From Pyrinomonadaceae bacterium (GTDB lineage Bacteria > Acidobacteriota > Blastocatellia > Pyrinomonadales > Pyrinomonadaceae), in NCBI GenBank assembly GCA_035941045.1, contig DASZEK010000198.1, positions 660 to 64,659 of the forward strand: a stretch of DNA of 64,000 bases, read 5' to 3'. Both the position numbers and the translations under genes were made by a program. The notes beneath the pieces were generated by a model that saw nothing but the letters and a program-made list of their open reading frames with translations, was not told the origin of the DNA and searched no databases. This document shows positions 1-64,000 of this stretch, one piece after another. The number at the start of each line of letters is the position of its first letter. Within the stretch, counting starts at the first letter, position 1.

Positions 1-1
1 C

Positions 2-220
2 CCGGCGCAGACCTTCGGCTTCCGCGACCGCGGCCTCGTGCGCGAGGGGATGGCCGCCGACCTGGTCCTATTCGACGACGCGGCGGTCTCCGACCCCTCG
101 ACCTTCGAGCGCCCGCACCAGTACGCCGCGGGCTTCTCGCACGTCCTCGTCAACGGCGTCGCCGTCATCGAAGACGGGCGCGCGACGGGCGCCCGCCCCG
201 GCGCCGCGCTCCGCCACTAA
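2..220 (+). CDS. C-terminal fragment of an amidohydrolase (D-aminoacylase / N-acyl-D-amino-acid deacylase-like); 5' end lies outside the window
   Basis: The frame is open from the window edge to TAA at 218-220. The tail ADLVLFDDAAVSDPSTFERPHQYAAGFSHVLVNGVAVIEDGRATGARPG resembles the conserved C-terminus of D-aminoacylase-type amidohydrolases (recalled, not searched). Confidence 0.55.
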   Translation, partial: PAQTFGFRDRGLVREGMAADLVLFDDAAVSDPSTFERPHQYAAGFSHVLVNGVAVIEDGRATGARPGAALRH

Positions 221-324
221 AGTTCATAAGGGGGAGGCCCGGCGGCCTCCAGCAGCGAGCGAGCGACCTCGCCGGTCCGGCCCGTTTGGAAATTCGATTG
301 CCACTTTCACTGAGGAACCACGCC

Positions 325-3300
325 ATGAGAAAACAGCTAACCGGCGGACTGCGCAGGGCGCTCTTAGCCCTCGCCGTCTGCCTCAGCCTTTGCGGCCCCG
401 CCGCGGCGCAGGTCACGGAGACCGCCGCCCAGGTCAACGGGCAAGTCACGGACTCGGCCGGCGCCGTCGTCGCCGGGGCCTCGGTCGTCGTCACCAACGA
501 CGCCACGCGCGAGCAGCGCCGCGTCCAGACCAACGAAGAGGGTCTCTACGTCATCACCCCGCTCAACCCCGGCAACTACACGCTGACGGTCGAGCAGTCG
601 AACTTCAAGCGTTACGTCGAGACGAACGTCGTCCTCAACGCCAAGGACCGCCGCCTCCTCAACGTGGTCCTCGAAGCGGGCAACGTCGCCGAGACCGTCA
701 CCGTCACGAGCGAGACCAACGTCGTGCAGGACAGCCCGACGGGCCAGACGCTCATCTCGGGCCAGCAGGTCATCGAGCTCCCGCTCAACAACCGCGACTA
801 CCTGAAACTGACCGAACTGGTCCCCGGCGTCAGCTCCAGCCTCGACGACGAGACGACCTTCGGACTCACCAGCCGCGCCGACATCTCGATTAACGGCATG
901 CGCCGCAACGCCGTCAACTACCTCGTGGACGGCGTCACCAACACCGACCCCGGCTCGAACATCACGCTGCTCTCGACGCCCACGGTTGACTCCATCAAGG
1001 AGTTCAAGGTGCTCACGTCGAACTACACGGCCGAGATCGGGCGCTCGGGCGGCGGCGTCGTCACCGTCGTCACGCGCGGCGGCGGCAACGACTTCCACGG
1101 CTCGCTCTACGAGTTCTTCCGCAACGACTACTTCAACGCCAACACCTTCTTCAACAACCGCCAGCCCCGCCTCGCCAACGGGCAGGTCAACCCGAACTTC
1201 AAGACGCCCGTCCTGCGCTACAACAACTTCGGCGGCACCATCAGCGGCCCCGTCATCCTGCCGAAGTTCTGGGGCGACGGTAAGCGCTACTGGTCGGGCC
1301 GCGACAAGACCTTCTTCTTCTTCTCCGAGGAGGCGCGGCGCGTCAAGCGCGGCACGACGGCCGCCACGCGCACCGTCCCGACCGCGGCCGACCGCGCCGG
1401 CGACTTCGGCCCGCGCCTCGGCAACCTCGTCTGCCGCAACGCCGCCGGCACCGCGACCGCGACGGCGTCCGCGGCCGGCGTCTGCCCGACCGCCCAGCCC
1501 ATCATCGCCACCGCGACCGACACCCTTGGCCGCACCATCCAGGTCCGCGTCAACCAGATTTTCGTCACCGGCACCGACATCGCTTACGCCGACAACAAAC
1601 TCCCGTCGGGCGTCATCGACCCGCGCGCCGTCTCGCTCTACAACGCCTTCCCGCTGCCGAACTCGGGCACCAACTCCTTCGTCTTCAGCCCGGTCAGTCT
1701 CAACAACACGCGGCAGGAGACGGTCCGCATCGACCACAACTTCAACGACGACAACCGCTTCTTCGGCCGCTACACGCACGACCTCTCACAGACGCAGGAG
1801 TCGGCCGGCCTCTTCGGCGACGCCACCGTCAACCTGCCCGGCGTCTCCACGACCGACACGCGCGTCCCCGGCCACGTCCTCGCGCTCTCGCTCGCCAGCG
1901 TCTTCTCGCCGACGCTCGTCAACGAGGCGACCTACAACTACTCGGGCACGCTCATCGGCTCGCGGCCCACGGGGCGCGGCTTCCGCTCCGACTACCCCGG
2001 CGCCGACAAAATCCCCGAGCGGTTCCCCGAGAACAACGCGGGCGCCATCCCGACCATCAACATCTCCACCTTCGGCGCCGTCGCCTACGGCCATCAGGGC
2101 TTCCGAATCCTGACGCGCATCCACGCCATCCGTGATGTCGTCACCTGGACCAACGGCAACCACACCTTCAAGTTCGGCGGCGAGTTCTCGCACGAGCAGA
2201 AGGCCGAGAACGCCAACAACCTCTCGCAGGGCGGCTTCACCTTCTCCGGCAACCAGACCGCCGGCCCGACGGCGCTGGGCGGCACGACCCGCACCGGCCT
2301 CGGCGCCGCCTCCTTCCTCCTCGGCCTCGCCAACACCTACAACGAGGACGAGCGCGACGTGACCTTCGACTTCCGCTTCGGCCGCCGCGAGTTCTTCGCG
2401 CAGGACACGTGGAAGGTGCGGCCCAACCTGACGCTCGACTTCGGCGTGCGCTACCAGTACTTCACGCCCGTCCGCGACGTTGACAACGTCCTGACCAACT
2501 TCGACCCGACGCGCTACGTCCGCGCCAACGCGCCGACCTGCACGCCCGTCGCCTCCGGCCCGCTCACCTGCGCCACGCTCGTCTCCGGCACGGGCGACCC
2601 GCTGAACGGCATCGTCATCGCGGGCGTCAACTCGCCCAACGGCTCCTTCATCGCCCCGCGCGACACCAACAACTTCAGCCCCCGCGTCGGCCTCGCCTGG
2701 GACCCCTTCTCGAAGGGCAAGACCATCCTGCGCGCCGGCTACGGCTTCTACTTCGACCAGCCGCTCTCCGGCATCTTCGGCCAGAACGTGCAGGTCAACC
2801 CGCCCTTCAACCGCCGCCTCTCCTTCACGAGCACCGGCACGAACATCCTCACGCTCTCGAACCCGACGGGGACGACGCCCAACGCCATCGCCCCGCCCGC
2901 GCTACAGGGCACCGACCCGAACTTCCAACTGCCCGAGACGCAGCAGTGGTCCGTCGGCGTCCAGCACACGCTGTTCCGCAACGCCACGATTGACCTCTCT
3001 TACGTCGGCACGAAGGGCGACAACCTGATCCGCATCGTCGAGCTGAACCAGCCGGCGCCGAAGGCCGTCATCGACGCGGGCGGCACCTCGACCGTCAACG
3101 TCCTGAACGCCGCGCGCCCCTTCCGCGGCTACGGCTCGATCACCTACCGCGAGTCGAGCGGCCGTTCGCGCTACCACGGCATGCTCTCCTCGTTCATCTA
3201 CCGCTTCACGTCGGGCTCGTCCGTCACGCTCTCCTACACGTGGTCGAAGAACCTGACGAACGCCACCAACGACCGCGACACCGTGGACATCCCGCAGCTC

Positions 3301-3924
3301 TACTCGCTCAAGGACACCGAGTACGGCGTCGCCCGCAGCAACCGCGCGCACGTCTTCAGCGCCGGCTACGTCTACGAGCTGCCCTTCTTCCGCAAGAACG
3401 AGAGCGCGCTGCTGCGCCACGCCCTCGGCGGATGGCAGGTCTCCGGCATCACGCAGATTCAGTCGGGCCTCCCCATCGCGCGCGCCCTGAACATCTCGGC
3501 CACGCAGTTCGCCAACACGGCGACGAACAACGGCCTGCGCGGCAACCGCCCGAACCTCCTCAGCGACCCGAACGAGGGGCTCGCCGGCACGAACGACGCC
3601 GCCGGCCTCCCGTTCCTCTTCGACCCGACGGCCTTCGCGCTGCCGCCCGACGGCACGCTCGGCAACTCTCCGCGCGCCTTCGCCCGGCTGCCGACGCAGA
3701 ACCAGACGAACCTCTCGGCCATCAAGAACTGGTACTTCTCGAAGGACCGCGACGTGCGCCTCCAGTTCCGCGCCGAGGCTTTCAACGTCTTCAACCACAC
3801 GCAGTTCACCTCGGTGGGCACGGTCTTCGACCCGACGCTCGCGCTCACCGCCACGACCTTCGGCCGGCCGACCGCCGCGCGACTGCCGCGCGAGTTCCAG
3901 TTCGGCCTCAAGCTCTACTTCTAA
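325..3924 (+). CDS. TonB-dependent outer-membrane receptor with N-terminal carboxypeptidase-regulatory-like domain
   Basis: About 1200 aa. Signal peptide MRKQLTGGLRRALLALAVCLSLCGPAAAQ. CarboxypepD_reg-like segment GQVTDSAGAVVAGASVVVTNDATREQRRVQTNEEGLYVITPLNPGNYTLTVE. Long beta-rich body ending FGLKLYF, the aromatic terminus typical of OM barrels. ATG 325 is preferred over 286 because it begins the signal peptide. Confidence 0.85.
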   Translation: MRKQLTGGLRRALLALAVCLSLCGPAAAQVTETAAQVNGQVTDSAGAVVAGASVVVTNDATREQRRVQTNEEGLYVITPLNPGNYTLTVEQSNFKRYVETNVVLNAKDRRLLNVVLEAGNVAETVTVTSETNVVQDSPTGQTLISGQQVIELPLNNRDYLKLTELVPGVSSSLDDETTFGLTSRADISINGMRRNAVNYLVDGVTNTDPGSNITLLSTPTVDSIKEFKVLTSNYTAEIGRSGGGVVTVVTRGGGNDFHGSLYEFFRNDYFNANTFFNNRQPRLANGQVNPNFKTPVLRYNNFGGTISGPVILPKFWGDGKRYWSGRDKTFFFFSEEARRVKRGTTAATRTVPTAADRAGDFGPRLGNLVCRNAAGTATATASAAGVCPTAQPIIATATDTLGRTIQVRVNQIFVTGTDIAYADNKLPSGVIDPRAVSLYNAFPLPNSGTNSFVFSPVSLNNTRQETVRIDHNFNDDNRFFGRYTHDLSQTQESAGLFGDATVNLPGVSTTDTRVPGHVLALSLASVFSPTLVNEATYNYSGTLIGSRPTGRGFRSDYPGADKIPERFPENNAGAIPTINISTFGAVAYGHQGFRILTRIHAIRDVVTWTNGNHTFKFGGEFSHEQKAENANNLSQGGFTFSGNQTAGPTALGGTTRTGLGAASFLLGLANTYNEDERDVTFDFRFGRREFFAQDTWKVRPNLTLDFGVRYQYFTPVRDVDNVLTNFDPTRYVRANAPTCTPVASGPLTCATLVSGTGDPLNGIVIAGVNSPNGSFIAPRDTNNFSPRVGLAWDPFSKGKTILRAGYGFYFDQPLSGIFGQNVQVNPPFNRRLSFTSTGTNILTLSNPTGTTPNAIAPPALQGTDPNFQLPETQQWSVGVQHTLFRNATIDLSYVGTKGDNLIRIVELNQPAPKAVIDAGGTSTVNVLNAARPFRGYGSITYRESSGRSRYHGMLSSFIYRFTSGSSVTLSYTWSKNLTNATNDRDTVDIPQLYSLKDTEYGVARSNRAHVFSAGYVYELPFFRKNESALLRHALGGWQVSGITQIQSGLPIARALNISATQFANTATNNGLRGNRPNLLSDPNEGLAGTNDAAGLPFLFDPTAFALPPDGTLGNSPRAFARLPTQNQTNLSAIKNWYFSKDRDVRLQFRAEAFNVFNHTQFTSVGTVFDPTLALTATTFGRPTAARLPREFQFGLKLYF

Positions 3925-3947
3925 CCACTCCCGCGCGGGGACAAAGA

Positions 3948-3982
3948 GAGGGCACAGAGAAGTTAAGCTTCTCTGTGCCCTC
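3948..3982 (+). terminator. Hairpin terminator downstream of the TonB-dependent receptor
   Basis: Perfect 15-bp stem gagggcacagagaag / cttctctgtgccctc with loop ttaag, 24 nt after the stop codon. A weak T-rich tail (tgtgctct) follows. Confidence 0.65.
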
Positions 3983-4041
3983 TGTGCTCTCCGCGTCCCC
4001 CGTGTTGAAAACCCCGCCCGCCGGCTTTAACCTGACCCCCT

Positions 4042-5226
4042 ATGTCTAATCAACAACCCGACAAACTCCTCCTGCGCGGCGCCCGACTCATCCTCCCCGA
4101 CTCGGTAGTCGAAGGCCAAGACTTGCTCGTCGAAGCCGGCCGCGTCGCCCGACTCGGGCAAATCTCTGACGCGGGAGCGCGCGTCCTCGACCTCTCCGGC
4201 CTGACCGTCTACCCCGGCTTCATAGACGTTCACATCCACGGCGCCGTCGGCGTGGACACTTTAGAAGCCACGGCCGATGACCTCCACCGCGTCGCGCTCT
4301 TCCTCGCGGGCGAGGGCGTCACCTCCTGGCTCCCCACGCTGGTCCCCGCCCCCGAGGAGGATTACCGCCGCGCCGTCCTCTCCGTCGAACAACTGATGAG
4401 CGAACAGGACGAGCGCCCCCCGGCCGCGCTCGCGCTCGGCGTCCACTACGAAGGCCCCTTCGTCAACGAGCGCCAGTGCGGCGCCCTGCGCACGCCCTAC
4501 TTCCGCCGCTACACGGGCCCCGACTCGCTCGAAGGGCTCGCGACACTCGGCCTCCAAGGCGCCGCCCACATGACGACGCTCGCCCCCGAAGTCGAAGGAG
4601 GAATTGAACTCATCCGCGAACTCGTCCGCCGCGGCTGGGTCGTCTCCATCGGCCACACGCGCGCGCCCGTCGAGCTTTTAGAAGGCGCGCGCGAAGCAGG
4701 CGCCCGCCACATGACCCACTTCCTTAACGCCATGCCGCAACTCCACCACCGCGAGCCCGGACCCGTCGGCTGGGGACTCCTTCGAGACGACGTGACCGTG
4801 GACCTCATCGCCGACGGCGTCCACAGCGACCCCCTCATGCTCCGCCTCGTCATGCGCTGCAAGACGGCCGACCGCATCTCCCTCATCAGCGACGCCGTCG
4901 CGCCCGCCGGCCTCGGCGACGGCGAGTACGCCGTCTGGGGCGAGACCATCAAAGTCGAAGGCGGCCGCACCCGCAACGAGCGCGGCTCCATCGCCGGCTC
5001 CGTCGCCACGCTCGCCGCCGCCGCCCGCATGGTGCTCGGCCTCGGCGCCGCCGAAACCGACCTCGCCCGCATGGCCTCGCTCAACCCCGCCCGCCTCCTC
5101 GGCCTCGCCCACGACCGCGGCTCAATCGAACAGGGCAAGCGCGCCGACCTCACCGCCCTCGACGCCGGGGGCCGCGTGCGCCTCACCCTCGTCGGCGGCC
5201 GCGTCGCCTTCGAGAAAAAAATGTAA
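4042..5226 (+). CDS. nagA: N-acetylglucosamine-6-phosphate deacetylase
   Basis: 394 aa. Carries NagA-type motifs FIDVHIHGAVGVD (HxH metal site), GVHYEGPF and SIGHT, with the overall length and order typical of the NagA amidohydrolase family. Confidence 0.85.
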   Translation: MSNQQPDKLLLRGARLILPDSVVEGQDLLVEAGRVARLGQISDAGARVLDLSGLTVYPGFIDVHIHGAVGVDTLEATADDLHRVALFLAGEGVTSWLPTLVPAPEEDYRRAVLSVEQLMSEQDERPPAALALGVHYEGPFVNERQCGALRTPYFRRYTGPDSLEGLATLGLQGAAHMTTLAPEVEGGIELIRELVRRGWVVSIGHTRAPVELLEGAREAGARHMTHFLNAMPQLHHREPGPVGWGLLRDDVTVDLIADGVHSDPLMLRLVMRCKTADRISLISDAVAPAGLGDGEYAVWGETIKVEGGRTRNERGSIAGSVATLAAAARMVLGLGAAETDLARMASLNPARLLGLAHDRGSIEQGKRADLTALDAGGRVRLTLVGGRVAFEKKM

Positions 5227-5405
5227 CCCTTCGTCCTCAACTTGAGTCTTAATTTATGTGGCCGGACTCTCTCGCCCGAGCGCCCCGAGCGCGGCGCGGG
5301 TGCGTCTCATCAGCCGCGTCAGGGTCCGCTAAACAATCGGGCCGGTCCGAGAAGCCACACCCTGCGGCATCTCGGGCCGGCCCGGACTAATTACGCGCGG
5401 CCGAC

Positions 5406-5897
5406 TCATTTCTCGGCCGCGGGCTTCTTCGGCTCCGCGACGTTCGACAGGTGCGACGCCACGACCCGCCACTTGCCGTTCAGCCGCACGTAGGTGTCCG
5501 TATACCTCGACTGTTCCTTGACCGTCTTGCCTTCGCGCTCGTACTCCGTGACGACCCTTCCCATCAGGATGACGGTGTCGCCGTACGCCCTTGAGCGCAC
5601 GTCCTCCGTGTAGAACTTCGTCCGCGGCATCGCGGCGGCCTTCATGCCGCGAATCATGTTCATCAGTTGGGGCTTCGACTGCATGGAGCCGTTAGGGAAG
5701 GTGATGATGAAGTCGTCGGCCACTATGGCGTCCATCGCCGCCGGGTCCGTCTGCTCGTAGGCGTCGAGCCAGCGGCGCTCCAACGCGCGGACCTCCTGCT
5801 CCGCCTTGCTGACGTTGGTTGTCTGCGCCCGCACGGCGCCTATGAAGCCGAGCGAGCAAACGAGAAGTGTCGCAAGCGTGACCGCTCTCCTGAACAT
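5406..5897 (-). CDS. Secreted SnoaL-like / DUF4440 (NTF2-fold) protein
   Basis: 163 aa. Signal peptide MFRRAVTLATLLVCSLGFIGAVRA. Body shows the pattern RRWLDAYEQTDPAAMDAIVADDFIITFPNG ... YTDTYVRLNGKWRVVASH, typical of DUF4440/SnoaL-like domains. Confidence 0.6.
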   Translation of the reverse strand: MFRRAVTLATLLVCSLGFIGAVRAQTTNVSKAEQEVRALERRWLDAYEQTDPAAMDAIVADDFIITFPNGSMQSKPQLMNMIRGMKAAAMPRTKFYTEDVRSRAYGDTVILMGRVVTEYEREGKTVKEQSRYTDTYVRLNGKWRVVASHLSNVAEPKKPAAEK

Positions 5898-5942
5898 GAT
5901 TCTCCTCCTGCAAATTAAGGCCGCCGACGAGTCTTAAATTCG

Positions 5943-6581
5943 TCAGGCGGGTATCAGCGTGTACCCCGGCGCGGCCTGCCCCGGCCACAGCTCGTAAAGC
6001 ACCTCGGCCTCCTCGGTGCCGCCGTGCCTCGGGCTGGAGGGCAGGCCGATGGCGCGCGCCGCCGCGATGCTGAGTTCCCCTATCTTGTTGCGCGGCCCAC
6101 GGTCCGCGACCACGCACTCGACGGACCTGCCCCCCAGCGTCACGCGCGCGCGGCAGCCGCACACCACGCCCCTCGTCCTGTTAATGACGAGCGGCGGCAC
6201 GACGATGTAGGGCACGGTTTCGGCGTCCACGTAGGCGGCCGGGTCGTCCGCCGCCTTTCCGGGTTGACGGTACCATGTCTTCGAGGCGATGACGCCGCCC
6301 GGAAAAACCCTCGGCTCATTGTCCGGCCCCAGTATCACGATGTCCCGCGCCCAGTCGTGCGCGCAGACGACCCGGCCGTGGTCGTTCCTCATGCCGCCGT
6401 TGGCGAGCGCCTCCGAGCCGGAGTCGTCCACCTTGTAGGCGGGCTGTGCCCCGTTCTGCCCGTTGGCGCCGTCGGCGTCGATGTCGGCGTCGGCGACGAA
6501 GTGGACTCGCCCGTCGTCCTCTTCGATAATCCTGCATGAGTAGCCTTCGTCGTGTGAATTTATAGTGCCCAGTTCGCGCAT
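5943..6581 (-). CDS. Glycoside hydrolase family 75 (chitosanase)-like protein, apparently without a signal peptide
   Basis: Motif order DADIDADG ... VPYIVVPP ... VADRGPRNKIGELSIAAARAIG parallels the fungal GH75 pattern DMDVDCDG ... VPFIVIP ... GDSNG..GEAS (from memory). ATG at 6581 is preceded by GGAAGGAG 8 nt upstream; the longer ORF reaching 6701 has no such site. Confidence 0.45.
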   Translation of the reverse strand: MRELGTINSHDEGYSCRIIEEDDGRVHFVADADIDADGANGQNGAQPAYKVDDSGSEALANGGMRNDHGRVVCAHDWARDIVILGPDNEPRVFPGGVIASKTWYRQPGKAADDPAAYVDAETVPYIVVPPLVINRTRGVVCGCRARVTLGGRSVECVVADRGPRNKIGELSIAAARAIGLPSSPRHGGTEEAEVLYELWPGQAAPGYTLIPA

Positions 6582-6697
6582 GAGTCGGACTCCTTCCGGT
6601 GTTGGGGTTGGAACGTATGGAAGAACGGCAGGGCGGGGACTTATATCGACACGGACGGCGAAAGTCAACGCCGGTAAGGCGCGGCCGGCGCCTGACT

Positions 6698-7849
6698 TCA
6701 TTGCTTCTTATCCGGCGCCTCGGCGGCGCGCTTGGCGTTCTGGAGGACGCGGGCGCGCTCAAGCTCGCGGGCGCCTTCCTCCTTCCGGCCGAGCTGGACG
6801 AGGGCGCGGCCGAGCTGGTAGTGGCCGTCGGCTATCTCGTCGCGGAGGCGGACGGCGGCGCGCAGCTCTTCGACGGCGCGCTCGCGCTCGCCCGCCTGCA
6901 TGAGCGCGCGCCCCAGGGCGAAGTGCGTGTCGAACTCTTCGGGGTAGGCGCGGGCGGCCTGTTCGAGCAGGGGGACGGCGCGCTCGGGCTGCGAGCGCGT
7001 CAGGTAGAGGTCGCCGAGCGTGAAGGCGGCGCGCGCCATCGAGGGGTCGCGGCGCAGGACTTCCCGCAGCTCGCGCTCGGCCTCGTCGTAGCGGTAGAGC
7101 TTCCAGTAGAGGAAGCCGAGGCCGTAGCGCGTCCGCACGGAGTCGGGCGCGAGCGCGACGGCGCGCTCGTAGGCCGAGGCCGCCTCCGGCGTGCGCCCAG
7201 CGCCGTCGAGCGCGTCGCCGTACATGGCCCAGAGCGTTTCGGTGCCGCCGTCTTCGAGCTCGACCCTGCGGCGCAGGACGCCTGCCGCCTCCGCGAAGCG
7301 GCGCTGCCTGACGAAAGACTGCGCGGCCAGCTCAAGCAGTTCGCGGTCGCGCGGCGAGCGCGCGAGCAGTTGGGCTATCTCGCGCGTCGCCTCGCGGTAC
7401 TTCTCCGAGCCGACGAGCGCCGCGGCCAGCGCGCGCCGCGCCGCCTCGTTCTCCGGCTCAAGCGCGAGCGCGCGGCGGAGTGGCTGGACGGCCGAGACGA
7501 ACTCGCCCTTCCTGACGAGCGCGAGGCCGACGTTGAAGTGGGCGCCGGCAAGCTGCGGGTCGAGCGCCGCCGCCCGCGTCCAGACCTCGATGGCGGCGTC
7601 GGCCCGGCCCTGCCGGTTGCGCGCGACGCCGAGGTTCACCCACGCGCGCGCGTCGGCGGGCGCGAGCCTGACGACCTCCTCCCAGACCGCCTCCGCGCCG
7701 CGCCAGTCGCCGGCCTCCTCGCGCGCGCGCGCCGCGGCGTAGAGCGAGCGCACGCGCTCAGCGTCGCCGCCCTGCCGCACGGCCGCGTTAACGGCCCACG
7801 GCGCCGCGAGCGATAGCAGCATGACGAGCGTGGCGCAGCCCCTCTTCAT
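6698..7849 (-). CDS. Secreted tetratricopeptide-repeat (TPR) protein
   Basis: Signal peptide MKRGCATLVMLLSLAAPWAVNA begins at ATG 7849. It is followed by consecutive ~34-aa TPR-like units (e.g. AWVNLGVARNRQGRADAAIEVWTRAAALDP; THFALGRALMQAGERERAVEELRAAVRL). The Arg-rich 54-aa upstream extension was rejected. Confidence 0.8.
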   Translation of the reverse strand: MKRGCATLVMLLSLAAPWAVNAAVRQGGDAERVRSLYAAARAREEAGDWRGAEAVWEEVVRLAPADARAWVNLGVARNRQGRADAAIEVWTRAAALDPQLAGAHFNVGLALVRKGEFVSAVQPLRRALALEPENEAARRALAAALVGSEKYREATREIAQLLARSPRDRELLELAAQSFVRQRRFAEAAGVLRRRVELEDGGTETLWAMYGDALDGAGRTPEAASAYERAVALAPDSVRTRYGLGFLYWKLYRYDEAERELREVLRRDPSMARAAFTLGDLYLTRSQPERAVPLLEQAARAYPEEFDTHFALGRALMQAGERERAVEELRAAVRLRDEIADGHYQLGRALVQLGRKEEGARELERARVLQNAKRAAEAPDKKQ

Positions 7850-7896
7850 CGCCCGAGAAGATAACACAGGCGGCGCGGGCGGCCCCGCTGTTAACT

Positions 7897-9123
7897 TCAG
7901 TCGTCGGCAGCAGCGGGCAGGGGCGGCGCGGCACTCATCTGCTCGCGCAGCCGCGCGGCCCGCTCGGCGACGATGCCGGCGAGCGGCGCGCACGGGTCGC
8001 CGCCGACCCACTGCATCAGCGCCGAGAGGAAAAGCTCCTTCAGGTACGCGAACGAGAAGCCTTCGGTCGAGCGCGCGACCCGCTCAAGCTCCGCGCCAGA
8101 GAGGCGCATCGTGTCCTCCAGCGACTCGTTCCAGCGCGCGGCGTAGCGCAGCCGCTCGCCCTCGGCCGGCAGCTCGAAGTAGAACTTGCGGTCGAAGCGG
8201 CTCGGCCGGTCGAGGATGGAGGAGTCGAGCTTTTCGGGGTGGTTCGTCGTCGCGAGCACGACGACTCCCGTGTTCGAGGCGAAGCCGTCAAGCTCGTTCA
8301 GGAAGAACGACCGGTTCTTGTCGTTGACGAGCGAGTCGATGTCTTCGAGCACGACGACGCAGGGCTGCGTGCGGCGCGCGCGCTCGAAGACGTTGCGCAG
8401 GCCCGAGTGCTCGCCCTGACAGCTCTCAAGGCTCTTGACGTAAAGGCACGGCAGGCCGAGGCGGTTGACCATCGCCTTGACCGCGTGCGTCTTGCCGTTG
8501 CCCGGCGGGCCGATGAGGAGCACGCCGCGCTTCCAGGGGATGCGGTAACGCTCGTACACCTCGCGCGAGGCGAAGAAGCGCGGCAGGTCGTCCTGAATCT
8601 CGCGGCTCAGCCGCTCGGGCAGGATGAGGCCGTCGAAGCTCGACTCGCGGATTGAACGGTAAAGCTCCTTGCTCTTGACGAAGTGCCCGTCCTCGAAGAC
8701 GAGGATTTCGGCGCGCACCTCGGCGCACCACTCGCTGACGGTGCGGAAGAACTCCTCGGCCGTCTCGCGCGTGTCGGCGACGATCCAGTGGTAGCGCGAG
8801 CGGTACCCGCTCTCGGTCCACGTGACGTAGAGCACGTCGAGCATCTGGCCGCGCCAGAGCACGTTGAACCAACCGTTCTCGGTCTCGCGTTCGAGCGGCT
8901 GGCCGCGCCCCTGCCAGGAGGTTACGAACTGCGCGTGGACCGAGCCCTCGCCGACGAGCGAGCAGAGGCCGGCGCGCGCGTAGTCGTCGAGGTTGAAGTA
9001 GCCGCTCTCGCCCTCGACGACGGCGCGGCCCGGAAACATCCCCGCCAGCTTCTCGCTCACGGAGTAAGAGATGTAGTCGGTCGGGTGGCAAAGCGTCTCG
9101 CTGATGAAATTGTTCAGTGCCAT
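7897..9123 (-). CDS. AAA+ ATPase (classic AAA clade) with an uncharacterised ~190-aa N-terminal domain
   Basis: Walker A LLIGPPGNGKTH and Walker B VVVLEDIDSL. Second region of homology TTNHPEKLDSSILDRPSRFDRKFYF. ATG 9123 (MALNNFISE...) was chosen over the Arg/Pro-rich upstream extension. Confidence 0.85.
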   Translation of the reverse strand: MALNNFISETLCHPTDYISYSVSEKLAGMFPGRAVVEGESGYFNLDDYARAGLCSLVGEGSVHAQFVTSWQGRGQPLERETENGWFNVLWRGQMLDVLYVTWTESGYRSRYHWIVADTRETAEEFFRTVSEWCAEVRAEILVFEDGHFVKSKELYRSIRESSFDGLILPERLSREIQDDLPRFFASREVYERYRIPWKRGVLLIGPPGNGKTHAVKAMVNRLGLPCLYVKSLESCQGEHSGLRNVFERARRTQPCVVVLEDIDSLVNDKNRSFFLNELDGFASNTGVVVLATTNHPEKLDSSILDRPSRFDRKFYFELPAEGERLRYAARWNESLEDTMRLSGAELERVARSTEGFSFAYLKELFLSALMQWVGGDPCAPLAGIVAERAARLREQMSAAPPLPAAADD

Positions 9124-9365
9124 GACAGTTCGTTCGGCCGTCTTTCGCGGCCGCGGTAATAAAGGTTTTCGCCTGGAGGCCCGCTCACACGGGGCGGCGT
9201 GCGCGGGCGTTCCCCGGCGCGCGATGACCTCCGGCTCTAGCGGGAAAGGCTGACGGGTACACTCAGAGGGAGCGGCCGCGCTTTCGCGGCATCGAGCGGA
9301 CAACGGGCGGTGGGACGTTCATGAAAAGCATGGTAACAACTACTTTGCTCTACAAAGTTGAGCGT

Positions 9366-9394
9366 AGGATACCGCGCCTTAGGGCGCGAGTCAA
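9366..9394 (-). promoter_or_regulatory. Putative sigma70-type promoter upstream of the AAA+ ATPase gene
   Basis: On the minus strand: TTGACT - 17 nt - TATCCT, located between the glcF stop and the AAA start. Sequence match only. Confidence 0.3.
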
Positions 9395-9420
9395 CGAAAA
9401 ATTTCGCGCGGCGCGCGCGT

Positions 9421-10755
9421 TCAGGAGGGCTCGTAGAAGCCCGCGCGGCGGTAGGACTCGTCGAGCAGCTCGACGGGGTGGCAGACGCGCAGGCTCATGC
9501 CGCCGAGAGACGCGCCCGCGGCAATCTGCATGTGACAGCCGGGGTTGCCGGTGGCGAGGACGGCGGCGCCCGTGTCGCGGACGCGCGCGAGTTTTTCGGA
9601 GAGCACGCGGGAGGAAAGCTCCGTCTCGACGAGGTTGTAGACGCCCGCGCCGCCGCAGCAAACATCGCTGCCTTCGAGCGGCACGAGTTGCAGGCCGGGC
9701 ACGGCGCCGAGCAGGCGGAGCGGCGCGGTGTGGGCCTTCTGGCCGTGGAGCAGGTGACACGAGGCGTCGTAGGTGGCGGCCTCGCCGTCGAGCGCCGCGC
9801 CCTCGCGGATGCCCGTGGCTTCGAGTTGTTGGCTCACGTCGCGGACGCGTGCGGCGAAGCGTGCGGCGCGCTCCTTGAAGTCGGGGTCGTCTTCGAGCAG
9901 GTGCGCGTAGGAGGCGAGCATGGCGCCGCAGCCGCCCGCGTTCGTGACGACGGGCACGCTCCCGTCGTCTTCAAAAGCCTCTACGTTACGCCGCGCGAGT
10001 CGGCGCGCGCCTTCGAGGTCGCCCGCGTGCGCGTGGAGCGCGCCGCAGCAGACCTGTCCGGCGGGCGCGTCGGCCCGGCAACCGTTCGCTTCGAGCACGC
10101 GGGCGGTGGCGCGGTTGACGCGCGCGAAGAGCCCTTCGGTGACGCAACCCTTGAAGAGCAGCGCGCCCGCCGGAGCGTGTGTCGTCTCGACGGCCTTCGC
10201 GGCGCCCTCTCGATTCCCGCCGAGCGGCGCGGGCGAGGAGCTGTCGAGGAGTGCGAGCGCGAGTTCGGCGCGCGCCGGGATGACGCGCGTCAGCTTCGAC
10301 TTGAGCAGGAGGCGCGGCAGGCGCGAGCCGCGCATCGCGCGCGCGAGGGCGAAGGCGAGGCGGAGGCGTGCGGGGTGCGGCCAGACGTTTCGGAGGAGCA
10401 GGTGCAGGAGCCTTGAGGTCCAGCCGCGCCGCGAGCCGCCCGTGACGATGTCGGAGCGCGCGGCCTCCAGAAGTTGTCCGTACTCGACGCCGGCCGGGCA
10501 GACGCTCTCGCAGGCGCGGCAGCCGAGGCAGCGGTCGATGTGGCGCGTGAAGGACGCGGAGTCGGGCGCGAGACGGCCTTCTTCGACGGCACGCATCAGG
10601 TAGAGTCGGCCGCGCGGGCTGTCGTTCTCGTCGCCCGTGTGGACGTAGGTCGGGCACGCTTCGAGGCAGAGTCCGCAATGGACGCAGGCGAGCAGCTTTC
10701 GCTCCTCACCTTCGAGCGCGCCCGCGAGTCTGTGATGCGACGTTGTCATCTTCAC
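9421..10755 (-). CDS. glcF: Glycolate oxidase iron-sulfur subunit
   Basis: 444 aa. Two ferredoxin-type clusters, CVHCGLCLEACPTY and CLGCRACESVCPAGV, followed by Cys-rich CCG-type repeats. The gene abuts the upstream glcD/E fusion gene with no gap. Confidence 0.85.
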   Translation of the reverse strand: MKMTTSHHRLAGALEGEERKLLACVHCGLCLEACPTYVHTGDENDSPRGRLYLMRAVEEGRLAPDSASFTRHIDRCLGCRACESVCPAGVEYGQLLEAARSDIVTGGSRRGWTSRLLHLLLRNVWPHPARLRLAFALARAMRGSRLPRLLLKSKLTRVIPARAELALALLDSSSPAPLGGNREGAAKAVETTHAPAGALLFKGCVTEGLFARVNRATARVLEANGCRADAPAGQVCCGALHAHAGDLEGARRLARRNVEAFEDDGSVPVVTNAGGCGAMLASYAHLLEDDPDFKERAARFAARVRDVSQQLEATGIREGAALDGEAATYDASCHLLHGQKAHTAPLRLLGAVPGLQLVPLEGSDVCCGGAGVYNLVETELSSRVLSEKLARVRDTGAAVLATGNPGCHMQIAAGASLGGMSLRVCHPVELLDESYRRAGFYEPS

Positions 10756-13332
10756 TCAAATGAAGCGGCCGGCCGAGAACAAATTCTCAGGGTCAAGCTG
10801 CGCCTTCATCCGGCCCACCAAAATCCTCACGGAATCCGTCAAGGAGGGCGAAAGGAGGCGACGAAAGACGGCGGCGTCGGCGTCGCTCAAACTCTCGGTC
10901 CCGAACACGTGCAGGCGTCCGTCGCCCGCGCCCGCGTGCCACATGAGGCCGGACGAGGCAGCGTCATTCAGGTTAAGTTCGGACAACAGCCGACCCAGTT
11001 CGGACGGCAACACTCGTGCTTGCCATGCGAGCTTGCCTTCGTTAACAAGCGGCGCGACGGCGAGTGCCTTCCAAAGCGGCGCGTCGTCCTCCATGATTTC
11101 TATGCCCTCACGGCCGGCGACCTCCTTTGTCATCTCGCGTGCGCGCTTGAGCTGGTATTCGACGGCGCCGGACGTGCCCGCGAAGCGTGCGAGCAAGTGA
11201 AACTCTTCCGGCTTGCCTTGGACCGTGAATGATGAAGCGAGTGCCGGTGAAACTATCTCGACGGCCGCGGGCAGGAGTTGAGACGAGACGAGCGCGCGCG
11301 CGGCTCGGAGCAGGGAACTAAGGTCGGCGGAGCGCGCGACGAGCGTCGCCTCGCGCGCCGGGCGCGGGCGGAGTTTGAAGGTCAGTTCGAGGATGACGCC
11401 GAGCGTGCCGCGGCTGCCGACGAAGAGCTTGCAGAGGTCGTAGCCGGCGACGTTCTTGACGACGCGGCTGCCGCAGTTGACGACGCGGCCGTCGGCGAGC
11501 AGCACGCGCATGCCGAGGACGTAGGAGCGCGGCATGCCGTAGCCGAGCGCCTGCGCGCCGCCTATCCCCACGGCCGCCACGCCGCCGAGCGTCGCGCGCC
11601 CGTCGTCGGGCGGGTCGAGCGGGAGCCACTGTCCGGCGCGACCGACCTCGCGGTTGAACTCTTCGAGCGTCACCCCCGCGCCCGCCGTCGCCACGAGGTC
11701 CGCCGGCTCGTGTCTTACTTCCCCCTTCATACGCGACGTTTGAAGGAGGACGTGCTCGCGCGTCAGCTCGTGCCCCGCGCCGAGCCACGTCCCGCCGCCC
11801 GCGGGGACGACGTTGCGGCCCGAGCTTGCGGCGTCACGCAAGACTTCGCGCGCCTCTTCGATTGAGTCGCGTGGGATTTGGAGACTGTCTTGCCTCGCGG
11901 CGGGTCGCGGCGCAGGCGCGTCCTTCGTCGAGACGGCGCGGCCCTCGCCGCAGCCCTTGAGGGCGGGGATTATCTTGCCGGGGTTGAAGAGGCCGGCGGG
12001 GTCGAAGGCGGCGCGCACTTGAAGCATCGCGCGCAGGTCGTCGTCCGAGAAGACGAGCGGCAGGTAGTCGCGCTTGTCGAGCCCGACGCCGTGCTCGCCC
12101 GTAATCGTCCCGCCCGCGCGCACGCACGTCTCCATGATTTCGCGGCCGGCGGCGCGCACGCGCTCGACCTGCGAGTGGTCGCGCGAGTCGAAGCAGATGA
12201 GCGGGTGCAGGTTGCCGTCGCCCGCGTGGAAGACGTTGGCGACGAGCAGTTGGTGCTCCGCGCCGATGCGGTAGGTGGCGGCGAGCACTTCGGGCAGGCG
12301 CGAGCGCGGCACGACCGCGTCTTGAATGAGGATGTCGGGCGAGACGCGGCCCATCGCGCCGAAGGCGCCCTTGCGCGCGGCCCAGAGCTTCTTGCGCTCA
12401 AGCTCGTCGGCCGCGAGCTTCACGGTGCGCGCGCCGTTCTGCGCGCAAATCTCGCGGACGCGCGCGACCTCTTCGTCAAGTCCCGCCTCCAGCCCGTCAA
12501 GCTCGACGAGCAGCGCGGCGCCCGCGTCCAAAGGCATCCCGGCGGCGAAGACGCTCGCCTCGACGGCGCGGATGGTCACGTTGTCAACCATCTCAAGCCC
12601 GGCGGGGATGATGCCGGCGGCGATGACGGCCGAGACGGCGCGGCTCGCGTCGTCTATGTCGGCGAAGTCCGCGAGCAGCGTCCGGACGGCGGGCGCGGAC
12701 GGCGTCAACCTCAGCGTCGCCTCGGTCGCGATACCGAACGTCCCCTCGGAGCCGACGAAGAGGCCGAGCAGGTCGTAGCCCGCCTGCCCCGCCGCGCCGC
12801 CCAATTCGACAATGCTTCCGTCCGACAACACGACGCGCGCGGCGAGGACGTGGTCCACGGTCGTGCCGTACTTCAGACAATGAATGCCGCCCGCGTTCTC
12901 CGCGATGTTGCCGCCGACGGTGCAGGAGCCCTGGCTCGAAGGGTCGGGCACGTAATGAAGCCCGTGGCGCTCGACGGCGCGCGAGACGTGCGCGTTGACG
13001 ACGCCCGTCTCGACGACCGCCAGCCTGTTCTCCACGTCAACTTTCAGGACGCGGCGCATCCTCGCCAGCTCGACGCAGACGCCGCCACCGACCGCCAGCG
13101 CCCCGCCCGACAGCCCCGTCCCGGCCCCGCGCGGCACGACGGGCACTCCCTCCTCCGCGAGCAAGCGCACGACGGCCACCACCTCTTCGGTCGAAGAAGG
13201 GAAGACGACGGCGCGCGGCCGGTGCTTGTAGTGCGTCAGGCCGTCGCACTCGTAGACCAGCAGCTCTTCGGGGTCGCTCAAGACCTGTCCGGCCTTGAGC
13301 ATGCCGCGCAATTTGTTGACGAGCGTGTCCAC
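10756..13332 (-). CDS. glcD: Fused FAD-linked glycolate oxidase subunits GlcD-GlcE (single 858-aa polypeptide)
   Basis: N-terminal ~458 aa look like GlcD (FAD-binding PCMH domain PRGAGTGLSGGA; C-terminal GEHGVGLDK ... FNPGKI). A Pro/Ala linker spans about aa 459-485. The C-terminal ~370 aa form a second FAD-binding PCMH domain of GlcE type (VVPAGGGTWLGAG ... VVKNVAGYDLCKLFVGSRGTLGVILE). Confidence 0.85.
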   Translation of the reverse strand: MDTLVNKLRGMLKAGQVLSDPEELLVYECDGLTHYKHRPRAVVFPSSTEEVVAVVRLLAEEGVPVVPRGAGTGLSGGALAVGGGVCVELARMRRVLKVDVENRLAVVETGVVNAHVSRAVERHGLHYVPDPSSQGSCTVGGNIAENAGGIHCLKYGTTVDHVLAARVVLSDGSIVELGGAAGQAGYDLLGLFVGSEGTFGIATEATLRLTPSAPAVRTLLADFADIDDASRAVSAVIAAGIIPAGLEMVDNVTIRAVEASVFAAGMPLDAGAALLVELDGLEAGLDEEVARVREICAQNGARTVKLAADELERKKLWAARKGAFGAMGRVSPDILIQDAVVPRSRLPEVLAATYRIGAEHQLLVANVFHAGDGNLHPLICFDSRDHSQVERVRAAGREIMETCVRAGGTITGEHGVGLDKRDYLPLVFSDDDLRAMLQVRAAFDPAGLFNPGKIIPALKGCGEGRAVSTKDAPAPRPAARQDSLQIPRDSIEEAREVLRDAASSGRNVVPAGGGTWLGAGHELTREHVLLQTSRMKGEVRHEPADLVATAGAGVTLEEFNREVGRAGQWLPLDPPDDGRATLGGVAAVGIGGAQALGYGMPRSYVLGMRVLLADGRVVNCGSRVVKNVAGYDLCKLFVGSRGTLGVILELTFKLRPRPAREATLVARSADLSSLLRAARALVSSQLLPAAVEIVSPALASSFTVQGKPEEFHLLARFAGTSGAVEYQLKRAREMTKEVAGREGIEIMEDDAPLWKALAVAPLVNEGKLAWQARVLPSELGRLLSELNLNDAASSGLMWHAGAGDGRLHVFGTESLSDADAAVFRRLLSPSLTDSVRILVGRMKAQLDPENLFSAGRFI

Positions 13333-13412
13333 AGGAATCTTCTACCGGAAGGCGACGGCCAGATGATACACTACGCGCCCGTCCGCCGAGTAACTGATTC
13401 AAAGGTTCAAAG

Positions 13413-15098
13413 ATGAGAGCAGGCCAGACCGCCGCTTCCTTCCTTCTCGCACTTCTCATGCTTACTTCCGACGCCGCCCCGGCCGCAGCGCAGGGGCCAA
13501 CCGCCGACCTCGTCATCTTCAACGCGAACGTGCGGACGATGGACGTCGGCCGCGCGTCGGCGGAAGCCGTCGCCGTCGTCGGCAACCGCATCGTCGCGGT
13601 CGGCACCACGGCGGAAGTTAAGAAGTATGCCGGGCCGCGCACGCGCGTCATAGACGCGAAGGGTGCGCTCGTCCTGCCGGGCTTCAACGACTCGCACACG
13701 CATTTCCTGTCGGGCGGGTTCCAGCTTTCGAGCGTTGATTTGCGCACGGCGGACACGCCGCAGGAGTTCGCCGAGCGCATCCGCCGCTTCTCGGAGAAGC
13801 TGCCCGCGGGGCGTTGGATAACGGGCGGCGACTGGGACCACGAGCGTTGGCCCGGCGCCCCGCTGCCGACGAAGGAGTTGATTGATTCCTTCACGCCCGA
13901 CCGCCCCGTCTTCGTCAACCGGCTCGACGGCCACATGGCGCTCGCCAACTCTCACGCGCTCAAGCTCGCGGGCGTCACGCGCGACACGCCCGACCCGCCC
14001 GGCGGCCTCGTCGTCCGCGACCCCGTTACGGGCGAGCCGACCGGCATCCTCAAAGACGCGGCGCAGAGCTTCGTCTGGAAAGTCATCCCCGAGCCGAGCT
14101 TTGACGAGAAGCTACAAGCGGCGCGCGCGGCGACCGCCCACGCGGCGAGCCTCGGCGTGACGAGCGTGCAGGACATGTCGGCGGGTGACAACGTCGGCGT
14201 CTACCAGACGTTGCTCGAACGCGGCGAGCTGAAGACGCGCGTTTACGCCGTCTCGCCTTTGCCCGACTGGCAGCGTTTGGGGCGCGTCGGCGTGCGCCGC
14301 GCCTTCGGCGGCGACATGCTGCGCATCGGCGGACTCAAGGGCTTCGCCGACGGCAGCCTCGGCTCGACCACCGCCCTCTTCTTCGAGCCCTACCTCGACG
14401 CGCCGCAGACGACGGGGCTGCCCGGCGACGAGATGTTCCCCGAAGGCGAGATGCTTAAGCGCGTCCGCGACGCCGACCGCGCCGGACTCCAGGTCATGAT
14501 TCACGCCATCGGCGACAAGGCCAACGACACCATCCTCTCCATCTACGAGCAGGCGGCGCGCGAGAACGGCGAGCGCGACCGGCGCTTCCGCGTCGAGCAC
14601 GCGCAGCACCTCCGGCCTTCCGAGATTCAACGCTTCGGCCGCGACAAAGTCGTCGCCTCGATGCAGCCTTACCACTGCATCGACGACGGCCGCTCGGCCG
14701 AGAAGCGCATCGGCCCGGCGCGGGCGAAAGGCACTTACGCCTTCCGCTCGCTGCTCGACGCGGGCGCCGTCCTCGCCTTCGGCTCCGACTGGACGGTCGC
14801 GCCGCTCGACCCGTTGCAAGGCGTCTACGCCGCCGTCACCCGCCGCACGCTCGACGGCAAGCACCCCGGCGGCTGGGTGCCCGAGCAGAAGATAACCGTC
14901 GAAGAAGCAGTCCGCGCGTACACGGTCGGCTCGGCCTTCGCCGAGTTCGCCGAGGGCGCGAAGGGCACCATCACGCCGGGCAAGCTGGCCGACCTCGTCA
15001 TACTCACCGAGGACATCTTTAAAATCGACCCCGCGAACATCGAGAAGGTGCGCGTGAGCGTGACTATCATGGACGGCCGCGTCGTCTACGAGAGGTGA
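13413..15098 (+). CDS. Secreted metal-dependent amidohydrolase (Amidohydro_3 type)
   Basis: 561 aa. Signal peptide [27 protein letters not shown]. HxH site [10 protein letters not shown]. Internal IHAIGD and C-terminal GSDW motifs are typical of this family. Confidence 0.8.
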
Positions 15099-15104
15099 GG
15101 CGAG

Positions 15105-16376
15105 TTGGAGATAACCATCCTCGACGGCCTGCGCGCCGTCAAGTTCGACCTCATCATGACGCTCGCGCTGGCGGCCCTCTCGCTCTTCGCCGGGTCGTGG
15201 ATACAGAGGCGCGTCCGCTTCCTCGAACGTTCGAGCATCCCGGCGGCGGCCGTCGGCGGGCTCCTCTTCGCGCTTCTCGTCCTCGTGTCGAGAATGACGG
15301 GGGCGCTGGCCGTCACGCTCGACACGAGCTTGCGCGCGCCGCTCCAGAACGCCTTCTTCACGACCATCGGACTGGGCGCGACCCTCTCGCTGCTACGCGC
15401 GGGCGGATGGCGGATGGGCTTCTTCTGGCTGATAGCGACGGGCACGGCGCTGGTGCAGAACGCGGTCGGGATGGGGCTCGCGGGCGCGTTGGGGGCGCCG
15501 ACCGCGCTCGGCATCATCTGCGGCGCGCTGACGCTGACGGGCGGCCCCTCGACGGGGCTGGCGTGGGCGGGCGAGTTCGAGAAGCTGGGCATCCAAGGCG
15601 CCGGCTCGCTCATCATCGCCTCGGCGCTCTTCGGCATCTTCGTCGCCTGCCTCGTCGGCAACCCCGTAGCCACCTTACTGATTCGGCGCTTCAAGCTGGC
15701 GAAGGCTCGTGAAGAGAACACGGCCGGGCCGGGCGAGGAGGAGTTCTGGGCTTTAAGCCCGACGGTCAACAGGGACGACGACCGCCGCGACGAAGAAAGG
15801 CGGGAAGAGAAGTTGACGGGCGGCGTGCTGCTTCACAACCTGCTTCTCATCCTCGCCGTGATGGGGCTCGGGGCCGTCGTGAGCTTCTGGCTCAAAGGCG
15901 CGGGCGTGACGATGCCGGACTACATCGGCGCGATGGTCTTCGCGGCGCTGCTGAGAAACGTTGACGAGAGGACGGGCTGGTTCCGGCTCGACGCGCGGGC
16001 GGTCGAAATCCTCGGCGGCATCGCGCTGGCGCTCTTCCTCGTCATCGCGCTCATGAGTCTGGAGCTTTGGAAGATTGCGGGCCTCGCGCTGCCGATGGTC
16101 GTCATCCTCTCGGTGCAGGTCGTCGTGACGGTCGCCTACGCCGTGCTGACGAGCTTCCTGCTGATGGGGCGCGACTACGAGGCGGCCGTGACGACGAGCG
16201 GCCACATCGGCTTCGGGCTGGGGACGACGCCGAACGCCGTCGCCAACATGGAGGCGTTGACGGCGCGCTACGCGCCGGCCCCGCGCAGCTTCCTCGTCGT
16301 GCCCGTCGTCGGCGCCTTCTTCATCGACCTCTCGAACCTGCTCGTCATCACCGCCTTCGTCAACTTCATCCGCTGA
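15105..16376 (+). CDS. gltS: Sodium/glutamate symporter (ESS family)
   Basis: 423 aa polytopic membrane protein. Its N-terminus (ITILDGLRAVKFDLIMTLALAALSLFAGSWIQRRVRFLERSSIPAAAVGGLLFALL) and overall layout match GltS. The start is TTG, preceded by GAGGTGAGG. Confidence 0.75.
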   Translation: MEITILDGLRAVKFDLIMTLALAALSLFAGSWIQRRVRFLERSSIPAAAVGGLLFALLVLVSRMTGALAVTLDTSLRAPLQNAFFTTIGLGATLSLLRAGGWRMGFFWLIATGTALVQNAVGMGLAGALGAPTALGIICGALTLTGGPSTGLAWAGEFEKLGIQGAGSLIIASALFGIFVACLVGNPVATLLIRRFKLAKAREENTAGPGEEEFWALSPTVNRDDDRRDEERREEKLTGGVLLHNLLLILAVMGLGAVVSFWLKGAGVTMPDYIGAMVFAALLRNVDERTGWFRLDARAVEILGGIALALFLVIALMSLELWKIAGLALPMVVILSVQVVVTVAYAVLTSFLLMGRDYEAAVTTSGHIGFGLGTTPNAVANMEALTARYAPAPRSFLVVPVVGAFFIDLSNLLVITAFVNFIR

Positions 16377-16381
16377 CCGCC

Positions 16382-17335
16382 ATGAAACTCATCGCCGCCG
16401 CCTTGCTCGCCGCCTTCTTCGCCGTCCCTTCGTTCGCGCAGGCCAACGTCAAGACGCAGTCCGTCATGCCGGCGCAGTCCGAGCGGCTGCAACGCGTCGT
16501 GGACGAGGCGTCGCGCGAGGCCCTTGCGCGCTTCGGGCCGAAGGGGCTGCAAGAGAAGAATCTCGCCGTCACGCTCATCGACGTGACCGACCCGCGGAAG
16601 CCGGAGCGCGGGAGCTTCCGCGGCTCCGAGCCCATCTACCCGGCCAGCGTCGTCAAGCTCTTCTACCTCGCGGCGGCGCACCGCTGGCTCGAAGACGGGC
16701 GCCTGAAGCAGACGGCGGAGTTGGACCGCGCTCTCAAGGACATGATAGTGGAGTCGTCAAACGACGCGACGCACTTCGTCTTAGACGCCTTGACCGGCGT
16801 CTCGAACGGCGCCGAGCTTTCGCCCTCCGAGATGAAGGAGTGGGCCGAGAAGCGCAACGCCGTCAACCGCTACTTCGCCGCGCTCGGCTACGCGGGAATC
16901 AACGTCAACCAGAAGCCGTGGTGCGAGGGGCCGTACGGGCGCGAGCGCCAGTTCCTCGGCGAGAAATTCGAGAACCGCAACAAGCTGACGACCGACGCCA
17001 CCGCCCTCCTGCTCGCCGAAATCGCCACCGGCCGCGCCGTCACCCCAGCGCGCAGCGCCCTCATGCTCGACCTCATGAAGCGCGACTTCTCCGGCACCTC
17101 CGCCGACCCCGACGACCAGGCGCACGGCTTCACCGGCCTCGCGCTTGAGGCGGGGACGCGCTACTGGTCCAAGGCCGGCTGGACGAGCACGACGCGCCAC
17201 GACGCCGCCTACCTCGAACTCGCCTCGGGGCGCCGCCTCGTCCTCGTCACCTTCACCACCGACAACGCCAAAGAGCGCGACATCATCCCGACCGTCGCGC
17301 GCGCGGTGATAAAAGCGATGACGAAAACCGAATAA
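16382..17335 (+). CDS. Secreted serine hydrolase, class A beta-lactamase-like fold
   Basis: Signal peptide MKLIAAALLAAFFAVPSFAQA starts at ATG 16382. SxxK motif (PASVVKLFY) and SxN motif (ESSNDAT) are present. The long upstream part of ORF 16067 overlaps gltS and was rejected. Confidence 0.65.
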   Translation: MKLIAAALLAAFFAVPSFAQANVKTQSVMPAQSERLQRVVDEASREALARFGPKGLQEKNLAVTLIDVTDPRKPERGSFRGSEPIYPASVVKLFYLAAAHRWLEDGRLKQTAELDRALKDMIVESSNDATHFVLDALTGVSNGAELSPSEMKEWAEKRNAVNRYFAALGYAGINVNQKPWCEGPYGRERQFLGEKFENRNKLTTDATALLLAEIATGRAVTPARSALMLDLMKRDFSGTSADPDDQAHGFTGLALEAGTRYWSKAGWTSTTRHDAAYLELASGRRLVLVTFTTDNAKERDIIPTVARAVIKAMTKTE

Positions 17336-17339
17336 GGGG

Positions 17340-17996
17340 CTACTGCTTCTGGGCCAGGATGATTGATTTGGTCCAGCCGATGGGCTCGATGGGGTGGAAG
17401 CGGTGGTGCTCGATGACGCGGAAGAGGCGGCGAGTGTGGGCCTCGACGGCGTCGGGCGGGTGCGCCTTGAAGCGGAACATGAGTTCGAGCACGGTGCTCA
17501 TGTGCGAGGGCCTGACGGGCAGGAACAGGAGGTGGCCGCCCGGAGCGATGACGCGGGCCAACTCGCCCAAGCCCTTGTCGAGCGGGAGGTATTCGAGCAC
17601 GCCGCTCGTCACGACGAGGTCGAAGCAGTCTTCGGGGAAGGGCAGCGAGAGCGCGTCGGCCTGTAGAAAGGTGATGCGGTGGCGCGGGTCGGGCCGGAGC
17701 TTGCGGACGGCCTTGCGCGCCGTCTGGAGCGAGCGGCCCGAGAGGTCAACGGCCGTCAGGTTCGCGGGCCGCTTGAGCACTCTCAGAAGGGCCAGCGTCA
17801 GCAAGCCCGTCCCGCAGCCGGCGTCGAGGACGCGCGCGCCGGTCGAGAGCGGCAGCGGCGTCTCCTTCAAGTATCTCTCGATGGAGAGCCCGTACCCGTT
17901 GACCCGGAACATCAGGTCGTAGAGGCTCGTGAAGCGGTCGTAGATCGAGACCGGGCTGTCGGGTAACGCCGTGGTTGTGGCCTGGTTCTGGCTCAT
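17340..17996 (-). CDS. Class I SAM-dependent methyltransferase
   Basis: Motif I VLDAGCGTGLLTLAL, followed by later acidic and post-I motifs (DLVVTSGVLEYL). ATG 17996 (MSQNQ...) was chosen. Confidence 0.8.
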   Translation of the reverse strand: MSQNQATTTALPDSPVSIYDRFTSLYDLMFRVNGYGLSIERYLKETPLPLSTGARVLDAGCGTGLLTLALLRVLKRPANLTAVDLSGRSLQTARKAVRKLRPDPRHRITFLQADALSLPFPEDCFDLVVTSGVLEYLPLDKGLGELARVIAPGGHLLFLPVRPSHMSTVLELMFRFKAHPPDAVEAHTRRLFRVIEHHRFHPIEPIGWTKSIILAQKQ

Positions 17997-18203
17997 CCGC
18001 CTCTCGCTTGGTCGCTCACAAAGTTCTGCCGCTCGGGGTACAGTCCAGAATGCTGACTGTCGTGGGTGCGCAAAAGTTAACACAAATGTCCTATTTTTCT
18101 AAGGACCGGGGCGCGCTTCGGCCCGGCGGGCGCCTAGTGTTACCATGTCGGGCCAGACCCCGAAGCTCTGGTTTTAAGAAAATTTCCGACGGTGCGAACC
18201 TGA

Positions 18204-18956
18204 ATGAGTCCGAAACCGAACGCGGCCCCGAAGAACCGCTACCTCCCGTTCGTCATCATCGGCGCCGTGCTGGTCGCCGCCCTGCTCGCCCTGCTCTGGC
18301 TCACGCGCTCCGACGGCGAGAGCCCCGCGGCGAACACGCCGAACGCCAACGCCAACCAGCGCGCGGCCTCGAACGCCCCGAACGTGCCGGCCGGCCCGCG
18401 CCGCGGCGAGCAGCCGGGCGCCCCCAACCCGCACTTCCGCGGCGGCGCTTCAGCCCCGGTGACGCTAGAAGAGTTCGGCGACTTCCAATGTCCGCCGTGC
18501 GGGCGCCTCTACGCCTCGCTGAAAAAGATAGAGCACGACTACGGCGACCGCCTCAAAGTCGTCTTCCGCAACTACCCGCTCCAGCAGATGCACAAGAACG
18601 CCTTCTCGGCCGCCCGCGCCGCCGAGGCCGCCGGCCTCCAGGGCAAGTTCTTCGAGATGCACGACCTGCTCTACGAGAACCAGACCGAGTGGGGCGAGTC
18701 GCCCGAGCCGCGACCCATCTACACCGACTACGCGAACCGCATCGGCCTCAACGTCGAGAAGTTCCTCGCCGACATGGCGCGGCAGGATGTGGCCGACCGC
18801 ATTCAGGCCGACTTCAACCGCGGCTCCTCGCTCGGCGTCCGAGGCACGCCCACCGTCTTCCTCAACGGCCGCGAGCTGAACGCCAACGACACCCTCGACG
18901 ACCAGAAGCTCCGCGCGCAGATTGACGCCGCCTTCGCCGCCGTCGGCGGCAAGTAG
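18204..18956 (+). CDS. Membrane-anchored DsbA-like thioredoxin-fold thiol:disulfide oxidoreductase
   Basis: 250 aa. N-terminal TM helix YLPFVIIGAVLVAALLALLWL. CxxC active site FGDFQCPPCGRLY. DsbA-like helical insertion. Confidence 0.8.
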   Translation: MSPKPNAAPKNRYLPFVIIGAVLVAALLALLWLTRSDGESPAANTPNANANQRAASNAPNVPAGPRRGEQPGAPNPHFRGGASAPVTLEEFGDFQCPPCGRLYASLKKIEHDYGDRLKVVFRNYPLQQMHKNAFSAARAAEAAGLQGKFFEMHDLLYENQTEWGESPEPRPIYTDYANRIGLNVEKFLADMARQDVADRIQADFNRGSSLGVRGTPTVFLNGRELNANDTLDDQKLRAQIDAAFAAVGGK

Positions 18957-18977
18957 GCTCAGAGGAGGTCTGAAAGC

Positions 18978-19448
18978 TTGTACGAAGACGAGGCCGAACA
19001 GCCTGACGCGGGGCGCGGCTCGCGCCTTTGGGACGCCGTCTCGGCCGTCCTCGCGCTCGCGGGCGTGGCCGACTCACTCTATTTGACGACGGAACACCTC
19101 GCGGGCCGCAGCGTCCGCTGCGTCGTCGTGTCGGGCTGCGACACGGTCCTCTCAAGCGCCTACTCCACGGTCGCCGGAGACATCCCCCTCGCAGCCCTCG
19201 GCGCCGCCGCCTACTTCGCCGCCTTCAGCCTCGCGACGCTCGCCTACTTCGGCTACGAGCGCGCCCGCGCCCTCCTCGGCCTGCTCGCCGCCCTGATGTT
19301 CGCCGCCACCCTCTGGCTCCTCTACGTTCAGGCGTTCGTCCTCCACGCCTTCTGCGCCTACTGCCTGCTCTCGGCCGCCCTGACGACGTGCCTCGCCTTC
19401 ATCGCGCTCGGCCGGCGCCTCCTCGCGGGCAAACCGAGGCTGTCTTAA
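18978..19448 (+). CDS. Vitamin K epoxide reductase (VKOR) family membrane protein
   Basis: 156 aa with about 4 TM helices. Loop cysteine pair CVVVSGC and membrane CxxC (FCAYCLLSA), as in bacterial VKOR homologues. The start is TTG, 21 nt after the DsbA-like gene. Confidence 0.75.
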   Translation: MYEDEAEQPDAGRGSRLWDAVSAVLALAGVADSLYLTTEHLAGRSVRCVVVSGCDTVLSSAYSTVAGDIPLAALGAAAYFAAFSLATLAYFGYERARALLGLLAALMFAATLWLLYVQAFVLHAFCAYCLLSAALTTCLAFIALGRRLLAGKPRLS

Positions 19449-19530
19449 AAACGCCGCCCCCACCCGCAAGACGGCCGTCCCCCGCGCGTTCTGACGGCGC
19501 AGGAGTTTTCTACCCGCCGGGAGGTGCGTC

Positions 19531-20421
19531 GTGATGCTTCGTTTCAAGCCTTTCCTTTTCGTCTTCGCGTTATCGCTGTGCGTCTGCGCGCCGTCGTTTC
19601 AAGGCGTCGCGTCGGCGCAGGAGTCTCAACGCGTGTGGGGCCGACGGCCCGTCTACGGCCCGTTCAGGGTTGACGTGCTGGTGGGCGGGCGCCCGCTCGA
19701 AGTCCTTCAGGCGCGCGGCCGCCGCTACGTCGAGGCGCTTGAGAACGAAGAGTACGAGCTGCGCGTCTACAACCCGCTGCCCGTGCGCGTCGCCGTGGCG
19801 CTCTCTGTGGACGGGCTGAACACGATTGACGCGCGCCGCACGGCGAGCTGGGACGCGAGCAAGTGGGTGATTGAGCCTTACCAGACCATCCACGTCTCCG
19901 GCTGGCAGATGAGTTCCAGCCGCGCCCGCCGCTTCTACTTCACGACCGAGCGCGACTCCTACGCCGCCCGGCTCGGCCGCGCCGCCGACCTCGGCGTCAT
20001 CACCGCCATCTTCTACAGGGAGGAGGCCGCCGCGACGACCGTCGTCCCGCCGCCCCGCTACGACGACCGCGTGCGACCGCAGAGGCGTTCCGAAGACGGC
20101 GCGAAGCAGAGGAGCGGCGAGAGTCAGGTGGAGTCGAGGGCCGGACGCGCGGCCGGCAACACGGCTTCGGCGCCGCCGCCCCGGCCCGACGACGAGCACG
20201 CGGCCACGGGGATAGGCCGCTCGGTCCGCCACGACGTGACGTGGATAGACATGCGGCTCGACAGGCGCCCGGCCGCCGAGTTTTCCGTCAGGTATGAATA
20301 CCGCGACGCGCTCGTCCGCCTCGGCGTGCTGCCGCGCCCGCGGCCTTACGACGAAGACACGTTGCGCAGGCGCGAGCGGGCGCGCGGCTTCGAGGATTCG
20401 CGCTACAGCCCCGAGCCCTGA
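19531..20421 (+). CDS. Hypothetical secreted protein
   Basis: 296 aa. GGGAGG lies 6 nt upstream of GTG/ATG. Signal peptide MLRFKPFLFVFALSLCVCAPSFQGVASA. High third-position GC. No family recognised. Confidence 0.6.
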   Translation: MMLRFKPFLFVFALSLCVCAPSFQGVASAQESQRVWGRRPVYGPFRVDVLVGGRPLEVLQARGRRYVEALENEEYELRVYNPLPVRVAVALSVDGLNTIDARRTASWDASKWVIEPYQTIHVSGWQMSSSRARRFYFTTERDSYAARLGRAADLGVITAIFYREEAAATTVVPPPRYDDRVRPQRRSEDGAKQRSGESQVESRAGRAAGNTASAPPPRPDDEHAATGIGRSVRHDVTWIDMRLDRRPAAEFSVRYEYRDALVRLGVLPRPRPYDEDTLRRRERARGFEDSRYSPEP

Positions 20422-20504
20422 GCCTCGGTTGGGAAGTTTCGGAACGCGGCGGGGCCGGCGGCGTCTAAACAGTCCGAGCCCCGCCGAAACGTCTGGAGGC
20501 CACG

Positions 20505-21053
20505 ATGGCGAAATTCACCAGCCCGCTCGACCACGTCCGCGTCGCCGCGCCGTGCCCCGCCGACTGGGACCGCATGGTCGGCGACGACCGCGCGCGCTTC
20601 TGCAACCAGTGCAGCCTGCACGTCTACAACCTCTCGGGCATGACGCGCCGCGAGGCCGAGACGTTCGTCTCGAACGCCGAGGGGCGCGTCTGCGTCCGCT
20701 ACTACCGGCGCCGCGACGGCACGATTTTGACGAAGAACTGTCCGGTCGGCCTCCGCGCCATCAGGCAGAAAGTCTCGCGCGTGGCGGGCTCCGTCCTGTC
20801 GGCCGTGCTCGGCTTTTACACGGGCGCGTGGCTCCACGTCGGGCTCGGGGGCAAGGAGCCGAGCGTGACGATGGGGGCGACGGCGACCGCGCCGCCGCTC
20901 GTGCCGCCGGTCGTTGACGACAGGCCCGCCGTCGTGCCGCCGCTGGCCGATGTCGGACCGGCCGTGGCGGGCCGGATGACCATGGGAGAGGCGTACGTGC
21001 CCGTGAAGGAGCACGCGCAGAGGGGCGGGCGCGCGGCGAAGCGCGGCAGGTGA
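20505..21053 (+). CDS. Hypothetical Cys-rich membrane-anchored protein
   Basis: 182 aa. GGAGG lies 5 nt upstream. The N-terminal ~85 aa carry the conserved-looking cysteines CPADWDRM...RFCNQCSLHVYNLSGMTRREAE...GRVCVRYYRRRDGTILTKNCP, followed by one TM helix VAGSVLSAVLGFYTGAWLHVGL. Confidence 0.6.
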   Translation: MAKFTSPLDHVRVAAPCPADWDRMVGDDRARFCNQCSLHVYNLSGMTRREAETFVSNAEGRVCVRYYRRRDGTILTKNCPVGLRAIRQKVSRVAGSVLSAVLGFYTGAWLHVGLGGKEPSVTMGATATAPPLVPPVVDDRPAVVPPLADVGPAVAGRMTMGEAYVPVKEHAQRGGRAAKRGR

Positions 21054-21056
21054 CGT

Positions 21057-22553
21057 TCAGCGCCTCGGCTTGAGGTCGTCGGTGTAGAGGAACTTGTAGG
21101 CGCGGTAGTTCGACATGACGCGGGAGACGTACTCCTTCGTCTCGTTGAAGCCGACTTCGGCGGCGAAGATGGCGGGGTCGTCATGGATGGCGCGTCGGAC
21201 CCAGCGTGCGGCGTTGTCCTCGCCGCCGTTGTAGGAGGCGGCGACGGCTTCGGGCAGGTCGGGGAACATCCGGTCCAACTCCGCGAGGTAGGCGCTCGCG
21301 ACGGGGATGTTGATTTCGGGGCGGAACAAGTCTTCCTCGTTGCCGACCGTGATGCGCGCGGCCGTCGCGTACTTGGCGGCCATGTCGGGCGTCATCTGCA
21401 AGAGCCCGCGCGCGCCCGCGCCTGACTTCGCGCGCGGGTTGAAGCTGCTCTCGGCGCGCATGATGGAGAGGACGAGGCGCGGGTCGAGCTTGTGACGCTT
21501 CGCCTCGCGCACGATTACCTCGCGGTACGGCGCCGGATAATTTCCAGAAGCCTTCCTCACGTCACCCAGCACGCGCTCCTCGCGAGCCCTGCCCGCCGTC
21601 TTCGCCTGCCCGCCCATCTTCTCCAGCCGCTCCGTCGCCCGCGCTCCGTAATAAGAGTTCACGCCGTCGGCAATCCCCTGATAAGCGCGCGCCGCCTGCT
21701 CCTTCTGCCCGGACATCTCAAGGCTGAAGGCGCGCAGGTATGCGACCTCGGCGGCCGACGTGTTCGCGGCCTTCGGGATGTTCAGTCGGCCCAACTCGTC
21801 GGCCGAGCGCAGGGCCGAGGGCCAGTCCTTGCGGGCCACGTCGAGGCGCAGCCGCGCGAAGAGTGCCGCCACGTCGGTCGGCGTGCCTGGGAAGCGTGAG
21901 CGCGTGCGCTCAATCCAAGGGAGGGCGTCGTCGAAGCGGCCGGCCTCGCGCAGCGAGTCGATGATGTTGAGGTGGGCGGCCTCCGCGCGCTCGCCCTTCG
22001 GGAAGCGTTCGACGTATTCGGCGTAGCGGGTCGCGGCCTCGGCGAAGCGGTTCAGGCGCAGGAGCGTCGCGGCCACGTAGTAGAAGCCGTCTCGGCCGCC
22101 GACCGTGTTCGGGTACTTGTCGCCGAGCTGCTGGAAGACGGGCAACGCCTCCTCGTAGCGCCGCTCCTGAAAGAGCGTGCGGCCGATGCCGAAGTGTGCG
22201 GCCGGGACGTTCGAGTCCGAGGGGAAGCGTTCAATGAGTGCGCGCCAGTGGTTGCGCGCCTCCTCGAAGGCGCGGTTCGTGTGGTAGATGGCCGCGCGGC
22301 GCATGTGCTCCTGCGGCGTGAGGCGCGGCGTCTGGCCGCCCCCTTCGGCGTCGGCGCGTCGGGTCGCGGCCAGCGCGTCTTCGGTCTGGTCTTCGGGCGC
22401 GAGGACGAAGGGCTCTTCGGCCGCGTACAGGGGCGCGTCGGCGGAGGCGGCGGCCGAGACGTTGGCGGCCGGCTTGTTCTCGACGCGCGCGCACGAGAGC
22501 GCGAGCAGGGCGGCGGCGGCGCAGAGGAAGACTTGTTGTGCTGAGAAGATCAT
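21057..22553 (-). CDS. Soluble lytic murein transglycosylase (Slt70-like, helical/TPR-like N-domain + SLT domain)
   Basis: Lipoprotein-like start MIFSAQQVFLCAAAALLALSCA at ATG 22553. SLT catalytic motif MRAESSFNPRAKSGAGARGLLQMTP ... AYNGG-like (AASYNGGEDN). Confidence 0.85.
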   Translation of the reverse strand: MIFSAQQVFLCAAAALLALSCARVENKPAANVSAAASADAPLYAAEEPFVLAPEDQTEDALAATRRADAEGGGQTPRLTPQEHMRRAAIYHTNRAFEEARNHWRALIERFPSDSNVPAAHFGIGRTLFQERRYEEALPVFQQLGDKYPNTVGGRDGFYYVAATLLRLNRFAEAATRYAEYVERFPKGERAEAAHLNIIDSLREAGRFDDALPWIERTRSRFPGTPTDVAALFARLRLDVARKDWPSALRSADELGRLNIPKAANTSAAEVAYLRAFSLEMSGQKEQAARAYQGIADGVNSYYGARATERLEKMGGQAKTAGRAREERVLGDVRKASGNYPAPYREVIVREAKRHKLDPRLVLSIMRAESSFNPRAKSGAGARGLLQMTPDMAAKYATAARITVGNEEDLFRPEINIPVASAYLAELDRMFPDLPEAVAASYNGGEDNAARWVRRAIHDDPAIFAAEVGFNETKEYVSRVMSNYRAYKFLYTDDLKPRR

Positions 22554-22600
22554 TTTAATTCTGCGGGCGTGGTTCACGCGGGTACGGGTGCGGGGCGCGC

Positions 22601-23032
22601 TCAGTCGCCCGCCTCCTCGACGACTTCGTAGGTTGTGACCAGCTCGACGCCGGGCCGGAGAGTCGCCGCGACGCTGCAATACTTCGTCTCCGAAAGCTCG
22701 ACGGCCTCGGCCACCGAACTCTCTTTGATGCCCCGCCCGCGGACAACGTGGCGCACTTCGATGCGCGTGTAGGCCCGCGGGTGCTCCTCGCGCCGGAAGC
22801 CCCGGACCTCGACGCGGTAGTCGCTCACGCGCTCGCGCTTCTTCTTCAGGATGGAGGCCACGTCAACGGCCGTGCAGCCGCCGAGCGCGATGAGCAGAAG
22901 CTCCATCGGCGTCGCCGCCGAGGCGCGCCCCGTGTCCGTCTCGATGACCTGCGCGTGCCCGCTCGGCGTCACGCCGACGAAGAAGCCTTCGCCCGCCGAA
23001 TGAATCAACGCCTTCGCGTCTTTCGTCCCCAT
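22601..23032 (-). CDS. OsmC family peroxiredoxin-like protein
   Basis: 143 aa. Carries the two conserved OsmC/Ohr cysteines in context (LLLIALGGCTAVDV and ETKYCSVAATL). Confidence 0.8.
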   Translation of the reverse strand: MGTKDAKALIHSAGEGFFVGVTPSGHAQVIETDTGRASAATPMELLLIALGGCTAVDVASILKKKRERVSDYRVEVRGFRREEHPRAYTRIEVRHVVRGRGIKESSVAEAVELSETKYCSVAATLRPGVELVTTYEVVEEAGD

Positions 23033-23510
23033 AGAGTCGGCCGCCTCCCTCTAAACGGAAGCATACCACGCCGCCGGAGCGGCCCGCACACGGCCCCGGA
23101 AGCGCCGTTTTTCTAAGGATTCCGGCTTTGTATGCTAGTCGGACATCGGTGTCGCGTTTCGGACCGTCCCGCGCCTGCGAAAAAAATCCGAGCCTTAAAA
23201 CTCGCCGGACAACCTTTAAAAGCCGAAGCCTTTATGCCGTCTAACTCTCACGAAGAAGCCGACCTATCGCTGCTAAGTCACTAGCCGGCGTGGCTTTGAC
23301 GCGGACGGCGCTCAGGGGCACGGCTCTTGCGTCGAAAGGGTCAGAAGACCTATGCCAAGAGGCCCGGTCCACATGATTGGCATTCCGAGTCGGACATCCA
23401 TCTCCCCGAAAGTCAGAGAGGGAAGGGGCCGACGGCGCCGCCGATACGTGACGCCGCGCAGGTCCGACGCTTAATTGGAAATGATGAGAAAGATTCCGGA
23501 GGGAAATGAG

Positions 23511-25526
23511 ATGAGAAGATTCAGACAGACAATCTCGCTGGCGCTCGTGCTGGCAATCGCCAGCCTCGGGCTCGTCGGCGTGCAGGCGCAGACGCAGTAC
23601 CCGCAGCAGTACCCGCAGCGCCCGAACCGCATGAACGACCGCCAGGTCGGCGACATGATTCGCCGCCTTGAGAACTCGACCGACAGGTTCCGCGGCACCG
23701 TCGCCACCGCCCTCAACCGCAGCCGCTATCAGGGCACGCGCTCCGAGGACAACATCAACCAGTTGATTCAGAACTTCGAGGCCGCGACCGACCAGCTCAA
23801 GCAACGCTTCAACAGCCGCGCCTCCGTCGCCTCCGACGTTGAGAACGTGCTCCGGCAGGCCGCCTTCATCAACAACTTCATGACGGCCAACCGCCTGACG
23901 CGCGCCGCGCAGAGCGACTGGGCGCTAGTGCGCACCGACCTCGACTCGCTGGCCCGCGCCTACAACGTGACGTGGAACTGGGACCAGACCGGCACCTACA
24001 CCACGCCGCAGACCTCTTCGATGCCGTACCGGATGACCGACCAGCAGGTTGACGCGCTCATCCGCCGCGTCGAGAACGGCGCCGACCGCTTCTCGCAGAG
24101 CCTCCGCGCGGGCCTGAACCGCTCGACCTACGACGGCACCCGCGCCGAGGACAACATCAACCAGTTCGTCCAGAACTTCGAGACCTCGACCGACCAGCTC
24201 CGCTCGCGCTTCGACGCGCGCCGCTCGGTCGCCTCCGACGTGGAGAACGTGCTCCGTCAGGCCACCTACATCGACAGCTTCATGACGCGCCACTCGCTCA
24301 CGCGCCGCGCCGAGAACGACTGGTCGCTCCTGAAGACGGACCTTAACGAACTGGCCTCGGCCTACAGCGTCGCCTGGACGTGGGACGCGCGCACGCTGCC
24401 CTACAACAACACGACGGCCGGCGGCAACTACGGGACGGGCACGGGCACCGGCACGGGCTACGGCACGACGAGCCTGACGGGCACCTACCGCCTCGACCTT
24501 TCACGCAGCGACAACCCGAACGCCGTCACGGAGCGTGCCGTCCGCACGCTGCCCCTCGGGGAGCGCCAGCGCATCTCCGAGCAGTTGATGCGCCGTCTGG
24601 AGTCGCCCGAGATGCTGGCGATTGACCGCAGCGGCCAGAGCGTGACCATCGCCTCGTCGCGCGCTCCGCAGACCACCTTCCGCGCCGACGGCGTCGAGAA
24701 CCGCGAGCAGATGCCCAACGGCAGCTACGCCCGCGTGACGACCGAGCTTACGGGCGAGCGCCTCGTCGTCCGCTCGGCCGGCAACCGCATGACCGACTTC
24801 AACGTCACCTTCGAGCCCATCGAGGGCGGGCGCCGCCTGCGCGTGACGCGCGAAATCTGGCACGACCAGTTGGGCGTCAACCCCATCGTCGTCCAGAGCG
24901 TCTACGACCGCACCTCCGACGCGGCCCAGTGGAACGTCTACAACGGCGGCGGCGCCTACGGCGGCGCCCCGGCGATTCAGACCGGCGCGGCCGGCGACTT
25001 CGTCGTTCCGAACGGGCAGGTCCTGACCGCCGTGATGGACAACGACCTGACGACGCGCGACGCGACTGTCGGCCAGCGGTTCACGATGACCGTCAACACG
25101 CCGGGCCAGTACCAGGGCGCGATCATCGAGGGGCGCGTGGCGGCCGTTGACCGCTCGGGCCGCGTCTCGGGCCGCTCGCAGGTCTCGCTCGACTTCGACT
25201 CCATCCGGATGCGCGACGGCCGCAGCTACCGCTTCGCCGGCTTCATCGAGGGCGCGCGGACGGCCGCGGGCGAGGTGGTCAAAGTTGACAACGAGGGCAC
25301 GGTGCGCGACGACAACCAGACGAAGCAGACCGTGCAGCGCGCCGCCATCGGCACGGCCGTCGGCGCCATCATCGGCGCCATCGCGGGCGGCGGTAAGGGC
25401 GCGGCCATCGGCGCTGTCGTCGGCGCGGGCGCGGGCGCCGGCTCCGTCTACGTGCAGGGGCGCGACGACCTCGAACTGATGCGCGGCTCCGAGTTGACCA
25501 TCCGCGCCAGCTCGCCGAACAACTAA
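23511..25526 (+). CDS. Hypothetical secreted protein with tandem-duplicated ~119-aa helical module and C-terminal glycine-zipper segment
   Basis: GGAGGG lies 7 nt upstream of ATG 23511. Signal peptide [27 protein letters not shown]. Two near-identical modules are present ([21 protein letters not shown]...NVTWNWD and [21 protein letters not shown]...SVAWTWD). C-terminal segment [35 protein letters not shown]. Confidence 0.75.
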
Positions 25527-25558
25527 GCGCGCCGGCAAAAGCCGCGCGCGTCAAAGAA

Positions 25559-25596
25559 GAGAAGGCCCGGCGGTCAAGGTTCCGCCGGGCCTTCTC
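25559..25596 (+). terminator. Hairpin terminator after the repeat protein gene
   Basis: Perfect 15-bp stem gagaaggcccggcgg / ccgccgggccttctc with an 8-nt loop, 33 nt after the stop codon. Confidence 0.6.
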
Positions 25597-25700
25597 GCGT
25601 CTCGCGCGGCCGTAACAATTATTTAACGCGGGGCCGTTTTGGAGTGTGCTAGTATGGCCGCGCCCCGACAACCTCACCTCGACCTGATAAGGGACATCCG

Positions 25701-26093
25701 ATGGCTGCCATTCTTATCGTTGACGACGACGACGCGGTCCGCGACACGCTCTACGACCTCTTCTCCGACGACCACCTCTGCCACGCGGCGAGCAGCGCCG
25801 AGCAGGCGCTCTCCTTCGTCCACGAAAAGCCCTACGACGTGGTGCTGACCGACATCTCCATGCCGGGCCTGAGCGGCGTCGAGCTGCTCGGCATACTCCG
25901 GCAGACGCAGCCCGACACGCCCGTCATCATCATCAGCGGCATCGGCGACCAAACCCACGCCGAAGGCTTGGTCAGGCTCGGCGCCTTCGACTTCATCCTC
26001 AAACCCTTCACTCTCGAAAAGGTCGAAGAGAGCGTCGCGCGCGCCGTCGAGCACAGCCGGGCCAGCCGGCGCCGACGGGCCGCGTCCGAGTAG
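25701..26093 (+). CDS. Single-domain response regulator (CheY-like receiver)
   Basis: 130 aa. ILIVDDDDAVRDTL ... DVVLTDISMPGLSG ... IIISG ... KPF carries the receiver acidic pocket, phospho-Asp and conserved Lys. Confidence 0.85.
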   Translation: MAAILIVDDDDAVRDTLYDLFSDDHLCHAASSAEQALSFVHEKPYDVVLTDISMPGLSGVELLGILRQTQPDTPVIIISGIGDQTHAEGLVRLGAFDFILKPFTLEKVEESVARAVEHSRASRRRRAASE

Positions 26094-26103
26094 TCGGAAC
26101 GAT

Positions 26104-28080
26104 TCAGGCGGCGCAGGTCAGGCCCGCGCCTTCGGCGGCCCGCTTCGCGCGGCGCGCGGCGGCCTCGCGGGCCAGCTCGGCGATGCGGTCGGCCGTGAAC
26201 GGCTTCGTCACCACCCAGTCCACGCGCGCGGCCTTGCGCTCGCCCGAGCCGAGCGCCTCGCCCCAGCCCGTGACGACGGCTATCGGCACCACGTCGTCCT
26301 CCTGACGTATCGCGTGCGCCAGCTCCCAGCCGCTCATGCCCGGCATGCCGATGTCCGTGAAGACGGCGTCGAAGCCGCCGCCGCGGAAGAGCGTCAGCGC
26401 CTCGAACCCGCCCGCGGCCGGGCACACCAGATGCCCTTCGGCCTCAAGAATCTCGCACAGCAGCTCGCGCACCGTCGGCTCGTCGTCCACGACGAGAACC
26501 TTCAGAGAGTCCGAAGGCGACTGCGCGCCGCCGCCCTTCTTCTCATGCTCCTTCGCGGCGCGGGCGGGCGCCGCGGCTTGGGCGGCGGGCAGGGAGATGC
26601 GGAAGGTCGTTCCGGCGCCGACGCGCGACTCGACCTCGATGCTGCCTTCGTGGCGGCGGATGATGCCGTAGCTGACGGCCAGTCCCAGGCCCAGCCCCGC
26701 CTCGCCCTTCGTCGTGAAGAACGGGTCGAAGATGCGCGAGCGCACCTCCTGCGTCATGCCGACGCCCGTGTCGCCGACCGAGAGCACGACGCGCCCGCCC
26801 TCCTCGCTTGAGGCGAGCGTGAGCGTGCCGCCGTCGGGCATCGCGTCCACGGCGTTGAAGACCATGTTGACGAGGACCTCGCGCAGCTCCGAGCCGTCGC
26901 CGTGCACAATCGCGTTCGATTGCGTGCGCAGTTGGAGCGCGATGTGGACGCCGCTCGCCTCGGCGCGGTCCTTCCAGCGCGGCCGGGTCATCTCGCTCAC
27001 GTCCGAGAGGAGTTGGCCGACGGCGAGGGGCTCCAGCGCGTGCGCGCGGCGCTGGCGCGCGAAGTCCTGAATGCGCTTGACGGTCTTGGCGCCGTCCTCG
27101 GCCGACTTGATGATGACTTCGAGCCCGCGCCTGATCTTCTCCGGGTCCTGCGTGCGCATCATGAGCTGGGCGCGGCCGAGGATGCCGGCGAGCGTGTTGT
27201 TGAAGTCGTGGGCCACGCCCGACGCCAGCTCGCCCAGCGCCGAGAGCTTTTCAATCTGCGCGTACTGCTCCCTTATCCTCTCCTGCTCGGCGATGTAGTG
27301 CGACAGCTCCTCGACGTGGCGGCGGGCCTGCTCGGCCTGCGCCGCCGAAGTCTCGACGTTCTTCATGTACGTCCGGTAGGTGAAGTAGACGATGAAGATG
27401 ATGGGCGTCGAGACGATGAGGGCGGAGGTGCCGAAGACGCGCATGAGGGCCGCGATCATGCCGGCGGCCGAGGCGCCCGCGAAGTACGTGATGGAGGTCC
27501 AGAGGTATTGGCGGTGCCAGGTCTGCCAGAAGGGGCGGTTGGCGTTGAGCGAGGCGGCGAGCGCGATGAGGCCGGAGTTGGCGGCGTACTGCACGAGCGC
27601 CATCAGGCCGACGGCCGAGATGAATTGCCCGTCGAACCCGCCGTCGAAGCCGAGTCCCGCGCCGAAGCAGAGGCGGAGCGCGGCGTATGCGATGAAGGTC
27701 GCCGCCGCCATCGCCGCCGCGTTGTAGGCGACCGTCACCTTCTGCTTGCAGAAGCGCGCCGTGGAGGCCAGCCCCTCGGCCGAGCCGAGCAGGACCGCGG
27801 CCTCGCCGCCGTAGAGGATGAGCGTCAGGAAGAGGAGCGTGTCGGAGACGGAGACGGCCGAGCCGAAGCGCGGGATTTTGATGGAGATGCGCGACGTGAC
27901 GCCGAGCGTCAGGAGCGCGAGCAGCAGGAAGCGAAACTCCAGCGCGGCGGGCGGGAAGTTGAACGCGGAGTAGAGGACGACCGCGGCGGCGGCCGTGATG
28001 ACGAGCCAGCAGACGGGCAGGAAAAGTCTCTGCCTGCGCGCCGGCCCGGCCAACCCTAAATCCGCGGTCTGTGCGGTCAT
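26104..28080 (-). CDS. Hybrid sensor histidine kinase / response regulator with polytopic N-terminal membrane domain
   Basis: About 6-7 predicted TM helices. HisKA H-box LASGVAHDFNNTLAGILG. HATPase_c motifs (NAVDAM; DTGVGM; GLGLGLAVS). C-terminal receiver VLVVDDEPTVRELL...DAVFTDIGMPGMSG. ATG 28080 is preferred; an alternative GTG at 28107 would overlap the upstream stop as GTGA. Confidence 0.85.
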   Translation of the reverse strand: MTAQTADLGLAGPARRQRLFLPVCWLVITAAAAVVLYSAFNFPPAALEFRFLLLALLTLGVTSRISIKIPRFGSAVSVSDTLLFLTLILYGGEAAVLLGSAEGLASTARFCKQKVTVAYNAAAMAAATFIAYAALRLCFGAGLGFDGGFDGQFISAVGLMALVQYAANSGLIALAASLNANRPFWQTWHRQYLWTSITYFAGASAAGMIAALMRVFGTSALIVSTPIIFIVYFTYRTYMKNVETSAAQAEQARRHVEELSHYIAEQERIREQYAQIEKLSALGELASGVAHDFNNTLAGILGRAQLMMRTQDPEKIRRGLEVIIKSAEDGAKTVKRIQDFARQRRAHALEPLAVGQLLSDVSEMTRPRWKDRAEASGVHIALQLRTQSNAIVHGDGSELREVLVNMVFNAVDAMPDGGTLTLASSEEGGRVVLSVGDTGVGMTQEVRSRIFDPFFTTKGEAGLGLGLAVSYGIIRRHEGSIEVESRVGAGTTFRISLPAAQAAAPARAAKEHEKKGGGAQSPSDSLKVLVVDDEPTVRELLCEILEAEGHLVCPAAGGFEALTLFRGGGFDAVFTDIGMPGMSGWELAHAIRQEDDVVPIAVVTGWGEALGSGERKAARVDWVVTKPFTADRIAELAREAAARRAKRAAEGAGLTCAA

Positions 28081-28103
28081 CAGTAGCGCCCCCCGGAGGC
28101 CCC

Positions 28104-30791
28104 TCACCTCACGACGGCGACGCGGTCGCCCGTCGTCTTCAAGAGCACCTTCCGCCCGTCGGCGGCCAGCACGTGAAGCTCGTCGGCATCAAGCTTGAAA
28201 GCGTCGTCGCCTTCGGCGAGCGCCTGCACTTCGACGACGAGCAGGACGCCCGCGCCCGAAAGCTCGCTCACGCCGGCCGCGGGCGTGAAGGAGACGAGGA
28301 CGAGGCCCTCGGGCGTCACGGAGGCGCGGCAGGAGGCGGAGGCGACGGGGAAGATGCCGCCGGGGTTGACGGAGATGACGGAGATGACGCGCGGGTCGAA
28401 GCGCAGCGTGGCGGCGACGAGCCCGAGCGGCGCGTCCGTCTTGAGAAGGAGTTTCAACTGCCGCTTGTCGCCGACGCGCATCGGCTGCGAATCGGAGACG
28501 AGGCGGAAGGAGGCGGCGCTGCGCGCGGAGTCGGCCGAGAGGAAGCTGCCCTTCCAAGGCCCGACGGCGGGCGCGGGGTTCGAGATTTGTCTCGCGGGCG
28601 CCGACGAAGCGGGCGCCTTGTAGACGGCTTCGCTCGTCGGCGGGACCTTCGGCGCCGCGGGCGGCGTGGCGGTCTGGCTCATCAACTCGCGCGGGGCGGG
28701 GACGAAGGTGGGCGCCTCGGCCTTGGCCGTCTCGTCTTCATAAGTCTCGACGACGGCGGGCTCGTTCGCGGGCGGCGCGGCCGACTTGTTGGCCGATGCG
28801 TTGACTGCCGCGGTCGGCTTGTTGGTGATGGCGGCGGACTCGGGCAGCTCGACGCGGGCGTTCCTCGGGAGGACGCGCGCGGCGGCAAACTGCTCTTCGC
28901 GGTAAGTCTCATTGAGCATGGCTTCCAGCGTCTCGCTCGTCGGCGTTTGCAGCGTGCCGGAGGGGCGCATCTGCTCGTCCTGCGGCGTGACCGAGGGCGC
29001 GCGCATGACGTGCGGCGTGACGGCGATGACGATGTCGGTGTTGGTGTTGCTGTTGCGCGGGGCCGTGAAGGCGCGGCCGAGAACGGGCAGGAGGCCGAGC
29101 AGCGGGAGCCCCTGACGGCCGCGCGACTGCGAGTTCTGCGCGACCGAGGCGATCATCATCGTCCGGCTGTTCTGGATGCGGGCCGTGCCCTCGATGTTGC
29201 GCTCGGTGAAGGTCGGCGTCAGCGCCGGGCCGCCGGCCGTCTGCATCACGTCGTTCGACTTGATGGACATCTTCACCTGCACGTCAAGGTTAGGGAAGAC
29301 CTGCGGCGTGAACTCAAGCGTCAGGCCCGTCTTCTCGTACTGGATGACGGGGTAGCCGTTGCCGCCGAAGAGCCCTTGAGTGACGCCCGGCTGCTTGTCG
29401 TCGCCGCCCGACGAGAGCGAGCCGTAGGGCGCGACCGACGCCGTCTGCACGGGGACGCGCTGCCCGATGTGGGCCGTGGACTTCTCGCCGTCAAAGGCGT
29501 GGACCTGAGTGGAGGCGACGAGGCGCGTGTTGTCCTTGCGTTGGAGCGCGGAGAGGGCCGTGGCCGGGATGACGAGCGCGGCGCCGAGCGCGGTCGGGGC
29601 GGCGACGGCGCCCACGCCCTGCGTCACCACGTCGCGGCTGCCGCCGAAGACCGACAGGCCCTTCGTGATGCCGCCGAGGTTCAGGAGCGAAGCCTCCCCG
29701 CCGAGCTGGTTGCCGAACTGCATGAGGTCGGCCCGCGACACCTCGTAGATGTTCACGTCCATCACGACCTCGGCGCGCTCCTTGTCGATGCTGCGGAGGA
29801 TGTCCCCGACGAGGCGGATGTTCTCGGGCGTGTCGCGGACGGTGATGGAGTTGGTTGACTTGTTGGCCGTGATGACGGGCTGGCGCCCGGCCTGCGGCGG
29901 GATGGAAGCCTGTATCAACTGCTTCGCCTCGTTCGGGTCAACGTTATAGAGGTAGAAGGTACGGAGGACGAGTTGTTGATACTGCGGGCGCTTGACCTGG
30001 TCGGCGACGAGGATGGTGCGCGGCGAAAGCTTCTGGTAAAAGAGCCCCTGCGTGAGAAAGATGTAGTCGAGCGCCTGCGCGGCCGTCACGTCCTGCAAAT
30101 CAACTTCGACGCTGCGGCGGGGGAAGTCGCGGTCGAAGACGACGTTGAGGCGAACCTGCCGGGCGAGGTACTTGATAAACTTTTCGAGGTCGCCGCTGAA
30201 AGTTATCTCGTGCAACTGCTCGACGCGCGGGGCCGGCGCCGCCGCGGGCGCGTCCACGCCGTCGCCCTTGCCCGCGGGGCCGCCGTAGACGGCAGGCGAG
30301 ACGCGCGCCGTCGGCCCCATCCTCGTCGGCTCGGGCCGCGCGGGGCCGCTCTTTTCGAGCTGGAGGCTGAGCGTGCGCTCCATCATCGAGGCGGCGAGCT
30401 GGTTCGAGGCGTCGTAGGCGTTGGCGCGGCGGAAGGCGTTATAGGCGCCGACGTAGTCGCCGCGCTCAAGCAGGGTCGCGCCCTGCTGCATGAATGCCTG
30501 CGAGGCGTTGAAGACGGCGCGGCGGTAGTGAAGCTGGTATTCGGCGTTGGAAGGCTCGGCCGCCAGCGCCAGCGCGAACTCTTCCGCTGCCTTTTCCCAT
30601 TGCTGCGCGGCCTCGTGTTCAACACCGCGCTTGTAGTTCTTCTGCCCCTTGCCGCTGAAGGCGGCCGCGGGGCCGGCGCAGAGCAGGAGGGCTAGGGTGA
30701 GGGAAAGCGTCCTTTGAACGGCCTGCCCGCCGCGGCGAGAAAACGTTGAGGCTGTTGAGTTTAGGTTGAGCATTGAGAATCGCCCTGGCAA
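28104..30791 (-). CDS. TPR - secretin (GspD/PilQ superfamily) fusion protein with C-terminal cohesin-like domain
   Basis: 895 aa. Signal peptide, then TPR-like region (YKRGVEHEAAQQWEKAAEEFALALAAEPSNAEYQLHY...). STN/secretin-N-like repeats (VTAAQALDYIFLTQGLFYQKLSPRTILVAD; ITVRDTPENIRLVGDILRSIDK). Secretin core ending LPLLGLLPVLGRAF...TDIVIAVTPHVM. The C-terminal ~130 aa resemble a cohesin/Ig-like domain (LGLVAATLRFDPRVISVISV...VLLVVEVQALAEGD). Confidence 0.8.
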   Translation of the reverse strand: MPGRFSMLNLNSTASTFSRRGGQAVQRTLSLTLALLLCAGPAAAFSGKGQKNYKRGVEHEAAQQWEKAAEEFALALAAEPSNAEYQLHYRRAVFNASQAFMQQGATLLERGDYVGAYNAFRRANAYDASNQLAASMMERTLSLQLEKSGPARPEPTRMGPTARVSPAVYGGPAGKGDGVDAPAAAPAPRVEQLHEITFSGDLEKFIKYLARQVRLNVVFDRDFPRRSVEVDLQDVTAAQALDYIFLTQGLFYQKLSPRTILVADQVKRPQYQQLVLRTFYLYNVDPNEAKQLIQASIPPQAGRQPVITANKSTNSITVRDTPENIRLVGDILRSIDKERAEVVMDVNIYEVSRADLMQFGNQLGGEASLLNLGGITKGLSVFGGSRDVVTQGVGAVAAPTALGAALVIPATALSALQRKDNTRLVASTQVHAFDGEKSTAHIGQRVPVQTASVAPYGSLSSGGDDKQPGVTQGLFGGNGYPVIQYEKTGLTLEFTPQVFPNLDVQVKMSIKSNDVMQTAGGPALTPTFTERNIEGTARIQNSRTMMIASVAQNSQSRGRQGLPLLGLLPVLGRAFTAPRNSNTNTDIVIAVTPHVMRAPSVTPQDEQMRPSGTLQTPTSETLEAMLNETYREEQFAAARVLPRNARVELPESAAITNKPTAAVNASANKSAAPPANEPAVVETYEDETAKAEAPTFVPAPRELMSQTATPPAAPKVPPTSEAVYKAPASSAPARQISNPAPAVGPWKGSFLSADSARSAASFRLVSDSQPMRVGDKRQLKLLLKTDAPLGLVAATLRFDPRVISVISVNPGGIFPVASASCRASVTPEGLVLVSFTPAAGVSELSGAGVLLVVEVQALAEGDDAFKLDADELHVLAADGRKVLLKTTGDRVAVVR

Positions 30792-30892
30792 GTTCCAGCT
30801 CCGTTTTCGGCGCGGGAAGTGAGTCGAGAAAATTGTCGTTCGGGTTGCGCGGCGGTCGTCCGGGCGTCTATCAGGAGATGATAGACAAAAAC

Positions 30893-30921
30893 ATTAAACA
30901 CTGATAAGTCAAGTTTGTCAA
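30893..30921 (-). promoter_or_regulatory. Putative sigma70-type promoter for the secretin / kinase operon
   Basis: On the minus strand: TTGACA - 17 nt - TTTAAT, in an AT-rich stretch ~100 nt upstream of the secretin ATG. Sequence match only. Confidence 0.3.
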
Positions 30922-30990
30922 CAAAATTGGAAGTTAATCAGGCAGTTCCAGAAAAACTCTTTCGGGGCGGGCGGGAGGGCTTGAGCGAAG

Positions 30991-31809
30991 ATGGCACTTG
31001 ACGAGGCGGTCGAGGCTTACAGGGACCGGACGTGGCGGCGCGAGCCGGAGTCGCGCGTCGAGACGGGGGCGGACGCGGAGAGGTTCGTCGAGGGGGTGGG
31101 CTTCTGCGCGGCGATGACGGACGTGAGGCGGCCGGGGCCTTCGCTTTACGTGGCGGTCTGCGGGCGCCGCGACGCGCACATGCCGCGCAACGTGCAGAAG
31201 GACCCGGAGAGCAGCCTGACGTGGGTCTTGAAGGACGAGTTGATGAACCGGGGCCGCGTCTACTACGCGAAGCTGGCGAAGAACCGGACGATGTTCGTCG
31301 CGCCGCGGCTCGTGCCTCACTTCAACGCGCTGTGGGGCATCCGGAAGCGCGAGGAGGCGAAAGTCTTGTCGGAGGAGGCGCGGGCGATTCTTAAAGTTTT
31401 GCGGCGCGAGTGGGAGATGGCGTCGGCGGACTTGCGAGAGGAGTCGAAGGTGGGCGACCGCGCGCGCTTCTCGCGGGGCTTGGACGAGTTGCAGCGGACG
31501 ATGAAGGTCATCCCGCAGCAGGTGCTTTACGAGCCCTGGTTTACGTACATCTGGACGCTCAGCGAGGGGCGGTTCGCTCAGGAGTTATCAATCAAAGTCC
31601 GGCGGGCGGACGCCTTGCGCGAGGTGGCGCGAACCTTTCTTGACGGGGCGGGAATAACAATAAGAGGCGAGTTGGCGCGCGTGACCGGGCTTTCGCGGCC
31701 CGACGCTGGGCTCGGCAACCGCGCGCTGGTTAAGGAAGGCTACGCCGAAAGAATCGGCGAGGGCGTCTACCGTCTGGCCGACTTCGAGGAGCGGTTGAAG
31801 CGACTTTAG
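30991..31809 (+). CDS. Hypothetical cytoplasmic protein (possibly winged-helix containing)
   Basis: 272 aa with coding-like third-position GC bias. No signal peptide. I see a faint resemblance to the YcaQ/AlkZ-type winged-helix family but cannot support it without a search. Confidence 0.55.
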
Positions 31810-32591
31810 CGAGTTTGAGGGGGAGGGAGTTCGCGGAGTTCTTTTTCGACCTCGTCGCGGACCTCGCGCTCCAAGCGGGCGCTCTCTAAGCCGAGCGGGA
31901 CGTGTTCGCTGACGGAGCCGAGGCGGCGCAGGGCCATCTCCGTCTCGGCCTCGCTGGCGTTGCGGCCGGCGATGGCTTCGATGGTCTGGAGCCGCGCCTC
32001 TATCTCGGAGGAGTGCTCGGACGCCTCGCGCTCGACGCGGGCCAGCCGCTCGCGGTCGGCCCTCAGGTCGCGCTCAAGCTCGGCGCGCTTCGACTGCGGG
32101 AGGGCCGACGCGCTCCGGATGCGACGCTCGACGGCCACCTTCTCGCGCCGCGCGCGGCCGAGGACGTGCGAGGCCGTGACGCGCGCCGCCAGCGTCTCGC
32201 GGTAGGCGTCCGCCAGCAGAGGGTTCCGCGCCTGCATGGCTTTCAGCGTGCGCCGCTTCTCGGCCGGAATCTCCGATTTAAACCAGTCGAGGTGTTCGGC
32301 CCTGACGCCTCCCTCGGCCAGACGGCGGCGCAAACCCTTCTCCCAGTATTTGCGGTAGAGGAAGACGAGGAGCGCGGCGAAGAGCCCGAAGAAGGAGCCG
32401 ACGGCGAGCGAGGTGAGGGCGAAGATCATGTACTCGCCCGCGCCCTCGGCGGCGGTGAAGTAGCGAAAGAGGAAGTAGACGAACAGCGGGAGCGCGCAGA
32501 GGAGGAAGGCGAGCGGCGGCCCGACGCGCAGCAGCGCCGCCGCCAACTTCTCACCGCCCGTCAGCTTGTCGCCTTTAACTTTCCCCGACAT
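31806..32591 (-). CDS. Hypothetical membrane protein with two TM helices and a coiled-coil C-terminal half
   Basis: 261 aa. TM helices [19 protein letters not shown] and [25 protein letters not shown], followed by an Arg/Glu-rich helical tail. The stop codon overlaps the convergent gene by 4 nt. Confidence 0.55.
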
Positions 32592-32675
32592 GCACTTACA
32601 AAATTACGGCTATCGACTTCGACAAGCTATAATAGCAGAGCCACGGGGCAGGTACGGACTAGCCGAGGAGGGACG

Positions 32676-33641
32676 ATGACAAGGCTCTCGAAGATGCTGG
32701 CGGCGGCGCTCGTCGGGACGCTCCTCTGCACGCAGGGCGCGGCGCCCCTGGCGCAGAAGAGGAGCACGCCCGACGGCGCGGGCGAGCCGGCGCGGCGCCG
32801 CGACGTGCGCTCCGTGACCATCCCCGTCACGCTGCGTCTGCCGGAGAGGCCGGCGGACGAGGAGATACAGTACATCGAAGACTTGCAGGTCTTCGAGGAC
32901 GGCGAGCGGCAGGAGATTCTGGCGACGCGCGGGGCGCCGCGCTCGCCGATGACGCTCGCCGTGCTCATACAGGACGACCTCGTCCCCGGTTTCTCGAACG
33001 AGATTAAGGGCCTCGCGAACTTCGTGCGCCGTCTCCCTTCCGGGTCGCGCGTGATGGTGGCCTACCTGCGCGCGGGCTCGCTACAGGTGCGGCAGAAGTT
33101 CACGCCCGACCTCGAACGCGCGGCGCGGAGCTTGCGCATCCCCATCTCGTCGCCTTCGGCCGCGCCCTACAACCCCTTCGTGCTGACGCGTGACGCCGTC
33201 AAACGCTTCGAGTCGCAGCCCGTCGGGCGCCGCGCCGTCCTGCTCGTCAGCGACGGCATGGACCTCTCGCGCGGCTTCGAGAACTCGACGCCCGCGAACA
33301 GCGTTGACTTGCAGCGGGCGATAAACGAGGCGCAGCGCAAGGGCGTCGCCGTCTACTCCATCTACGCCCCGGCCGTCACGACCAACGCCAATAACCTCGC
33401 CACCATCGGCCAGGGCTCGCTCCTCCGCCTCTCGGACGAGACCGGCGGCCGCGCCTTCTTTCAGGGGACGGGCGCGCCCGTCAGCATTGACCGCTTCCTC
33501 ACGGACATCAACACGGCGCTCTCCAGACAGTTCGCCCTCACCTACCTCTCGACCCACCCCGACAAAGGCTTTCACCGCGTGCGCGTCGTCGCGGACCTCC
33601 CCGGAGGCGAAATCCGTCACCCGAACGGCTACACGCGCTGA
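32676..33641 (+). CDS. Secreted von Willebrand factor A (VWA) domain protein, Acidobacterial VWFA-related type
   Basis: Signal peptide MTRLSKMLAAALVGTLLCTQGAAPLAQ at ATG 32676. VWA-like core with LAVLIQDD ... VLLVSDGMD ... AVYSIY, matching my recollection of the TIGR03436-type family. The upstream 258 codons of ORF 31902 overlap the opposite-strand gene and were rejected. Confidence 0.7.
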   Translation: MTRLSKMLAAALVGTLLCTQGAAPLAQKRSTPDGAGEPARRRDVRSVTIPVTLRLPERPADEEIQYIEDLQVFEDGERQEILATRGAPRSPMTLAVLIQDDLVPGFSNEIKGLANFVRRLPSGSRVMVAYLRAGSLQVRQKFTPDLERAARSLRIPISSPSAAPYNPFVLTRDAVKRFESQPVGRRAVLLVSDGMDLSRGFENSTPANSVDLQRAINEAQRKGVAVYSIYAPAVTTNANNLATIGQGSLLRLSDETGGRAFFQGTGAPVSIDRFLTDINTALSRQFALTYLSTHPDKGFHRVRVVADLPGGEIRHPNGYTR

Positions 33642-33650
33642 CGCCGAAAA

Positions 33651-33714
33651 AAGACACGAAAAAGCCTCGGACGCCGGCTGCTGCTCGTCGGCGTCCGAGG
33701 CTTTTTCGTGTCTT
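33651..33714. terminator. Bidirectional hairpin terminator (26-bp perfect inverted repeat)
   Basis: Arms aagacacgaaaaagcctcggacgccg / cggcgtccgaggctttttcgtgtctt with a 12-nt loop, lying between two convergent genes. Confidence 0.7.
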
Positions 33715-33728
33715 GAGTGAGTGCGGCT

Positions 33729-34313
33729 TTAGCGCGCGCTGACGCCGGCCGTCGCCCAGAGGCCGGGCGAGGGGGCGAGCTGCGCGACCAGCTCGCGCAG
33801 GGCTTCGAGGTGGTTGTTCGTGAACTCCAGCTCGCTCGTGCCGACGCGCGCGACGACCTTGCGGGCGTGCGTGATGGAAGAAGCCTCGGCGTAGGAGAGC
33901 GTCAGCTTCGCCGCCTCGGCGCCGCCGGGGCCGTTCATGAAGTTGACCTTGCGCGTCTGCACGCAGGGCTGGCCGTCGCAGAGGATGGCGAGGCCGCCCC
34001 CGCTCATCTTCGTCAGCGGCGAGGCCGCGACGAGCACGAGGTCGAGCGTCGGGTTCGAGGGGCGGCGCGGGTCCTGGATAAGAAAGGTAGCCCCCATGTA
34101 GAAGAGTTCGGCGCCCTTGCCGAGCGCGCGCGGGTGCTGGAGCGTGACGCGCATGGCGTTGGCCCTGCGGTCGAGGCTCGTCGAGATTTGCGCGTCGTGC
34201 TTGTAGGGCGAGGGAGGCGGCTTAGGGCAGAGTAGCTTCTTCTGGGGGTAGGCCGCCTGCGCGAAGACGGCGAGAAGGAGGACTGCTAAAGACAGTCGGG
34301 AACGGTTGCTCAT
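33729..34313 (-). CDS. Hypothetical secreted protein
   Basis: 194 aa. Signal peptide MSNRSRLSLAVLLLAVFAQAAYP. Coding-like GC3. No family recognised. Confidence 0.6.
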   Translation of the reverse strand: MSNRSRLSLAVLLLAVFAQAAYPQKKLLCPKPPPSPYKHDAQISTSLDRRANAMRVTLQHPRALGKGAELFYMGATFLIQDPRRPSNPTLDLVLVAASPLTKMSGGGLAILCDGQPCVQTRKVNFMNGPGGAEAAKLTLSYAEASSITHARKVVARVGTSELEFTNNHLEALRELVAQLAPSPGLWATAGVSAR

Positions 34314-34480
34314 GGGGGTCCTTCTTGATTTTCGGGCTGAGAAGAGCGGAGAGAGAAATGAGGCCGCGCGGGGCGACGAGCTTGTTCGAGGGCGGCACAG
34401 CCGCCTTGATGCCCTTTAGGGGTTCGGGCCTCTGGGTCATTACTGTCGAGAGAGACTGAAAAGATGATGCGGGCAAGGCG

Positions 34481-34520
34481 CCCGCCGACGAGTTTGACCG
34501 CCCCGTCGGCGGGACTTTTT
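34481..34520 (+). terminator. Terminator-like hairpin with T-run on the plus strand, in a minus-strand intergenic region
   Basis: Stem cccgccgacg / cgtcggcggg (10 bp, 13-nt loop) followed by acTTTTT. Orientation fits a plus-strand transcript, although both flanking genes are on the minus strand. Confidence 0.4.
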
Positions 34521-34576
34521 CAGACTAGCACTAAACGAAAATACTTGTCTACACCCTTTATGTGACGGCCGCTTTT

Positions 34577-35266
34577 TCAGCCCGCGACCTCGGCGACGCC
34601 CGCCGCTTTGGCGTTCGAGGGGGGCGGCGGGGCGGCGGCGGCCGAAGCCTTTTCGGGCGCGGCCGGCTTCGCCTGTGGCGCCGGGGCGGCGGGGCGCGGC
34701 TTCGCCTGCGCGGGCTGCTCCTTCGAGGTCATGCGGCAGCCGCCTTCGAAGACGGCGCCCTCTTCGACGACGAGGGCGGGCGTCTGGATGTTGCCGCGGA
34801 CGCGGGCCGTGCGGCCGAACTCGATGCGCTCGGTGGCGACGATGTCGCCGTTGACGGTGCCGTTGATTTTGGCGGCGGCGACCGCGATGTTGGCCTCGAC
34901 GTGGCCCCCGGCGCTGACGATGAGCGTGCCCTTGTCGGAGGTGATGTTGCCGTTGAGGCGGCCGTCGATGCGGAGCATGCCCTTGAAGTTGGCCTCGCCG
35001 CTGAGGACGGTCGAGCCGCCGACGAAGCCGCTCATGATGCCTTCGCGGATGTCGCGCGCCAGCGCCTCGCTCTCGGTGACGGCGCGCGTGGCCGAAGGCG
35101 TGGGGCGTTCGGGCTCGGGCGTCGGCGGCGGAGTCGCCGTCTGCGGCTGCGCCTGCGGCGTCGGCTGCGGCGGCGCGGCGAAAGGCGGCTGGGGTTGGGG
35201 GTTCGGTTGTTGGAACTTGTCTCGCTCGTTCGCCTCGGGTCTCGGCGACTTACCCATTCTGAGCAT
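34577..35266 (-). CDS. Bactofilin (polymer-forming cytoskeletal protein) with Pro-rich N- and C-terminal tails
   Basis: Core beta-helix repeats LSGEANFKGMLRIDGRLNGNITSDKGTLIVSAGGHVEANIAVAAAKINGTVNGDIVATERIEFGRTARVRGNIQTPALVVEEGAVFEG. GGAGG lies 7 nt upstream of ATG 35266. Confidence 0.85.
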   Translation of the reverse strand: MLRMGKSPRPEANERDKFQQPNPQPQPPFAAPPQPTPQAQPQTATPPPTPEPERPTPSATRAVTESEALARDIREGIMSGFVGGSTVLSGEANFKGMLRIDGRLNGNITSDKGTLIVSAGGHVEANIAVAAAKINGTVNGDIVATERIEFGRTARVRGNIQTPALVVEEGAVFEGGCRMTSKEQPAQAKPRPAAPAPQAKPAAPEKASAAAAPPPPSNAKAAGVAEVAG

Positions 35267-35434
35267 AACTTGACCTCCGCCGGCCGCACGCCGGCTGATG
35301 TTCGGACGATTAAGAGAGCGTGTACCTTTTAGCGACAGTAAGGTGGGCAACGCTGTCGGGGAAGAGCGAGGCATGTTAACCCGTGACGGCCCGGTTTAAT
35401 CATTACGATGTAGTTGCATTTCAATTATGACTCC

Positions 35435-35471
35435 GCGCCTTCGCGTGAAATCAAGAATCACGCGAAGGCGC
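35435..35471 (-). terminator. Hairpin terminator downstream of the second TonB-dependent receptor
   Basis: 14-bp stem gcgccttcgcgtga / tcacgcgaaggcgc with a 9-nt loop, 29 nt beyond the stop codon. Confidence 0.5.
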
Positions 35472-35499
35472 AAAGTCGCAAAGAAGGGGTCGAGTTTGT

Positions 35500-38238
35500 T
35501 TAGAAGCGGAGGCGGTAGCGGGAGAAGAAGCTGCGGCCGGGGCCGTCGATGCCCCAGCTTATGCCGCGGTAGTTCTTGTCGGCGAGGTTGTCGAACTCGA
35601 ATTGTAGGTCGGAGTTCTCGCCGAGCTTGAGGCCGCCGCGGATGCCGACGAGGCCGTAGCCAGGCACGGCGACGAAGAGCGGCGCCGAGGTGGCCGAGCC
35701 GAGCAGGCGGTTTTGCACCTGCGCGAGCGTTTCGCCCGTCGGGATGAGAATCGTCTCGTCGCCCGTCGCGCAGCGCCCGTCCGGCCCCGGCGCGACGAGG
35801 CCGCGGACGCAGGCGCCGCGGCGGAAGAAGTCGCGGATGTCGTCGCGCGAGCGCGTCGCGCCCGTGCGCCGGTCGCCGAGGTCGAGAGACGAAAGGCGCG
35901 TCTGGCGGTCGAAGGCGACGCCGTAAGCCTCGACCCAGAAACTCCCGCCCGCGGGCTCGTAACGCAGGCGCAGGAAGCCGTTGGGCGCGGGCGTGCCGCC
36001 TTCGATGTTCGGCGGCAGGCCCGTCTCCTTGTCCTTGGCGTAGATGTAGGTGAAGCCTCCGGAGGCCGCGAAGTCGCGCGCGAGCGGGGCGTCGAAGCCG
36101 AGCTCGGTGCCGTAGAGGCGGGCGTCCGAGAAGTTGGCGCGCACGAGGACGGGCGCGGCTGAGAGCGGGACGAAGACGACGCCGTTCGAGAGCTGGCTCG
36201 TGATGGGCTGGTCGCCGAGCAAACGCCCCGTCGAGCCCGCCGGCAGAATCAACGCCTGCTTCGTGATGGCCTTGTTGATGTCAATGAGAAACCCGGTCGC
36301 CTCGGCGCGCCAGCGCCCGCGGCGGTAGAGGACGCTGGCGTCGAAGTTGTTGCTCACCTCCGACTGCTGCCGGACGACGGGGCGGCCCGTGGAGACGGCT
36401 GCGCGCCCGGCCGTCGTGCCGACGGTCCCGCCGAGCGCGGCGGCCGTCGCCGTGTCAATCTCGAAGCCGTCACCCGTCAAACCCAGAGTGCCGAGGTCCG
36501 TGATGTTCGGCGCGCGGAAGCCGCGGCTGTAGTTGAAGGCGAGGTTGAGGTTGTCGGCGGCCGTGACGACGATTCCGGCGCGGCCCGAGAAGTCGTCAAC
36601 GTAGAGGCTGTCGTCCGGCCACAGGCGCGCGCCGCCGATGGTGGGGCTGTCGGCCGCGCGGGAGCGGTAAGAAGCGACGTTGTAGCGGAGCGCGCCGCTC
36701 AGGCGGACGCGGCCCGGCACGGCCTCGTAGAAGTCCTGCACGAAGAGGCCGGACTGGACGTAGCGCGCCTCGTCGGGGGCGCGGCCGCGCGAGGGTGCGT
36801 CAACGTTGGTGACGGGGTTGAGCGTGTGGGCGGGCGCGTTGACGCGTTCGTGGTAGAGGTCGCCGCCGAAGAGGAGCGTGTTGCGGGAGGAGAATCGCTT
36901 GTCGAGGTTGAAGCTGAGGCCGTAGACGTTTGTGCGCTCGTACTGGAACGTGACGTTGCCGAAGGGGTTGCCGCGACCGCCCTGGTTGACGCGCTCCTCA
37001 CGCTGACTGTTGAAGGAGAAGGTGAGGGAGCCGGTGTCGAAGAAGCCGACGCCGTGCTTGACGTAGCGGCCGTAGAAGAAGTCGAGCATCAGGTTGCGGA
37101 GGTCGCTGATGAGGTTGCCGTCGCCGCCGAGCGTCTGGTCGTAACGCTTGCCGCCGTCCTGCTGCGCGCGTTGGTAATGGAAGACGAGCTGTTGGTCATT
37201 CGTCGGCGCGTAGTTGATGTGGAACGTGCCGCCGTACTGCGTGAAGGCCGTGTCGGTCAGCCTCTCCCCGAGGATGTCGGAGCGGAGGCCGAGGAAGCGG
37301 TTGACGGAGGAGTGCGAGTCGTAGCCGCCGCCGGGGCGGAGGGTGTTGGCGCGGCGGGCGGCCAGGTTCATCAAAAGTCCGACGCGCTTGGAGCCGTAGG
37401 TGACGAGCGTGTTGCCGCCGAAGGAGAGGTCGGCGGAGTTGAAGAAGGTGGTGGCCTCGCCGTGCGTCTCGGGGCGGTCGAAGCCGAAGCCGGGCGTCTG
37501 CGAGACGAGGGCGACGGTGCCGCCGAGCGAGTCGGAGCCGTACTGCGCGCTGTTCGGCCCGCGCAGGACTTCGACGGCGCGCAAGCTTGTCGGCTCGTTG
37601 AGGTTGAAGAAGGTGTTGACGCCGCCGCGCTGCGCGCTCGTCGTGTAGCGCACGCCGTCAACGTAGGTCGAGACGTTCTTGCCGGTCAGGCCGCGCACGA
37701 AGATGGCGCCCATCGTCGGGCTCGTCCTTTGGAGTTCGAGGCCCGGCTCCTCGCGCCCGACCTGGGCGAGCACGGCCTTGGCGCGCATGAGGATTCCGTC
37801 TTCGGGGATGACGTTGACGCGCTGCGCGACGCGCGAAGGGTCGAGCGCCTGCCCCGTCTCGGCCGTCACCGTGACGTGCTCGTTCAGCGTCTCGGCTTCG
37901 AGCGTGACGGCGACTGTCGTGGCGCCGCTCGCGCCGACCTGCGCCGTGACGCGGCGGCCCGCGAAGCTCTTCATCGCCACGCGCACGACGTAGGAGCCGG
38001 TCTGCACGCCCTCGAAGCGGAAGCGCCCTTCGCCGTCGGTCCGCGTCGTCTTCAATAAGACCTGATGCGGGTCGATGAGGTAGACGCGCGCGCCCGCGAC
38101 CGCCGCCCCGGCAGCGTCCGTGACCGCGCCTTCGATGCTGCCCTGCGCGGCCTGACGGGCGTGGGCGGGCGCAGGCGCGAACGCGACGAGGAGGCACGCG
38201 CAGAGGAGCGCGCGGGTGAGTTGTCCGTTGAACGTCAT
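35500..38238 (-). CDS. TonB-dependent outer-membrane receptor with N-terminal carboxypeptidase-regulatory-like domain
   Basis: 912 aa. Signal peptide ...LLCACLLVAFAPAPAHA. CarboxypepD_reg-like segment SIEGAVTDAAGAAVAGARVYLID...DGEGRFRFEGVQTGSYVVRV. Plug segment VNVIPEDG...GAIFVRGLTGKNVSTYVDGVRY. C-terminal FSRYRLRF. Confidence 0.85.
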   Translation of the reverse strand: MTFNGQLTRALLCACLLVAFAPAPAHARQAAQGSIEGAVTDAAGAAVAGARVYLIDPHQVLLKTTRTDGEGRFRFEGVQTGSYVVRVAMKSFAGRRVTAQVGASGATTVAVTLEAETLNEHVTVTAETGQALDPSRVAQRVNVIPEDGILMRAKAVLAQVGREEPGLELQRTSPTMGAIFVRGLTGKNVSTYVDGVRYTTSAQRGGVNTFFNLNEPTSLRAVEVLRGPNSAQYGSDSLGGTVALVSQTPGFGFDRPETHGEATTFFNSADLSFGGNTLVTYGSKRVGLLMNLAARRANTLRPGGGYDSHSSVNRFLGLRSDILGERLTDTAFTQYGGTFHINYAPTNDQQLVFHYQRAQQDGGKRYDQTLGGDGNLISDLRNLMLDFFYGRYVKHGVGFFDTGSLTFSFNSQREERVNQGGRGNPFGNVTFQYERTNVYGLSFNLDKRFSSRNTLLFGGDLYHERVNAPAHTLNPVTNVDAPSRGRAPDEARYVQSGLFVQDFYEAVPGRVRLSGALRYNVASYRSRAADSPTIGGARLWPDDSLYVDDFSGRAGIVVTAADNLNLAFNYSRGFRAPNITDLGTLGLTGDGFEIDTATAAALGGTVGTTAGRAAVSTGRPVVRQQSEVSNNFDASVLYRRGRWRAEATGFLIDINKAITKQALILPAGSTGRLLGDQPITSQLSNGVVFVPLSAAPVLVRANFSDARLYGTELGFDAPLARDFAASGGFTYIYAKDKETGLPPNIEGGTPAPNGFLRLRYEPAGGSFWVEAYGVAFDRQTRLSSLDLGDRRTGATRSRDDIRDFFRRGACVRGLVAPGPDGRCATGDETILIPTGETLAQVQNRLLGSATSAPLFVAVPGYGLVGIRGGLKLGENSDLQFEFDNLADKNYRGISWGIDGPGRSFFSRYRLRF

Positions 38239-38343
38239 GGAGCAGTCCCTTGTCTCTGGCTGAAGGTCGGCGCGTCGGGGTTTTAAAGGCTGAATGTAAA
38301 CGCGGAAGGCTTCTACTACCAGCGGTCGTAATTGGCGCGCGCT

Positions 38344-39354
38344 TCAGCGGAGGGCTTCGACGGCGTGCTCGATGAGGAGGTGAACGGCGCGCAGCGTGTC
38401 GGCGAAGAAGAGTGTGAAGGCGAGGGCGGCGCAGAGGCCGGAGCAGGAGGCGAGCGCGGCGCGGCCGAGCAGGCGCGGGCGCGCGGGCGCGGGTCTTTCG
38501 CCGTCGCGCTCGGCCAGCGCGAGCAGGCGGCGGACGCGCCGCTCGACATCGCCTTCGCCCTCGCCCGCGAAGAAGACGCCGGACGGCGCGTAAAGCTTGG
38601 CCGAGGCGGGGACGTGGCGCGCGATTTTGACGAGCGCCGAGGCGAGGCAGAGCGTCTGCGAGGTGCCGCGGCGCGCGGCGTATTCGTCGGCCGCCTCTTC
38701 CGAGGCGAGCTGCCAGCCGCGCGTCAGCGGGCGGCCGAGCGGGACGAGCGGCAGCGCGTCCTGACAGGCGCGGATGAGCGCGCGCTTGAGGTTGTCGCGC
38801 GCCCGCAGGTGGCCGCGCTCGTGCGAGACGACGGCCGCCAGCTCTTCGGGCGTCAGGGATTCGAGGACGGAGGTGGCGACGAACAGGCGCGGCCGGAAGA
38901 CGCCGAGCACGGCGACGAGAGGGAACTCGTGCGGCAGTTTGTAGGCGGGGACGGAGACGCCGCGCAGGCGCACCGGCTCGGCCCCGCGCAGCCACCCGCG
39001 CGCGAGCCTGCGCGTCGCCGTCCAAGTCCCGAGCAGCCTTCGCAAAGCTACGCCGACGCCCGCCGCCGAGACGAGCGCCAGCGCGAGCAGCTTAACGCCG
39101 ACCACCTCCTCCGTCTGGCGCGGCTCGTGCGCGACGTAGGCGGGGACGACTAAGGCGAAGACGGCGAAGACGGCGAAGGCGGTCGGCAGGACTCTCAAAG
39201 TGAAGAGCGCGTCGGCGCGCGTCCGCGCGTCCCAGCGGGAGGCGCGGCGCGAGAGAGCGCGCCAGGCGAGCGCGGCGGCGGCGGCGCCGAGCGTGTTGGT
39301 CGCCAGCAGGGCCGCGAGCGCGAGGCAGACTCCGAGCAGCTCGTACACGCTCAC
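38344..39354 (-). CDS. M56 family (BlaR1-like) membrane metallopeptidase lacking an extracytoplasmic sensor domain
   Basis: 336 aa. N-terminal TM helices and HExxH site AAVVSHERGHLRARD. GTG start overlaps the blaI-like stop (GTGA). Much shorter than the ~600-aa BlaR1/MecR1 (recalled), so no penicillin-binding sensor domain can be encoded. Confidence 0.8.
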   Translation of the reverse strand: MSVYELLGVCLALAALLATNTLGAAAAALAWRALSRRASRWDARTRADALFTLRVLPTAFAVFAVFALVVPAYVAHEPRQTEEVVGVKLLALALVSAAGVGVALRRLLGTWTATRRLARGWLRGAEPVRLRGVSVPAYKLPHEFPLVAVLGVFRPRLFVATSVLESLTPEELAAVVSHERGHLRARDNLKRALIRACQDALPLVPLGRPLTRGWQLASEEAADEYAARRGTSQTLCLASALVKIARHVPASAKLYAPSGVFFAGEGEGDVERRVRRLLALAERDGERPAPARPRLLGRAALASCSGLCAALAFTLFFADTLRAVHLLIEHAVEALR

Positions 39355-39794
39355 TCCTCCCCGCCGAGGGCGCGCTTCTTCTCTTCGACGAGGGCCTGAA
39401 GCTTGTCGAGCAGCGAGCGGTCGCGCTCGGTCACCGTGTCCACGATGCAGGCCAGCAGCGGCTCGACCTTGACGGCGTCGCCTTCGAACAGTCCGTCAAT
39501 CACGTCCTCGGCCACGCCGCGCTCGAAGTCTTCGCGCGAGACGCGGGGCGAGTAGACGTAGGCGCGGCCCGACTTGCGGCGCGCGAGCAGGCCCTTCTTG
39601 TAGAGGCGGTCGAGCGTCGTCATCCAAGTCGTGTAGGCGGTCCTCTGCTCGTAGGCGTGGTAGATGTCGCCCGCGCTCACCTCGCCGCGCCCCCAGGCTT
39701 CTTCGAGGGCCGCGCGCTCCAGCCGACCCAGCGCGAGGCCCACCACCTCGCGCGGTCGCCTGAACCCGAACAGCGTGAACTGCGGAGTCTTCAT
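39351..39794 (-). CDS. BlaI/MecI/CopY family transcriptional repressor
   Basis: 147 aa. Winged-helix N-domain (LGRLERAALEEAWGRGEVSAGDIYHAY...TTLDRLYKKGLLARRKSGRAYVYSP) plus a C-terminal dimerisation helix. Translationally coupled to the M56 gene. Confidence 0.85.
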   Translation of the reverse strand: MKTPQFTLFGFRRPREVVGLALGRLERAALEEAWGRGEVSAGDIYHAYEQRTAYTTWMTTLDRLYKKGLLARRKSGRAYVYSPRVSREDFERGVAEDVIDGLFEGDAVKVEPLLACIVDTVTERDRSLLDKLQALVEEKKRALGGEE

Positions 39795-40026
39795 CCCCTT
39801 ACAAGGCCCGAAGAGAAACGTCCCCGACGACTTCTAAATGACTTCCGGCGGCGGCCCATTGTGGCCGGGGCGCGGGGGTTTTGGCAAGAGGCGGGTGGTG
39901 GTATCATGTGCGTCGTGCGGCTCCCGCCGCCCGCCCGAGCCCGGCCGCCTGTGCCGCCGCGCAGGCCGCAATCTCACGACCCCGAAGCAGACTCAAGACG
40001 GTTTGCCCTGACCAGAGGAAGCAGAG

Positions 40027-42981
40027 ATGTTAAGAAAATCCCTCCTTGCCCTCGCCCTTTGTGCGTCCGCCCTGCCGGCCCTCGCCGCCGCGCAGACCTG
40101 CACGCCGCCCGCCATCGTCGCCAACGCCAAGACGGAGAACCTCTTCACGCCCGAGCAGGAGATGATACTGGGCGAGCTGACGGTCGAGGAGATGGCGGGC
40201 GAGTTCCGCCACGTCAACGACGAGAGGCTCCTCGCCTACGTCCGCGAGATGGGCGCCCGGCTTGAGAAGCACCTGCCGCAGACGGGGCTCAGGTTCCAGT
40301 ACCACATCATCGACATCCCCGAGGTCAACGCCTTCAACATCCCCGGCGGCCACGTCTTCCTCGCGCGCAAGCTCATCGCCTTCTCGCTGAACGAGGACGA
40401 GCTGGCCGGGGTGATGGCGCACGAGCTGGGCCACGCCGTCGTGCGCCACGCCTCCACCGACATGTCCGTCCTGATGCGGAAGGTGCTCGGCATCAGCTCG
40501 CTCGGCGACCGCAAGGACATCATCGACAAGTACAACCTGCTCATCGAGCGCGCCCGCACCAAGCGCGTCTCGCGCCCGCGCGGGCACATGGACGAGCAGC
40601 AGCTCGAAGCCGACAAGATAGGCGTCTACGCGATGGCCGCCGCCGGCTACGACACCGCCGCCTATTACAACGCCTTCGCGCGCATGACGGAGAGTAAGGA
40701 GAAGTCGGGCAACTGGTTCTCCGACATGTTCAGCAAGGTGACGCCCGAGCAGAAGCGTCTGCGCGAGATGGCGAACGCCGCCGAGAAGCTGCCGGCCGCG
40801 TGCCGCGAGGGGCGGGCGGCGCGCGCCACCGAGGACTTCCTCAAGTGGCAGGCCGACGTGGTCTCGTTCCGCGAGGCGGCGCGGCGCGAAGAGCTGCCCG
40901 GCCTCGTCTGGAAGAAGGAGCTGTCGCCGAAGCTGCGCAGCGACATCTCCCACTTCGCCTTCAGCGGCGACGGCAAGCATCTGCTCGCGCAGGACGACTA
41001 CGCCGTCACCGTCATCCGCCGCGACCCGCTCGAAGTGCTCTTCCAGATTCCCGTCGAGGCGGCCGAGGAGGCCAACTTCACGCCCGACGGCCAGTTCGTC
41101 GTCTTCACGACCGAGAATTTGCGCTACGAGAAGTGGAGCGTCGCCGAGCGCAAGCCGGTCGAGGTGCGCGAGCTGGTGGTGCGCGGCGACTGTTGGGAGC
41201 ACAAGCTCTCGCCCGACGGCAACTACCTCGCCTGCATCGACATCACGACCAGCGTCACCATCCTTGAGACCAAGACGGGCAAGAGGGTCTGGGAGAAGAA
41301 GGAGTTCTACCAGCTCTCCCTCTTCGAGTTCATCGCCTGGCTCGAAAGCGCGGCCAGCGGACGCGACGACGGCGGGACCAACTTCTTCCGCATCGAGTTC
41401 TCGCCCGACTCGCGCTACGTCGTCTTCAGCCGCTCCGACAAGTACCGCTTCCGCTTCTCCTTCGACATGATGGTCATGGACAAGAGCGAGAACACCGCCC
41501 TCGCCATCGACCTCCAGACGATGAAGCCGGCCGACGTGGGCGGCGACCTCAAGAAGCTCGCCGCGCACGCCTACGCCTTCCTCGACGCCGGCAAGGTCAT
41601 CGGCATGCCCTCGCTCAAGCCCGAGGAGGGCGGCGTCTTCGCCTTCCCGTCGGGCAAGCGGCTGCAAAAGTTCACCTTCTGGGGCAAGGTCGTCAAGCGC
41701 ACGGCCAACCCCGACTACGTCGTCGTCAAGCCGCTGGCGAACACGAAGATGGGCGTCTTCGACTTGAAGAAGGGGGCGCTCGCCGCCGGCTTCGACAAGC
41801 AGGACGGCACGCTCTGGAACAACCTCATGGCCTACGAGTCCGTCAACGGCAAAATCCTGCTCCGCGAAGTCTTCTACAACGAGGCGGACAAGAAGTTCGA
41901 CTTCAAGGAGGTCGGCACCGTAGACATCCCCATCAGCTCGCTCAAGAAGCTGGAGGCGGCCGAGGTCTCGGACAACTTCAACTGGCTGCTGCTCTCCTCG
42001 AAGAGCCGCGGCGGGCTCTGGAACCTCTCGACCGGCGAGCGCAAGGTCTACGTGCGCGGCTTCAGGGGCGGCGTCGTCGGCGACGACGGCGGCGCGGTCG
42101 GTGACTTCCCCGAGCTGATGGACGTGCCGCACAGCCTCGTCTTCATGAACCCGAAGGACGAGTCGGTCGTCGGCTTCCGCGAGCTGCCCGAGCGCGGCGC
42201 GCGCCAGCACGGCCGCTTCGTCCTCTCGCGCCGCAGCCTGAAGGAGACGGCGCCGAAGGACGAGAAGAAGGACGAGAAGAAGGAGGGCGACAAAAAGGGC
42301 GAGGCCGCGCCGCCGCGCCCCGACGACTCGAATGACCGGGACCTCGGGCGCGAGGTGCGCTTCGAGCTGAAGGACTTCATCCAGGACAAGGTCATCTGGA
42401 CGCGCGACTTCACCAAAGAGGCGCCCTCCTTCACCTTCGACGAGTTCAGCGGCCGCCTCATCTTCTACTGGCGCCTCGGCAGCGACGCCGGCAAGGCCAA
42501 GCTCAAGGAGTCGGCCGAGATTCAGGCCAAGGCCGACGCGCTCGGCAACAAGGCCGACGACTACCTCGTCGAAGTCGTTGACGCCTACGCGCAGAAGACC
42601 ATCGGGACGGTGCTCCTGGAAACCGGCAAGGGCTCCTTCGGCGTCGGCGGCGGGGGACTCTCGGAAGGCAACTGGCTCGTGCTCAAAGACACCGAGGGGC
42701 GCGTCCTCGTCTACGCCATCAAGGAGGGCGAGCTGCGCCACCGCTTCTTCGGCAAGCACGCCGCCGTCAACCCGCGCCGTAACCAGCTCCTCGTCGAGAA
42801 CTTCCCCGGCGAGCTGAGCCTCTACGACCTCGACACCGGCGACCGCCGCGCCACCCTCCGCATCAACGGCACCGCCGCCTTCACCCGCTTCAACCTCGGC
42901 GGCAACCGCCTCCTCGTCCTTAACGACACCCAAACCGCCTACGCCTTCGACCTCGACAAACTCGCCGCCAAAGCGAACTGA
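40027..42981 (+). CDS. Secreted M48 family metalloprotease fused to a large beta-propeller-like C-terminal region
   Basis: 984 aa. Signal peptide MLRKSLLALALCASALPALAAA. M48 signature NAFNIPGGHVFLARKL...AGVMAHELGHAVVRH. More than 600 aa of repeated beta-strand blades (FSGDGKHLLAQDD; FTPDGQFVVFT; LSPDGNYLACID; FSPDSRYVVFS). A Lys/Glu/Asp-rich insertion APKDEKKDEKKEGDKKGEAAPP. Confidence 0.8.
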   Translation: MLRKSLLALALCASALPALAAAQTCTPPAIVANAKTENLFTPEQEMILGELTVEEMAGEFRHVNDERLLAYVREMGARLEKHLPQTGLRFQYHIIDIPEVNAFNIPGGHVFLARKLIAFSLNEDELAGVMAHELGHAVVRHASTDMSVLMRKVLGISSLGDRKDIIDKYNLLIERARTKRVSRPRGHMDEQQLEADKIGVYAMAAAGYDTAAYYNAFARMTESKEKSGNWFSDMFSKVTPEQKRLREMANAAEKLPAACREGRAARATEDFLKWQADVVSFREAARREELPGLVWKKELSPKLRSDISHFAFSGDGKHLLAQDDYAVTVIRRDPLEVLFQIPVEAAEEANFTPDGQFVVFTTENLRYEKWSVAERKPVEVRELVVRGDCWEHKLSPDGNYLACIDITTSVTILETKTGKRVWEKKEFYQLSLFEFIAWLESAASGRDDGGTNFFRIEFSPDSRYVVFSRSDKYRFRFSFDMMVMDKSENTALAIDLQTMKPADVGGDLKKLAAHAYAFLDAGKVIGMPSLKPEEGGVFAFPSGKRLQKFTFWGKVVKRTANPDYVVVKPLANTKMGVFDLKKGALAAGFDKQDGTLWNNLMAYESVNGKILLREVFYNEADKKFDFKEVGTVDIPISSLKKLEAAEVSDNFNWLLLSSKSRGGLWNLSTGERKVYVRGFRGGVVGDDGGAVGDFPELMDVPHSLVFMNPKDESVVGFRELPERGARQHGRFVLSRRSLKETAPKDEKKDEKKEGDKKGEAAPPRPDDSNDRDLGREVRFELKDFIQDKVIWTRDFTKEAPSFTFDEFSGRLIFYWRLGSDAGKAKLKESAEIQAKADALGNKADDYLVEVVDAYAQKTIGTVLLETGKGSFGVGGGGLSEGNWLVLKDTEGRVLVYAIKEGELRHRFFGKHAAVNPRRNQLLVENFPGELSLYDLDTGDRRATLRINGTAAFTRFNLGGNRLLVLNDTQTAYAFDLDKLAAKAN

Positions 42982-42999
42982 CCAACTCCCCACCTCAAA

Positions 43000-43039
43000 A
43001 AGCAGCGCGGCCGCCAACACATTGGCGGCCGCGCTGCTT
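43000..43039. terminator. Bidirectional hairpin terminator
   Basis: 16-bp perfect stem aagcagcgcggccgcc / ggcggccgcgctgctt with an 8-nt loop, lying between convergent genes. Confidence 0.7.
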
Positions 43040-43053
43040 CTCTAATTTCGTGG

Positions 43054-43509
43054 CTAGGATGTCGGCCGTCCGCTAAAGACGAAACGGCTATACCCGAACC
43101 GGGCCGCGGTCCTGCGCCGGTGACAGTTGGCGCAACGTACCTCACACTTCTGAATTTCTGCGAATATTTTATCCCACGATATGTTGTTGATAATCATCTG
43201 CGTGACGGATTCCACCTTGACGGTGTCGCTCCTGTGGTCAAATTCGAGCACAACCGGGTCAGACTCCCCGCAATCTACGCACGGGTGTTCTTGAAGGTAA
43301 TCGTAAGTCTTACGCGCCTTCTCTTTACGAAGCCTCGTCCGACTCTCGGTGTGCTTCTGCTTATAAACGGCGTGGTTACTGTAATACCGCTCCTGATAAC
43401 TGGCTTTGAAGCAGTCGCGACACCAGGAAGCCTTGCCCCCGCGTGCTCTCCGTCTCGCCGGGAACTCACTCTCAAGCTTCTCCACCCGGCAACGTGAACA
43501 TCTTTTCAT
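43054..43509 (-). CDS. HNH endonuclease family protein (low-GC, likely horizontally acquired)
   Basis: 151 aa. N-terminal zinc-ribbon-like CSRCRVEK...WCRDC. HNH core CVDCGESDPVVLEFDHRSD...KCEVRCANCHRRRT. Visibly lower GC and weak GC3 bias compared with neighbours. Confidence 0.75.
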   Translation of the reverse strand: MKRCSRCRVEKLESEFPARRRARGGKASWCRDCFKASYQERYYSNHAVYKQKHTESRTRLRKEKARKTYDYLQEHPCVDCGESDPVVLEFDHRSDTVKVESVTQMIINNISWDKIFAEIQKCEVRCANCHRRRTAARFGYSRFVFSGRPTS

Positions 43510-43579
43510 ATGACGCGGCCTTGCGACGCGGCACGGGGTTAGTCAAAAGGATTGATGAAAGGGTGGGCGGTAAGGGAAG

Positions 43580-43654
43580 GGCGGCTAGTCGGGCTTGAAC
43601 CGACGACCTCGTGATCCACAGTCACGCGCTCTAACCAACTGAGCTATAGCCGCC
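43580..43654 (-). tRNA. tRNA-His (anticodon GUG)
   Basis: Hand-folded cloverleaf: G(-1)-GCGGCTA / TAGCCGC-C acceptor with encoded G-1:C73 (His identity). D arm GCTC..GAGC. Anticodon stem CGTGA/TCACG with loop CTGTGGA. T arm GTCGG-TTCAAGC-CCGAC. CCA is not encoded. Confidence 0.9.
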
Positions 43655-43843
43655 ACGCTGCTCGCGTTGACCAGAATAGTACCGGACGGCGTTTTCTATG
43701 ACAAGCGGGCCGGCCCTGATGCCCCCGGAGGCGATTAAAGGATGGTTTCTCTGTGAATACTGTGAGTAAGCCGGAAGTTCTCCACGGCCCCCTCTTGCGC
43801 GCCTCTGAGCTAACTGGATATGATTAAACAAGGGGGGAACGAA

Positions 43844-44089
43844 ATGTTCATTTACACGATACATCCGATGCCGGGGCAGAAAGCCAAGTTCGAGGGCGAC
43901 ACCTCAATCAAGTACCGCGTCAAGCGGGTGGACGATTCAATTCAGGTTTCAAAAAAGGGTCGCTCGGAAATCATCAGGGATAACCTCGAATACGACGAGG
44001 CACTAGAACTGATTAACCGGTTCAATAACTTGGAGGGTAAGTCACAGGTGATGAGGGAGGAAGCAGCCCGGCAGAAAAATGAGCTGTAG
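43844..44089 (+). CDS. Hypothetical small protein (ORFan, low GC)
   Basis: 81 aa from ATG 43844, preceded by GGGGGG 6 nt upstream. Lys/Glu-rich sequence MFIYTIHPMPGQKAKFEGDTSIKYRVKRVDD.... Lies in the AT-richer spacer between two tRNA genes. No homology recognised. Confidence 0.4.
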   Translation: MFIYTIHPMPGQKAKFEGDTSIKYRVKRVDDSIQVSKKGRSEIIRDNLEYDEALELINRFNNLEGKSQVMREEAARQKNEL

Positions 44090-44289
44090 AAGTCATCCAC
44101 AGGACGGAAAGATGCTATGCCAATTGACAAATGTATTCATGTTGTCAAGGGAGAAAGACCGGCTCATGTTCGTAGTACGCCCCGTCCGTATCTCTTAGAC
44201 AAAAAGACCCGGCAACTCTGTTAGGCGGAGGCTCAAAATCCACACCCCATGTACCTGGCAGCCCGCTAAGTCAATTGTTGTTGGTTTTA

Positions 44290-44362
44290 TGCCCCCGGCA
44301 CGGCTCGAACGTGCGACCCTCTGCTTAGAAGGCAGATGCTCTATCCACTGAGCTACGGGGGC
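44290..44362 (-). tRNA. tRNA-Arg (anticodon UCU)
   Basis: Hand-folded cloverleaf: acceptor GCCCCCG/CGGGGGC-A. D arm GCTC-AGTGGATA-GAGC. Anticodon stem TCTGC/GCAGA with loop CTTCTAA. T arm GCACG-TTCGAGC-CGTGC. Confidence 0.9.
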
Positions 44363-44505
44363 CGTCGCTGTCGCCAGACGGCAGGCGGATGTTAACACGC
44401 GCCGGACATTCAATGCCAAACGGCGTCGGGCCGACGCGGCGGGCCGGAATCTCCAAATAATCATGACAAACGGCGGGCGCGTGGCTGTGTTAGAGTGGGC
44501 GTCCT

Positions 44506-45627
44506 ATGGCCGGTTGGGAAACCCCTAAACGCTCCGTGGTGCGGTGGCTCGCGCTGTTGGTCGCGACCCTCATCGCGCTTTACATCTGCTGGAAGATGCT
44601 CCAGCCCCTGGTGGACGTGCTGCTGTGGGCGCTGGTGCTCGCCATCATCTTCACGCCCGTCCACAGGCGCATCGAGCGGCGCGTCGGCCCCGGCTTGGGG
44701 GCGGCCCTCTCGTGCCTGCTCGTCGTCTTCACGATACTGATACCTTTCTCCTTCCTGACCTTCGCCGTCGTCAGGGAGTTGACGCACTTCGCGCAGACCG
44801 TGCAGGCCGACGCCGACACGATGCTCGACCCGAACTCGCCGTACCTCCGCCCCGTCTTCGGGTGGCTCGGGCAGTACGTGGACCTCAGTCAGTTCAACTC
44901 GCAGCAGTTCGTGGCCGAAAGGCTGAAGGGCCTGAGCGGCGCCATCGCCAGCCGCAGCGTCGGCTTCTTCGGCGGGCTGGTCGGCTTCGTCGTGGATGTC
45001 TTCTTCGTCATCTTCACGCTCTACTACCTCTTCCGCGACGGCGACCGGCTGAGCCGTGCGCTGCGCGGGGCGCTGCCGCTTGAGACAGGCAAGGCCAACG
45101 AGATTTTCGAGCGCACGCGCGAGGTGATAAGCGCCAGCGTCTACGGCGTGATAATTATCGCCACCATTCAGGGCGTCCTCGGCGGGCTGGCCTTCTGGGT
45201 GCTGGGGCTGCCTTCGGCGCTCCTGTGGGGCGTGGTGATGATCTTCCTCTCGATGATACCGATGCTCGGCGCCTTCCTCATCTGGGTGCCGGCGGCCATC
45301 TACCTCGCCGTCACGGGCCACTGGGTGGCGGCGCTCGTGCTCGCGGCGTGGGGCGTGCTCGTCATCGGCAGCGTGGACAACTTTCTGCGGCCGAAGCTGG
45401 TCGGCGAGAAGACGCGGCTGCACGAACTGCTCATCTTCTTCTCCGTCCTCGGCGGCCTACAGTTCTTCGGAGTCATCGGGCTCGTCCTCGGGCCGGTCTT
45501 CGTCGCCATCACCATCGCCCTGCTCGACGTGCTCCGACACGCCGACGACGCTGGAGGCGGGCGCGATGACGACACGCTCATCGAGGAGCAGGCGGAGTTG
45601 CGCGACGTGCCCGAGGGGGCGGGCTGA
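44506..45627 (+). CDS. AI-2E family transporter (PerM/UPF0118)
   Basis: 373 aa with about 8 TM helices. Conserved C-terminal region FLSMIPMLGAFLIWVPAAIYL ... DNFLRPKLVGEKTRLHELLIFFSVLGGLQFFGVIGLVLGP, typical of the family. Confidence 0.85.
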   Translation: MAGWETPKRSVVRWLALLVATLIALYICWKMLQPLVDVLLWALVLAIIFTPVHRRIERRVGPGLGAALSCLLVVFTILIPFSFLTFAVVRELTHFAQTVQADADTMLDPNSPYLRPVFGWLGQYVDLSQFNSQQFVAERLKGLSGAIASRSVGFFGGLVGFVVDVFFVIFTLYYLFRDGDRLSRALRGALPLETGKANEIFERTREVISASVYGVIIIATIQGVLGGLAFWVLGLPSALLWGVVMIFLSMIPMLGAFLIWVPAAIYLAVTGHWVAALVLAAWGVLVIGSVDNFLRPKLVGEKTRLHELLIFFSVLGGLQFFGVIGLVLGPVFVAITIALLDVLRHADDAGGGRDDDTLIEEQAELRDVPEGAG

Positions 45628-45648
45628 TTCCGGCCCGCGGGCAAGGGA

Positions 45649-45682
45649 AAAGGGCCGCCAACCCTAAGGCTGGCGGCCCTTT
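45649..45682. terminator. Bidirectional hairpin terminator
   Basis: 12-bp stem aaagggccgcca / tggcggcccttt with a 10-nt loop, between convergent genes. The stem is flanked by A-run and T-run. Confidence 0.6.
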
Positions 45683-45722
45683 AGCGTTCAGAGCGAAAAA
45701 AGAATGCCGCGGCGGCGAGGCT

Positions 45723-45968
45723 TTAGGCGGCGGCGTGGTTGAAGTTCTCCGCGAAGACGCGACGGCCGTTCAGGGCGTCGTCAATAATCTCGCGAACTGC
45801 CGCAACGTCAGGATTTACGTCCATGCGGTCGCAGGCGCGCAGGTGGCGGACGATGCCCTCGGTAGCGATGTCCAGGGCCGTCCCGCCCAACTTCGTGTAG
45901 CGACGCGCCTGGATGTGGTCAATCATTTTTAGCCGCTCGGTCAGCGGATGCATCTCTGTAGCGATCAC
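45723..45968 (-). CDS. Hypothetical small protein
   Basis: 81 aa. GTG start preceded by AAGGAGCTGAGGAAAA. Moderate GC3 bias. No family recognised. Confidence 0.45.
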   Translation of the reverse strand: MIATEMHPLTERLKMIDHIQARRYTKLGGTALDIATEGIVRHLRACDRMDVNPDVAAVREIIDDALNGRRVFAENFNHAAA

Positions 45969-46409
45969 TTTTCCTCAGCTCCTTATTGTTACCGGCCTCC
46001 GGAAGTATTCAATCGGAAGGCTCTGTATTAGACAGAATTTAGATGCATTAGGGTCGGCACGGGATGCGAACACGTTGCATTAACCAGAAATTTCGCACAA
46101 CCCAACCCCGTTTGCTCGTCGGCACCTACCTAGTTTGACTTGGAAGGGGGCCTGAAAAGGGCAGATTCTACATAACTCGGCCTGAAAAATCCAGAAAATT
46201 TTTTTATAGCCCGCCGTGCCGGCCGCACGACCGCCCGGACGGAGCCCGACAGGCCCGTGTCACCTTGATAAGTGCATACGTGTAAGGAGTTTAGGGGCGG
46301 GAGGCGGAAAGACCGCCATCCGGTCTTGAAGAGCGAGTTTTTCGCTCCTAAGCCCAGGGGCGGCCTCTTCCTGGTAGCGGATGAAAGATGACTCGGTCGG
46401 TCGGGCGTT

Positions 46410-46718
46410 CTACTTCTTGGGGACGACGGCGTCCTTCATGCCCTTGCTCAGCCTGAACTTAAGTGTCGTCTTGGCAGGGATTTGGATCGTGTCGCCCGTC
46501 TGGGGGTTGCGCCCCTCGCGCGCCTTGCGCTCGGACAGGACGAGTTTGCCGAAGCCGGGTAACACGAACTCGCCGCTCGACTTGACCTCGGCGCTGGCGA
46601 GGCTGCCCAGCTCCTCGAACAACTCCTTGACCTGCGCGCGTTTAAGCTCGAACTTCTCGGCGATGTGGTTGACCACTTCGGACTGTGACATGCGCTTCTT
46701 GCCGGCTTTCGTCGCCAT
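46410..46718 (-). CDS. hup: HU family nucleoid-associated DNA-binding protein with short Lys-rich N-terminal extension
   Basis: Core MSQSEVVNHIAEKFELKRAQVKELFEELGSLASAEVKSSGEFVLPGFGKLVLSERKAREGRNPQTGDTIQIPAKTTLKFRLSKGMKD contains the HU signature RNPQTG..I.IPA. ATG 46718 (MATKAGKKR...) was chosen; the internal ATG 9 codons downstream is also possible. Confidence 0.85.
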   Translation of the reverse strand: MATKAGKKRMSQSEVVNHIAEKFELKRAQVKELFEELGSLASAEVKSSGEFVLPGFGKLVLSERKAREGRNPQTGDTIQIPAKTTLKFRLSKGMKDAVVPKK

Positions 46719-46916
46719 AGGGTGGTGTAGGACCTCCTGCAAATTCGTAAAATATTTGAAAAGCTTGCCTGAGGACATATATCACACCGCGACCCCCCGC
46801 GTCTCAAAAAAAATGGCGTTTTCCGCCTTTTTTTCGCAAAAAAAAGCCCCCCGCGGCCGGGAGGTGAATAATGATACAGCCCCCGAGGCGCAGCCACCTC
46901 GGAGGCTGGAACTAAA

Positions 46917-46990
46917 TCGGGCAGAGAGGATTTGAACCTCCGACCCCCGCATCCCAAATGCGGTGCGCTACCAGACTGCGCTACTGCCCG
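46917..46990 (-). tRNA. tRNA-Pro (anticodon UGG)
   Basis: Hand-folded cloverleaf: acceptor CGGGCAG/CTGCCCG-A. D arm GCGC-AGTCTGGTA-GCGC. Anticodon stem CCGCA/TGCGG with loop TTTGGGA. T arm GGAGG-TTCAAAT-CCTCT. Confidence 0.9.
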
Positions 46991-47086
46991 CCGTGTATGT
47001 CGGCAAACTAAAGCTTCTCAACCGCCTTGTTCTAGGGCGCGGCAATTCTTGCACACAAAGCCTTACTTTTCCAAGCGTTTCAGGTT

Positions 47087-47701
47087 TTAAAGACCGGAAA
47101 ATCGCTCGCGGAGGAAGGCGGACGCTTTAGCGAGTGCTCGGGCGCGGTGGCTGAGGTGTTGTTTGACCTGGGTCGGGAGTTCGCCGAAGGTCTGCGTGTG
47201 GCCGTCGGGGACGAAGAGCGGGTCATAGCCGAAGCCGCCGGAGCCGCGCGGCGCGTGGGCGAGGCGCCCTTCGCAGACGCCGTCGAAGGTGTTGACCTCG
47301 CCGGTCGAAGGATCCGCGAGGGCGATTACGCACTTGAAGCGGGCGCGGCGGTCTTCCGTGTTCGCGGAGGATAGTTCAGCGAGCAGGCGGGCCATCTTTT
47401 CGGGGTACGGAAGGTCGCGACCGCCGTAACGCGCCGAGTGAACGCCGGGGGCGCCGCCGAGCGCCTCGACCTCAAGGCCCGAATCGTCAGAGAGCGTGAG
47501 CAGCCCCGTCAGGGAAGAATAGTGTCGGGCCTTCAGCACGGCGTTTTCCACGAAGGTCGCGCCCGTCTCCTCGGCTTCGGGAACGTCACCGAACTCCGAG
47601 AGCCAGCGCACGCCGAGCGGGAGCCCTTCGAGCAAGCCCCTTATCTCCCTCACTTTTCCCTCGTTATGCGTGGCTACGAGGAGCGTCGGAGTTTTCGTCA
47701 T
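47087..47701 (-). CDS. rdgB: Non-canonical purine NTP pyrophosphatase (XTP/dITP diphosphatase, RdgB/HAM1 family)
   Basis: 204 aa. LLVATHNEGKVREI ... FVENAVLKA ... SDDSGLEVEALGGAPGVHSARY ... GGFGYDPLF ... SHRARAL are the canonical RdgB motifs. Confidence 0.9.
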   Translation of the reverse strand: MTKTPTLLVATHNEGKVREIRGLLEGLPLGVRWLSEFGDVPEAEETGATFVENAVLKARHYSSLTGLLTLSDDSGLEVEALGGAPGVHSARYGGRDLPYPEKMARLLAELSSANTEDRRARFKCVIALADPSTGEVNTFDGVCEGRLAHAPRGSGGFGYDPLFVPDGHTQTFGELPTQVKQHLSHRARALAKASAFLRERFSGL

Positions 47702-47773
47702 GGCGGTGCAGTTTAAGACGGCGCGGGCGGGCGGGGCAAAAATTTTTTGCCCGGAGGGAATTTAGTGTTTAGT

Positions 47774-49108
47774 ATGGGGCATGGGAGAGAGGACGCGGCG
47801 GCGAGGATGCTCTTGAGGGAGGCGGCTCAGAGGACGGCGGGCGGCGACGGCCTTTCGGCGGCGCGCGAGCTGGGGCTTTGGCTCCGGTCCTTACAGAGTT
47901 TCTTTGACCATTCCAACCACCCCTTCACCGAAGGCGAGCGCGCGCTCATCTCGACGCGCGACTTCAGTTGCGAGACGGCCATCGCGCGCGACGTGCTCCT
48001 CCGCTGTCTGCAACTGGCCGGCGCCCTCACCCCCGGCGAGCCGGACGCGCCCGCCCCGCCCGAAGCCGAAGCCCCGCAGCCCGACGGGCGCTGGAGGCAC
48101 ACCAGCCCGGCCGTCACCGAAGCCGGCCTCGCCGAGCTGACGGAAATCCTTAAAGACTCGTGCTCGCTGGCGGGCGCGCTGCTCGAAGCACCTTCGGTCA
48201 AGTTCGAGGGCTGGGCGAGCCTCGGCGGCGTCCTGGCGCGCGAGTTGAAGGCTTCGGAGACGGGCCGCCTGCTCACGGCCTCGCCCGCCGGGGGCGGGGC
48301 GTCGCTCGTGCCGGGTCCGCTCACCGCGCTCGCCGAAAGGCTGACGCCCGACGACCTCGGCGAAGACATCTTCCACGTCTTCTCATCCTTCACGGGGCTC
48401 CTGTCGTCCCTGCGCTTCGTCGAGACGCGGCTCCGTTCCGAGGCGCAGGTCAAGCAACTCCTGCCGCTCTTCACGCTCGTCCACGACGACACGCGGGGCC
48501 TGCTCGACTTCATCGAGAGCCGCGGCCTGCGGACCGAGGGCATGGAGGAGGGCGCGAGGGACGCGCTCGACGGCACGGCCTACGCCATCCGCATGGAGCT
48601 GCGCAAAATCTTCGAGCACGAGCTGGTTGACTTCTGCTCGCTGCGCCAGCCGTCGCAGGTCTTCGTCAAGGCCGAGAACGCGCTCGGGCTGCTCCGCGAT
48701 TCATTTCAACAGTCAACGCTCGCCGTCGCGCAGAGCTTCGACCCCGCGGTCGAAGGCTCGCAGCTCTTCGCTTCCTTCCACACAAAGCTTGAGCAGTCGC
48801 TCACGCTGCGCAAAGACCTCTGGGCGTTGCTGCAACTCGTGAGGCGCGCGGGCGGCGAGATAGAGACTTTCCCGATGTCGCTCCTGCTCGAACGCCTGAA
48901 CGCCTTCCGCGAGGGCAGCCAGCGTTACCTCATGTTTAAGGACTGGGAGCCCTTCGAGCGTTTCCTCGAAGAGATTGAATCGGCCGGCGGCGCGACCGAG
49001 GCCGGCCACGTCCTCCACCGCTTCGACGCCTTCCTCGAAACTCTCTTCAATCAGGTGAACATGCGCGGCGTCCTCGCCACCCAGCCCTTCGACCCCGCCG
49101 CGAATTAA
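47774..49108 (+). CDS. Hypothetical cytoplasmic, predominantly helical protein
   Basis: About 444 aa with strong GC3 bias throughout. No signal peptide or TM helix. No family recognised. The start is uncertain (ATG 47774 versus TTG 47747). Confidence 0.6.
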   Translation: MGHGREDAAARMLLREAAQRTAGGDGLSAARELGLWLRSLQSFFDHSNHPFTEGERALISTRDFSCETAIARDVLLRCLQLAGALTPGEPDAPAPPEAEAPQPDGRWRHTSPAVTEAGLAELTEILKDSCSLAGALLEAPSVKFEGWASLGGVLARELKASETGRLLTASPAGGGASLVPGPLTALAERLTPDDLGEDIFHVFSSFTGLLSSLRFVETRLRSEAQVKQLLPLFTLVHDDTRGLLDFIESRGLRTEGMEEGARDALDGTAYAIRMELRKIFEHELVDFCSLRQPSQVFVKAENALGLLRDSFQQSTLAVAQSFDPAVEGSQLFASFHTKLEQSLTLRKDLWALLQLVRRAGGEIETFPMSLLLERLNAFREGSQRYLMFKDWEPFERFLEEIESAGGATEAGHVLHRFDAFLETLFNQVNMRGVLATQPFDPAAN

Positions 49109-49114
49109 AAACCC

Positions 49115-50839
49115 TTAGCGCGGAGCGAAGCGCACGACCATCTCGCCGAACTGTCCGAAGGCCGAGAGCGTCCGCTTCTCGAAGCCCACGTCGGTGACGC
49201 GCGTCTCGCTCTCGCTGTAGGCGTGGCGCGTGAGGGCGCGCTCGAAAGCCTGCGGGTCGGCCGGGCGTGAATCTTCGCCCCGCCGGGCCGCGAAGTAGCC
49301 GACGACGGCGCGGGCCGACTCGCGGTCGTCAGTGATTGTGCGGACGAAGGCGTCCGGCGCGGAGAAGTCGAGCGGCGCCGTCTTAAAAGATTCGTCAGCG
49401 CCGAGCGTCTTCTTCTCGGAGATGGCTTTCAGACAACGACGCACGTCCTCCTCGGAGCCGAGCAGCAGATGCTTGTTGACGAAGCCGGCCGCGCCCCTGT
49501 CCTCGGCCGTCGAGACGAATAACTCGGCGCCGTCGATTGTTTCCTTACTCGCGCCCGCGCCGAGATGCGTTCGCACAAGCTCACGCAGGAGCGTTTCGTT
49601 CCGCACGGGCGTGAGGAGGACTTTGCCCTCGCTCTTGGCGTCGAGCCTCGCCGTCGCGAGCCACGGGCCGCCCGCGCGCAGGAAGTCGCGCGGACGCTCG
49701 ACGCCGTAGGGCTTGAGCAGCGATTCGAGGGCGAGCGTGATGATGGTGGCGCGCGAGATGTCCACCTGCGAAGAGAGGGCCGCGCCGACCGCCTTCCAAG
49801 CCTCCTCGGGGCTCCGAAAATCATAAAGGGAAACCTGATAGGTCCCCGCCGGCAGGAGCCCCGCGGCCCCGCTCTCACGCTTTGAAGGGGGCGAGAGCGC
49901 CGGCCCGAGCCTCTGCGCGACCCCGCCGGCAAGCCCCAGAAAGTATCGGTCCTCGACGCGCCCGCCTGTGAGATGCGAACTCCAGCCGACGCTCCCCAAA
50001 GTCTGGTTGATGAGCTGAGGCAGCACCGTCGCCATCAAGCTCTGCGCCTTAGAATCTTCCGAGACGCCGCCGACGAGGGCGGGCGCGAAGACCTCGACCA
50101 TCCTCGCCGCGCTCCCCGTCGGCGCGAACCCGAAGGCCAGCGCTCCGCGCGCGCCGACCCTCGCCCGCACGTCCTCAAGCTCAGCGTTGCCGGCCAGACT
50201 CTTCCGCCCGCCCCGCCGCACGTCAACGCACGCGCGCACAGCCGACTCGTCGTTGCCCACCACGGCCACGCTCTCGTAGACGGCCGCGACAATCCTCTTG
50301 CGCGAGCCCCCCTGCGCCGCCCAAGTCACGTAACCGACGCCGTCAACCTCTTTCCTCTCAACACTAGGCGCCCCGAAAGATTTTCGGGCGAAGTCACCGA
50401 CGATCTTCTCGACGGCCGAGCGCACGCGCCACTCGCTCGTGTGCGTCTCGGCGACGAGCGCCGCCCGCGGCGTGAACTTGATGGCCGTCCCCGATTCCTC
50501 CGCCGCCTCGAAGCCGAGAATCGTGACGGCGACCTGCGCGCGCGAGAGCACCACGGCCTCGCCCGGCCCGAGGCCCGTGAACGATAGCCAGCGGCTCGTC
50601 CTCGGGGACAAATACCAGCCGCCCCCGACGCCCGCGGCCGGCGCAAGCTCGCGCCAGGCGTCGGTCGAGACGACGGCCTCGACGACGGCCGGGAGGTCGT
50701 CCGTCTCCATGTAAACTATTGAGTCCGTAGGCGCATAGGCCGCCATGTCAACCTTCACGGGGCGCGTAAACCAGAGGTACACAAAGCCCCCTACCAGCAG
50801 CAGGCCGACCGCGATGAGAGCCCAGCGAAGGAAAGCCAT
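49115..50839 (-). CDS. Hypothetical N-terminally membrane-anchored protein (DUF3352-like architecture)
   Basis: About 574 aa from ATG 50839. N-terminal anchor MAFLRWALIAVGLLLVGGFVYLWF followed by a large soluble domain. The architecture reminds me of DUF3352 proteins (weak recollection). Confidence 0.6.
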   Translation of the reverse strand: MAFLRWALIAVGLLLVGGFVYLWFTRPVKVDMAAYAPTDSIVYMETDDLPAVVEAVVSTDAWRELAPAAGVGGGWYLSPRTSRWLSFTGLGPGEAVVLSRAQVAVTILGFEAAEESGTAIKFTPRAALVAETHTSEWRVRSAVEKIVGDFARKSFGAPSVERKEVDGVGYVTWAAQGGSRKRIVAAVYESVAVVGNDESAVRACVDVRRGGRKSLAGNAELEDVRARVGARGALAFGFAPTGSAARMVEVFAPALVGGVSEDSKAQSLMATVLPQLINQTLGSVGWSSHLTGGRVEDRYFLGLAGGVAQRLGPALSPPSKRESGAAGLLPAGTYQVSLYDFRSPEEAWKAVGAALSSQVDISRATIITLALESLLKPYGVERPRDFLRAGGPWLATARLDAKSEGKVLLTPVRNETLLRELVRTHLGAGASKETIDGAELFVSTAEDRGAAGFVNKHLLLGSEEDVRRCLKAISEKKTLGADESFKTAPLDFSAPDAFVRTITDDRESARAVVGYFAARRGEDSRPADPQAFERALTRHAYSESETRVTDVGFEKRTLSAFGQFGEMVVRFAPR

Positions 50840-51011
50840 ACGGGGCATCCTAACTGCACGCCGAGAGGCGAGGCAAGCATCCTCCGGCGCTTCTGCCGCC
50901 CCGAAGTGACCGGGAACCCGCGCCGGGAAATTTTTGGAAGTCATCTTGATTTGTCCAGAAAAGTTCGCCAAAATATTGAAAGCACAACGGTTAAACCATG
51001 CAAAATATCGG

Positions 51012-51041
51012 TTGACATGTTCACCGTGAGTGTCTTATAGT
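51012..51041 (+). promoter_or_regulatory. Near-consensus sigma70-type promoter upstream of the pil leader
   Basis: TTGACA (51012-51017), an 18-nt spacer, then TATAGT (51036-41), in an AT-rich patch of a ~610-nt intergenic region. Confidence 0.5.
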
Positions 51042-51094
51042 CATTGTGGCAGATGTGAGCCGCCCGAATCCTTTCTGGCGGCGCACTTTGAAAC

Positions 51095-51192
51095 TCAACC
51101 GAAAAGGCACACTACGCGCGAGCGTAGGCCGCAAAGCCAACGGGAGTCGGGCCAACATAAAACCGCCGCGACTCGGCCGGGTTACCGAAGGG
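51095..51192 (+). promoter_or_regulatory. Candidate class I c-di-GMP riboswitch aptamer (GEMM-I-like)
   Basis: Ordered elements run 5' to 3': aaaaGGCACAC; a 6-bp hairpin with GNRA loop, ctacgc-GCGA-gcgtag (51112-27); GCCGCAAAGCC (51128-38); a long imperfect hairpin CGGGAGTCGGGC...GCCGCGACTCGGCCG with an A-rich loop ACATAAAACC; and GGGTTACCGA (51179-88). These mirror GGCAAACC / GAAA hairpin / ACGCAAAGCC / P-stem / GGGUUACCGA of the V. cholerae Vc2 aptamer as I recall it. Not verified with a covariance model. Confidence 0.5.
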
Positions 51193-51453
51193 GAGATGAC
51201 TCGCCCGCCCTCGGAAACAAGTCCCCGCGCCCAAGCCTTTTACACGCCGGCCCGGCCCCTCGACCAGAGGCCGCCGCGCCGCCCGCCCTCCTCAGCGCCC
51301 ACAGGCACGGGCGCCACCCAGACGATGAAGCCCGCCGCAGCCAGCAGCACGACGCGTCCGCGCACGACCCGCGCCAGGGTCCGGCGCGTGCGCGCGCGCC
51401 TGCGGCGACGCCACCGCCAACAGTCACTCCAAGCCCGAAGGAACGGATAGAAC

Positions 51454-52515
51454 ATGTTTAAGAGAAACCTCGGCAGGAAGGGCCTCGTGGGCCTCGACAT
51501 CGGTTCGAGCTCGATCAAGGCCGTCGAGTTGCAGGGCAAGCCCGGCTCGCTCCAACTCGTCAACCTCGGCTTCGAGGGCCTTCAGCCCGACACGGTCGTG
51601 GACGGCCAGATCATGGAGCTGAACGACGTGTCGAACGTCATCTCCGGCCTCTTCGGCGCCCACCAGTTCAAGACCGACCGCGTGGCCGCCGGGGTCTCCG
51701 GCAGCTCCGTCATCGTCAAGAACATCATCGTGCCGCAGATGACGCGCGAGGAGTTGCAGGAGTCCATCGACTGGCACGCCGAGGAGCACATCCCGTTCGA
51801 GATTTCGGACGTGAGCCTCGACTATCAGGTCGTCGGCTCGGGCCACGACTCGCTGCACGTCCTGATGGCGGCCTGCAAGCGCGACTCCATCGCCAATCTT
51901 AAGCAGGCCATCCAGCTCGCCGGCAAGCACCCGACCGTCATCGACGTGGACGCCTTCGCCCTCCAGAACTGCTACGAGCTGAACTACCAGCCGCCCGACG
52001 AGCTGGTCGTGGCGCTCCTGAACGTCGGCGCCTCGACGATGAACATCAACATCGTGAAGGGCGTCCGCAGCGTCTTCACGCGCGACGTGTCGGTCGGCGG
52101 CAACCAGTACACGGCCCTCTTGCAGAAGGAGCTGGGGCTGACGCACGAGCAAGCCGAGGCCGTGAAGCGCGGCGGGCCTGCGCCCTCGCACGTCGAGGCC
52201 GTCGATTTGGAAGGCGTGCTGGAAACCGTCTCGGACATGCTCGCTTTGGAAATCTCGAAGACCTTCGACTTCTACCGCGCCACGGCCGAAGACTCGAACG
52301 CCGCCGTGCAGAAGATCATGATCTCGGGCGGCGGGTCGAAGCTCCGGGGGCTGACCGAGTTCCTCTCGGGCCGCTTCGAGATCCCGGTCGAGCGGCTCGA
52401 CCCCTTCCGCCGCATCAAGTTCGACGCGCGGCGCTTCGACCCCGACTACATGCGCGAAGTCGTGCCCGAGATGGCCGTCGCCGTGGGCCTCGCCCTGAGA
52501 GGAGTGGATGCTTAA
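51454..52515 (+). CDS. pilM: Type IV pilus assembly protein PilM (actin-like ATPase fold)
   Basis: 353 aa. N-terminus LVGLDIGSSSIKAVEL ... VIDVDAFALQN ... MISGGGSKLRGL, typical of PilM. Confidence 0.9.
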   Translation: MFKRNLGRKGLVGLDIGSSSIKAVELQGKPGSLQLVNLGFEGLQPDTVVDGQIMELNDVSNVISGLFGAHQFKTDRVAAGVSGSSVIVKNIIVPQMTREELQESIDWHAEEHIPFEISDVSLDYQVVGSGHDSLHVLMAACKRDSIANLKQAIQLAGKHPTVIDVDAFALQNCYELNYQPPDELVVALLNVGASTMNINIVKGVRSVFTRDVSVGGNQYTALLQKELGLTHEQAEAVKRGGPAPSHVEAVDLEGVLETVSDMLALEISKTFDFYRATAEDSNAAVQKIMISGGGSKLRGLTEFLSGRFEIPVERLDPFRRIKFDARRFDPDYMREVVPEMAVAVGLALRGVDA

Positions 52516-53220
52516 ATGATCAAGGTCAACCTACTGGACTCCGTCACCGACCGCGCGACGAGCGTCGCCGTCGTCGAGGAGAAGGTCTCGAACCCGCGGA
52601 CGCGGATGCTCGTCATGGCGGCGTCGGTCGCCTCGCTGATGGTGCTCGCCGTCGTCTTCGACTACGTCAGCGCCAACACGGCCAACGCGCGCGCCAAGGC
52701 CGAGCTTGAGCGGCAGCAGCAGATCGCCGCGCAGATGGCGGCCATCAACAAGGAGCAGGCCGACCTGGAGAAGAAGATCAAGGACATCCAGGTCCGCATC
52801 GACGCCATCAAGAAGCTCCGCTCTTCGCAGCAGGGCCCGGTCGCGCTGCTCTCCGAGCTTAACGAGCGGCTGCCGAAGGCCGACGAGTTCCGCCTGGAGT
52901 CCGTCGAGCAGAAGAACGGCGAGCTGATCATCGAGGGCAACTCGCCCAACGAGTACGCCGTCACGCAGTTCGGCCGCAGCCTCGAATTCTCCTCCGGCCT
53001 CTTCCAGAACGTGAGCCTTGAGACCGAGCGCAAGGAGCTGGAGATCAACGCGGCCGACTACGCCGCCGAAGGCCCGCTCGACCTGACCATTAAGCCGCAG
53101 ACGGTCCGCTTCAAGGTCAAGTGCAAGTACGTGCCGGGCGGGACGCAGCCCGCGCCGACAGCGACGGCCGCCGCCCCGGCCGCCCCCGCCGCCGCCGCGC
53201 CGCAGGTCGCGAGCCGCTAG
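52516..53220 (+). CDS. pilN: Type IV pilus assembly protein PilN
   Basis: 234 aa. Starts directly after the pilM stop (TAAATG). MIKVNLL N-terminus, a single TM helix, then a coiled coil and the PilN-type periplasmic domain. Ala/Pro-rich tail. Confidence 0.8.
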   Translation: MIKVNLLDSVTDRATSVAVVEEKVSNPRTRMLVMAASVASLMVLAVVFDYVSANTANARAKAELERQQQIAAQMAAINKEQADLEKKIKDIQVRIDAIKKLRSSQQGPVALLSELNERLPKADEFRLESVEQKNGELIIEGNSPNEYAVTQFGRSLEFSSGLFQNVSLETERKELEINAADYAAEGPLDLTIKPQTVRFKVKCKYVPGGTQPAPTATAAAPAAPAAAAPQVASR

Positions 53221-53248
53221 ACGACGCCTCGCAGAAGGGAAACGAACG

Positions 53249-53920
53249 ATGTTCAAACTCGAAGTATTGCCCGAGAAGCCCTGGTACTTCCAGGCCGCCG
53301 TCTTCGGCCTCATCGCCGCCGCCGTCTACTTCGGCTTCTACTACATGGTGACGAGCGGCACGCGCGCCGAGACCGCCGAGGTCGAGGAGAAGGTCGCCAA
53401 GCTCCAGCAGGACAACGCGCGCGCGCAGATAGCCTCGCAGCGCCTCAACGAGTTCAAGGCCAACTACGCGCAGGCCAAGGCCGACTACGAAGACCTGAAG
53501 GCGCTCCTCCCCGAGCAGCGCGAGCTGACGATGGTCCTCCAGAACGTGCAGGACCGCGCGCGGGGCCGCCTGACGCTGCACCGCTTCACGCCCAAGGACG
53601 AGGTCCAGCAGGACTTCTACACGGGCAAGCCCATCGAGCTCGAAGTCTCCGGCACCTATAACAACGTCGGCCAGTTCTTCCAGCAGTTGGCTTCCTACCA
53701 GCGCATCGTCTCGGTCACGGACTTCCGCATCACGCGCCTCCGCGAAGGGCGCGCGCAGGACAAGGCCGACGGCAAGACCATCGACGCGCAGTTCCTTTTG
53801 ACCGCCTACTACGCTTCGCCCGAGAAGATACAGGCCGCCGCCCCGGCACCCGCGCCGGCCGCCGCGCCGCCTGCCGCCGCAGCCAACGGCGCCCCCGCCC
53901 CGGCCCCTGCCGCCAAGTAG
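53249..53920 (+). CDS. pilO: Type IV pilus assembly protein PilO
   Basis: 223 aa. N-terminal TM helix WYFQAAVFGLIAAAVYFGFYYMV, a coiled coil, and a PilO-like domain (IELEVSGTYNNVGQFFQQLASYQRIVSVTDFRI). Confidence 0.75.
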   Translation: MFKLEVLPEKPWYFQAAVFGLIAAAVYFGFYYMVTSGTRAETAEVEEKVAKLQQDNARAQIASQRLNEFKANYAQAKADYEDLKALLPEQRELTMVLQNVQDRARGRLTLHRFTPKDEVQQDFYTGKPIELEVSGTYNNVGQFFQQLASYQRIVSVTDFRITRLREGRAQDKADGKTIDAQFLLTAYYASPEKIQAAAPAPAPAAAPPAAAANGAPAPAPAAK

Positions 53921-53980
53921 GGGGTAGAGAGGGCGTGCGCCCCCGACCAGAGCGTCTTTAACCGGAACAGGAAGAGAACG

Positions 53981-54712
53981 ATGAAAGACAGCACACCCAA
54001 CTTCCGACGCGCGGCGCAGGGCCTCGCGGCCTGCGTGCTCCTAGTTGGCGCCGCCGCGTCCGCCTTCGGGCAGACCGCCAACGCCACCTACCGCGGCGCG
54101 CCGCGCGACCCGTTCACGAAGTACAAGCCGAACCTCAAGACCCGGCTCATCAAGCCCGTCGCGAAGCCGGTCGAGGTGCCGCCCATCAAGGCGCGCATCG
54201 ACAACTACAAGGCGCAGAAGCAGGCGGCGATGAGCCTCCAGCAGCCGGCGCCGAAGCCGACGACGGCCCTGCTCCTCAGCGAGCTTCAGGTCATCGGCAT
54301 CTTCCGCACCCCGCGCGGCTACGCCGCGATGGTCGAGGCCACGCCCATCCACCTCTCCTACGTCGTCTACCCCGGCGAGCCCTTCTACGACGGGATGCTC
54401 GTCGCCATCGAAGAGACGCGCCTCGTCTTCCGCAGGCAGACGCGCTGGACGGACGGCCGGACGGAAGTCGCCGTCGAGACCAAGCAGCTCAGGCAGGCCA
54501 GCGTCTCCGACTCGATGGCCGCCACCCGCGAGCCCGAGGCCGCGCCCGCCAAGGGCTCATCGGAGGTCAACGCGTTCCTCGAAGTTCTGAAGGCCCTGGC
54601 CGCCGCCAACGCGCAGCAGCAGCAACAGCCGCAGCAGCCGGGCGGACAGGCCGCCCCGCAGCACGGCACCGGCGCGGGCGCCGGCGCCGGCAGCAACGCC
54701 AGCCGTCCCTGA
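53981..54712 (+). CDS. PilP-like pilus assembly protein
   Basis: 243 aa. Signal peptide. Central beta-sandwich-like segment LSELQVIGIFRTPRGYAAMVEA...YVVYPGEPFYDGMLVAIEETRLVF resembles the PilP core. Its position between pilO and pilQ fits. Gln/Ala-rich tail. Confidence 0.55.
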   Translation: MKDSTPNFRRAAQGLAACVLLVGAAASAFGQTANATYRGAPRDPFTKYKPNLKTRLIKPVAKPVEVPPIKARIDNYKAQKQAAMSLQQPAPKPTTALLLSELQVIGIFRTPRGYAAMVEATPIHLSYVVYPGEPFYDGMLVAIEETRLVFRRQTRWTDGRTEVAVETKQLRQASVSDSMAATREPEAAPAKGSSEVNAFLEVLKALAAANAQQQQQPQQPGGQAAPQHGTGAGAGAGSNASRP

Positions 54713-54958
54713 AACCCCCACCCCAGCCCGACCCCGCCCGTAGTAGCTCGCCTCCGCCGGCCACCCGGCCGGGCGCGCGAGAGAGAGGACGCCGCGCCGA
54801 CTTGAGAAGGCGGCGTCGTTGACAGCCGAGACCGTCGGGTCGTGTCCGCGTTGTGCGGCGCGCGCTTGAAGGGCGGTGCCTCCTCAAAGGGGGGCGCCCG
54901 AACGAGCGTTAGCGTGTGGCGGCCACCCCCGTCGTGCCTTGCTCAGAAGGAAGAGAAC

Positions 54959-57061
54959 ATGTCCCACATTAAAAACATCACCCGGCACATGAGGGGGGGC
55001 GCGCTCGTCCTCTCGCTCCTGTGCCTGCTCGGCGCCTCGTCGCCGGCAGCCCGCGGCGCGACGCCCGCCGGCCTGCCCGTCGCCAAGAGCGTGCGCGCGG
55101 CCACCAGCGGCGCTTCCACTCTCATCACCATCTCGGGGACGGCGCCGATGCCCTACAGCGTCCGCCGGCCCGAAGCCCGCCTGCTCGTCGTCGAGCTGCC
55201 GGGCGTTGACGCCACGCAACTCGCGCCCGCCTACGACATCGCCTCGCCGCTCGTCGCGGGCGTCGAGGTCCGCCGGACGCTGCGCGGCACGGAGCCCGTC
55301 GCCAGCCTCCAAATCGCCCTCCGCGCGCCCGTCCGCGAGCGTTCGCACCTCGCCGGCAACGAGCTGGTCCTGGAGCTCCAGCCCGAGACGGCCGCCTCGA
55401 CGCCGGCCGCCGCGCAGTCGCGCCCCACGCCGACCCCCACCCCGGACGCGCAAGGCCCTTCGCAGCCCCCCACGCAGGGGCAGCAGTACGGCCAGCCCGG
55501 CTTCATCGGCGAGCCCATCAACCTCAACGTCGTCAACGCCGACATCCGCGACATCCTCAACTACATCACCGAGCAGTACGGCGTGAACTTCGTCGTCGAT
55601 TCCTCGGTGCGCCAGGTGCCCGTCACCATCAACGTCACCGAGGTGCCCTGGAACTTCGCGCTCGACTCGCTGCTGAAGGCCAACCGCCTCGGCATCGAGG
55701 TCAACGGCAACATCCTCCGCATCGCCACGCTCGAAGTCCTGAAGGACGAGGCGAAGATTCGCGCCGAGGAGGCCGCCGCGCAGTCGCGGCTCCGCGAGGC
55801 GCAGCTTGAGAACACGCCCCTCGTCACCGAGTTCATCCGCCTCAACTACGCGCGCGCCTCCGGCTCGCTGGCCTCGGCCGCGGGCGGGTCCGACGCGTTC
55901 ACGGGCGGCGGCTCCGCGGGCGGCGGCTCGGGCGGCGGCTCCGGGATAATGCCCATCATCGCCCGCCGGCTCTCGCGCCGCGGCGGCATCGAGGTGGACG
56001 ACCGCAGCAACACGCTCATCGTCACGGACGTGCGCGAGAACATCGACGCCATCCGCCGCCTCGTCCAGCTCCTCGACCAGCCCGAGCCGCAGGTCGAAAT
56101 CGAGACGCGCATCGTCGTCGCCAGCCGCAACTTCAGCCGCGACCTCGGCGTCCAGCTCTCGGCCTCCGTCCTGAACCCGAGCCGCGGCACCTTCGGCTCC
56201 TTCGGGACGCAGAACGGCATCAACCTCACGAACGGCACCAACTCGCTGACCATCCCGGCGCCGTCCGGCTCGCTCGGCGCGGCCGGCCCGAACACGGTCA
56301 TCGGCCTGACGACCGGCATCTTCGGCACGGCGCAGATTTCGGCCCTCATCACGGCGGCCGAGGCCAAGGGCCAGGCCAAGGTCATCGCCACGCCGCGCGT
56401 CACGGCGCTCAACAACCGCTCCGCGCAGATCGAGTCGGGCTCGCAGATTCCCGTCGTCACGCCTCAGATCGGCGCGGGCGGCGGCTCCAGCCTCTTCACG
56501 ACGACCTTCGTCTCAGTGCCCCTGCGCCTCTCCGTCACGCCGCAGATTACGGACGCGGGCACGGTCATCATGCGCGTCACGATGGAGAACAACACCGTCA
56601 ACACCACGGTCAACTCGCTCGGCACGCCCGGCATCGACACCCAGCGCATGCAGACCGAGGTGCTCGTGCCCGACGGCGGCACGACGGTCGTCGGCGGCGT
56701 CATGACCGACCGCGAGACCGACGTTAATAACCGCACGCCCGGCCTCGCCAGCATCCCCGTCGTCGGCAACCTCTTCAAGCGTAAGCTCATCACGCGCAAC
56801 ACCGACGAGATACTCTTCTTCATCACGCCGCGCATCTACCGCCCCGACTACCAGGGCCGCCGCATCGAGACCGACCCGGCCACCGGGACGCGCTCCGTCA
56901 CCATCCCGCAGCCGGTCCCGCTCGGCAACCCCGGCACCAACACGCCCACCCCGAGCATGCCGCAGCAACAGCCGCAGGTGCCCGCCAACAACGCCGCGCC
57001 CGCGACGACCGTCCCCGCCGGCACCGACGCGACGCCGGCCGCGCCCACCTCGCGCCCGTAA
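54959..57061 (+). CDS. pilQ: Type IV pilus secretin PilQ (AMIN domain + secretin-N repeats + secretin core)
   Basis: ATG 54959 preceded by GAAGGAAGAG. Signal peptide. AMIN-like segment STLITISGTAPMPYSVRRPEARLLVVELPGV. STN/N0-like PINLNVVNADIRDILNYITEQYGVNFVVD. Secretin core GIPVVGNLFKRKLITRNTDEILFFITPRI. Confidence 0.85.
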   Translation: MSHIKNITRHMRGGALVLSLLCLLGASSPAARGATPAGLPVAKSVRAATSGASTLITISGTAPMPYSVRRPEARLLVVELPGVDATQLAPAYDIASPLVAGVEVRRTLRGTEPVASLQIALRAPVRERSHLAGNELVLELQPETAASTPAAAQSRPTPTPTPDAQGPSQPPTQGQQYGQPGFIGEPINLNVVNADIRDILNYITEQYGVNFVVDSSVRQVPVTINVTEVPWNFALDSLLKANRLGIEVNGNILRIATLEVLKDEAKIRAEEAAAQSRLREAQLENTPLVTEFIRLNYARASGSLASAAGGSDAFTGGGSAGGGSGGGSGIMPIIARRLSRRGGIEVDDRSNTLIVTDVRENIDAIRRLVQLLDQPEPQVEIETRIVVASRNFSRDLGVQLSASVLNPSRGTFGSFGTQNGINLTNGTNSLTIPAPSGSLGAAGPNTVIGLTTGIFGTAQISALITAAEAKGQAKVIATPRVTALNNRSAQIESGSQIPVVTPQIGAGGGSSLFTTTFVSVPLRLSVTPQITDAGTVIMRVTMENNTVNTTVNSLGTPGIDTQRMQTEVLVPDGGTTVVGGVMTDRETDVNNRTPGLASIPVVGNLFKRKLITRNTDEILFFITPRIYRPDYQGRRIETDPATGTRSVTIPQPVPLGNPGTNTPTPSMPQQQPQVPANNAAPATTVPAGTDATPAAPTSRP

Positions 57062-57075
57062 AGGAGAGAGTAGGA

Positions 57076-57441
57076 ATGTTCAAGCAAGCACTCGCCGAGA
57101 TAGTCGAGCGCACCGAGGGGGCCACGGGCGCGCTCATCATGGGCATGGACGGCATCGCCGTCGAGCGGTTCTTCCTGCCCGAGGGCAGCGACGCGAACAT
57201 GGATGTGGCCGCCGCCGAAGTGACCTCGCTCGTCCGCAGCGCCCTGCGCGCCGGGGGCAACACCGGCCTCGGCCCGCTGCAAGAGATGTTCGTCAGCTTC
57301 GAGCACGTCCGCATCCTCGCGCGGATGTTCTCGCCCGAATACTTCGTCGTCCTGACGCTGAAGTCGGACTCCAACCTCGGCCGCGGCCGCTTCGAGCTGC
57401 GCAAGGCCGAGCTCAAGCTCGCGCGCGAATTCGCCGTCTGA
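57076..57441 (+). CDS. Roadblock/LC7 domain protein (MglB-like fold)
   Basis: 121 aa. AAGGAG-containing RBS 14 nt after the pilQ stop. ALAEIVERTEGATGALIMGMDGIAVERF ... MFVSFEHVRILARMFSPEYFVVLTL matches the Roadblock/LC7 pattern. Confidence 0.8.
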   Translation: MFKQALAEIVERTEGATGALIMGMDGIAVERFFLPEGSDANMDVAAAEVTSLVRSALRAGGNTGLGPLQEMFVSFEHVRILARMFSPEYFVVLTLKSDSNLGRGRFELRKAELKLAREFAV

Positions 57442-57477
57442 CCGCCCAATCACTCTTCCATGATCCGGGCACTTGCC

Positions 57478-57512
57478 GGGGCCGCAGCACCAGCGCGGCC
57501 CCGATTTTTTTT
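57478..57512 (+). terminator. Rho-independent terminator ending the pil-roadblock operon
   Basis: Stem ggggccgc / gcggcccc with a 9-nt loop, followed by gaTTTTTTTT. It lies between convergent genes. Confidence 0.8.
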
Positions 57513-58287
57513 AGCAGGCGGGGAGTTTGACGAAAGGCATGCCTCTCATGATGACGCGCTGGCGGCGCTGTACGCGGCGGAGGTTCTTTTGCGGGTTGAA
57601 GACGTTTAGGGGGCCGGGGACCATCGCGGAGAGGAAGGCGGCCTCGCGCGGGGTGAGGTCGGCGGCCGACTTGTTGAAGTAGGTCCGGGCCGCGGCCTCG
57701 GCGCCGTAGACGCCGTCGCCCCACTCGATGACGTTGAGGTAGATTTCCAGTATCCGGCACTTGGGGAGCGTGCGTTCGAGGAAGTAGGTGTAGACGGCCT
57801 CGCGGGCCTTGCGGGCGAAGGAGCGTTCGGAGGAGAGCCAGAGGTTCTTGGCGAGCTGTTGGGAGATGGTCGAGCCGCCGCGCTTGAACTTGCTGAGGTC
57901 GGGTATCCAGTCGGAGGGGTCGTTGTCGCCCTCCTCCTTGGCCTCCTTCTCGGCGACCTTCTGCCCCTCCTCCCAGGCGCGCTGGATGGCCTGATAGTCG
58001 AAGCCGTTGTGCGAGGCGAAGTTGGTGTCCTCGCCCGCGAGGATGGCGCGCTGGAGGTGCGGCGAAATCCTTGAGAGCGGCACCCACTGTTGGACGCGGC
58101 GCGGCTCGCGCCCCTCGTCGCGCGCCTCCTTCAAGCGCGTCTCGATCATGCTCGTCGTCTCGGGGTCCTTCGTCTTCAACTGCGTGAAGCGCGGGAAGGT
58201 CACGACCTCGTAGACTATCCAGAGCGTGAAGAGGGCGAGGACGCCGAGCGCCGCGTACTTGATTGCTTTCCAGATGACTCTCCACAT
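57511..58287 (-). CDS. mtgA: Monofunctional biosynthetic peptidoglycan glycosyltransferase (GT51)
   Basis: N-terminal TM helix. GT51 motifs AILAGEDTNFASHNGFD, RGGSTISQQLAKNLWL and RKAREAVYTYFLE. ATG 58287 was chosen; TTG 58323 is an alternative start. Confidence 0.85.
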   Translation of the reverse strand: MWRVIWKAIKYAALGVLALFTLWIVYEVVTFPRFTQLKTKDPETTSMIETRLKEARDEGREPRRVQQWVPLSRISPHLQRAILAGEDTNFASHNGFDYQAIQRAWEEGQKVAEKEAKEEGDNDPSDWIPDLSKFKRGGSTISQQLAKNLWLSSERSFARKAREAVYTYFLERTLPKCRILEIYLNVIEWGDGVYGAEAAARTYFNKSAADLTPREAAFLSAMVPGPLNVFNPQKNLRRVQRRQRVIMRGMPFVKLPAC

Positions 58288-58326
58288 GCGGGACAAGTTA
58301 TAAGCCGCGCGCCCAAAGTTCAAGCC

Positions 58327-59229
58327 TCAGGCGGGCTCGAAGACGGCCTTCGCGGCGCGGACCGTGTTGCAGTGAATCTCGACGGTGTCGGCGATGTCTT
58401 TGGCGTAGCCGCCCGACATGACGGTGGCGACGGGCACGCCGCGCTCGCGGCACGCCTTTAAGACCGCCTCGTCGCGCGCGCGCAGGCCCGGAATCGAGAG
58501 GCCGAGGCGCCCGAGCTTGTCGCCCGCGTAAGGGTCGGCGCCGCCGAGGTAGAAGACGAGGTCGGGCCGGTGGTCGAAGACGGCGGGGAGGTGGCGGGCG
58601 AGCGTCTCAAGGTATTCGTCGTCGCCGGTCGCGTCGCGCAACTCCACGTCGAGCGAGGAGCGCGCCTTGAAGAGCGGGTAGTTCTTGGCGCCGTGCATGG
58701 AGAAGGTGAAGACGGCGGGGTCGCCTTCAAAAATCGTGGCCGTGCCGTTGCCCTGATGAACGTCGAGGTCGACGACGGCGGCGCGCTCGACGGCGCGGTC
58801 GCGCAGGAGGACGCGGGCGGCGACGGCCACGTCGTTGAGGACGCAGAAGCCCTCGCCGCGGTCGGCGAAGGCGTGGTGAGTGCCGCCCGCGAGGTTCGAG
58901 GCGACGCCGCTTGAGAGCGCCGCCCGCGCCGCGTTAATCGTCCCCGACGTGGCGAGGAAGGAGCGGCGCACGAGCGCCTTCGACCACGGCAGGCCGAGCC
59001 GCCGCAGCTCCCTCGTCGTCAAAGCCCCGGCGCGGAGCCGCGTCACGTAATCCTCCGTGTGGACGAGCAGCACGTCGTCAATCGCCGCCGGCTGCGGCTC
59101 GACGACCTCGCGCGGCGAGAGCGTCCCCTCGCGCAAGAGGCGGTCGCGCACCAGCTCGAACTTTTTTATCGGAAAGACGTGCCCCTCGCCGATGTCAGCG
59201 TAGTAACGCGGGCTGTAGAAGACAAGCAT
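58327..59229 (-). CDS. Histone deacetylase (HDAC) superfamily amidohydrolase
   Basis: 300 aa. Catalytic/Zn motifs LAGGTHHAF, VVDLDVHQGNGT and YLGGADPYAGDKLG, typical of bacterial HDAC/AcuC-like enzymes. Confidence 0.85.
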   Translation of the reverse strand: MLVFYSPRYYADIGEGHVFPIKKFELVRDRLLREGTLSPREVVEPQPAAIDDVLLVHTEDYVTRLRAGALTTRELRRLGLPWSKALVRRSFLATSGTINAARAALSSGVASNLAGGTHHAFADRGEGFCVLNDVAVAARVLLRDRAVERAAVVDLDVHQGNGTATIFEGDPAVFTFSMHGAKNYPLFKARSSLDVELRDATGDDEYLETLARHLPAVFDHRPDLVFYLGGADPYAGDKLGRLGLSIPGLRARDEAVLKACRERGVPVATVMSGGYAKDIADTVEIHCNTVRAAKAVFEPA

Positions 59230-59282
59230 AAAGGCACTAGACGGCAGTCGCCTGACTACTGTCTACCGCCTTCGGCCTTCAG

Positions 59283-61334
59283 TCAAGCCTTCTCGACGGC
59301 CTGCCGCCGGGCCTTCATGCCCTCCAGGACGAGGGTGAACTTGTCGTTGAAGTGTTTCTCGGAAAGATACTCCGGCGCGGGCACCTCGGGGGGGCCCTGG
59401 AGGATGACGGGCAAAATCTCGGGCAGGCCGTCGCCCTCCTTCTTCATGTGGTCGAGCGCGTGCAGCACCTCCTTCCTCACGTACTCCGACTCGTACGCCG
59501 CCTTCGACCAGAAGAGGAGGAGGATGTGGCTCTCGTCTATGTGCTTGTAGATGCCCTTCTCCCAACGCTCGCCCGGCTTGAGCGAGAGCACGTCCTCGAA
59601 ACAGTTGAACTTGAAGAGGTCCAAGAGCCGGACGCACTTGGTGACCTCTTCGCAGTCCTCGGAGGCGTAGGAGACGAAGACGTTCCTGTAGCGGAAGAAG
59701 GGGTGCGCCTCCAACTCGCCCGCCACGGCCGAGATGACGAGGTCGAAGGTGATGCGGCCGAGCAGCATCCCGTCGCAGAGGACGCGGAGCGTGCCGAAAA
59801 TGTTCGTCCCCTCCTTGCACGTCTCGGGCACGTCAACGATGAACTCGACCTCCTTGACCTTGCCCTTCCACTTGAAGGTCTCCTCCGCGGGCGCGCGCAC
59901 CGACAGGCCGGGCATCTCCAGTTGGAAGGTCAGCCGCTGGCCCTGCATGACCTTCTCTTCCAACTCCTCCGAGCCGCGCAGGACGGCCGCCTTGCCCCGC
60001 TGCTTCACTTTGTCGGCCAGCAGGTCGGTCTGGCCTTCGAGGTGCGCATAGGCCAGCACCATGAAGGAGGAGCCGGGCATGGCGTGCGGCGGGGCGTAGA
60101 CGGTGCACTGTACGTCGTCGCCCTCTTCGGCCGGGGCCGCGGCGGCGTGCGGGGGGGCTTGCGGCACGGGCGCGGGCAGCGGCACGGGCGGCGGGGCGGG
60201 CGTCTCGCCGCCCGGCGCCGGCTCGCCGCGGGCGCCCTTGACGTGCTCGTAAGCGGCGAACGTCGCGGCGCTGAGTAAGGCGAGCAGGAGGCCGATGAGG
60301 ACGTATTTCAAGGTCAGACTGAGCAGGGACACGCCCGCGACTTGCACGGTGCTCGGGGTCGTGGCGACGACGGGCGGCGGGGGAGTCGTCACGGGCTCGG
60401 GCGTGGGCGTGGGCGACGGTTCGGGAGAGGGGGTGGGCGTCGCGGCGGCGATGAGGACCGTGTCGTCCTTGGGGGTCGGCGTCGGCGTCGGGGTGGGAGT
60501 GGGCGTCGGCGTCGGGGTAGGCGTCGGGGCCGCAAGGATTTTCGTCACGCAGGACAGGGTGCAGCGGGGGCCGTAGCCGCGCGCCTCGAAGGTCGCGTGG
60601 ATGGTCCGGCCGGCGAGGCCGCTCGTGTCAACCTCGGCCGAAGTCGTGTCGGCGCCGGTGATGAAGCGGCCCGCCGAGACGTTCCACGTGAAGGTGGGCG
60701 AGGCGCCGGGCGTGCCGCCTTCGACCGTGGCGCCGAGCGGGGCGGGCTGGCCTTCCGTCACCTCGTCGCGGCAGCAGAGGGAGATGGCGGGGCAGTAGAC
60801 GCGGCGCGGCTCGGCGGGGCAGGCGCGCACGGCGACCTCGGCCGTCCGCGCGGCGAGCGCGGCGCCCTCGGGGCTCCTCAGCGTCACGGTGGCCCTGTAG
60901 GCTCCGGGCGCGGCCCCCGACAAATCCCAAACGACTTCGCCGCCCCCGCCGCCGATGCTCCCGCCGCTCGCCGCCCACGCGTAACGGAAGGGCTCGCCGC
61001 CCGGCGCGAAGCCCGTCGCCAGCAGTCGCACCCGCGCCGAGCTGTTAGGGCCGGAGCAGTTCGTGACGGCGGTCGCGCTGGCCGCGAGCCCGACCATCGG
61101 GCTTTCGGCGCGCGCCAGCTTCCGGCCCGCGAAGGGCGAGCCTAGCTGCTCGAAGAACTGGCTCGGCCGTTCGGGCGTCGGGCCGGGCGCGGCGCGGCGC
61201 GGCCTCACCGGGGGTGACTGCCTCGCGGCGTCCGGGGGCGCGGATTGTGCGCGGGGAGTCGCGTGCGCGGCGCAGACGAGGAGGCACGCGGCGGCCAGCA
61301 GGCGCGAGAAGGTTTCGACGGTAACGTGTTTCAT
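59283..61334 (-). CDS. Single-pass membrane protein: extracytoplasmic Ig/PKD-like repeats - PT-rich linker - TM helix - cytoplasmic beta-sandwich-like domain - C-terminal TIR domain
   Basis: 683 aa. GAGG lies 7 nt upstream of the ATG. Signal peptide MKHVTVETFSRLLAAACLLVCAAHA. Two Cys-framed Ig-like modules. (PT)n linker. TM helix LTLKYVLIGLLLALLSAATFAAY. TIR signature NVFVSYASEDCEEV ... ILLLFWSKAAYESEYVRKEV (the SxYVxxE glutamate position corresponds to the catalytic Glu of NADase-type TIRs). Confidence 0.8.
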   Translation of the reverse strand: MKHVTVETFSRLLAAACLLVCAAHATPRAQSAPPDAARQSPPVRPRRAAPGPTPERPSQFFEQLGSPFAGRKLARAESPMVGLAASATAVTNCSGPNSSARVRLLATGFAPGGEPFRYAWAASGGSIGGGGGEVVWDLSGAAPGAYRATVTLRSPEGAALAARTAEVAVRACPAEPRRVYCPAISLCCRDEVTEGQPAPLGATVEGGTPGASPTFTWNVSAGRFITGADTTSAEVDTSGLAGRTIHATFEARGYGPRCTLSCVTKILAAPTPTPTPTPTPTPTPTPTPKDDTVLIAAATPTPSPEPSPTPTPEPVTTPPPPVVATTPSTVQVAGVSLLSLTLKYVLIGLLLALLSAATFAAYEHVKGARGEPAPGGETPAPPPVPLPAPVPQAPPHAAAAPAEEGDDVQCTVYAPPHAMPGSSFMVLAYAHLEGQTDLLADKVKQRGKAAVLRGSEELEEKVMQGQRLTFQLEMPGLSVRAPAEETFKWKGKVKEVEFIVDVPETCKEGTNIFGTLRVLCDGMLLGRITFDLVISAVAGELEAHPFFRYRNVFVSYASEDCEEVTKCVRLLDLFKFNCFEDVLSLKPGERWEKGIYKHIDESHILLLFWSKAAYESEYVRKEVLHALDHMKKEGDGLPEILPVILQGPPEVPAPEYLSEKHFNDKFTLVLEGMKARRQAVEKA

Positions 61335-61456
61335 GAGGACACCTCGCGAGGAATTGATTAGTGCGACGTTCCCTCGGGCAGGACGATGAGGCGTCTGTGC
61401 GGACGGGCGGATTCTAGTTCAAGTGCGGGCGGCGGTAAAGAAGTTTCTGGCGGCGT

Positions 61457-62287
61457 CTAGAACTGTATCAGGCTGCCTTCGCGCTTGGCGCGGCGCACCG
61501 AGCGGGCGAAGACCCAGAGGGAGAAGGGGAGGAGGATGGCGAGGAAGGCGAGCAGCGTTAAGAGCGGCCTCTGCACGTCGGCGAAGCCCTGACCTTGAAT
61601 GAGCACGCGGCGGATGCCGTCGATGCCGTAGGTCGTCGGGAAAAAGGCGGAGACGGTAGTGAAGGCGGAGCCGCCGGCCTTGGCGAGAAGCTGGACGGGG
61701 AAGAAGACGCCGGAGAAGAGCGCCGAGCCGGTGCCGATGATGACGCCGAAGGGGTCGCCGCGCTTGAAGACCATCGCGAAGCTCGCCGACAGTATCCCGA
61801 CCGAGGCGAGCACGAGCGTCGTCAGCAGCAGGAAGAGGAGCGCGAGCAGGAAACTCCCGCGGTAGGTGACGCCGAAGAGCGCCCAGCCGAAGAAGAGGTA
61901 GAGGAACGAGTGGAAGGTGGCCTGCACGAAGTCCCACGCCGAGCTTGAGACGATGAGGGTGGGCACGCTGATGGGCGTCATCAGCACGCCCTCCAGGGTC
62001 CCCTGCGCCTGCTCGGAGCGGATGGCGGTGGCGAGGCTGGAGAAGCCGACCATGAAGTAGTTGAGGAAGGGCAGCGCGGTAATCCACGCGAGGAAGGGGT
62101 CGCGCCACTCGGCGTAGGGCGTGTCGAAGCCGTTGGCGAAAATCTGCGAGATGAAGTAGAGCGTCATCGTCACGAAGAGGATGCTCATGATGCGCATGAA
62201 GAACTCCAGCCGGTAGCTGACGGCGAGCTGGAAGTCGCGCACGACGAAGGCGCGGACGCGCCCGATGAGCAACAGCACCCTTCCCAT
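61457..62287 (-). CDS. ABC-2 type transporter permease
   Basis: About 276 aa with 6 predicted TM helices. The ATG overlaps the stop of the upstream ATPase gene (TGATG). Confidence 0.75.
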   Translation of the reverse strand: MGRVLLLIGRVRAFVVRDFQLAVSYRLEFFMRIMSILFVTMTLYFISQIFANGFDTPYAEWRDPFLAWITALPFLNYFMVGFSSLATAIRSEQAQGTLEGVLMTPISVPTLIVSSSAWDFVQATFHSFLYLFFGWALFGVTYRGSFLLALLFLLLTTLVLASVGILSASFAMVFKRGDPFGVIIGTGSALFSGVFFPVQLLAKAGGSAFTTVSAFFPTTYGIDGIRRVLIQGQGFADVQRPLLTLLAFLAILLPFSLWVFARSVRRAKREGSLIQF

Positions 62288-63309
62288 CAACCGTCTCCCC
62301 CCTCGCCCCCTTCGCGCTCGAAGCTCTCGATAACGTCGAGCAGCGTCGCGCGCTCCGACTCGACCGCGACGACGCGCGGGCCGGTCCCGACCAGTGCCCG
62401 CAGCGCGCGGTCCACCAAATCGTCGCCGACCTCGCGCGTGAAGGCGACGACGACGTTCTCGCCCTGCGCTCGCGTCTCGGCGCCGGGCACGACTCCGTCG
62501 AGTAAAGAAGCTGCCTGCTCTTTCGTGGCGTCCGCGACCGTGACGCGCACCCTCTCCTCCTGCCGGCTCGTCGAGCGCAGATGCGCGGGCGTGTCCACGG
62601 CCCTGATGCGCCCGCGGCTGATGACGGCGACGCGGTCGCAGAGCTCTTCGACTTCGGCGAGGTTGTGCGAGGTCAGGAGGATGGTGGCGGGCGGCGTGCC
62701 GCGCGCGAGCGAGCCGATGGTCTCGCGCATCCGGGCGGCGGCGAGCGGGTCGAGCGAGCGCGTCGGCTCGTCGAGCAGGAGGACAGGCGGCGAGTTGAGC
62801 AGAGAGCGCGCGACGGCCATCCGCTGCTTGTTGCCGGTCGAAAGCTCGCCGAAGCGGCGGCGTCGAAGCTCGCCGAGTTCCAGCAGTTCTAAAAGCTCGC
62901 CGATGCGCCGCCGCGTGAGCGCGCCGTCCATGCCGTAGAGGCGCGCGAAGAAGGTTAAGTTCTGTTCGACGGTGAGTCGCCAGTAGAAGCTGCGCTCCTC
63001 GGCCGTCGCCAGTCCCACCTGAGCGCGGACGCGCTCCTCGTCGCGGACGCTGTCGAAGCCGCGCACGCCGACCGAGCCGGAGGTGGGCTGGACGAGCGTG
63101 GCGATAATCTTGGTGAGCGTCGTCTTGCCCGCGCCGTTGCGGCCGATGAGGCCGAAGACTTCGCCCTCGCCGACGCTGATGGAGACGCCTCGCAGGGCCT
63201 CGACCGCGGGCCGCGTCTTCATGCGCATGACGCGCCGGAAGCCGGCCAGCGGGGGCGGGTAGGTCTTCGAGAGGTCTTCGATGGAGATGGCGGCGGGGGC
63301 GTCGGTCAT
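62287..63309 (-). CDS. ABC transporter ATP-binding protein
   Basis: Starts MTDAPAAISIEDLSKTY at ATG 63309. Walker A GRNGAGKTT, signature LSTGNKQRM and Walker B LLLDEPT. About 100-aa C-terminal extension. The upstream Arg-rich 135 codons of the ORF overlap the oppC-like gene and were rejected. Confidence 0.85.
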   Translation of the reverse strand: MTDAPAAISIEDLSKTYPPPLAGFRRVMRMKTRPAVEALRGVSISVGEGEVFGLIGRNGAGKTTLTKIIATLVQPTSGSVGVRGFDSVRDEERVRAQVGLATAEERSFYWRLTVEQNLTFFARLYGMDGALTRRRIGELLELLELGELRRRRFGELSTGNKQRMAVARSLLNSPPVLLLDEPTRSLDPLAAARMRETIGSLARGTPPATILLTSHNLAEVEELCDRVAVISRGRIRAVDTPAHLRSTSRQEERVRVTVADATKEQAASLLDGVVPGAETRAQGENVVVAFTREVGDDLVDRALRALVGTGPRVVAVESERATLLDVIESFEREGGEGGDG

Positions 63310-64000
63310 CGTCTGCGCTGGCGCGGGTCGAGGTACTCGCGCAGGCCGTCGCCGAGGAAGTTGAAGGCGAGCACGGTGAGGGCGATGGCCGCGCCGGGCA
63401 CGAGCATGGCGTGAGGGGCCAGTTGCAGCGTCGTCAGGTCGCGCGCCTCTTCGAGCATCACGCCCCACGAGGGCGCGGGCGGCGGCACGCCCAGGCCGAG
63501 GAACGAGAGCGACGCCTCGGAGAGTACGGCGCCCGCCATGCCGAGGCTCGCCTGCACGATGAGGGGCTGCACGGCGTTCGGCAGGATGTGAACGAACAGG
63601 ATGCGCCAGTCGCGCGCGCCCAGCGCGCGGGCCGCCTGCACGAAGTCGTACTCCCTGACTTTCAAGACCTGCCCGCGCATGACGCGCGCGTAGCCGACCC
63701 AGCCGATGACGCACAGCGCCAGAATCAGCTTGTTAATCCCGGCGCCGAGGAAGGCGACCATCGCGATGGCGAGCAGCAGGCCGGGGAAGGCGAGGAAGAC
63801 GTTGAAGAGGTAGCCCGAGACGATGCGGTCAACCCAGCCGCCGTAGAAGGCGGCGAGCGCCCCGATGGCCGTCCCTATCACCGCCGAGACGGCGACCACC
63901 ACCAGCCCCACGCGCAGCGAGATGCGCGCCCCGTAGACGACGCGCGAGAACACGTCGCGGCCCGTCGCGTCGGTCCCGAGCCAGTGCTCGGCCGAAGGCG
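63306..64000 (-). CDS. Oligopeptide/dipeptide ABC transporter permease (OppC/DppC-like), N-terminus outside the window
   Basis: The frame stays open to the window edge. Sequence ...GTDATGRDVFSRVVYGARISL ... ALGARDWRILFVHILPNAVQPLIV ... LGLGVPPPAPSWG is the typical BPD-transporter inner-membrane component pattern. The stop overlaps the next ATG (ATGA). Confidence 0.8.
   Translation of the reverse strand, partial: PSAEHWLGTDATGRDVFSRVVYGARISLRVGLVVVAVSAVIGTAIGALAAFYGGWVDRIVSGYLFNVFLAFPGLLLAIAMVAFLGAGINKLILALCVIGWVGYARVMRGQVLKVREYDFVQAARALGARDWRILFVHILPNAVQPLIVQASLGMAGAVLSEASLSFLGLGVPPPAPSWGVMLEEARDLTTLQLAPHAMLVPGAAIALTVLAFNFLGDGLREYLDPRQRRR

Follow-up and report, generated by a model that had tools for sequence, protein, structure and literature searches.

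A BlaI repressor and a sensor-less BlaR1-like protease tied by a conserved predicted operator to TonB-dependent uptake genes in Acidobacteriota

A 64,000-nt stretch of the genome of a soil-dwelling Pyrinomonadaceae bacterium (contig DASZEK010000198.1 of assembly GCA_035941045.1; hereafter the window) encodes a BlaI-like repressor, a short BlaR1-like zinc protease and a TonB-dependent receptor. On balance we favor reading this locus as a 'cut the repressor' switch of the BlaI/BlaR type, whose output is probably TonB-dependent nutrient uptake, most likely of heme, rather than beta-lactam resistance. The pairing of BlaI with a sensor-less protease is already known (M. tuberculosis Rv1845c, CenR, PvmS). 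What is new here is a conserved 17-bp motif, TACGAC-N5-GTAGTA, that ties such a pair to receptor genes and a heme importer.

The three ORFs were recovered where the first-pass annotation had placed them, all on the minus strand and in the order blaI-like gene, protease gene and receptor gene. A sigma-70-like promoter candidate for the first two genes, TTGCCA-N18-CACAAT (39858..39887, minus strand), matches the consensus only weakly. The GTGA overlap that had been taken to couple these genes is present in the sequence, but it is unlikely to hold the protease start. The likely start is the GTG at 39348, 2 nt past the blaI TGA, because 27 of 28 aligned orthologues begin at this position, two codons later, and 61 of 63 related loci keep a start codon there, -1 to +9 nt from the blaI stop. 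Under either start the coupling is tight, and the two genes are paired in all 80 related loci.

The BlaI-like protein (147 aa; 39351..39794, minus strand) is a winged-helix repressor of the BlaI/MecI/CopY family, which matches PF03965 (Penicillinase_R) over residues 22-135 with 72.8 bits (E=3.8e-20; cut-off 22.6). The closest solved structure is 2G9W (E=4.7e-8), which we take to be M. tuberculosis BlaI Rv1846c. The BlaI cleavage site known from S. aureus is not obviously conserved here. An orthologue is found in 80 of 80 related loci, and the same genome carries three further BlaI paralogues.

The protease (38344..39354, minus strand) has 336 residues, or probably 334 from the GTG at 39348, and was assigned to the M48/M56 zinc proteases from its domains, orthologues and structural model. 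It passes the Pfam cut-off for Peptidase_M48 (33 bits; cut-off 20.3) and falls just below that for Peptidase_M56 (30.6 bits; cut-off 31), and public annotations of the orthologues use either name. The HExxH motif is H178-E179-R-G-H182 (SHERGH) and the ExxxD motif spans residues 219-223; H178, E179, H182, E219 and D223 are invariant in all 80 orthologues. Topology prediction gives four hydrophobic TM helices with positive-inside loops, which places the zinc-site domain bearing both motifs in the cytoplasm between TM3 and TM4. In a Foldseek search with the AlphaFold model (pLDDT 78, pTM 0.76), the best match was S. aureus BlaR1 (8EXQ; probability 1.00, TM 0.45), and BlaR1 structures 8EXS and 8EXP were also among the top matches with probability 1.00. 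The sequence similarity is marginal, and a profile search of PDB sequences did not recover BlaR1. The catalytic residues, the predicted four-TM topology and the BlaR1-like fold are all in place.

The protein shows no match to the penicillin-binding sensor domain (PF00905) and stops 16 residues after TM4. The earlier description of a short M56 protein with an HExxH site and without a sensor domain was therefore borne out, at 334-336 aa. The design itself is not new: a penicillin-binding domain is present in only ~6% of M56 proteins (bioRxiv 10.64898/2026.04.08.717257). The small size is genuine and typical of the family, which comprises 972 cluster representatives at E<=1e-30, and among the best 150 of these nearly all full-length members have ~310-336 aa, with the profile matched end to end. 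Two paralogues in the same genome are built differently, one carrying a penicillin-binding domain (contig C100) and the other being an M56 protein with a TonB_C domain (contig C176), which is absent from the window protease. By the topology prediction, only a 13-aa loop and a 16-aa tail, ~30 residues in all, are exposed to the periplasm. The periplasm-facing residues P71, E77, P78, E83, H325, E329 and V332 are conserved in 78-80 of 80 orthologues, to the same degree as the catalytic site, which suggests that E77, P78, E83, H325 and E329 may form a built-in mini-sensor.

The protease stop and the receptor ATG are separated by 105 nt (38343..38239), a distance that agrees with the first-pass annotation. 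This gap holds a strictly conserved 17-bp pseudo-palindrome, TACGACCGCTGGTAGTA (TACGAC-N5-GTAGTA; 38314..38330, minus strand), which is predicted from motif conservation and a genome-wide scan to be the BlaI operator. The surrounding conserved block (38310-38334) overlaps the predicted -35, which is a poor match (TGGTAG/CTGGTA). A -10-like hexamer, TACATT (38293..38298, minus strand), follows 15 nt downstream of the predicted operator; of 70 motif sites, 62 have TAnnnT at precisely this spacing and 67 have it with a tolerance of +/-2 nt. The palindrome and the TAnnnT at a fixed offset therefore indicate that the receptor gene has its own regulated promoter, with a BlaI-operator-like site across the -35. 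This conserved architecture speaks against the earlier view of a single operon that includes the receptor. Only the promoter half of a separate transcription unit was found, as a search of the 105-nt gap returned no terminator, and read-through transcription is possible. Past the receptor gene, a consensus scan placed a weak terminator-like hairpin with a T-run 27 nt beyond the stop codon (35458..35473, minus strand), a type of match that is no more frequent than in shuffled sequence.

The motif is conserved as a 6-N5-6 pseudo-palindrome that co-occurs with a blaI gene, and BlaI is its predicted binder, although the three other BlaI paralogues in the genome count against a firm assignment. The motif is always oriented like the gene that follows it. 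Autoregulation is the rule in classical BlaI systems, whereas the region ahead of blaI is free of the motif both in the window and in all related loci. The window contains a single match, with 0.02 expected by chance. The scan of the 6.7-Mb genome yielded exactly two strong sites (above 30 bits), which score 32.3 and 30.5 bits, whereas no further site exceeds 16.7, and only two of the ~31 Plug-domain genes in this genome carry the motif.

In most of 80 species-level loci, the protease gene is followed by the motif, CTACGAnnnCTGGTAGTAG. Across ~95 related loci from several Acidobacteriota classes, it follows the BlaI/short-protease pair and nearly always precedes TonB-dependent receptor genes, which belong to at least three unrelated families; the functional link of the pair to the receptor is therefore strongly supported, and the receptor is best read as a regulated target. 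Adjacency to a receptor gene, for which the first-pass annotation had suggested a survey, was assessed in 70 informative species. In 31 of them the gene directly behind the protease gene encodes an orthologous receptor (52-73% identity), and a different receptor family takes this place in at least 8 more. This is far above chance, since the window genome has only ~31 Plug-domain genes. No receptor adjoins the pair in 28-36 of the 70 species (~40-50%), depending on the receptor families counted. In two genomes without a receptor after the pair, the only copy of the motif is found at another locus, immediately ahead of a receptor gene of the second type. Receptor adjacency is scattered on the protease tree, where at least 11-14 changes are needed, and judged from that tree it is not a single-clade artefact.

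Among 151 independently sampled genomes of the class, the pattern was present in 24 of 39 genomes with the protease versus 11 of 112 without it, the latter rate being no higher than that of a reversed-pattern control. Of the 24 genomes that have both, 23 carry a site on the contig of the protease gene, no more than 4 kb downstream of it, and three matches inspected in genomes without the protease have no related genes nearby. The pair and the motif also occur together in 9 of 14 loci from other classes of the phylum, in which the protease is only 28-47% identical. No other regulator gene, including FecR or ECF genes, is conserved in the related loci.

The second strong site, on contig C43, precedes a CarboxypepD_reg/OMP_b-brl_4 receptor-like gene and the genes of an ABC importer, which consists of a Peripla_BP_2 binding protein, a FecCD permease and an ATPase. 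Matches to PF01497 and PF01032 were obtained, and the ATPase passes the heme ABC ATPase equivalog NF010068 (289.7 bits versus 261). The best-scoring 11 among the solved structures related to the binding protein, several of which bear generic names only, include the heme-binding proteins ShuT, BhuT, HutB and HmuT-type proteins (E=1e-37 to 1e-19), whereas BtuF reaches only ~1e-8. By these profile and structure matches, the importer is of the HmuTUV/ShuTUV heme type.

The window receptor (912 aa; 35500..38238, minus strand) matches CarboxypepD_reg, Plug and TonB_dep_Rec_b-barrel, all above cut-offs (PF07715, 63.4 bits; PF00593, 90.4 bits). It is composed of a signal peptide, the CarboxypepD_reg domain, a TonB box (EHVTVTA), the plug and a 22-strand-type barrel that ends in a C-terminal Phe (...RLRF). 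The best NCBIfam matches, TIGR01785 (128.3 bits; cut-off 316.9) and TIGR01786 (115.1 bits; cut-off 323.8), stay far below both heme-receptor family cut-offs, and PDB matches cover the plug only and are unspecific; it is therefore on the second operon that the assignment to heme is based.

We propose the following mechanism. The blaI and protease genes would be co-translated from their own promoter. A BlaI dimer would sit on TACGAC-N5-GTAGTA and cover the -35 of the separate receptor promoter, as well as that of the one further promoter of this kind in the genome, which on contig C43 would drive the second receptor-like outer-membrane protein and the HmuT/U/V-type heme ABC importer. Once activated, the four-helix protease would cut BlaI with its cytoplasmic HExxH/ExxxD site and thereby de-repress the uptake genes. 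The ~30 exposed protease residues probably sense the cue directly where membrane and periplasm meet, because a sensor domain is lacking and the periplasmic residues are conserved like the active site; heme or a metal imported by the receptors are the candidate cues. A more specific version, which we put forward only tentatively, is that the domain-less BlaR-like protease acts as a minimal heme or metal sensor and answers by cleaving BlaI, which would turn TonB-dependent heme uptake on. The candidate sensing residues would then be the invariant H325 and E329 on the C-terminal helix, together with E77, E83 and Y73 on the TM2-TM3 loop.

The signal could instead come from the receptor, as the first-pass annotation had proposed: ligand binding at the outer membrane would be relayed to the short protease by physical contact, in the manner of FecA and FecR, and cleavage of BlaI by the protease would follow. 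The receptor is indeed conserved beside the pair, the strongly conserved extracytoplasmic protease residues could serve as a docking surface, and many other M56 proteins, including the paralogue on contig C176, carry a TonB_C domain (10.64898/2026.04.08.717257), which makes physical coupling of M56 proteins to receptors plausible in general for some of them. However, the receptor has no match to the FecA-type STN signaling domain; its N-terminal domain is a generic CarboxypepD_reg, which is shared with the second, unrelated receptor-like family. The 13 plus 16 periplasmic residues of the protease are too few to span the periplasm and include no TonB_C. The pair stands without an adjoining receptor in nearly half of the species, the motif marks very few of the Plug-domain receptor genes, and the presence of the same DNA site before a heme ABC importer as well as before receptors of at least three unrelated families fits poorly with one specific protein-protein contact. 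FecA-like signaling is therefore unlikely, and we regard the receptor as an improbable sensor. The functional tie of pair and receptor is supported; a role of the receptor as signal source is not. In a looser form of the idea, the protease could sense a ligand that the receptor imports. That the receptor lies beside the pair by mere chance is very improbable and already contradicted by the comparative data, given the 31 orthologous and at least 8 other-family receptors set against ~31 receptor genes per genome, and the conserved motif within the gap.

Another possibility, to which we give a low likelihood, is that the motif belongs to a different regulator or an alternative sigma factor for heme/iron uptake promoters, and that the pair merely adjoins it and regulates something else. 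The halves of the motif are unequally conserved, an autoregulatory site at blaI is missing, and the block CTGGTAGTAG, at the -35 position and with fixed spacing to the -10, resembles a promoter element; since the predicted -35 is poor, this block could partly be such an element for another factor. Against this, the motif tracks the pair across classes of the phylum despite differing downstream genes and drops to background frequency in genomes without the pair, no second regulator gene is conserved in the related loci, and the -10 is of the housekeeping TAnnnT type, not ECF-like. It is less likely still that BlaI itself is the sensor, binding heme or metal and leaving the DNA, with the protease confined to BlaI turnover or housekeeping. 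CopY of the same family is a direct metal sensor (PMC11672702), CopY_TcrY (TIGR02698) is the best NCBIfam match of the window BlaI, though at 40.9 bits it is far under the cut-off of 122, and the window BlaI has a conserved N-terminal extension of ~20 aa, which would leave room for a sensing role. But the 147-aa sequence contains neither the CopY metal site CxCx4CxC/CxC nor any other Cys motif, and the strict co-inheritance and translational coupling of the protease, with its invariant catalytic and periplasmic residues, argue that the signal enters through the protease.

A beta-lactam sensor is absent from most annotated BlaI/BlaR pairs, and hardly any of their signals and targets have been established. 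For the large family of the 972 representatives, this locus offers a concrete predicted operator, a small predicted regulon of two receptor promoters plus the heme ABC importer, and a short list of candidate sensing residues. If the favored switch operates, BlaI-type repressor proteolysis would govern outer-membrane nutrient uptake in Acidobacteriota, for which hardly any regulatory system has been characterized, and the default labeling of these pairs as regulators of beta-lactam resistance would need correction. If the protease is in addition a minimal sensor, it would represent a phylum-wide third control of heme/iron acquisition beside Fur-type repressors and receptor/ECF-sigma signaling, and would give a first physiological role and ligand to the commonest 'BlaR-like' class, that with no recognizable sensor domain.

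The closest known design is that of S. aureus BlaR1/BlaI and MecR1/MecI, which likewise join a winged-helix BlaI to a co-transcribed four-TM zinc protease with HExxH and ExxxD motifs; the BlaR1 cryo-EM structures are the best fold matches of the window protease, and the BlaR1/BlaI operator is also a palindrome with TAC...GTA outer bases. Unlike BlaR1, the window protease lacks a penicillin-binding domain and ends shortly past TM4. The predicted window operator differs in sequence and spacing (6-N5-6) and is absent at blaI, and it is predicted to control outer-membrane receptors and a heme importer in place of beta-lactamase or PBP2a. The same 6-N5-6 geometry is found in the operator of C. thermocellum BlaI_0696, an inverted repeat of two 6-mers 5 nt apart defined by DAP-seq and EMSA (PMC8457756), but there the half-site is GTCTAT, versus TACGAC/TACTAC in the window, and BlaI_0696 is autoregulated and acts on paired operators.

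Sensor-less pairs comprise M. tuberculosis Rv1845c/Rv1846c, M. abscessus MAB_2414c/2415c, P. aeruginosa PvmS/PvmR and C. difficile CenR/CenI (10.64898/2026.04.08.717257; 10.64898/2026.08.03.742534). Like the window pair, they combine BlaI with an M56-type protease that lacks a transpeptidase domain and responds to an unknown signal. In contrast, they control cell-envelope hydrolases, energy metabolism or virulence genes, whereas the window pair belongs to an Acidobacteriota lineage and has a predicted regulon of TonB-dependent and heme uptake; CenR also has a long disordered tail, while the extracytoplasmic part of the window protease is minimal and strictly conserved. M56 proteins fused to TonB_C, the second most common BlaR-like architecture, share the BlaI-paired M56 scaffold and a thematic tie to TonB-dependent receptors. 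The window protease, without TonB_C, cannot dock on a TonB box, and its receptor link runs through a predicted DNA operator instead of a fused domain. FecA-FecR-FecI and HasR-HasS-HasI resemble the window system in the substrate-related control of a TonB-dependent receptor gene and in regulated inner-membrane proteolysis, and in HasR-HasS-HasI it is heme uptake that is controlled. The window system has none of the three elements on which these systems depend: a receptor STN domain, an ECF sigma factor and a periplasmic FecR/HasS domain. Their output is the release of a sigma factor, whereas the output proposed here is the loss of a repressor.

The three genes lie on the minus strand in the order blaI-like gene (39794..39351; 147 aa, PF03965 at 72.8 bits), protease gene (39354..38344; 336 aa, with SHERGH providing the HExxH site at residues 178–182) and TonB-dependent receptor gene (38238..35500; 912 aa, with CarboxypepD_reg, Plug and barrel domains). 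An ORF and Pfam domain check agrees with the first-pass annotation on their coordinates and identities. The GTGA overlap between blaI and the protease gene is present in the sequence, but the true protease start is probably the GTG at 39348, which would give a protein of 334 aa, because 27 of 28 aligned orthologues start at this position, two codons later, and 61 of 63 related loci have a start codon there, −1 to +9 nt from the blaI stop; the coupling is tight either way. Residues 1–20 of the window BlaI (39735–39794) and its orthologues form a conserved N-terminal extension (MKxPxFxLxGFRRP...) before the Pfam domain, which S. aureus BlaI lacks, as aligned.

A gap of 105 nt precedes the receptor gene. 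The protease-receptor spacers of related loci have CTACGAnnnCTGGTAGTAG in common, and the window version, TACGACCGCTGGTAGTA (38314–38330, minus strand), is a predicted BlaI operator and the sole match within the window, where 0.02 are expected by chance. A TAnnnT hexamer follows exactly 15 nt after the site in 62 of 70 sites and is at most 2 nt off this position in 67 of 70; in the window, the −10-like hexamer TACATT occupies 38293–38298 (minus strand) at this fixed spacing. With this spacing, the pseudo-palindrome TACGAC-N5-GTAGTA covers about −44 to −28 and so overlies the −35 of a promoter of the housekeeping type, where a repressor would be expected to bind. The predicted −35 of the receptor promoter is weak, a consensus promoter scan of the 105-nt gap found no sigma-70 site, and the promoter is recognised by comparison with related loci alone. 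A riboswitch or leader RNA in the gaps was rejected, since 38100–40100 has no Rfam match at E≤1. Autoregulation was likewise rejected as a candidate, because the region ahead of blaI carries no motif match at the full or a lowered threshold, either in the window or in the related loci.

We compared 80 species-representative loci encoding protease orthologues, all from Blastocatellia or Pyrinomonadaceae. The BlaI gene stands ahead of the protease gene in all 80. Among the 70 loci with enough downstream sequence, an orthologue of the window receptor (52–73% identity) adjoins the pair directly downstream, 100–500 nt off, in 31, as against only about 31 Plug-domain genes in the window's own genome, and lies farther from the pair in three. 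An unrelated ~1000-aa CarboxypepD_reg and OMP_b-brl_4 receptor-like protein takes the position of the receptor in at least eight of the remaining loci, and classical Plug receptors do so in two. Receptor adjacency is scattered over the protease tree and requires at least 11–14 changes; it is therefore not a single-clade artefact. After the receptor gene, 23 related loci carry a convergent gene for a Peptidase_M50B-like membrane protein of ~275 aa (e.g. L059:7776-8606), and the window has instead a bactofilin gene (35374..34577) and a gene for a 194-aa lipoprotein-like protein.

Upstream of the pair, the closest relatives (L015, L045, L051 and L080) have tRNA-His(GTG) directly before blaI, at about 85 nt. 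In the window, 3.8 kb (within the 39795–43653 region) separate blaI from tRNA-His (43579–43653, minus strand), with a low-GC HNH endonuclease gene (43054–43509) and a divergent gene for a 984-aa M48 and beta-propeller protein (40027–42981) in between. The segment resembles an insertion beside the tRNA gene; the M48 and beta-propeller gene appears to be a local insertion because the tRNA gene directly precedes blaI in the closest relatives. It was discarded as a member of the system, since tblastn against the 80 related loci detected no homologue.

Three lines of sequence evidence tie the predicted operator to the pair. An independent sample, 151 genomes drawn evenly from the class, contains 39 genomes with the protease and 112 without. 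The pattern is present in 24 of the former and 11 of the latter, and this second rate does not exceed that of a reversed-pattern control. Of the 24, 23 have a site no more than 4 kb downstream of the protease gene. Three matches checked in the protease-free family f9 have no related gene nearby and no −10 spacing, and are regarded as chance matches. In two genomes whose pair has no adjoining receptor, the sole motif copy is found elsewhere, directly upstream of a gene for the second, ~1000-aa receptor type. Of 14 loci from the phylum's other classes, with proteases only 28–47% identical, nine keep the motif beside the pair, ahead of receptor-like genes.

When the complete 6.7-Mb genome was scanned with a weight matrix, two sites stood out, at 32.3 and 30.5 bits; the next best match reached 16.7. 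The second site (C43:19362, on another contig) lies about 100 nt upstream of a four-gene operon for a receptor-like protein of the second type (1010 aa), a binding protein (Peripla_BP_2), a permease (FecCD) and an ATPase, which scores above the cut-off of NF010068, a curated model for heme ABC ATPases (289.7 vs 261). Among the 11 solved structures closest to the binding protein are heme-binding proteins of the ShuT, BhuT, HutB and HmuT type (E values between 1e-37 and 1e-19), and a number of these 11 carry generic names only; BtuF matches at only about 1e-8. This receptor-HmuTUV operon also adjoins the pair, in either orientation, in four related loci (L007, L037, L055 and L068). By automated calls, one of the two receptor families lies downstream of 39 of 66 motif sites in related loci; most of the other sites precede truncated or over-long ORFs, which tblastn assigns to these receptors, and ABC-type genes follow a few. 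The window receptor itself was rejected as a member of a heme-receptor family, since it stays below the cut-offs of those families and matches PDB entries over the plug alone. In L027, L049, L061 and L073, a site 10–330 nt after the protease stop is followed by genes for an ABC ATPase and an ABC-2 membrane protein (exporter-type), so the regulon may include an export function; these loci have a second site farther along, before a ~1000-aa receptor-like gene.

The protease passes the Pfam M48 model (33 bits) and scores 30.6 bits against the M56 cut-off of 31; a profile search of PDB sequences matched only an HtpX fragment. With 29 orthologues as input, AlphaFold gave a model (pLDDT 78, pTM 0.76) whose nearest folds are the S. 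aureus BlaR1 cryo-EM structures 8EXQ, 8EXS and 8EXP (probability 1.00, TM 0.45), followed by ZMPSTE24 and Ste24. Hydropathy and charge predict a BlaR1-type topology: TM1 (residues 4–28), a basic cytoplasmic loop, TM2 (residues 49–72), an acidic periplasmic loop of 13 residues (73–85), TM3 (residues 86–106), the cytoplasmic protease domain, TM4 (residues 298–320) and a C-terminal periplasmic tail of 16 residues. The protein has no sensor domain, in agreement with the first-pass annotation, and only short periplasmic parts, 29 residues in total. Of 972 cluster representatives of the family at E≤1e-30, the best 150 were listed; nearly all full-length members among them have 310–336 aa and match end to end, and the short form is the norm for the family. 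P71, E77, P78, E329 and V332 are conserved in 80 of 80 orthologues, H325 in 79, E83 in 78 and Y73 in 75, so that these residues are as highly conserved as the catalytic HExxH/ExxxD.

In the most economical reading, a BlaI repressor and a BlaI-cleaving protease control a heme-uptake regulon. BlaI would hold down a small set of TonB-dependent (heme) uptake genes by sitting on the −35 of their promoters, repression would be lifted when the protease cuts BlaI, and the receptor would be a regulated target with its own promoter. The earlier proposal of one operon does not stand as put, since the site and TAnnnT in the gap give the receptor a predicted promoter of its own, and it is not simply the third gene. 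It had also been proposed that the receptor signals to the protease as in FecA-FecR-FecI. Such an input is unlikely, because the receptor has no STN domain, the protease exposes only 29 residues to the periplasm, and several unrelated receptor families stand under one operator. Under control by BlaI and its protease, the signal could be read by the protease itself: the HxxxE helix face, loop glutamates and tyrosine would be well suited to binding a metal or heme iron, and we therefore propose, by inference only, that the periplasm-facing residues are a built-in mini-sensor of what the receptors import.

The genome has four BlaI/M56 pairs, with three further BlaI paralogues besides that of the window; the other three pairs lie at C100:14360-16794, C176:~4590-6986 and C160:26514-28966. 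The extracytoplasmic ends of the four are, in that order, a transpeptidase (classical BlaR1), TonB_C, a polysaccharide deacetylase and, in the window, none, so that a single scaffold carries a small natural series of exchanged sensors. The nearest solved relative of the window BlaI is 2G9W, the M. tuberculosis BlaI, whose partner likewise has no sensor domain. The shortness of the protease is real, but a sensor-less M56 protease is already known: a transpeptidase domain occurs in only about 6% of roughly 15,000 M56 proteins, and the most frequent architecture lacks any recognisable C-terminal domain, with TonB_C second (2026 preprint on C. difficile CenIR, 10.64898/2026.04.08.717257). Rv1845c, MAB_2414c and PvmS are further examples (10.64898/2026.08.03.742534). 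A literature search found no account of BlaI-family control of TonB-dependent or heme-uptake genes; the only hint is one table in which expression of a P. gingivalis BlaI/M56 pair shifts with hemin supply (PMC10470040). The system belongs to the BlaI/BlaR kind, with an operator and a regulon for heme uptake that are both predicted. The operator of the C. thermocellum BlaI protein is an inverted repeat of two 6-mers 5 nt apart, and the window site has the same geometry (PMC8457756).

Follow-up and report, generated by a model that had tools for sequence, protein, structure and literature searches.

The stretch of DNA analysed here, called the window in what follows, comprises 64,000 nucleotides from the genome of a Pyrinomonadaceae bacterium (Acidobacteriota), a soil acidobacterium. 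Its forward strand carries the type IV pilus operon pilM to pilQ behind a long leader that starts from a sigma-70-type promoter:

51012-51041, + strand: sigma-70-type promoter TTGACA-18-TATAGT, 11 of 12 consensus matches
51059-51082, + strand: small 5′ hairpin GCCGCC-N12-GGCGGC, read from the sequence, between the predicted transcription start and the aptamer
51454-57061, + strand: regulated operon, pilM to pilQ
51454-52515, + strand: pilM (PF11104 PilM_2, 1e-68)
52516-53220, + strand: pilN (Pfam PilN, 7e-7)
53249-53920, + strand: pilO (Pfam PilO, 3e-27)
53981-54712, + strand: ORF in the pilP position, placed by position only, with zero Pfam matches
54842-57061, + strand: pilQ secretin (Pfam Secretin, 4e-41, plus Secretin_N and STN)

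The promoter, which a preliminary description of this region had called near-consensus, is present as described, and transcription is predicted to start at about 51048. The region has two promoter-like sites, where shuffled sequences lead one to expect 0.1. At orthologous loci, TTGACA, a spacer of 17-18 nt and a −10 element of the form TATAGT, TATATT or TACTCT precede the aptamer described below in at least 52 of 74 cases. Between the −10 element and the aptamer core, relatives have 64 to 139 nt, this part of the leader being variable in length. Taking ATG 50839 as the most likely start of the divergent upstream gene, the gap to pilM amounts to about 614 nt, in line with the figure of about 610 nt given earlier.

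Downstream of the promoter, the leader contains a class I c-di-GMP (GEMM-I) aptamer. It had been proposed from the order of its sequence elements, all of which are found in place:

51094-51195, + strand: class I c-di-GMP (GEMM-I) aptamer including the P1 stem, supported by RF01051, a custom covariance model and alignment
51094-51096 with 51193-51195, + strand: candidate P1 extension, CUC with GAG, suggestive only
51100 with 51187 and 51101 with 51186, + strand: P1 core pairs C51100-G51187 and G51101-C51186
51106-51112, + strand: aptamer element GGCACAC
51112-51127, + strand: GNRA-capped hairpin CTACGC-GCGA-GCGTAG, loop GCGA
51128-51138, + strand: aptamer element GCCGCAAAGCC
51141-51179, + strand: long second hairpin (51135-51183 when given as a whole)
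51179-51188, + strand: aptamer element GGGTTACCGA
51106, 51133 and 51185, + strand: ligand-contact positions G20, A47 and C92 (model alignment, Vc2 numbering)

The Infernal scan with RF01051 (c-di-GMP-I) bears the proposal out. The match at 51096-51189 (+ strand) reaches 49.1 bits, above the curated gathering score of 35, and covers the full model (1-87 of 87) with E = 1.4e-6 over both strands of the entire 64-kb window, in which it is the sole riboswitch hit. The class II model (RF01786, c-di-GMP-II), also named for scanning in the preliminary description, has zero matches at E ≤ 10 in 50850-51560. A custom covariance model gives 118.6 bits at 51083-51204.

This aptamer lies upstream of pilM, in single copy, at 77 of 80 orthologous loci. 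The three exceptions are two truncated contigs and one clean deletion (L007), where the aptamer was lost and the operon retained. Among the 78 evaluable loci, 77 keep it at one fixed position over a span of PilM identity of 74-99%, and one copy is also found in an independent metagenome contig. An Rfam gathering score of the c-di-GMP-I clan is passed by 19 of 20 scanned loci, 17 as RF01051 and two (L010 and L018) as RF03167. In a structure-independent MAFFT alignment, 96.5% of the cells pair and 12 pairs covary, which none of 500 shuffles equals; slid-partner controls are 27-44% paired and the model-based alignment agrees with the MAFFT one (96.5-96.7% of cells paired). Compensatory changes affect five of the six pairs of the GNRA-capped hairpin and four pairs of the second hairpin, each helix being about 99-100% paired. 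The covariation that the aptamer proposal had called for in orthologous leaders is thus found in both hairpins.

The P1 stem gives a less uniform picture. Its core pairs are 98-99% paired in relatives but invariant, and for the candidate 3-bp extension pairing amounts to 75-78% when the register is fixed. When the register is left free, 66 of 78 aptamers have a complement of the 5′-flank triplet in their tail, as compared with 45 ± 3 for shuffled partners; this signal comes mostly from one clade split and few independent events lie behind it. A first, crude best-helix test gave 3.81 for the extension and 3.92 for shuffled partners, that is, no better than chance partners.

In GEMM-I aptamers, the GNRA tetraloop of the first hairpin docks into the second hairpin. 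This loop is GCGA in the window and either GCGA (63) or GUGA (15) in the relatives, so that all are GNRA. The prototypes of the class (GEMM-I, RF01051) are the Vc2 and Vc1 riboswitches of Vibrio cholerae. The Pyrinomonadaceae element shares with elements of this type the three-helix junction with its GNRA-capped hairpin and long second hairpin, the nucleotides G20, A47 and C92, and the location downstream of a promoter, within a 5′ leader. It differs from them in lineage, in the absence of a terminator or SD-sequestering platform, and in that a C-rich spacer of 123-253 nt and a coding micro-ORF separate the aptamer from the main gene.

Across the 78 aptamers, G20 is present in 74, and A47 and C92 in all 78. 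The remaining four (L002, L026, L057 and L071) have C at position 20 and none has A. From the combination of G20, A47 and C92, c-di-GMP rather than cGAMP is the predicted ligand. The pilus context invoked in the preliminary description has a precedent in Geobacter, where GEMM-Ib riboswitches precede genes of pilus assembly, the pilMNOP operon among them (PMC6456294). These elements have the same aptamer fold and regulate the same set of type IV pilus alignment and secretin genes, whereas they carry A at position 20 and are cGAMP-selective (PMC6456294); at the present locus a micro-ORF is interposed. It may then be asked whether the present aptamer senses another cyclic dinucleotide, such as 3′,3′-cGAMP, or some other ligand. 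The selectivity of the Geobacter aptamers for cGAMP before the same genes speaks in favour of this idea (PMC6456294), as does the C at position 20 of the four relatives, which shows this position to be evolutionarily labile. We nevertheless regard it as quite improbable. The adenine of GEMM-Ib is absent, the window having G at 51106 as do 74 of the 78 relatives, and an A20G change is enough to turn a GEMM-Ib aptamer c-di-GMP-selective (PMC6456294). Furthermore, A47 and C92 are invariant. The neighbouring family RF03167 (c-di-GMP-I-GGC), which has a gathering score of 59 and G in place of A47 (CGCGAA), does not include the window either, since the score is 49.2 and the sequence reads CGCAAA. 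L010 and L018 exceed the RF03167 score threshold yet carry A47.

Beyond the aptamer, the leader continues with an untranslated spacer and a short reading frame:

51196-51324, + strand: C-rich, G-poor spacer with pyrimidine tracts, candidate Rho-loading (rut) region or expression platform
51204-51209 and 51282-51287, + strand: spacer tracts CCCGCC
51286-51293, + strand: spacer tract CCCUCCUC
51325-51450, + strand: arginine-rich micro-ORF, 41 codons plus stop, MKPAAASSTTRPRTTRARVRRVRARLRRRHRQQSLQARRNG, a conserved ORF under coding selection

The micro-ORF ends with a TAG three nucleotides before the ATG of pilM, and its 3′ end includes the pilM SD sequence (AAGGA). It is present with an ATG at 74 of the 80 loci, with a length of 30-57 codons, and in these 74 loci its stop codon lies either 2-6 nt upstream of the pilM ATG or in an overlap of 7-8 nt. 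In all clades it is devoid of an SD sequence. Over 68 distinct DNA sequences, the entropies at the three codon positions are 0.69, 0.75 and 1.55, and arginine codons switch between CGN and AGR. These two observations indicate selection at the protein level, and hence translation of the micro-ORF. Residues R18, R23, R25 and L26 are invariant, as part of a pattern R..R.RL.R..R located 10-17 residues from the stop, and the micro-ORF of the window differs from that of L001 by an in-frame indel of 3 nt. In a JGI contig, the micro-ORF is annotated as a gene 3 nt before pilM. A single-sequence database search with the micro-ORF found nothing and a search in NCBIfam gave noise only; a profile search retrieved eight database relatives, all hypothetical proteins. 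With eight database entries for about 74 loci, this conserved small protein is almost always missed by gene callers. Some micro-ORFs contain an RTTH reminiscent of the SpeFL arrest peptide; the motif is not conserved across clades and the resemblance was judged a coincidence. The preliminary description had spoken of a leader of about 400 nt before pilMNOPQ. A leader it is, though not a plain untranslated one, since the micro-ORF adjoins pilM; the first cistron downstream of the riboswitch is therefore the micro-ORF.

The spacer that separates the aptamer from the micro-ORF varies between 123 and 253 nt among loci. In the window it consists of 44-46% C, 28-30% G and 7% T, and the C/G ratio at 51200-51300 (about 2.05) exceeds the 95th percentile of the window. 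C exceeds G in all 71 orthologous spacers measured, with a mean skew of +0.19 and the median spacer falling within the top 3.8% of local windows, and YC density is 0.188 as compared with a background of 0.148. Of the 71 spacers, 50 contain CCCGCY (24 ± 4 in dinucleotide shuffles) and 54 an unbroken run of 9 or more pyrimidines (31 ± 4 in shuffles). A C-rich, G-poor untranslated stretch downstream of the sensor, as encountered in Rho attenuators, is thus found. The excess of C over G suggests rut sites, though it is not specific to them. Folding energies of the spacers compared with shuffles give a mean z of −0.06, with neither extra structure nor an unusual lack of it; being centred on 0, these values do not make the spacer demonstrably unstructured.

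How the aptamer may act on expression was considered with respect to the standard platforms. Scans of the + strand, covering the window and four relatives that belong to three clades and reach down to about 50% GC, did not turn up any intrinsic terminator, and the window spacer lacks a U-tract; a terminator platform was rejected on the basis of these scans. An SD-sequestering platform was likewise rejected. Partition-function accessibilities of the micro-ORF and pilM start regions, calculated with the aptamer blocked or free, are 0.51 and 0.49 at both starts, with no consistent shift over 66 loci. Masking of the pilM SD by CCUUCGG was also envisaged, and dropped because only AAGGA, not CCGAAGG, is conserved at the pilM ribosome binding site and accessibility is unchanged. 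The terminator scans and the accessibility comparison agree with the earlier remark that no clear terminator or SD-sequestering platform could be seen. The unusual regulatory mechanism deduced from that remark is not peculiar to the window; the trait is common to the whole family. As the platform does not define the aptamer family, its lack does not exclude membership in RF01051.

The leader element is then an ordinary member of the well-known class I c-di-GMP family with an unusual output stage. We hold with high confidence the promoter, the identity of the aptamer together with its conservation, structure and canonical c-di-GMP contact nucleotides, and, as regards the micro-ORF, that it is coding and that its stop lies next to the pilM start. 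That the whole functions as a class I c-di-GMP riboswitch in a sigma-70-driven leader, followed by the micro-ORF and pilMNOPQ, with an output coupled to Rho or to translation, is the reading towards which we lean slightly. Within it, Rho-dependent or translation-coupled attenuation is our tentative best guess for the mode of output.

A detailed scheme, with neither terminator nor SD mask, may be sketched as follows, although we are inclined to doubt that it holds in every part. Ligand binding would stabilize P1, the 3′ strand of which is the purine-rich tail CCGAAGGGGAG. The state of P1 would in turn alter the single-strandedness of the C-rich pyrimidine tracts located downstream, and the exposure of these tracts would set the loading of Rho on the untranslated spacer of 123-253 nt, ahead of the arrival of ribosomes at the micro-ORF. 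Once translated, the micro-ORF would shield the transcript, and coupling would pass ribosomes on to pilM. In the one alternative pairing that recurs, of the tail with CCUUCGG or CCCUCGG, bound ligand would free the C-rich tract. An OFF switch is predicted from this last step, with less pilus machinery made at high c-di-GMP. Of all the steps, this direction is the weakest and essentially a guess; the documented pilus-linked riboswitches for cyclic dinucleotides in Geobacter are ON switches, their target genes falling upon deletion of the cGAMP synthase (PMC6456294).

Regarding the alternative pairing, CCCUCGG (51208-51214) is able to pair with the P1 tail CCGA(A)GGG (51185-51192) in the window, and consensus folding predicts a tail/CCUUCGG helix in three clades. 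The 50-nt deletion of the window takes out just the loop of this helix. Against the scheme, RNAduplex comparisons with dinucleotide shuffles are significant in clade A only (z about −2); neither over the family as a whole (mean z −0.47) nor for the window itself (z +1.1) does the helix do better than shuffles. A family-wide anti-P1 switch helix was accordingly kept as a lead only, its shuffle support being confined to clade A. Two further observations weigh against the scheme: pilM has its own AAGGA SD, so that coupling may not be obligatory, and the micro-ORF is without one in every clade.

Known systems offer parallels for a Rho-dependent or translation-coupled output. Attenuators in which a riboswitch or a uORF controls Rho are on record, among them the leader-ORF systems mgtA/mgtL and corA/corL of Salmonella and tnaC and speFL of E. 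coli, where translation of the leader ORF or ribosome stalling decides on Rho access (PMC12360218). They resemble the present locus in having a rut region, here a candidate one, and a short ORF that is translated within a long leader. None of them senses a cyclic dinucleotide, no c-di-GMP riboswitch figures among the attenuators tabulated in PMC12360218, and the Rho dependence considered here is suggested by composition. Another parallel is the B12 riboswitch of ppe2 in M. tuberculosis, with its uPPE2 uORF relay, in a high-GC host where intrinsic terminators are rare (PMC11260477). In both cases a translated uORF comes after the riboswitch and ends next to the start codon of the main ORF, and either Rho or translational coupling has been considered for the output. 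The ligand and the aptamer are different, and the arrangement of SD sequences is reversed: uPPE2 has an SD occluded by the switch and the main ORF none, whereas here the micro-ORF is without SD and pilM has AAGGA. The peptide encoded here is, in addition, itself strongly conserved.

The ppe2 case also lends credit to a purely translational relay without Rho. The aptamer would govern initiation on the SD-less micro-ORF, for example through a pyrimidine-rich standby or S1-binding tract, and pilM would be reached mainly by termination-reinitiation or coupling. PPE2 strictly needs translation of its uORF via the stop/start overlap (PMC11260477), and the same relay feature is found here, with the micro-ORF stop adjoining or overlapping the pilM start at 74 loci. 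Selection on the encoded protein, hence translation, and conserved pyrimidine tracts about 57-94 nt upstream of the micro-ORF ATG are favourable as well. We think such a relay rather unlikely, however, because the accessibility of both starts is the same in the two aptamer states, no conserved anti-start pairing was found, pilM has an SD unlike ppe2, and the 123-253 nt from aptamer to ORF start is far for direct occlusion. At a similar but slightly lower level of credence, it may be imagined that c-di-GMP sets Rho access while the micro-ORF peptide acts as an arrest peptide on the pilM ribosome binding site, as an arginine-rich-motif RNA-binding or antitermination factor, or as a pilus accessory factor. 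If true, such a two-part device of riboswitch and micro-protein would be the first c-di-GMP riboswitch to depend on Rho or on a uORF, and the peptide would represent a new family of micro-proteins linked to the type IV pili of Acidobacteria.

The lack of both a terminator and an SD mask, together with a long spacer having no excess of structure, could also fit control of RNA stability or processing, where the ligand state hides or exposes a spacer site of the RNase E or RNase Y type and so sets mRNA half-life. Riboswitches acting through mRNA decay are documented, for example lysC, as listed among the references of PMC12360218. This reading is improbable, given that the spacer is GC- and C-rich and shows no conserved AU-rich single-stranded cleavage motif. 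Still less probable is a classical intrinsic terminator/antiterminator switch with an overlooked terminator. Terminators are the commonest GEMM-I output in Firmicutes, and some clade C spacers carry CCCGCUUUUCC after an imperfect helix. Bc1 of Bacillus thuringiensis (c-di-GMP-I) likewise places a GEMM-I aptamer before an unusually long and complex region preceding the regulated gene, but its platform contains two canonical Rho-independent terminators (PMC11218506), whereas no terminator-like site appears on the + strand of the window or of four orthologous leaders of different clades, and the window has no U-tract, T making up just 7% of the spacer. Finally, the match could be due to chance or decay and regulate nothing. 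In favour of this, the validated Bc1 aptamer binds its ligand with no change in downstream expression (PMC11218506), and L007 keeps the operon without the aptamer; the idea is hardly credible in view of E = 1.4e-6, the fixed position at 77 of 78 evaluable loci with PilM identities of 74-99%, the compensatory changes and the invariant ligand contacts.

What is new here is a Pyrinomonadaceae GEMM-I aptamer followed by a C-rich spacer and an overlooked conserved micro-ORF instead of a terminator. Pyrinomonadaceae, which are abundant and mostly uncultured soil Acidobacteria, would thereby place the alignment and secretin machinery of their type IV pili under direct, RNA-based control by c-di-GMP, a link preserved in essentially every member examined. 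In Clostridioides difficile, the riboswitch upstream of pilA1 belongs to class II and works as an ON switch via antitermination. The two cases are alike in coupling c-di-GMP to type IV pilus genes directly at the RNA level; they differ in aptamer class, no RF01786 match being found here, and in target, which in C. difficile is the pilin gene and not pilMNOPQ. The occurrence of a c-di-GMP riboswitch before the type IV pilin operon of that species is credited to Bordeleau et al. (2015) in PMC6916266. If the output at the pilM loci depends on Rho or on the uORF, the mechanism of the Mg2+, B12, lysine and FMN leaders would be extended to the sensing of cyclic dinucleotides. For the study of riboswitches, these loci form a natural series of 78 aptamers, with the clean deletion of L007, a 50-nt indel in the platform and four G-to-C variants at position 20, in which a canonical GEMM-I aptamer is joined to a non-canonical output made up of a C-rich spacer and a translated micro-ORF only.

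The preliminary description had placed a TTGACA-18-TATAGT promoter in the pilMNOPQ leader, followed by the ordered elements of a class I c-di-GMP (GEMM-I) aptamer. The sequence reads exactly as described. In a simple consensus scan, the promoter is found at 51012-51041 with 11 of 12 consensus positions, and 50800-51600 contains 2 promoter-like sites versus 0.1 expected from shuffles. The Rfam c-di-GMP-I model RF01051 matches 51096-51189 (+) above its gathering score (49.1 bits versus 35, E = 1.4e-6) and is covered end to end. At gathering thresholds, this match and three tRNAs are the only 4 matches in the whole 64-kb window (68% G+C). A permissive scan of 50850-51560 gave no further credible match. 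It returned no class II model, so that a class II identity was rejected; GEMM-Ib was rejected because A20 is missing. The GGC variant of the same clan, RF03167, was also discarded, since it reaches 49.2 bits, below its threshold of 59, and A47 is present. The genes downstream of the aptamer are as follows.

PilM ORF (+): PF11104, 1e-68
PilN and PilO ORFs: downstream of PilM
53981-54712 (+): ORF of 243 aa in the PilP position, no Pfam or NCBIfam match
PilQ secretin ORF: last of the downstream pil ORFs

The divergent upstream gene (49115-50839, -; about 574 aa from the ATG at 50839) has no Pfam or NCBIfam match and is syntenic in the orthologous locus L081.

A PilM search yielded 80 loci from GTDB species-representative genomes (PilM identity 74-99%), labelled almost all Pyrinomonadaceae or Acidobacteriota. 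A crude regular expression recovers the aptamer core in 68 pilM leaders, in each at a distance of 255-380 nt from the ATG, and an Rfam scan of 20 loci, deliberately including regex failures, gives a gathering-level match in 19. Our own covariance model, built from a MAFFT alignment of 72 aptamers and searched against all loci and the window, has a single match in the window (118.6 bits, 51083-51204) and one match each in 77/80 loci, always on the pilM strand. In two aptamer-less loci, L006 and L061, the contig ends 76 and 322 nt 5′ of pilM. In L007 (2216-2500), the TTGACA-18-TATAGT promoter is intact and the aptamer and first part of the spacer are cleanly deleted; this natural riboswitch-loss variant retains the AAACCCUCCUCAG tract, the micro-ORF described below and pilM. 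The aptamer also occurs in an independent JGI metagenome contig. Between the -10 element and the aptamer there are 64 nt in the window and its close relative L001; in most relatives this stretch varies, is rich in hairpins and measures about 100-140 nt. Directly 5′ of the aptamer core, 17 nt (CUUUGAAACUCAACCGA) are highly conserved in all orthologous loci. Two aptamers (L010:2099-2188 and L018:2096-2187) were reported as RF03167, with 59.6 and 61.3 bits against the gathering score of 59; because they keep the canonical CGCAAAGCC (A47), this label looks like a clan-competition effect rather than a true variant.

Pairing was evaluated on a MAFFT alignment made without reference to any structure (26 pairs, 1870 cells). 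Standard pairs fill 96.5% of the cells, a share that drops to 27-44% if the 3′ partners are moved 1-3 columns out of register. Changes on both sides are seen at 12 of the 26 pairs; in 500 shuffles, the observed values were not attained once, whichever of the five measures is taken. Both proposed hairpins carry compensatory changes in the orthologous leaders: the GNRA-capped hairpin (51112-51127) is 100% paired, with such changes at 5 of 6 pairs; in the second hairpin, 4 pairs covary and pairing reaches 98.9%. The results are alike on a model-based alignment of 78 sequences, whose tetraloops are GCGA or GUGA only. The distal loop of the second hairpin is completely different between the window and L001. 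Positions 20, 47 and 92, the ligand-contacting positions of the V. cholerae Vc2 structure, are distributed as follows.

51106: G20, G in 74/78 aptamers and C in 4/78
51133: A47, A in 78/78 aptamers
51185: C92, C in 78/78 aptamers

Position 20 has a role in ligand selectivity (PMC6456294), and A20, the mark of cGAMP-selective GEMM-Ib, is absent from all 78 aptamers. Given these states, the window element is, as judged from its sequence, a bona fide c-di-GMP-I aptamer with c-di-GMP as predicted ligand. Binding of another cyclic dinucleotide would be the rival reading, but the lack of A20 and the constancy of A47 and C92 speak against it. RF01051 membership agrees with the sequence- and structure-level tests of model score, hairpin covariation and ligand-contact positions, and we hold these identities with high confidence. 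The four aptamers with C at position 20 (AAACGCAC versus the usual AAAGGCAC; L002:12-136, L026:2082-2210, L057:2069-2191, L071:2073-2196) are otherwise intact, A47 and C92 included. The G20 to C change occurs in at least three separate branches, and may be tolerated or alter ligand specificity.

The association with pilus genes has a precedent, as had been proposed. In Geobacter, GEMM-Ib riboswitches lie 5′ of pilus-assembly genes, including the pilMNOP operon, and expression of such genes is 2-3-fold lower without the cGAMP synthase (PMC6456294). However, the Geobacter elements carry A20 and are cGAMP-selective, whereas the window aptamer has G20. Type IV pili of C. difficile are controlled by a c-di-GMP riboswitch, according to the citation of Bordeleau (2015) in PMC6916266. 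Full-text searches returned no paper that relates GEMM riboswitches to both Acidobacteria and pili; "c-di-GMP riboswitch" and "pilMNOPQ" occurred together only in a review that does not connect them. The finding is real and the initial interpretation is supported: an RF01051 member from a phylum that has received little study, next to genes for which such an association has precedent. What places it slightly above routine is a conserved, non-canonical output stage and a conserved, almost never annotated arginine-rich micro-ORF between aptamer and pilM.

This micro-ORF, absent from the preliminary description, was brought out by whole-leader alignment, where GATGAAGCC at 51323-51331 is sharply conserved and partly codon-periodic conservation continues to pilM.

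51325-51450 (+): micro-ORF of 41 codons, ATG at 51325, TAG at 51448-51450, 3 nt before the pilM ATG; product MKPAAASSTTRPRTTRARVRRVRARLRRRHRQQSLQARRNG

An equivalent ATG-start ORF of 30-57 codons occurs in 74/80 loci. In each of them, the stop is either 2-6 nt upstream of the pilM ATG or in a 7-8-nt overlap with it, and the frame relative to pilM varies between loci. Mean column entropies at codon positions 1, 2 and 3 are 0.69, 0.75 and 1.55 (17-codon core, 68 distinct DNA sequences). Four residues, R18, R23, R25 and L26, never vary, and R27 and R31 hardly do. For the invariant arginines, every CGN codon is in use, with switches to AGR. Within the ORF, the window and L001 (99% identical) differ by a 3-nt indel that leaves the frame intact. 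On this comparative evidence, the micro-ORF is under protein-level purifying selection, which argues that it is translated. No SD sequence is recognisable for it in any clade, and the conserved AAGGA serving as pilM SD falls within its 3′ end. A single-sequence peptide search of 5.8 billion clustered proteins found no match, and NCBIfam gave noise only. A profile of 36 orthologues matched only 8 proteins (40-57 aa), the named ones all hypothetical and every named source Pyrinomonadaceae; one is a called gene on a syntenic 282-kb JGI contig, 3 nt 5′ of pilM. The first cistron of the riboswitch is therefore an essentially unannotated, lineage-restricted micro-protein gene. In the window, its frame is open back through the aptamer to a GTG at 51046 (51046-51450, +, 134 codons) and contains an ATG at 51196, directly after GGGGAG. 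Since neither is conserved in relatives, the longer frame looks like a high-GC artefact.

As for the expression platform, the terminator scan and the accessibility comparison agree with the earlier statement that neither a clear terminator nor an SD-sequestering platform could be identified, and the suspected unusual mechanism proves to be a trait of the whole family. The possibility that a terminator was overlooked meets the lack of any intrinsic terminator on the + strand of the window and of four orthologous leaders (three clades, some near 50% G+C); an intrinsic-termination platform was accordingly rejected. The four terminator-like sites reported in the window are all on the - strand, inside the aptamer, and T makes up only 7% of its spacer. 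Unpaired probabilities around the micro-ORF and pilM starts were computed for 66 loci under two conditions, one leaving the aptamer and P1 tail free and one barring them from pairing with outside sequence. On average they are 0.507 versus 0.493 and 0.510 versus 0.490, with no consistent direction, and start sequestration was discarded as well. Nor do spacer folding energies give a sign of extra conserved structure: in 71 spacers, the MFE z-scores relative to dinucleotide shuffles scatter about zero (mean -0.06).

The spacer between aptamer and micro-ORF (123-253 nt across loci, 136 nt in the window) has a marked composition. C exceeds G in 71/71 spacers (mean (C-G)/(C+G) = +0.19); ranked among windows of equal length from both strands of its own locus, the median spacer falls in the top 3.8%. 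At 51200-51300, C/G is about 2.05, above the 95th percentile. CCCGCY, usually 44-64 nt after the aptamer, is present in 50/71 spacers versus 24 +/- 4 in dinucleotide shuffles, and pyrimidine runs of at least 9 nt in 54/71 versus 31 +/- 4.

51204-51209 and 51282-51287 (+): CCCGCC
51286-51293 (+): pyrimidine run CCCUCCUC

After C92 comes a purine-rich tail, CCGAAGGGGAG in the window, GGUGAGG and GUGUGACGG in other clades, which seems to form the 3′ side of an extended P1, the stem closing the junction. The exact complement of the 5′-flank triplet (CUC, GUC, CUG, others) is present in the tail of 66/78 sequences, as compared with 45 +/- 3 (maximum 58) in 1000 shuffles of partners; GAC tails accompany GUC flanks in 16/17 cases versus CUC flanks in 5/46. 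Because this signal is mostly one clade split and a fixed-register count gives only 75-78% paired, the extension is suggestive only. Consensus folding in three clades places this tail opposite the first pyrimidine tract, CCGAAGG joining CCUUCGG in clade A. When compared with shuffled spacers, this alternative helix is significant in clade A (z about -2, fixed position about 60 nt downstream), but neither in the family as a whole (mean z -0.47) nor in the window (z +1.1). The window is without 50 nt present in L001 (99% PilM identity) and most relatives. The junction, 51197/51198, lies immediately after the aptamer tail, and what the deletion takes out is precisely the loop that separates the tail from the CCCGCC tract; both strands are left.

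Considering the absence of a terminator or SD mask, the long C-rich, G-poor untranslated spacer, a switching element that might hide or expose a C-rich tract, and a translated leader ORF abutting pilM in a high-GC lineage, Rho-type attenuation is our best-supported guess for the output stage, although a tentative one. In such a model, how readily Rho loads on the spacer would depend on the state of the aptamer; translation of the micro-ORF would then shield the transcript and pass ribosomes to pilM. If tail/pyrimidine pairing is the switch, stabilisation of P1 by the ligand would release the C-rich tract and promote termination, making an OFF switch, a direction that we consider little better than even. 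Riboswitch- and uORF-controlled Rho attenuators are well documented (mgtA/mgtL, corA/corL, tnaC, speFL, lysC), and no c-di-GMP riboswitch is among those tabulated (PMC12360218). A further precedent is the riboswitch-uORF relay of high-GC M. tuberculosis, whose stop/start junction has been studied in detail (PMC11260477); the window shares with it the order of riboswitch and uORF, the stop/start junction and the high-GC host. A wider reading, in which a c-di-GMP riboswitch dependent on Rho or on the uORF acts together with a micro-peptide that is functional or causes arrest, is rather unlikely. Among the rivals to Rho-type attenuation, a translational relay alone may be envisaged, for which the M. 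tuberculosis relay is likewise a precedent. Control of RNA stability would be another, unlikely possibility, and a relic without regulatory role a very unlikely one.

Elsewhere in the window, at 26104-30791 (-), a second secretin gene (895 aa; Secretin, Secretin_N and STN domains) is directly adjoined by that of a 667-aa hybrid histidine kinase/response regulator, and the two may belong to a second secretion or pilus system. A 683-aa protein (59283-61334, -) has a C-terminal TIR_2 domain (PF13676, 1.7e-16) and no domain match in its N-terminal two-thirds; a role in defence or signalling is conceivable. Upstream of the pilus locus, three tRNA genes are grouped within 3.5 kb.

43580-43653, 44290-44362 and 46917-46990 (-): tRNA genes, Rfam RF00005, 68-71 bits

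Follow-up and report, generated by a model that had tools for sequence, protein, structure and literature searches.

A TIR protein with a predicted Ig-like ectodomain and membrane anchor at a fixed, hypervariable locus of soil Acidobacteriota

Gene and domain layout

The DNA analysed here (the window) is a stretch of 64,000 nucleotides, and the host of the gene discussed is a Pyrinomonadaceae-like soil acidobacterium. The gene is an ORF of 683 codons plus stop, which starts with ATG and occupies exactly positions 59283..61334 of the minus strand, as do all the features described below within their own limits. It encodes a receptor-like, predicted membrane TIR protein, and its homologues P0001–P0015 all contain a TIR_2 domain. 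Upstream of the ORF, a gap of 122 bp contains a sigma-70-like promoter match, TTTACC-17-TAGAAT (61411..61439, minus strand). It is the sole match within 58200-61600, where shuffled sequences are expected to give 0.1, and as a consensus match only it is regarded as putative.

A preliminary description of this DNA had listed a signal peptide, Ig/PKD-like modules, a PT linker, a transmembrane segment, a spacer, a β-sandwich and a C-terminal TIR domain, in that order, and all of these elements were found. The protein begins with a signal-peptide-like N-terminus (aa 1-25, 61260..61334), comprising K2, R11, the hydrophobic stretch LLAAACLLVCAA and AHA at residues 23-25, and presumably has a cleavage site. 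A lipoprotein signal was ruled out by eye, as neither C17 nor C21 is preceded by a canonical lipobox. A Pro/Arg-rich segment follows, leading into the highly conserved motif PSQFFEQLGSPFAGRKLARAESP (aa 26-79, 61098..61259). Next are two Ig/PKD-like modules, of which module 1 (aa 80-175, 60810..61097) contains Cys93 and Cys172, and module 2 (aa 176-267, 60534..60809) contains Cys181, 187, 188, 258 and 262. They are joined by a Pro/Thr-rich stalk (aa 268-331, 60342..60533; 23 Pro and 19 Thr in 64 residues) to a single transmembrane helix (aa 332-363, 60246..60341; KD hydropathy up to 2.16) and a Pro/Ala-rich spacer, predicted to be cytoplasmic (aa 364-405, 60120..60245; 13 Pro and 10 Ala in 42 residues). 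The C-terminal part consists of an Ig-like β-sandwich, here called the mid domain (aa 406-540, 59715..60119), and the TIR domain (aa 547-683, 59286..59696).

Predicted ectodomain and membrane topology

The structure of the module pair was predicted by AlphaFold2 with a mean pLDDT of 92.7, as two eight-stranded β modules, and Foldseek matched it to tandem Ig-like ectodomains, SorCS2 among them. Adhesion molecules and bacterial adhesins head the list of its fold matches (JAM-A, NCAM2, intimin and invasin). The Pfam PKD model (PF00801) gave only sub-threshold scores of 11.8-15.7 bits for aa 80-267, against a cutoff of 23.5. By sequence comparison, the pair nonetheless shares ancestry with the PKD region found in envelope proteins of the OmpA family: it is 38% identical (E = 2e-15) to the tandem PKD region of one such protein, P0016, which itself scores 41 bits with Pfam PKD. 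Thus the Cys-framed Ig/PKD modules of the preliminary description hold good as regards the Ig-like fold, the conserved cysteines and the PKD homology, while the Pfam threshold for PKD is not reached.

Only two segments exceed a KD value of 1.6 over 19 residues, namely the signal-like aa 4-22 and aa 332-363, the latter agreeing with the single helix proposed earlier at about aa 333-360. The 30 residues before the helix contain no Lys or Arg, while K366 and R369 follow it, and in homologues P0012, P0013 and P0015 a poly-Arg stretch directly after the helix makes the C-terminal side strongly basic. Cysteines are concentrated and conserved on the N-terminal side. Most membrane-type homologues keep an equivalent N-terminal hydrophobic segment, and PT/PS-rich stalks are found in homologues at the equivalent position. 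A single-pass topology with the N-terminus outside and the C-terminus inside is therefore predicted, because of the signal-like N-terminus, the Cys residues and Ig folds on the N-terminal side, the Lys and Arg on the C-terminal side, and the cytoplasmic location of the TIR substrate. This is the layout that had been proposed, and the hydropathy, charge, Cys and Ig-fold patterns are all consistent with it.

The β-sandwich and TIR cassette

The mid domain was modelled by AlphaFold2 with a pLDDT of about 90, as nine strands of at least three residues and one helix. At the end of the predicted cytoplasmic spacer the pLDDT falls below 50. The pTM of the model is 0.49, and the geometry between domains is uncertain. 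H431, W489 and C410 are near-invariant, and the first two belong with G526 and F530 to a strongly conserved core. No Pfam match was obtained for 38 diverse members of the family, even at E values up to 10, and a profile search of the PDB gave only a weak match to the N-terminal β-sandwich of GH123 (E = 0.008).

At low RMSD, the mid domain is matched best in fold by the UPA and ZU5 domains of UNC5, ankyrin and the NLRP1 FIIND (Foldseek: 3g5b, 3.4 Å over 138 columns; 6m3q, 4.2 Å; 7crw_B and 7crv_B, about 4.3 Å with TMt 0.55-0.62), although generic Ig-like folds score similarly. An assignment as ZU5/UPA was not adopted, since there is a resemblance in fold only and no Pfam or PDB sequence match. 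In NLRP1, UPA directly precedes an oligomerizing death-fold domain, which is a positional parallel to the β-sandwich followed by TIR seen here.

The mid domain is followed by TIR in 154 of 161 sequences, and the combination occurs in 1,136 clusters at 50% identity; in environmental metagenomes the family has expanded to more than 1,000 clusters. On this evidence mid plus TIR is a widespread, unnamed two-domain cassette, of which the window protein is the predicted membrane form. About half of the best cassette matches are membrane proteins with Ig-like ectodomains, which vary in type (PKD, CarboxypepD_reg, Big_1, SdrD_B). Soluble proteins are about equally common; these are fused to kinase (Pkinase), FHA, WD40 or CHAT domains, or adjoin genes for STAND NTPases (nSTAND1/NACHT) and caspase-family proteins. 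Loci L005 and L023, for example, have soluble cassette paralogues beside nSTAND1/NACHT genes, and some loci, such as L005, contain several TIR genes. Such company is typical of described conflict systems (PMC7159879, PMC8195603). The mid domain, for which there is no Pfam model, is newly defined here; it may serve TIR enzymes generally, in their regulation or assembly.

The TIR domain

Pfam TIR_2 (PF13676) matches aa 552-662 with E = 1.7e-16 and 61.3 bits, against a cutoff of 28, which bears out the C-terminal TIR domain proposed earlier. The AlphaFold2 model shows the alternation of strands and helices of a flavodoxin-like fold (pLDDT 72-87), and Foldseek matched it to the TIR domains of SPARTA, Hydra TRR-2 and TRAM.

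The preliminary description had also pointed to a retained Glu in the sequence ESEYVRKE. This is E622 (codon 59469..59471, minus strand), the candidate catalytic Glu, in which Y-V-R-K-E is the equivalent of W-x-x-x-E. It aligns with the W-x-x-x-E Glu, on helix αC, of 9m0n, 3h16, L6 and TLR15/TLR2, and the position is Glu in 184 of the 186 cassette relatives, among which S555, D581, G588 and W609 are also conserved. Together, the TIR_2 match, the alignment of E622, its retention and these further conserved residues argue for an active enzyme, predicted to be of the NADase type. Bacterial TIR domains that keep the catalytic Glu have reportedly proved to be NADases where tested, in work by Essuman and colleagues from 2018, cited in PMC8195603. 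The residue at the Trp position of W-x-x-x-E is Y618 here, in place of the Trp found in 157 of the 186 family members, a substitution that counts somewhat against an enzymatic effector.

Genomic context

The slot that holds the TIR gene is a fixed feature of the core genome in at least 10 Pyrinomonadaceae-like genomes, and its neighbours there are pilMNOPQ, a Robl/LC7 (MglB-like) gene and a peptidoglycan transglycosylase. The genome scan for related loci used a tighter alignment (A5) and is thereby biased towards close relatives. The neighbourhood is of a housekeeping kind: no defence island surrounds the gene within the window, and no TIR partner gene is present there. Nor was there any match in INPHARED phages or IMG/VR. 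This setting, and the absence from phages and viral contigs, are atypical for defence genes.

A survey of co-occurrence with the HDAC and ABC-2 genes had been suggested. These are 72-85% conserved across the syntenic loci, unlike the TIR gene, and each is missing from some of them (HDAC from L002 and L006; the ABC-2 pair from L003, L004, L012, L013 and L025). Both were rejected as partners and are regarded as conserved, housekeeping-like genes. The TIR gene has neither a recurrent neighbour nor an obligate partner, and paralogues elsewhere in the genomes have unrelated neighbours. For the protein, PADLOC gave no match to Thoeris, CBASS, SPARTA or its other systems beyond the TIR domain itself; its 'mad3', 'AriA' and 'IetA' matches were set aside as generic ATPase similarity.

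Divergence of the locus

Identity to the genes of the window is 61-93% for the flanking genes of eight syntenic loci, but only 27-45% for the TIR protein. The occupants of the slot are not monophyletic, and simple divergence in situ of one orthologue is therefore unsupported. Modules have been exchanged, as in the pair P0008/P0011, whose ectodomains are 79% identical and TIR domains 38%.

The closest pair is the window protein and P0001, with a whole-gene dN/dS of 0.54. Modules 1 and 2 are the most constrained (0.19 and 0.38) and the mid domain the least (0.75). The Ig modules are 86-88% identical and the mid domain 52%. The region of the PSQFFEQLGSPFAGRKLARAESP motif (alignment columns 61-90 in a sliding window) is 97% identical. 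Constraint of this kind on the Ig modules is not what a simply diversifying sensor ectodomain would show, and is a point against an effector triggered through one. In six other close pairs it is the N-terminal part that diverges faster than mid plus TIR. Since the pairs disagree, a diversifying ectodomain was rejected as a uniform rule. dN/dS is below 1 everywhere, and relaxed constraint is therefore inseparable from positive selection.

Functional interpretation

The explanation that we prefer, with a confidence that falls a little short of even, is that the protein is a stand-alone, membrane-tethered TIR effector of conflict or immunity, which consumes NAD+ and is activated by clustering. 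Hypervariability at the slot and mosaic modules are conflict-type evolution, and speak for this explanation. After cleavage of the signal peptide, the two disulfide-framed Ig/PKD-like domains would stand in the periplasm on the stalk of about 64 residues, and one helix in the inner membrane would lead through the flexible Pro/Ala spacer to the cytoplasmic mid and TIR cassette. At rest, the tethered TIR domains would be dispersed in the membrane and inactive. A multivalent cue would then gather several molecules, most likely by way of the periplasmic Ig pair, or alternatively by binding to the cytoplasmic β-sandwich. The TIR domains would oligomerize, which to our knowledge is required by all TIR enzymes studied, and would cleave NAD+, leading to its depletion or to an ADP-ribose-derived signal. 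Arrest or death of the cell would follow, as a response to phage or to competing cells.

The more specific suggestion that the trigger acts from outside, so that a multivalent periplasmic ligand clusters the Ig pair and switches on the TIR NADase through the β-sandwich, is tentative and we consider it rather unlikely as it stands; the same applies to the candidate ligands, namely an envelope-crossing phage structure, the surface of a competitor, or envelope debris. If true, transmembrane TIR signalling in the style of IL-1R and TLRs would here have its first counterpart in bacteria, and the protein would be part of a large hypervariable receptor repertoire in soil Acidobacteriota. Bacterial TIR immunity is currently seen as cytoplasmic sensing, and a family combining periplasmic Ig domains, a membrane helix and a catalytic-type TIR would bring envelope-level sensing into TIR biology and offer a directly testable bacterial analogue of the IL-1R/TLR architecture. 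A recent survey found TLR-like membrane features to be seemingly absent from bacterial TIR systems (PMC11350192). The preliminary description knew of no characterized example, and no characterized bacterial protein with Ig ectodomain, transmembrane helix and TIR was found in the searchable literature. A hypervariable mosaic gene at one core-genome position also offers a useful way into conflict between Acidobacteriota and phages or between cells, in a soil phylum that is abundant yet poorly studied.

Sensing could instead take place inside the cell, with the β-sandwich recognizing for example a phage protein at the inner membrane, and the Ig pair, stalk and helix merely positioning the protein, perhaps at the envelope or near the pili. 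We consider this improbable, though it deserves consideration. Between the window protein and P0001, no other folded part evolves as fast as the mid domain, and in E. coli the TIR systems made of a single protein detect phage proteins in the cytoplasm via a non-TIR domain (PMC11350192). Cassette proteins that are soluble and lack an ectodomain occur about as often as membrane ones, and the cassette can therefore work without an outside sensor. In the six other close pairs, however, the N-terminal part evolves faster; the mid domain has a strongly conserved core and is recognizable across 1,136 clusters, as would suit a partner of TIR with a structural or regulatory role better than a variable antigen sensor; and it is hard to see why mere anchoring would call for ectodomains so elaborate and variable. 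Distinctly improbable, in our view, is a receptor for envelope or cell-cell signalling outside immunity, in which the Ig ectodomain makes contacts that are homotypic or with a surface (kin recognition, aggregation, sensing linked to pili or the cell wall) and TIR provides a regulatory NAD-derived signal or contact-dependent discrimination of self from non-self, not phage defence. The core-genome position beside pilus and cell-wall genes, the lack of a defence island in the window, the adhesion-type folds of the ectodomain and the fact that allorecognition loci are likewise hypervariable would all suit such a role. Against it, no conserved downstream receiver of a signal accompanies the gene, relatives of the cassette are found together with STAND NTPases, caspases and CHAT, and the unrelated neighbours of the paralogues imply that linkage to pilus or cell-wall genes is not a property of the family.

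The TIR domain could also be a catalytically silent scaffold, acting only as an adaptor that recruits other TIR proteins, as in animal TLR signalling. The loci with several TIR genes and the presence of Y618 might be taken to favour this, but the near-invariant Glu and pocket-region residues, the reported activity of Glu-retaining bacterial TIRs and the lack of a TIR partner in the window make it very unlikely. A secreted or host-directed virulence factor of the TcpB, TcpC or TirS type would share the N-terminal export signal and TIR domain. It is hardly credible here: the internal helix is predicted to keep TIR in the cytoplasm, the organisms are free-living soil Acidobacteriota, the architecture is unlike that of the Tcp proteins, and the family spreads widely through environmental metagenomes.

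Comparison with known TIR systems

Thoeris ThsB, TIR-STING and TIR-SAVED, TIR-APAZ and Pycsar/Pucsar have in common with our preferred reading the use of TIR as a module that consumes NAD+ or makes a signal. No ThsA, STING, SAVED, APAZ/pAgo or cyclase was found at the gene, and only the TIR region contributes to the scores. For Thoeris, ThsB_TIR gave 17.8 bits, below the cutoff of 21.2, and PADLOC ThsB gave E = 3e-4 (TIR only), with no ThsA-like neighbour (SIR2/SLOG or Macro-TM). For CBASS, PADLOC SAVED_TIR matched with E = 1e-3, again in TIR only; the protein has no STING or SAVED domain and the window no cyclase (CD-NTase). The Foldseek match to SPARTA (8qlp, 25% identity) is limited to about 138 TIR columns, and there is no pAgo nearby in the window.

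Among solved TIRs, the nearest in sequence (profile E = 2.9e-6) is that of 9m0n, a protein of 824 aa from the bacterial TIR-TPR/TIR-STAND class, to which TIR-NLR of PADLOC also belongs. Its motif is ESEWVKKE, compared with ESEYVRKE. In 9m0n the TIR domain is N-terminal, whereas here it is C-terminal, behind a predicted membrane anchor, with no NTPase or TPR; and no STAND NTPase, NLR-like or Avs-like, is present in the protein or the window.

Single-protein TIR defence systems are known experimentally in E. coli (PMC11350192). TIR-V and TIR-IX, and more broadly the bacterial TIR NADases, resemble the present protein in the catalytic Glu, a presumed N-terminal sensor other than TIR, the lack of a partner and a presumed NAD+-based abortive outcome. 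They differ in being cytoplasmic and sensing cytoplasmic phage proteins, whereas the present protein has a signal peptide, periplasmic Ig domains, a membrane helix (all predicted) and an extra β-sandwich. It also lies in a core-genome slot and not in a defence island, unlike the E. coli systems.

[quoted passage not shown] There is no evidence of direct descent. The present protein differs in its bacterial TIR_2 domain with catalytic Glu, its β-sandwich between helix and TIR, and its long PT stalk; its likely output is NAD+ cleavage, while that of IL-1R and TLRs is adaptor recruitment. Metazoan receptor TIR domains contain RDxxPG in Box 2 and FW in Box 3 (PMC7075850), whereas the BB-loop here, SLKPGERW, has only the PG, and the FW of Box 3 is lacking. 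No TIR adaptor genes are present, and the best sequence relatives of the TIR domain are bacterial. The likeness to IL-1R and TLRs is best read as convergent.

Domain structure and predicted topology

The TIR protein (683 aa, with an ATG start) is encoded at 59283-61334 on the reverse strand, exactly as given in the preliminary description, and contains every architectural element listed there. Pfam TIR_2 covers aa 552-662 and scores 61.3 bits (cutoff 28; E = 1.7e-16). There are only two hydrophobic segments by hydropathy, a signal-like segment at aa 4-22, followed by A-H-A at 23-25, and a transmembrane (TM) segment at aa 332-363. These are accompanied by a PT stalk at aa 268-331 (23 Pro and 19 Thr in 64 residues) and a Pro/Ala spacer at aa 364-405 (13 Pro and 10 Ala in 42 residues), in agreement with the signal peptide, PT linker and single TM helix originally proposed. 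If extended, the 64-residue stalk could hold the Ig pair well off the inner membrane.

The N-terminal modules had been described as Ig/PKD-like. Structure prediction favours an Ig-like fold: the AlphaFold2 model of aa 75-270 forms two eight-stranded β modules with a mean pLDDT of 92.7, and Foldseek matches it to tandem Ig-like ectodomains, namely those of JAM-A, RPTP-sigma Ig1-2, NCAM2, SorCS2, intimin, invasin and S-layer proteins. PKD falls below the Pfam threshold in the protein itself, but aa 113-242 are 38% identical (E = 2e-15) to the tandem PKD region of P0016, an envelope protein of the OmpA family in which Pfam PKD passes its threshold. Immediately N-terminal of Ig module 1 is the motif PSQFFEQLGSPFAGRKLARAESP (aa 56-79, window 61098-61170). 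No other part of the protein is as conserved: 30 residues spanning it are 97% identical in homologue P0001, and it is still recognisable in P0002-P0004.

We infer an N-out/C-in topology from five lines of evidence, all of which are concordant. Most membrane-type relatives also start with an export-signal-like segment; the N-side contains seven Cys in columns conserved across homologues; the 30 residues preceding the TM segment contain no Lys or Arg, while K366 and R369 follow it, and homologues P0012, P0013 and P0015 have basic runs such as RRRKR or RRRRRR directly after the TM segment; the ectodomain is of the same type as in OmpA-family envelope proteins; and TIR enzymes act on NAD+, which is found in the cytoplasm.

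The TIR domain

AlphaFold2 predicts aa 396-683 as a β-sandwich (pLDDT ~90) followed by a TIR fold (pLDDT 72-87). The closest solved TIR domains by sequence are the bacterial TIR-TPR protein 9m0n (profile E = 2.9e-6), plant L6, TLR15/TLR2 and the CRISPR-associated Cat1. The Y/W-V-x-K-E sequence of the query or its family aligns onto W-x-x-x-E in 9m0n, 3h16, L6 and TLR15/TLR2, which places E622 on the Glu of NADase-type TIRs, as had been suggested. This residue is Glu in 184 of the 186 or so relatives compared, in which S555, D581, G588, W609 and S610 likewise hardly vary; position 618, Tyr here, is usually Trp. By sequence, the domain looks to be of the catalytic type, and it is predicted to work like bacterial TIR NADase effectors.

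PADLOC and NCBIfam models for TIR-NLR, ThsB, SAVED_TIR and retron-TIR match weakly and only within the TIR domain, and for this reason the protein is placed, on sequence criteria, outside every named system. Tested specifically as a member of the Thoeris, CBASS, SPARTA and TIR-STAND systems, it proved to belong to none of them.

The formal parallel drawn with Toll-like and IL-1 receptors holds for the predicted layout, namely an ectodomain (Ig in IL-1R), a TM segment and a TIR domain. However, this TIR domain is of the bacterial kind and is separated from the TM segment by an additional domain, so that convergence is the best reading of the resemblance.

The β-sandwich and TIR cassette

The intervening domain is an Ig-like β-sandwich (aa 406-540). 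An initial word-indexed search gave a family of only ~15 proteins, whereas an exhaustive search with the β-sandwich alone (aa 401-542) recovered 1,136 clusters at E <= 1e-3, of which 328 reach E <= 1e-10. A TIR domain directly follows the sandwich in 154 of 161 sequences examined. No Pfam model matched it in 38 diverse members scanned at E up to 10, and the sole contact of its profile in the PDB was the N-terminal β-sandwich of GH123 glycosidases (E = 0.008). The best low-RMSD Foldseek matches were the UPA/ZU5 sandwiches found in UNC5b, ankyrin-B and the NLRP1 FIIND, together with generic Ig-like folds; we treat this as a resemblance of predicted fold only. H431, W489, C410, G526 and F530 are near-invariant.

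About half of the top matches have no TM segment upstream of the cassette, and carry instead an N-terminal Pkinase, FHA or WD40 domain, or CHAT (in locus L016). In the remaining half there are one or two TM segments, and the ectodomains contain CarboxypepD_reg (20/53 membrane-type proteins), PKD, Big_1, SdrD_B or SpaA. CarboxypepD_reg also occurs in a 1,212-aa outer-membrane protein with an OMP β-barrel, encoded at window 286-3924 on the forward strand. In loci L005 and L023, cassette proteins of the half that lacks TM segments adjoin nSTAND1/NACHT-WD40 genes. It is concluded that the TIR protein is the membrane-receptor-like form of a general "β-sandwich + TIR" module, whose company is typical of the conflict systems of Kaur, Burroughs and Aravind (PMC7159879, PMC8195603).

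L005 is a multi-TIR conflict locus: at 4567-12288, directly following the membrane-type homologue P0015, two N-terminal-TIR proteins, the first also with DUF4062, flank an nSTAND1-WD40 NTPase. A 510-aa cassette protein (WP_015211574.1) is found in the cultured cyanobacterium Allocoleopsis franciscana PCC 7113, on plasmid pMIC7113.04 (NC_019761.1, 6290-14795), next to a Uma2 endonuclease, a TPR protein and two giant caspase-family genes. This organism is a possible experimental handle for the cassette.

Genomic position and divergence

The gene occupies a fixed slot in the order OppC, [ABC ATPase + ABC-2 permease], TIR, [HDAC-like], mtgA-like transglycosylase, Robl/LC7, pilQPONM, and homologues hold the same slot in at least 10 other Pyrinomonadaceae/Blastocatellia-type contigs. 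The HDAC and ABC genes, raised earlier as candidates for co-occurrence, are not partners, each being missing from some slot loci. No recurrent neighbour was found for paralogues elsewhere in the genomes, and no phage or viral copies in INPHARED or IMG/VR. PADLOC found no coherent defence system in the rest of the window, where gene content is housekeeping. The 122-bp gap upstream of the TIR gene contains a sigma-70-like consensus match, the only one in 3.4 kb (0.1 expected), and the gene may possibly have its own promoter.

Between the window and the slot genomes, identity is 87-88% for PilM, 80-84% for Robl, 76-83% for HDAC, 73-79% for the transglycosylase, 66-71% for PilQ and, where alignment is near full length, 61-71% for PilN/O/P. 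The TIR protein is the outlier, at only 27-45%. Slot occupants do not form a single clade in a neighbour-joining tree built from the cytoplasmic modules: the window gene and two others from the slot cluster with paralogues located elsewhere in genomes. For the closest pair, the window gene and P0001 (whole-gene dS 0.38), dN/dS is 0.19 and 0.38 in the Ig modules, 0.48 in TIR and 0.75 in the β-sandwich. Homologues P0008 (L003/L004) and P0011 (on a 3.4-kb ENA contig) are 79% identical in the ectodomain but only 38% in TIR, a pattern that points to a swap of the cytoplasmic cassette between alleles. In six other pairs the reverse holds, and the ectodomain diverges faster than the cassette.

Possible function

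The protein fits better as a stand-alone conflict or immunity effector than as a housekeeping enzyme, because its TIR is of catalytic type, it lacks a partner gene, it is extremely divergent although its locus is fixed, it is mosaic, and its relatives are linked to STAND, caspase and kinase modules. All TIR enzymes studied are known to require oligomerisation for activity, and on this basis a membrane-tethered TIR on flexible linkers would naturally be controlled by clustering. In the most economical model, a multivalent cue would engage the periplasmic Ig pair, the protein would thereby cluster, and clustering would switch on NAD+ cleavage.

The main rival places sensing of the trigger in the cytoplasmic β-sandwich, with the ectodomain serving only to position the protein; divergence compared domain by domain does not discriminate between these models. 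A non-immune role in cell-cell or envelope signalling is also possible, and would suit a core-genome position beside pilus and cell-wall genes.

No characterised bacterial protein with the Ig ectodomain, TM, β-sandwich and TIR architecture was found in the literature searched, in line with the preliminary description, which was aware of none. A recent experimental survey states that bacterial TIR systems seem to lack membrane features of the TLR kind (PMC11350192). Database records name the homologues simply "TIR domain-containing protein", and the accessory domain is previously unnamed.

Other features of the region

Window 51454-57441 on the forward strand contains the complete cluster pilM-pilN-pilO-pilP-pilQ and, after it, a Robl/LC7 (MglB-like) gene, and the block is conserved in order and sequence across related genomes. 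The ABC-ATPase ORF as called (window 62287-63714, reverse strand) has an Arg-rich N-terminal extension of ~136 aa, which overlaps the OppC-like gene (window 63306-63953, reverse strand). With the Pfam ABC_tran match starting only at aa 174, translation probably begins near Met137, at about nt 63306. Window 42000-48000 has a GC content of 0.60-0.63, compared to ~0.68 in the rest of the window, and may be of foreign origin or atypical in some other way.
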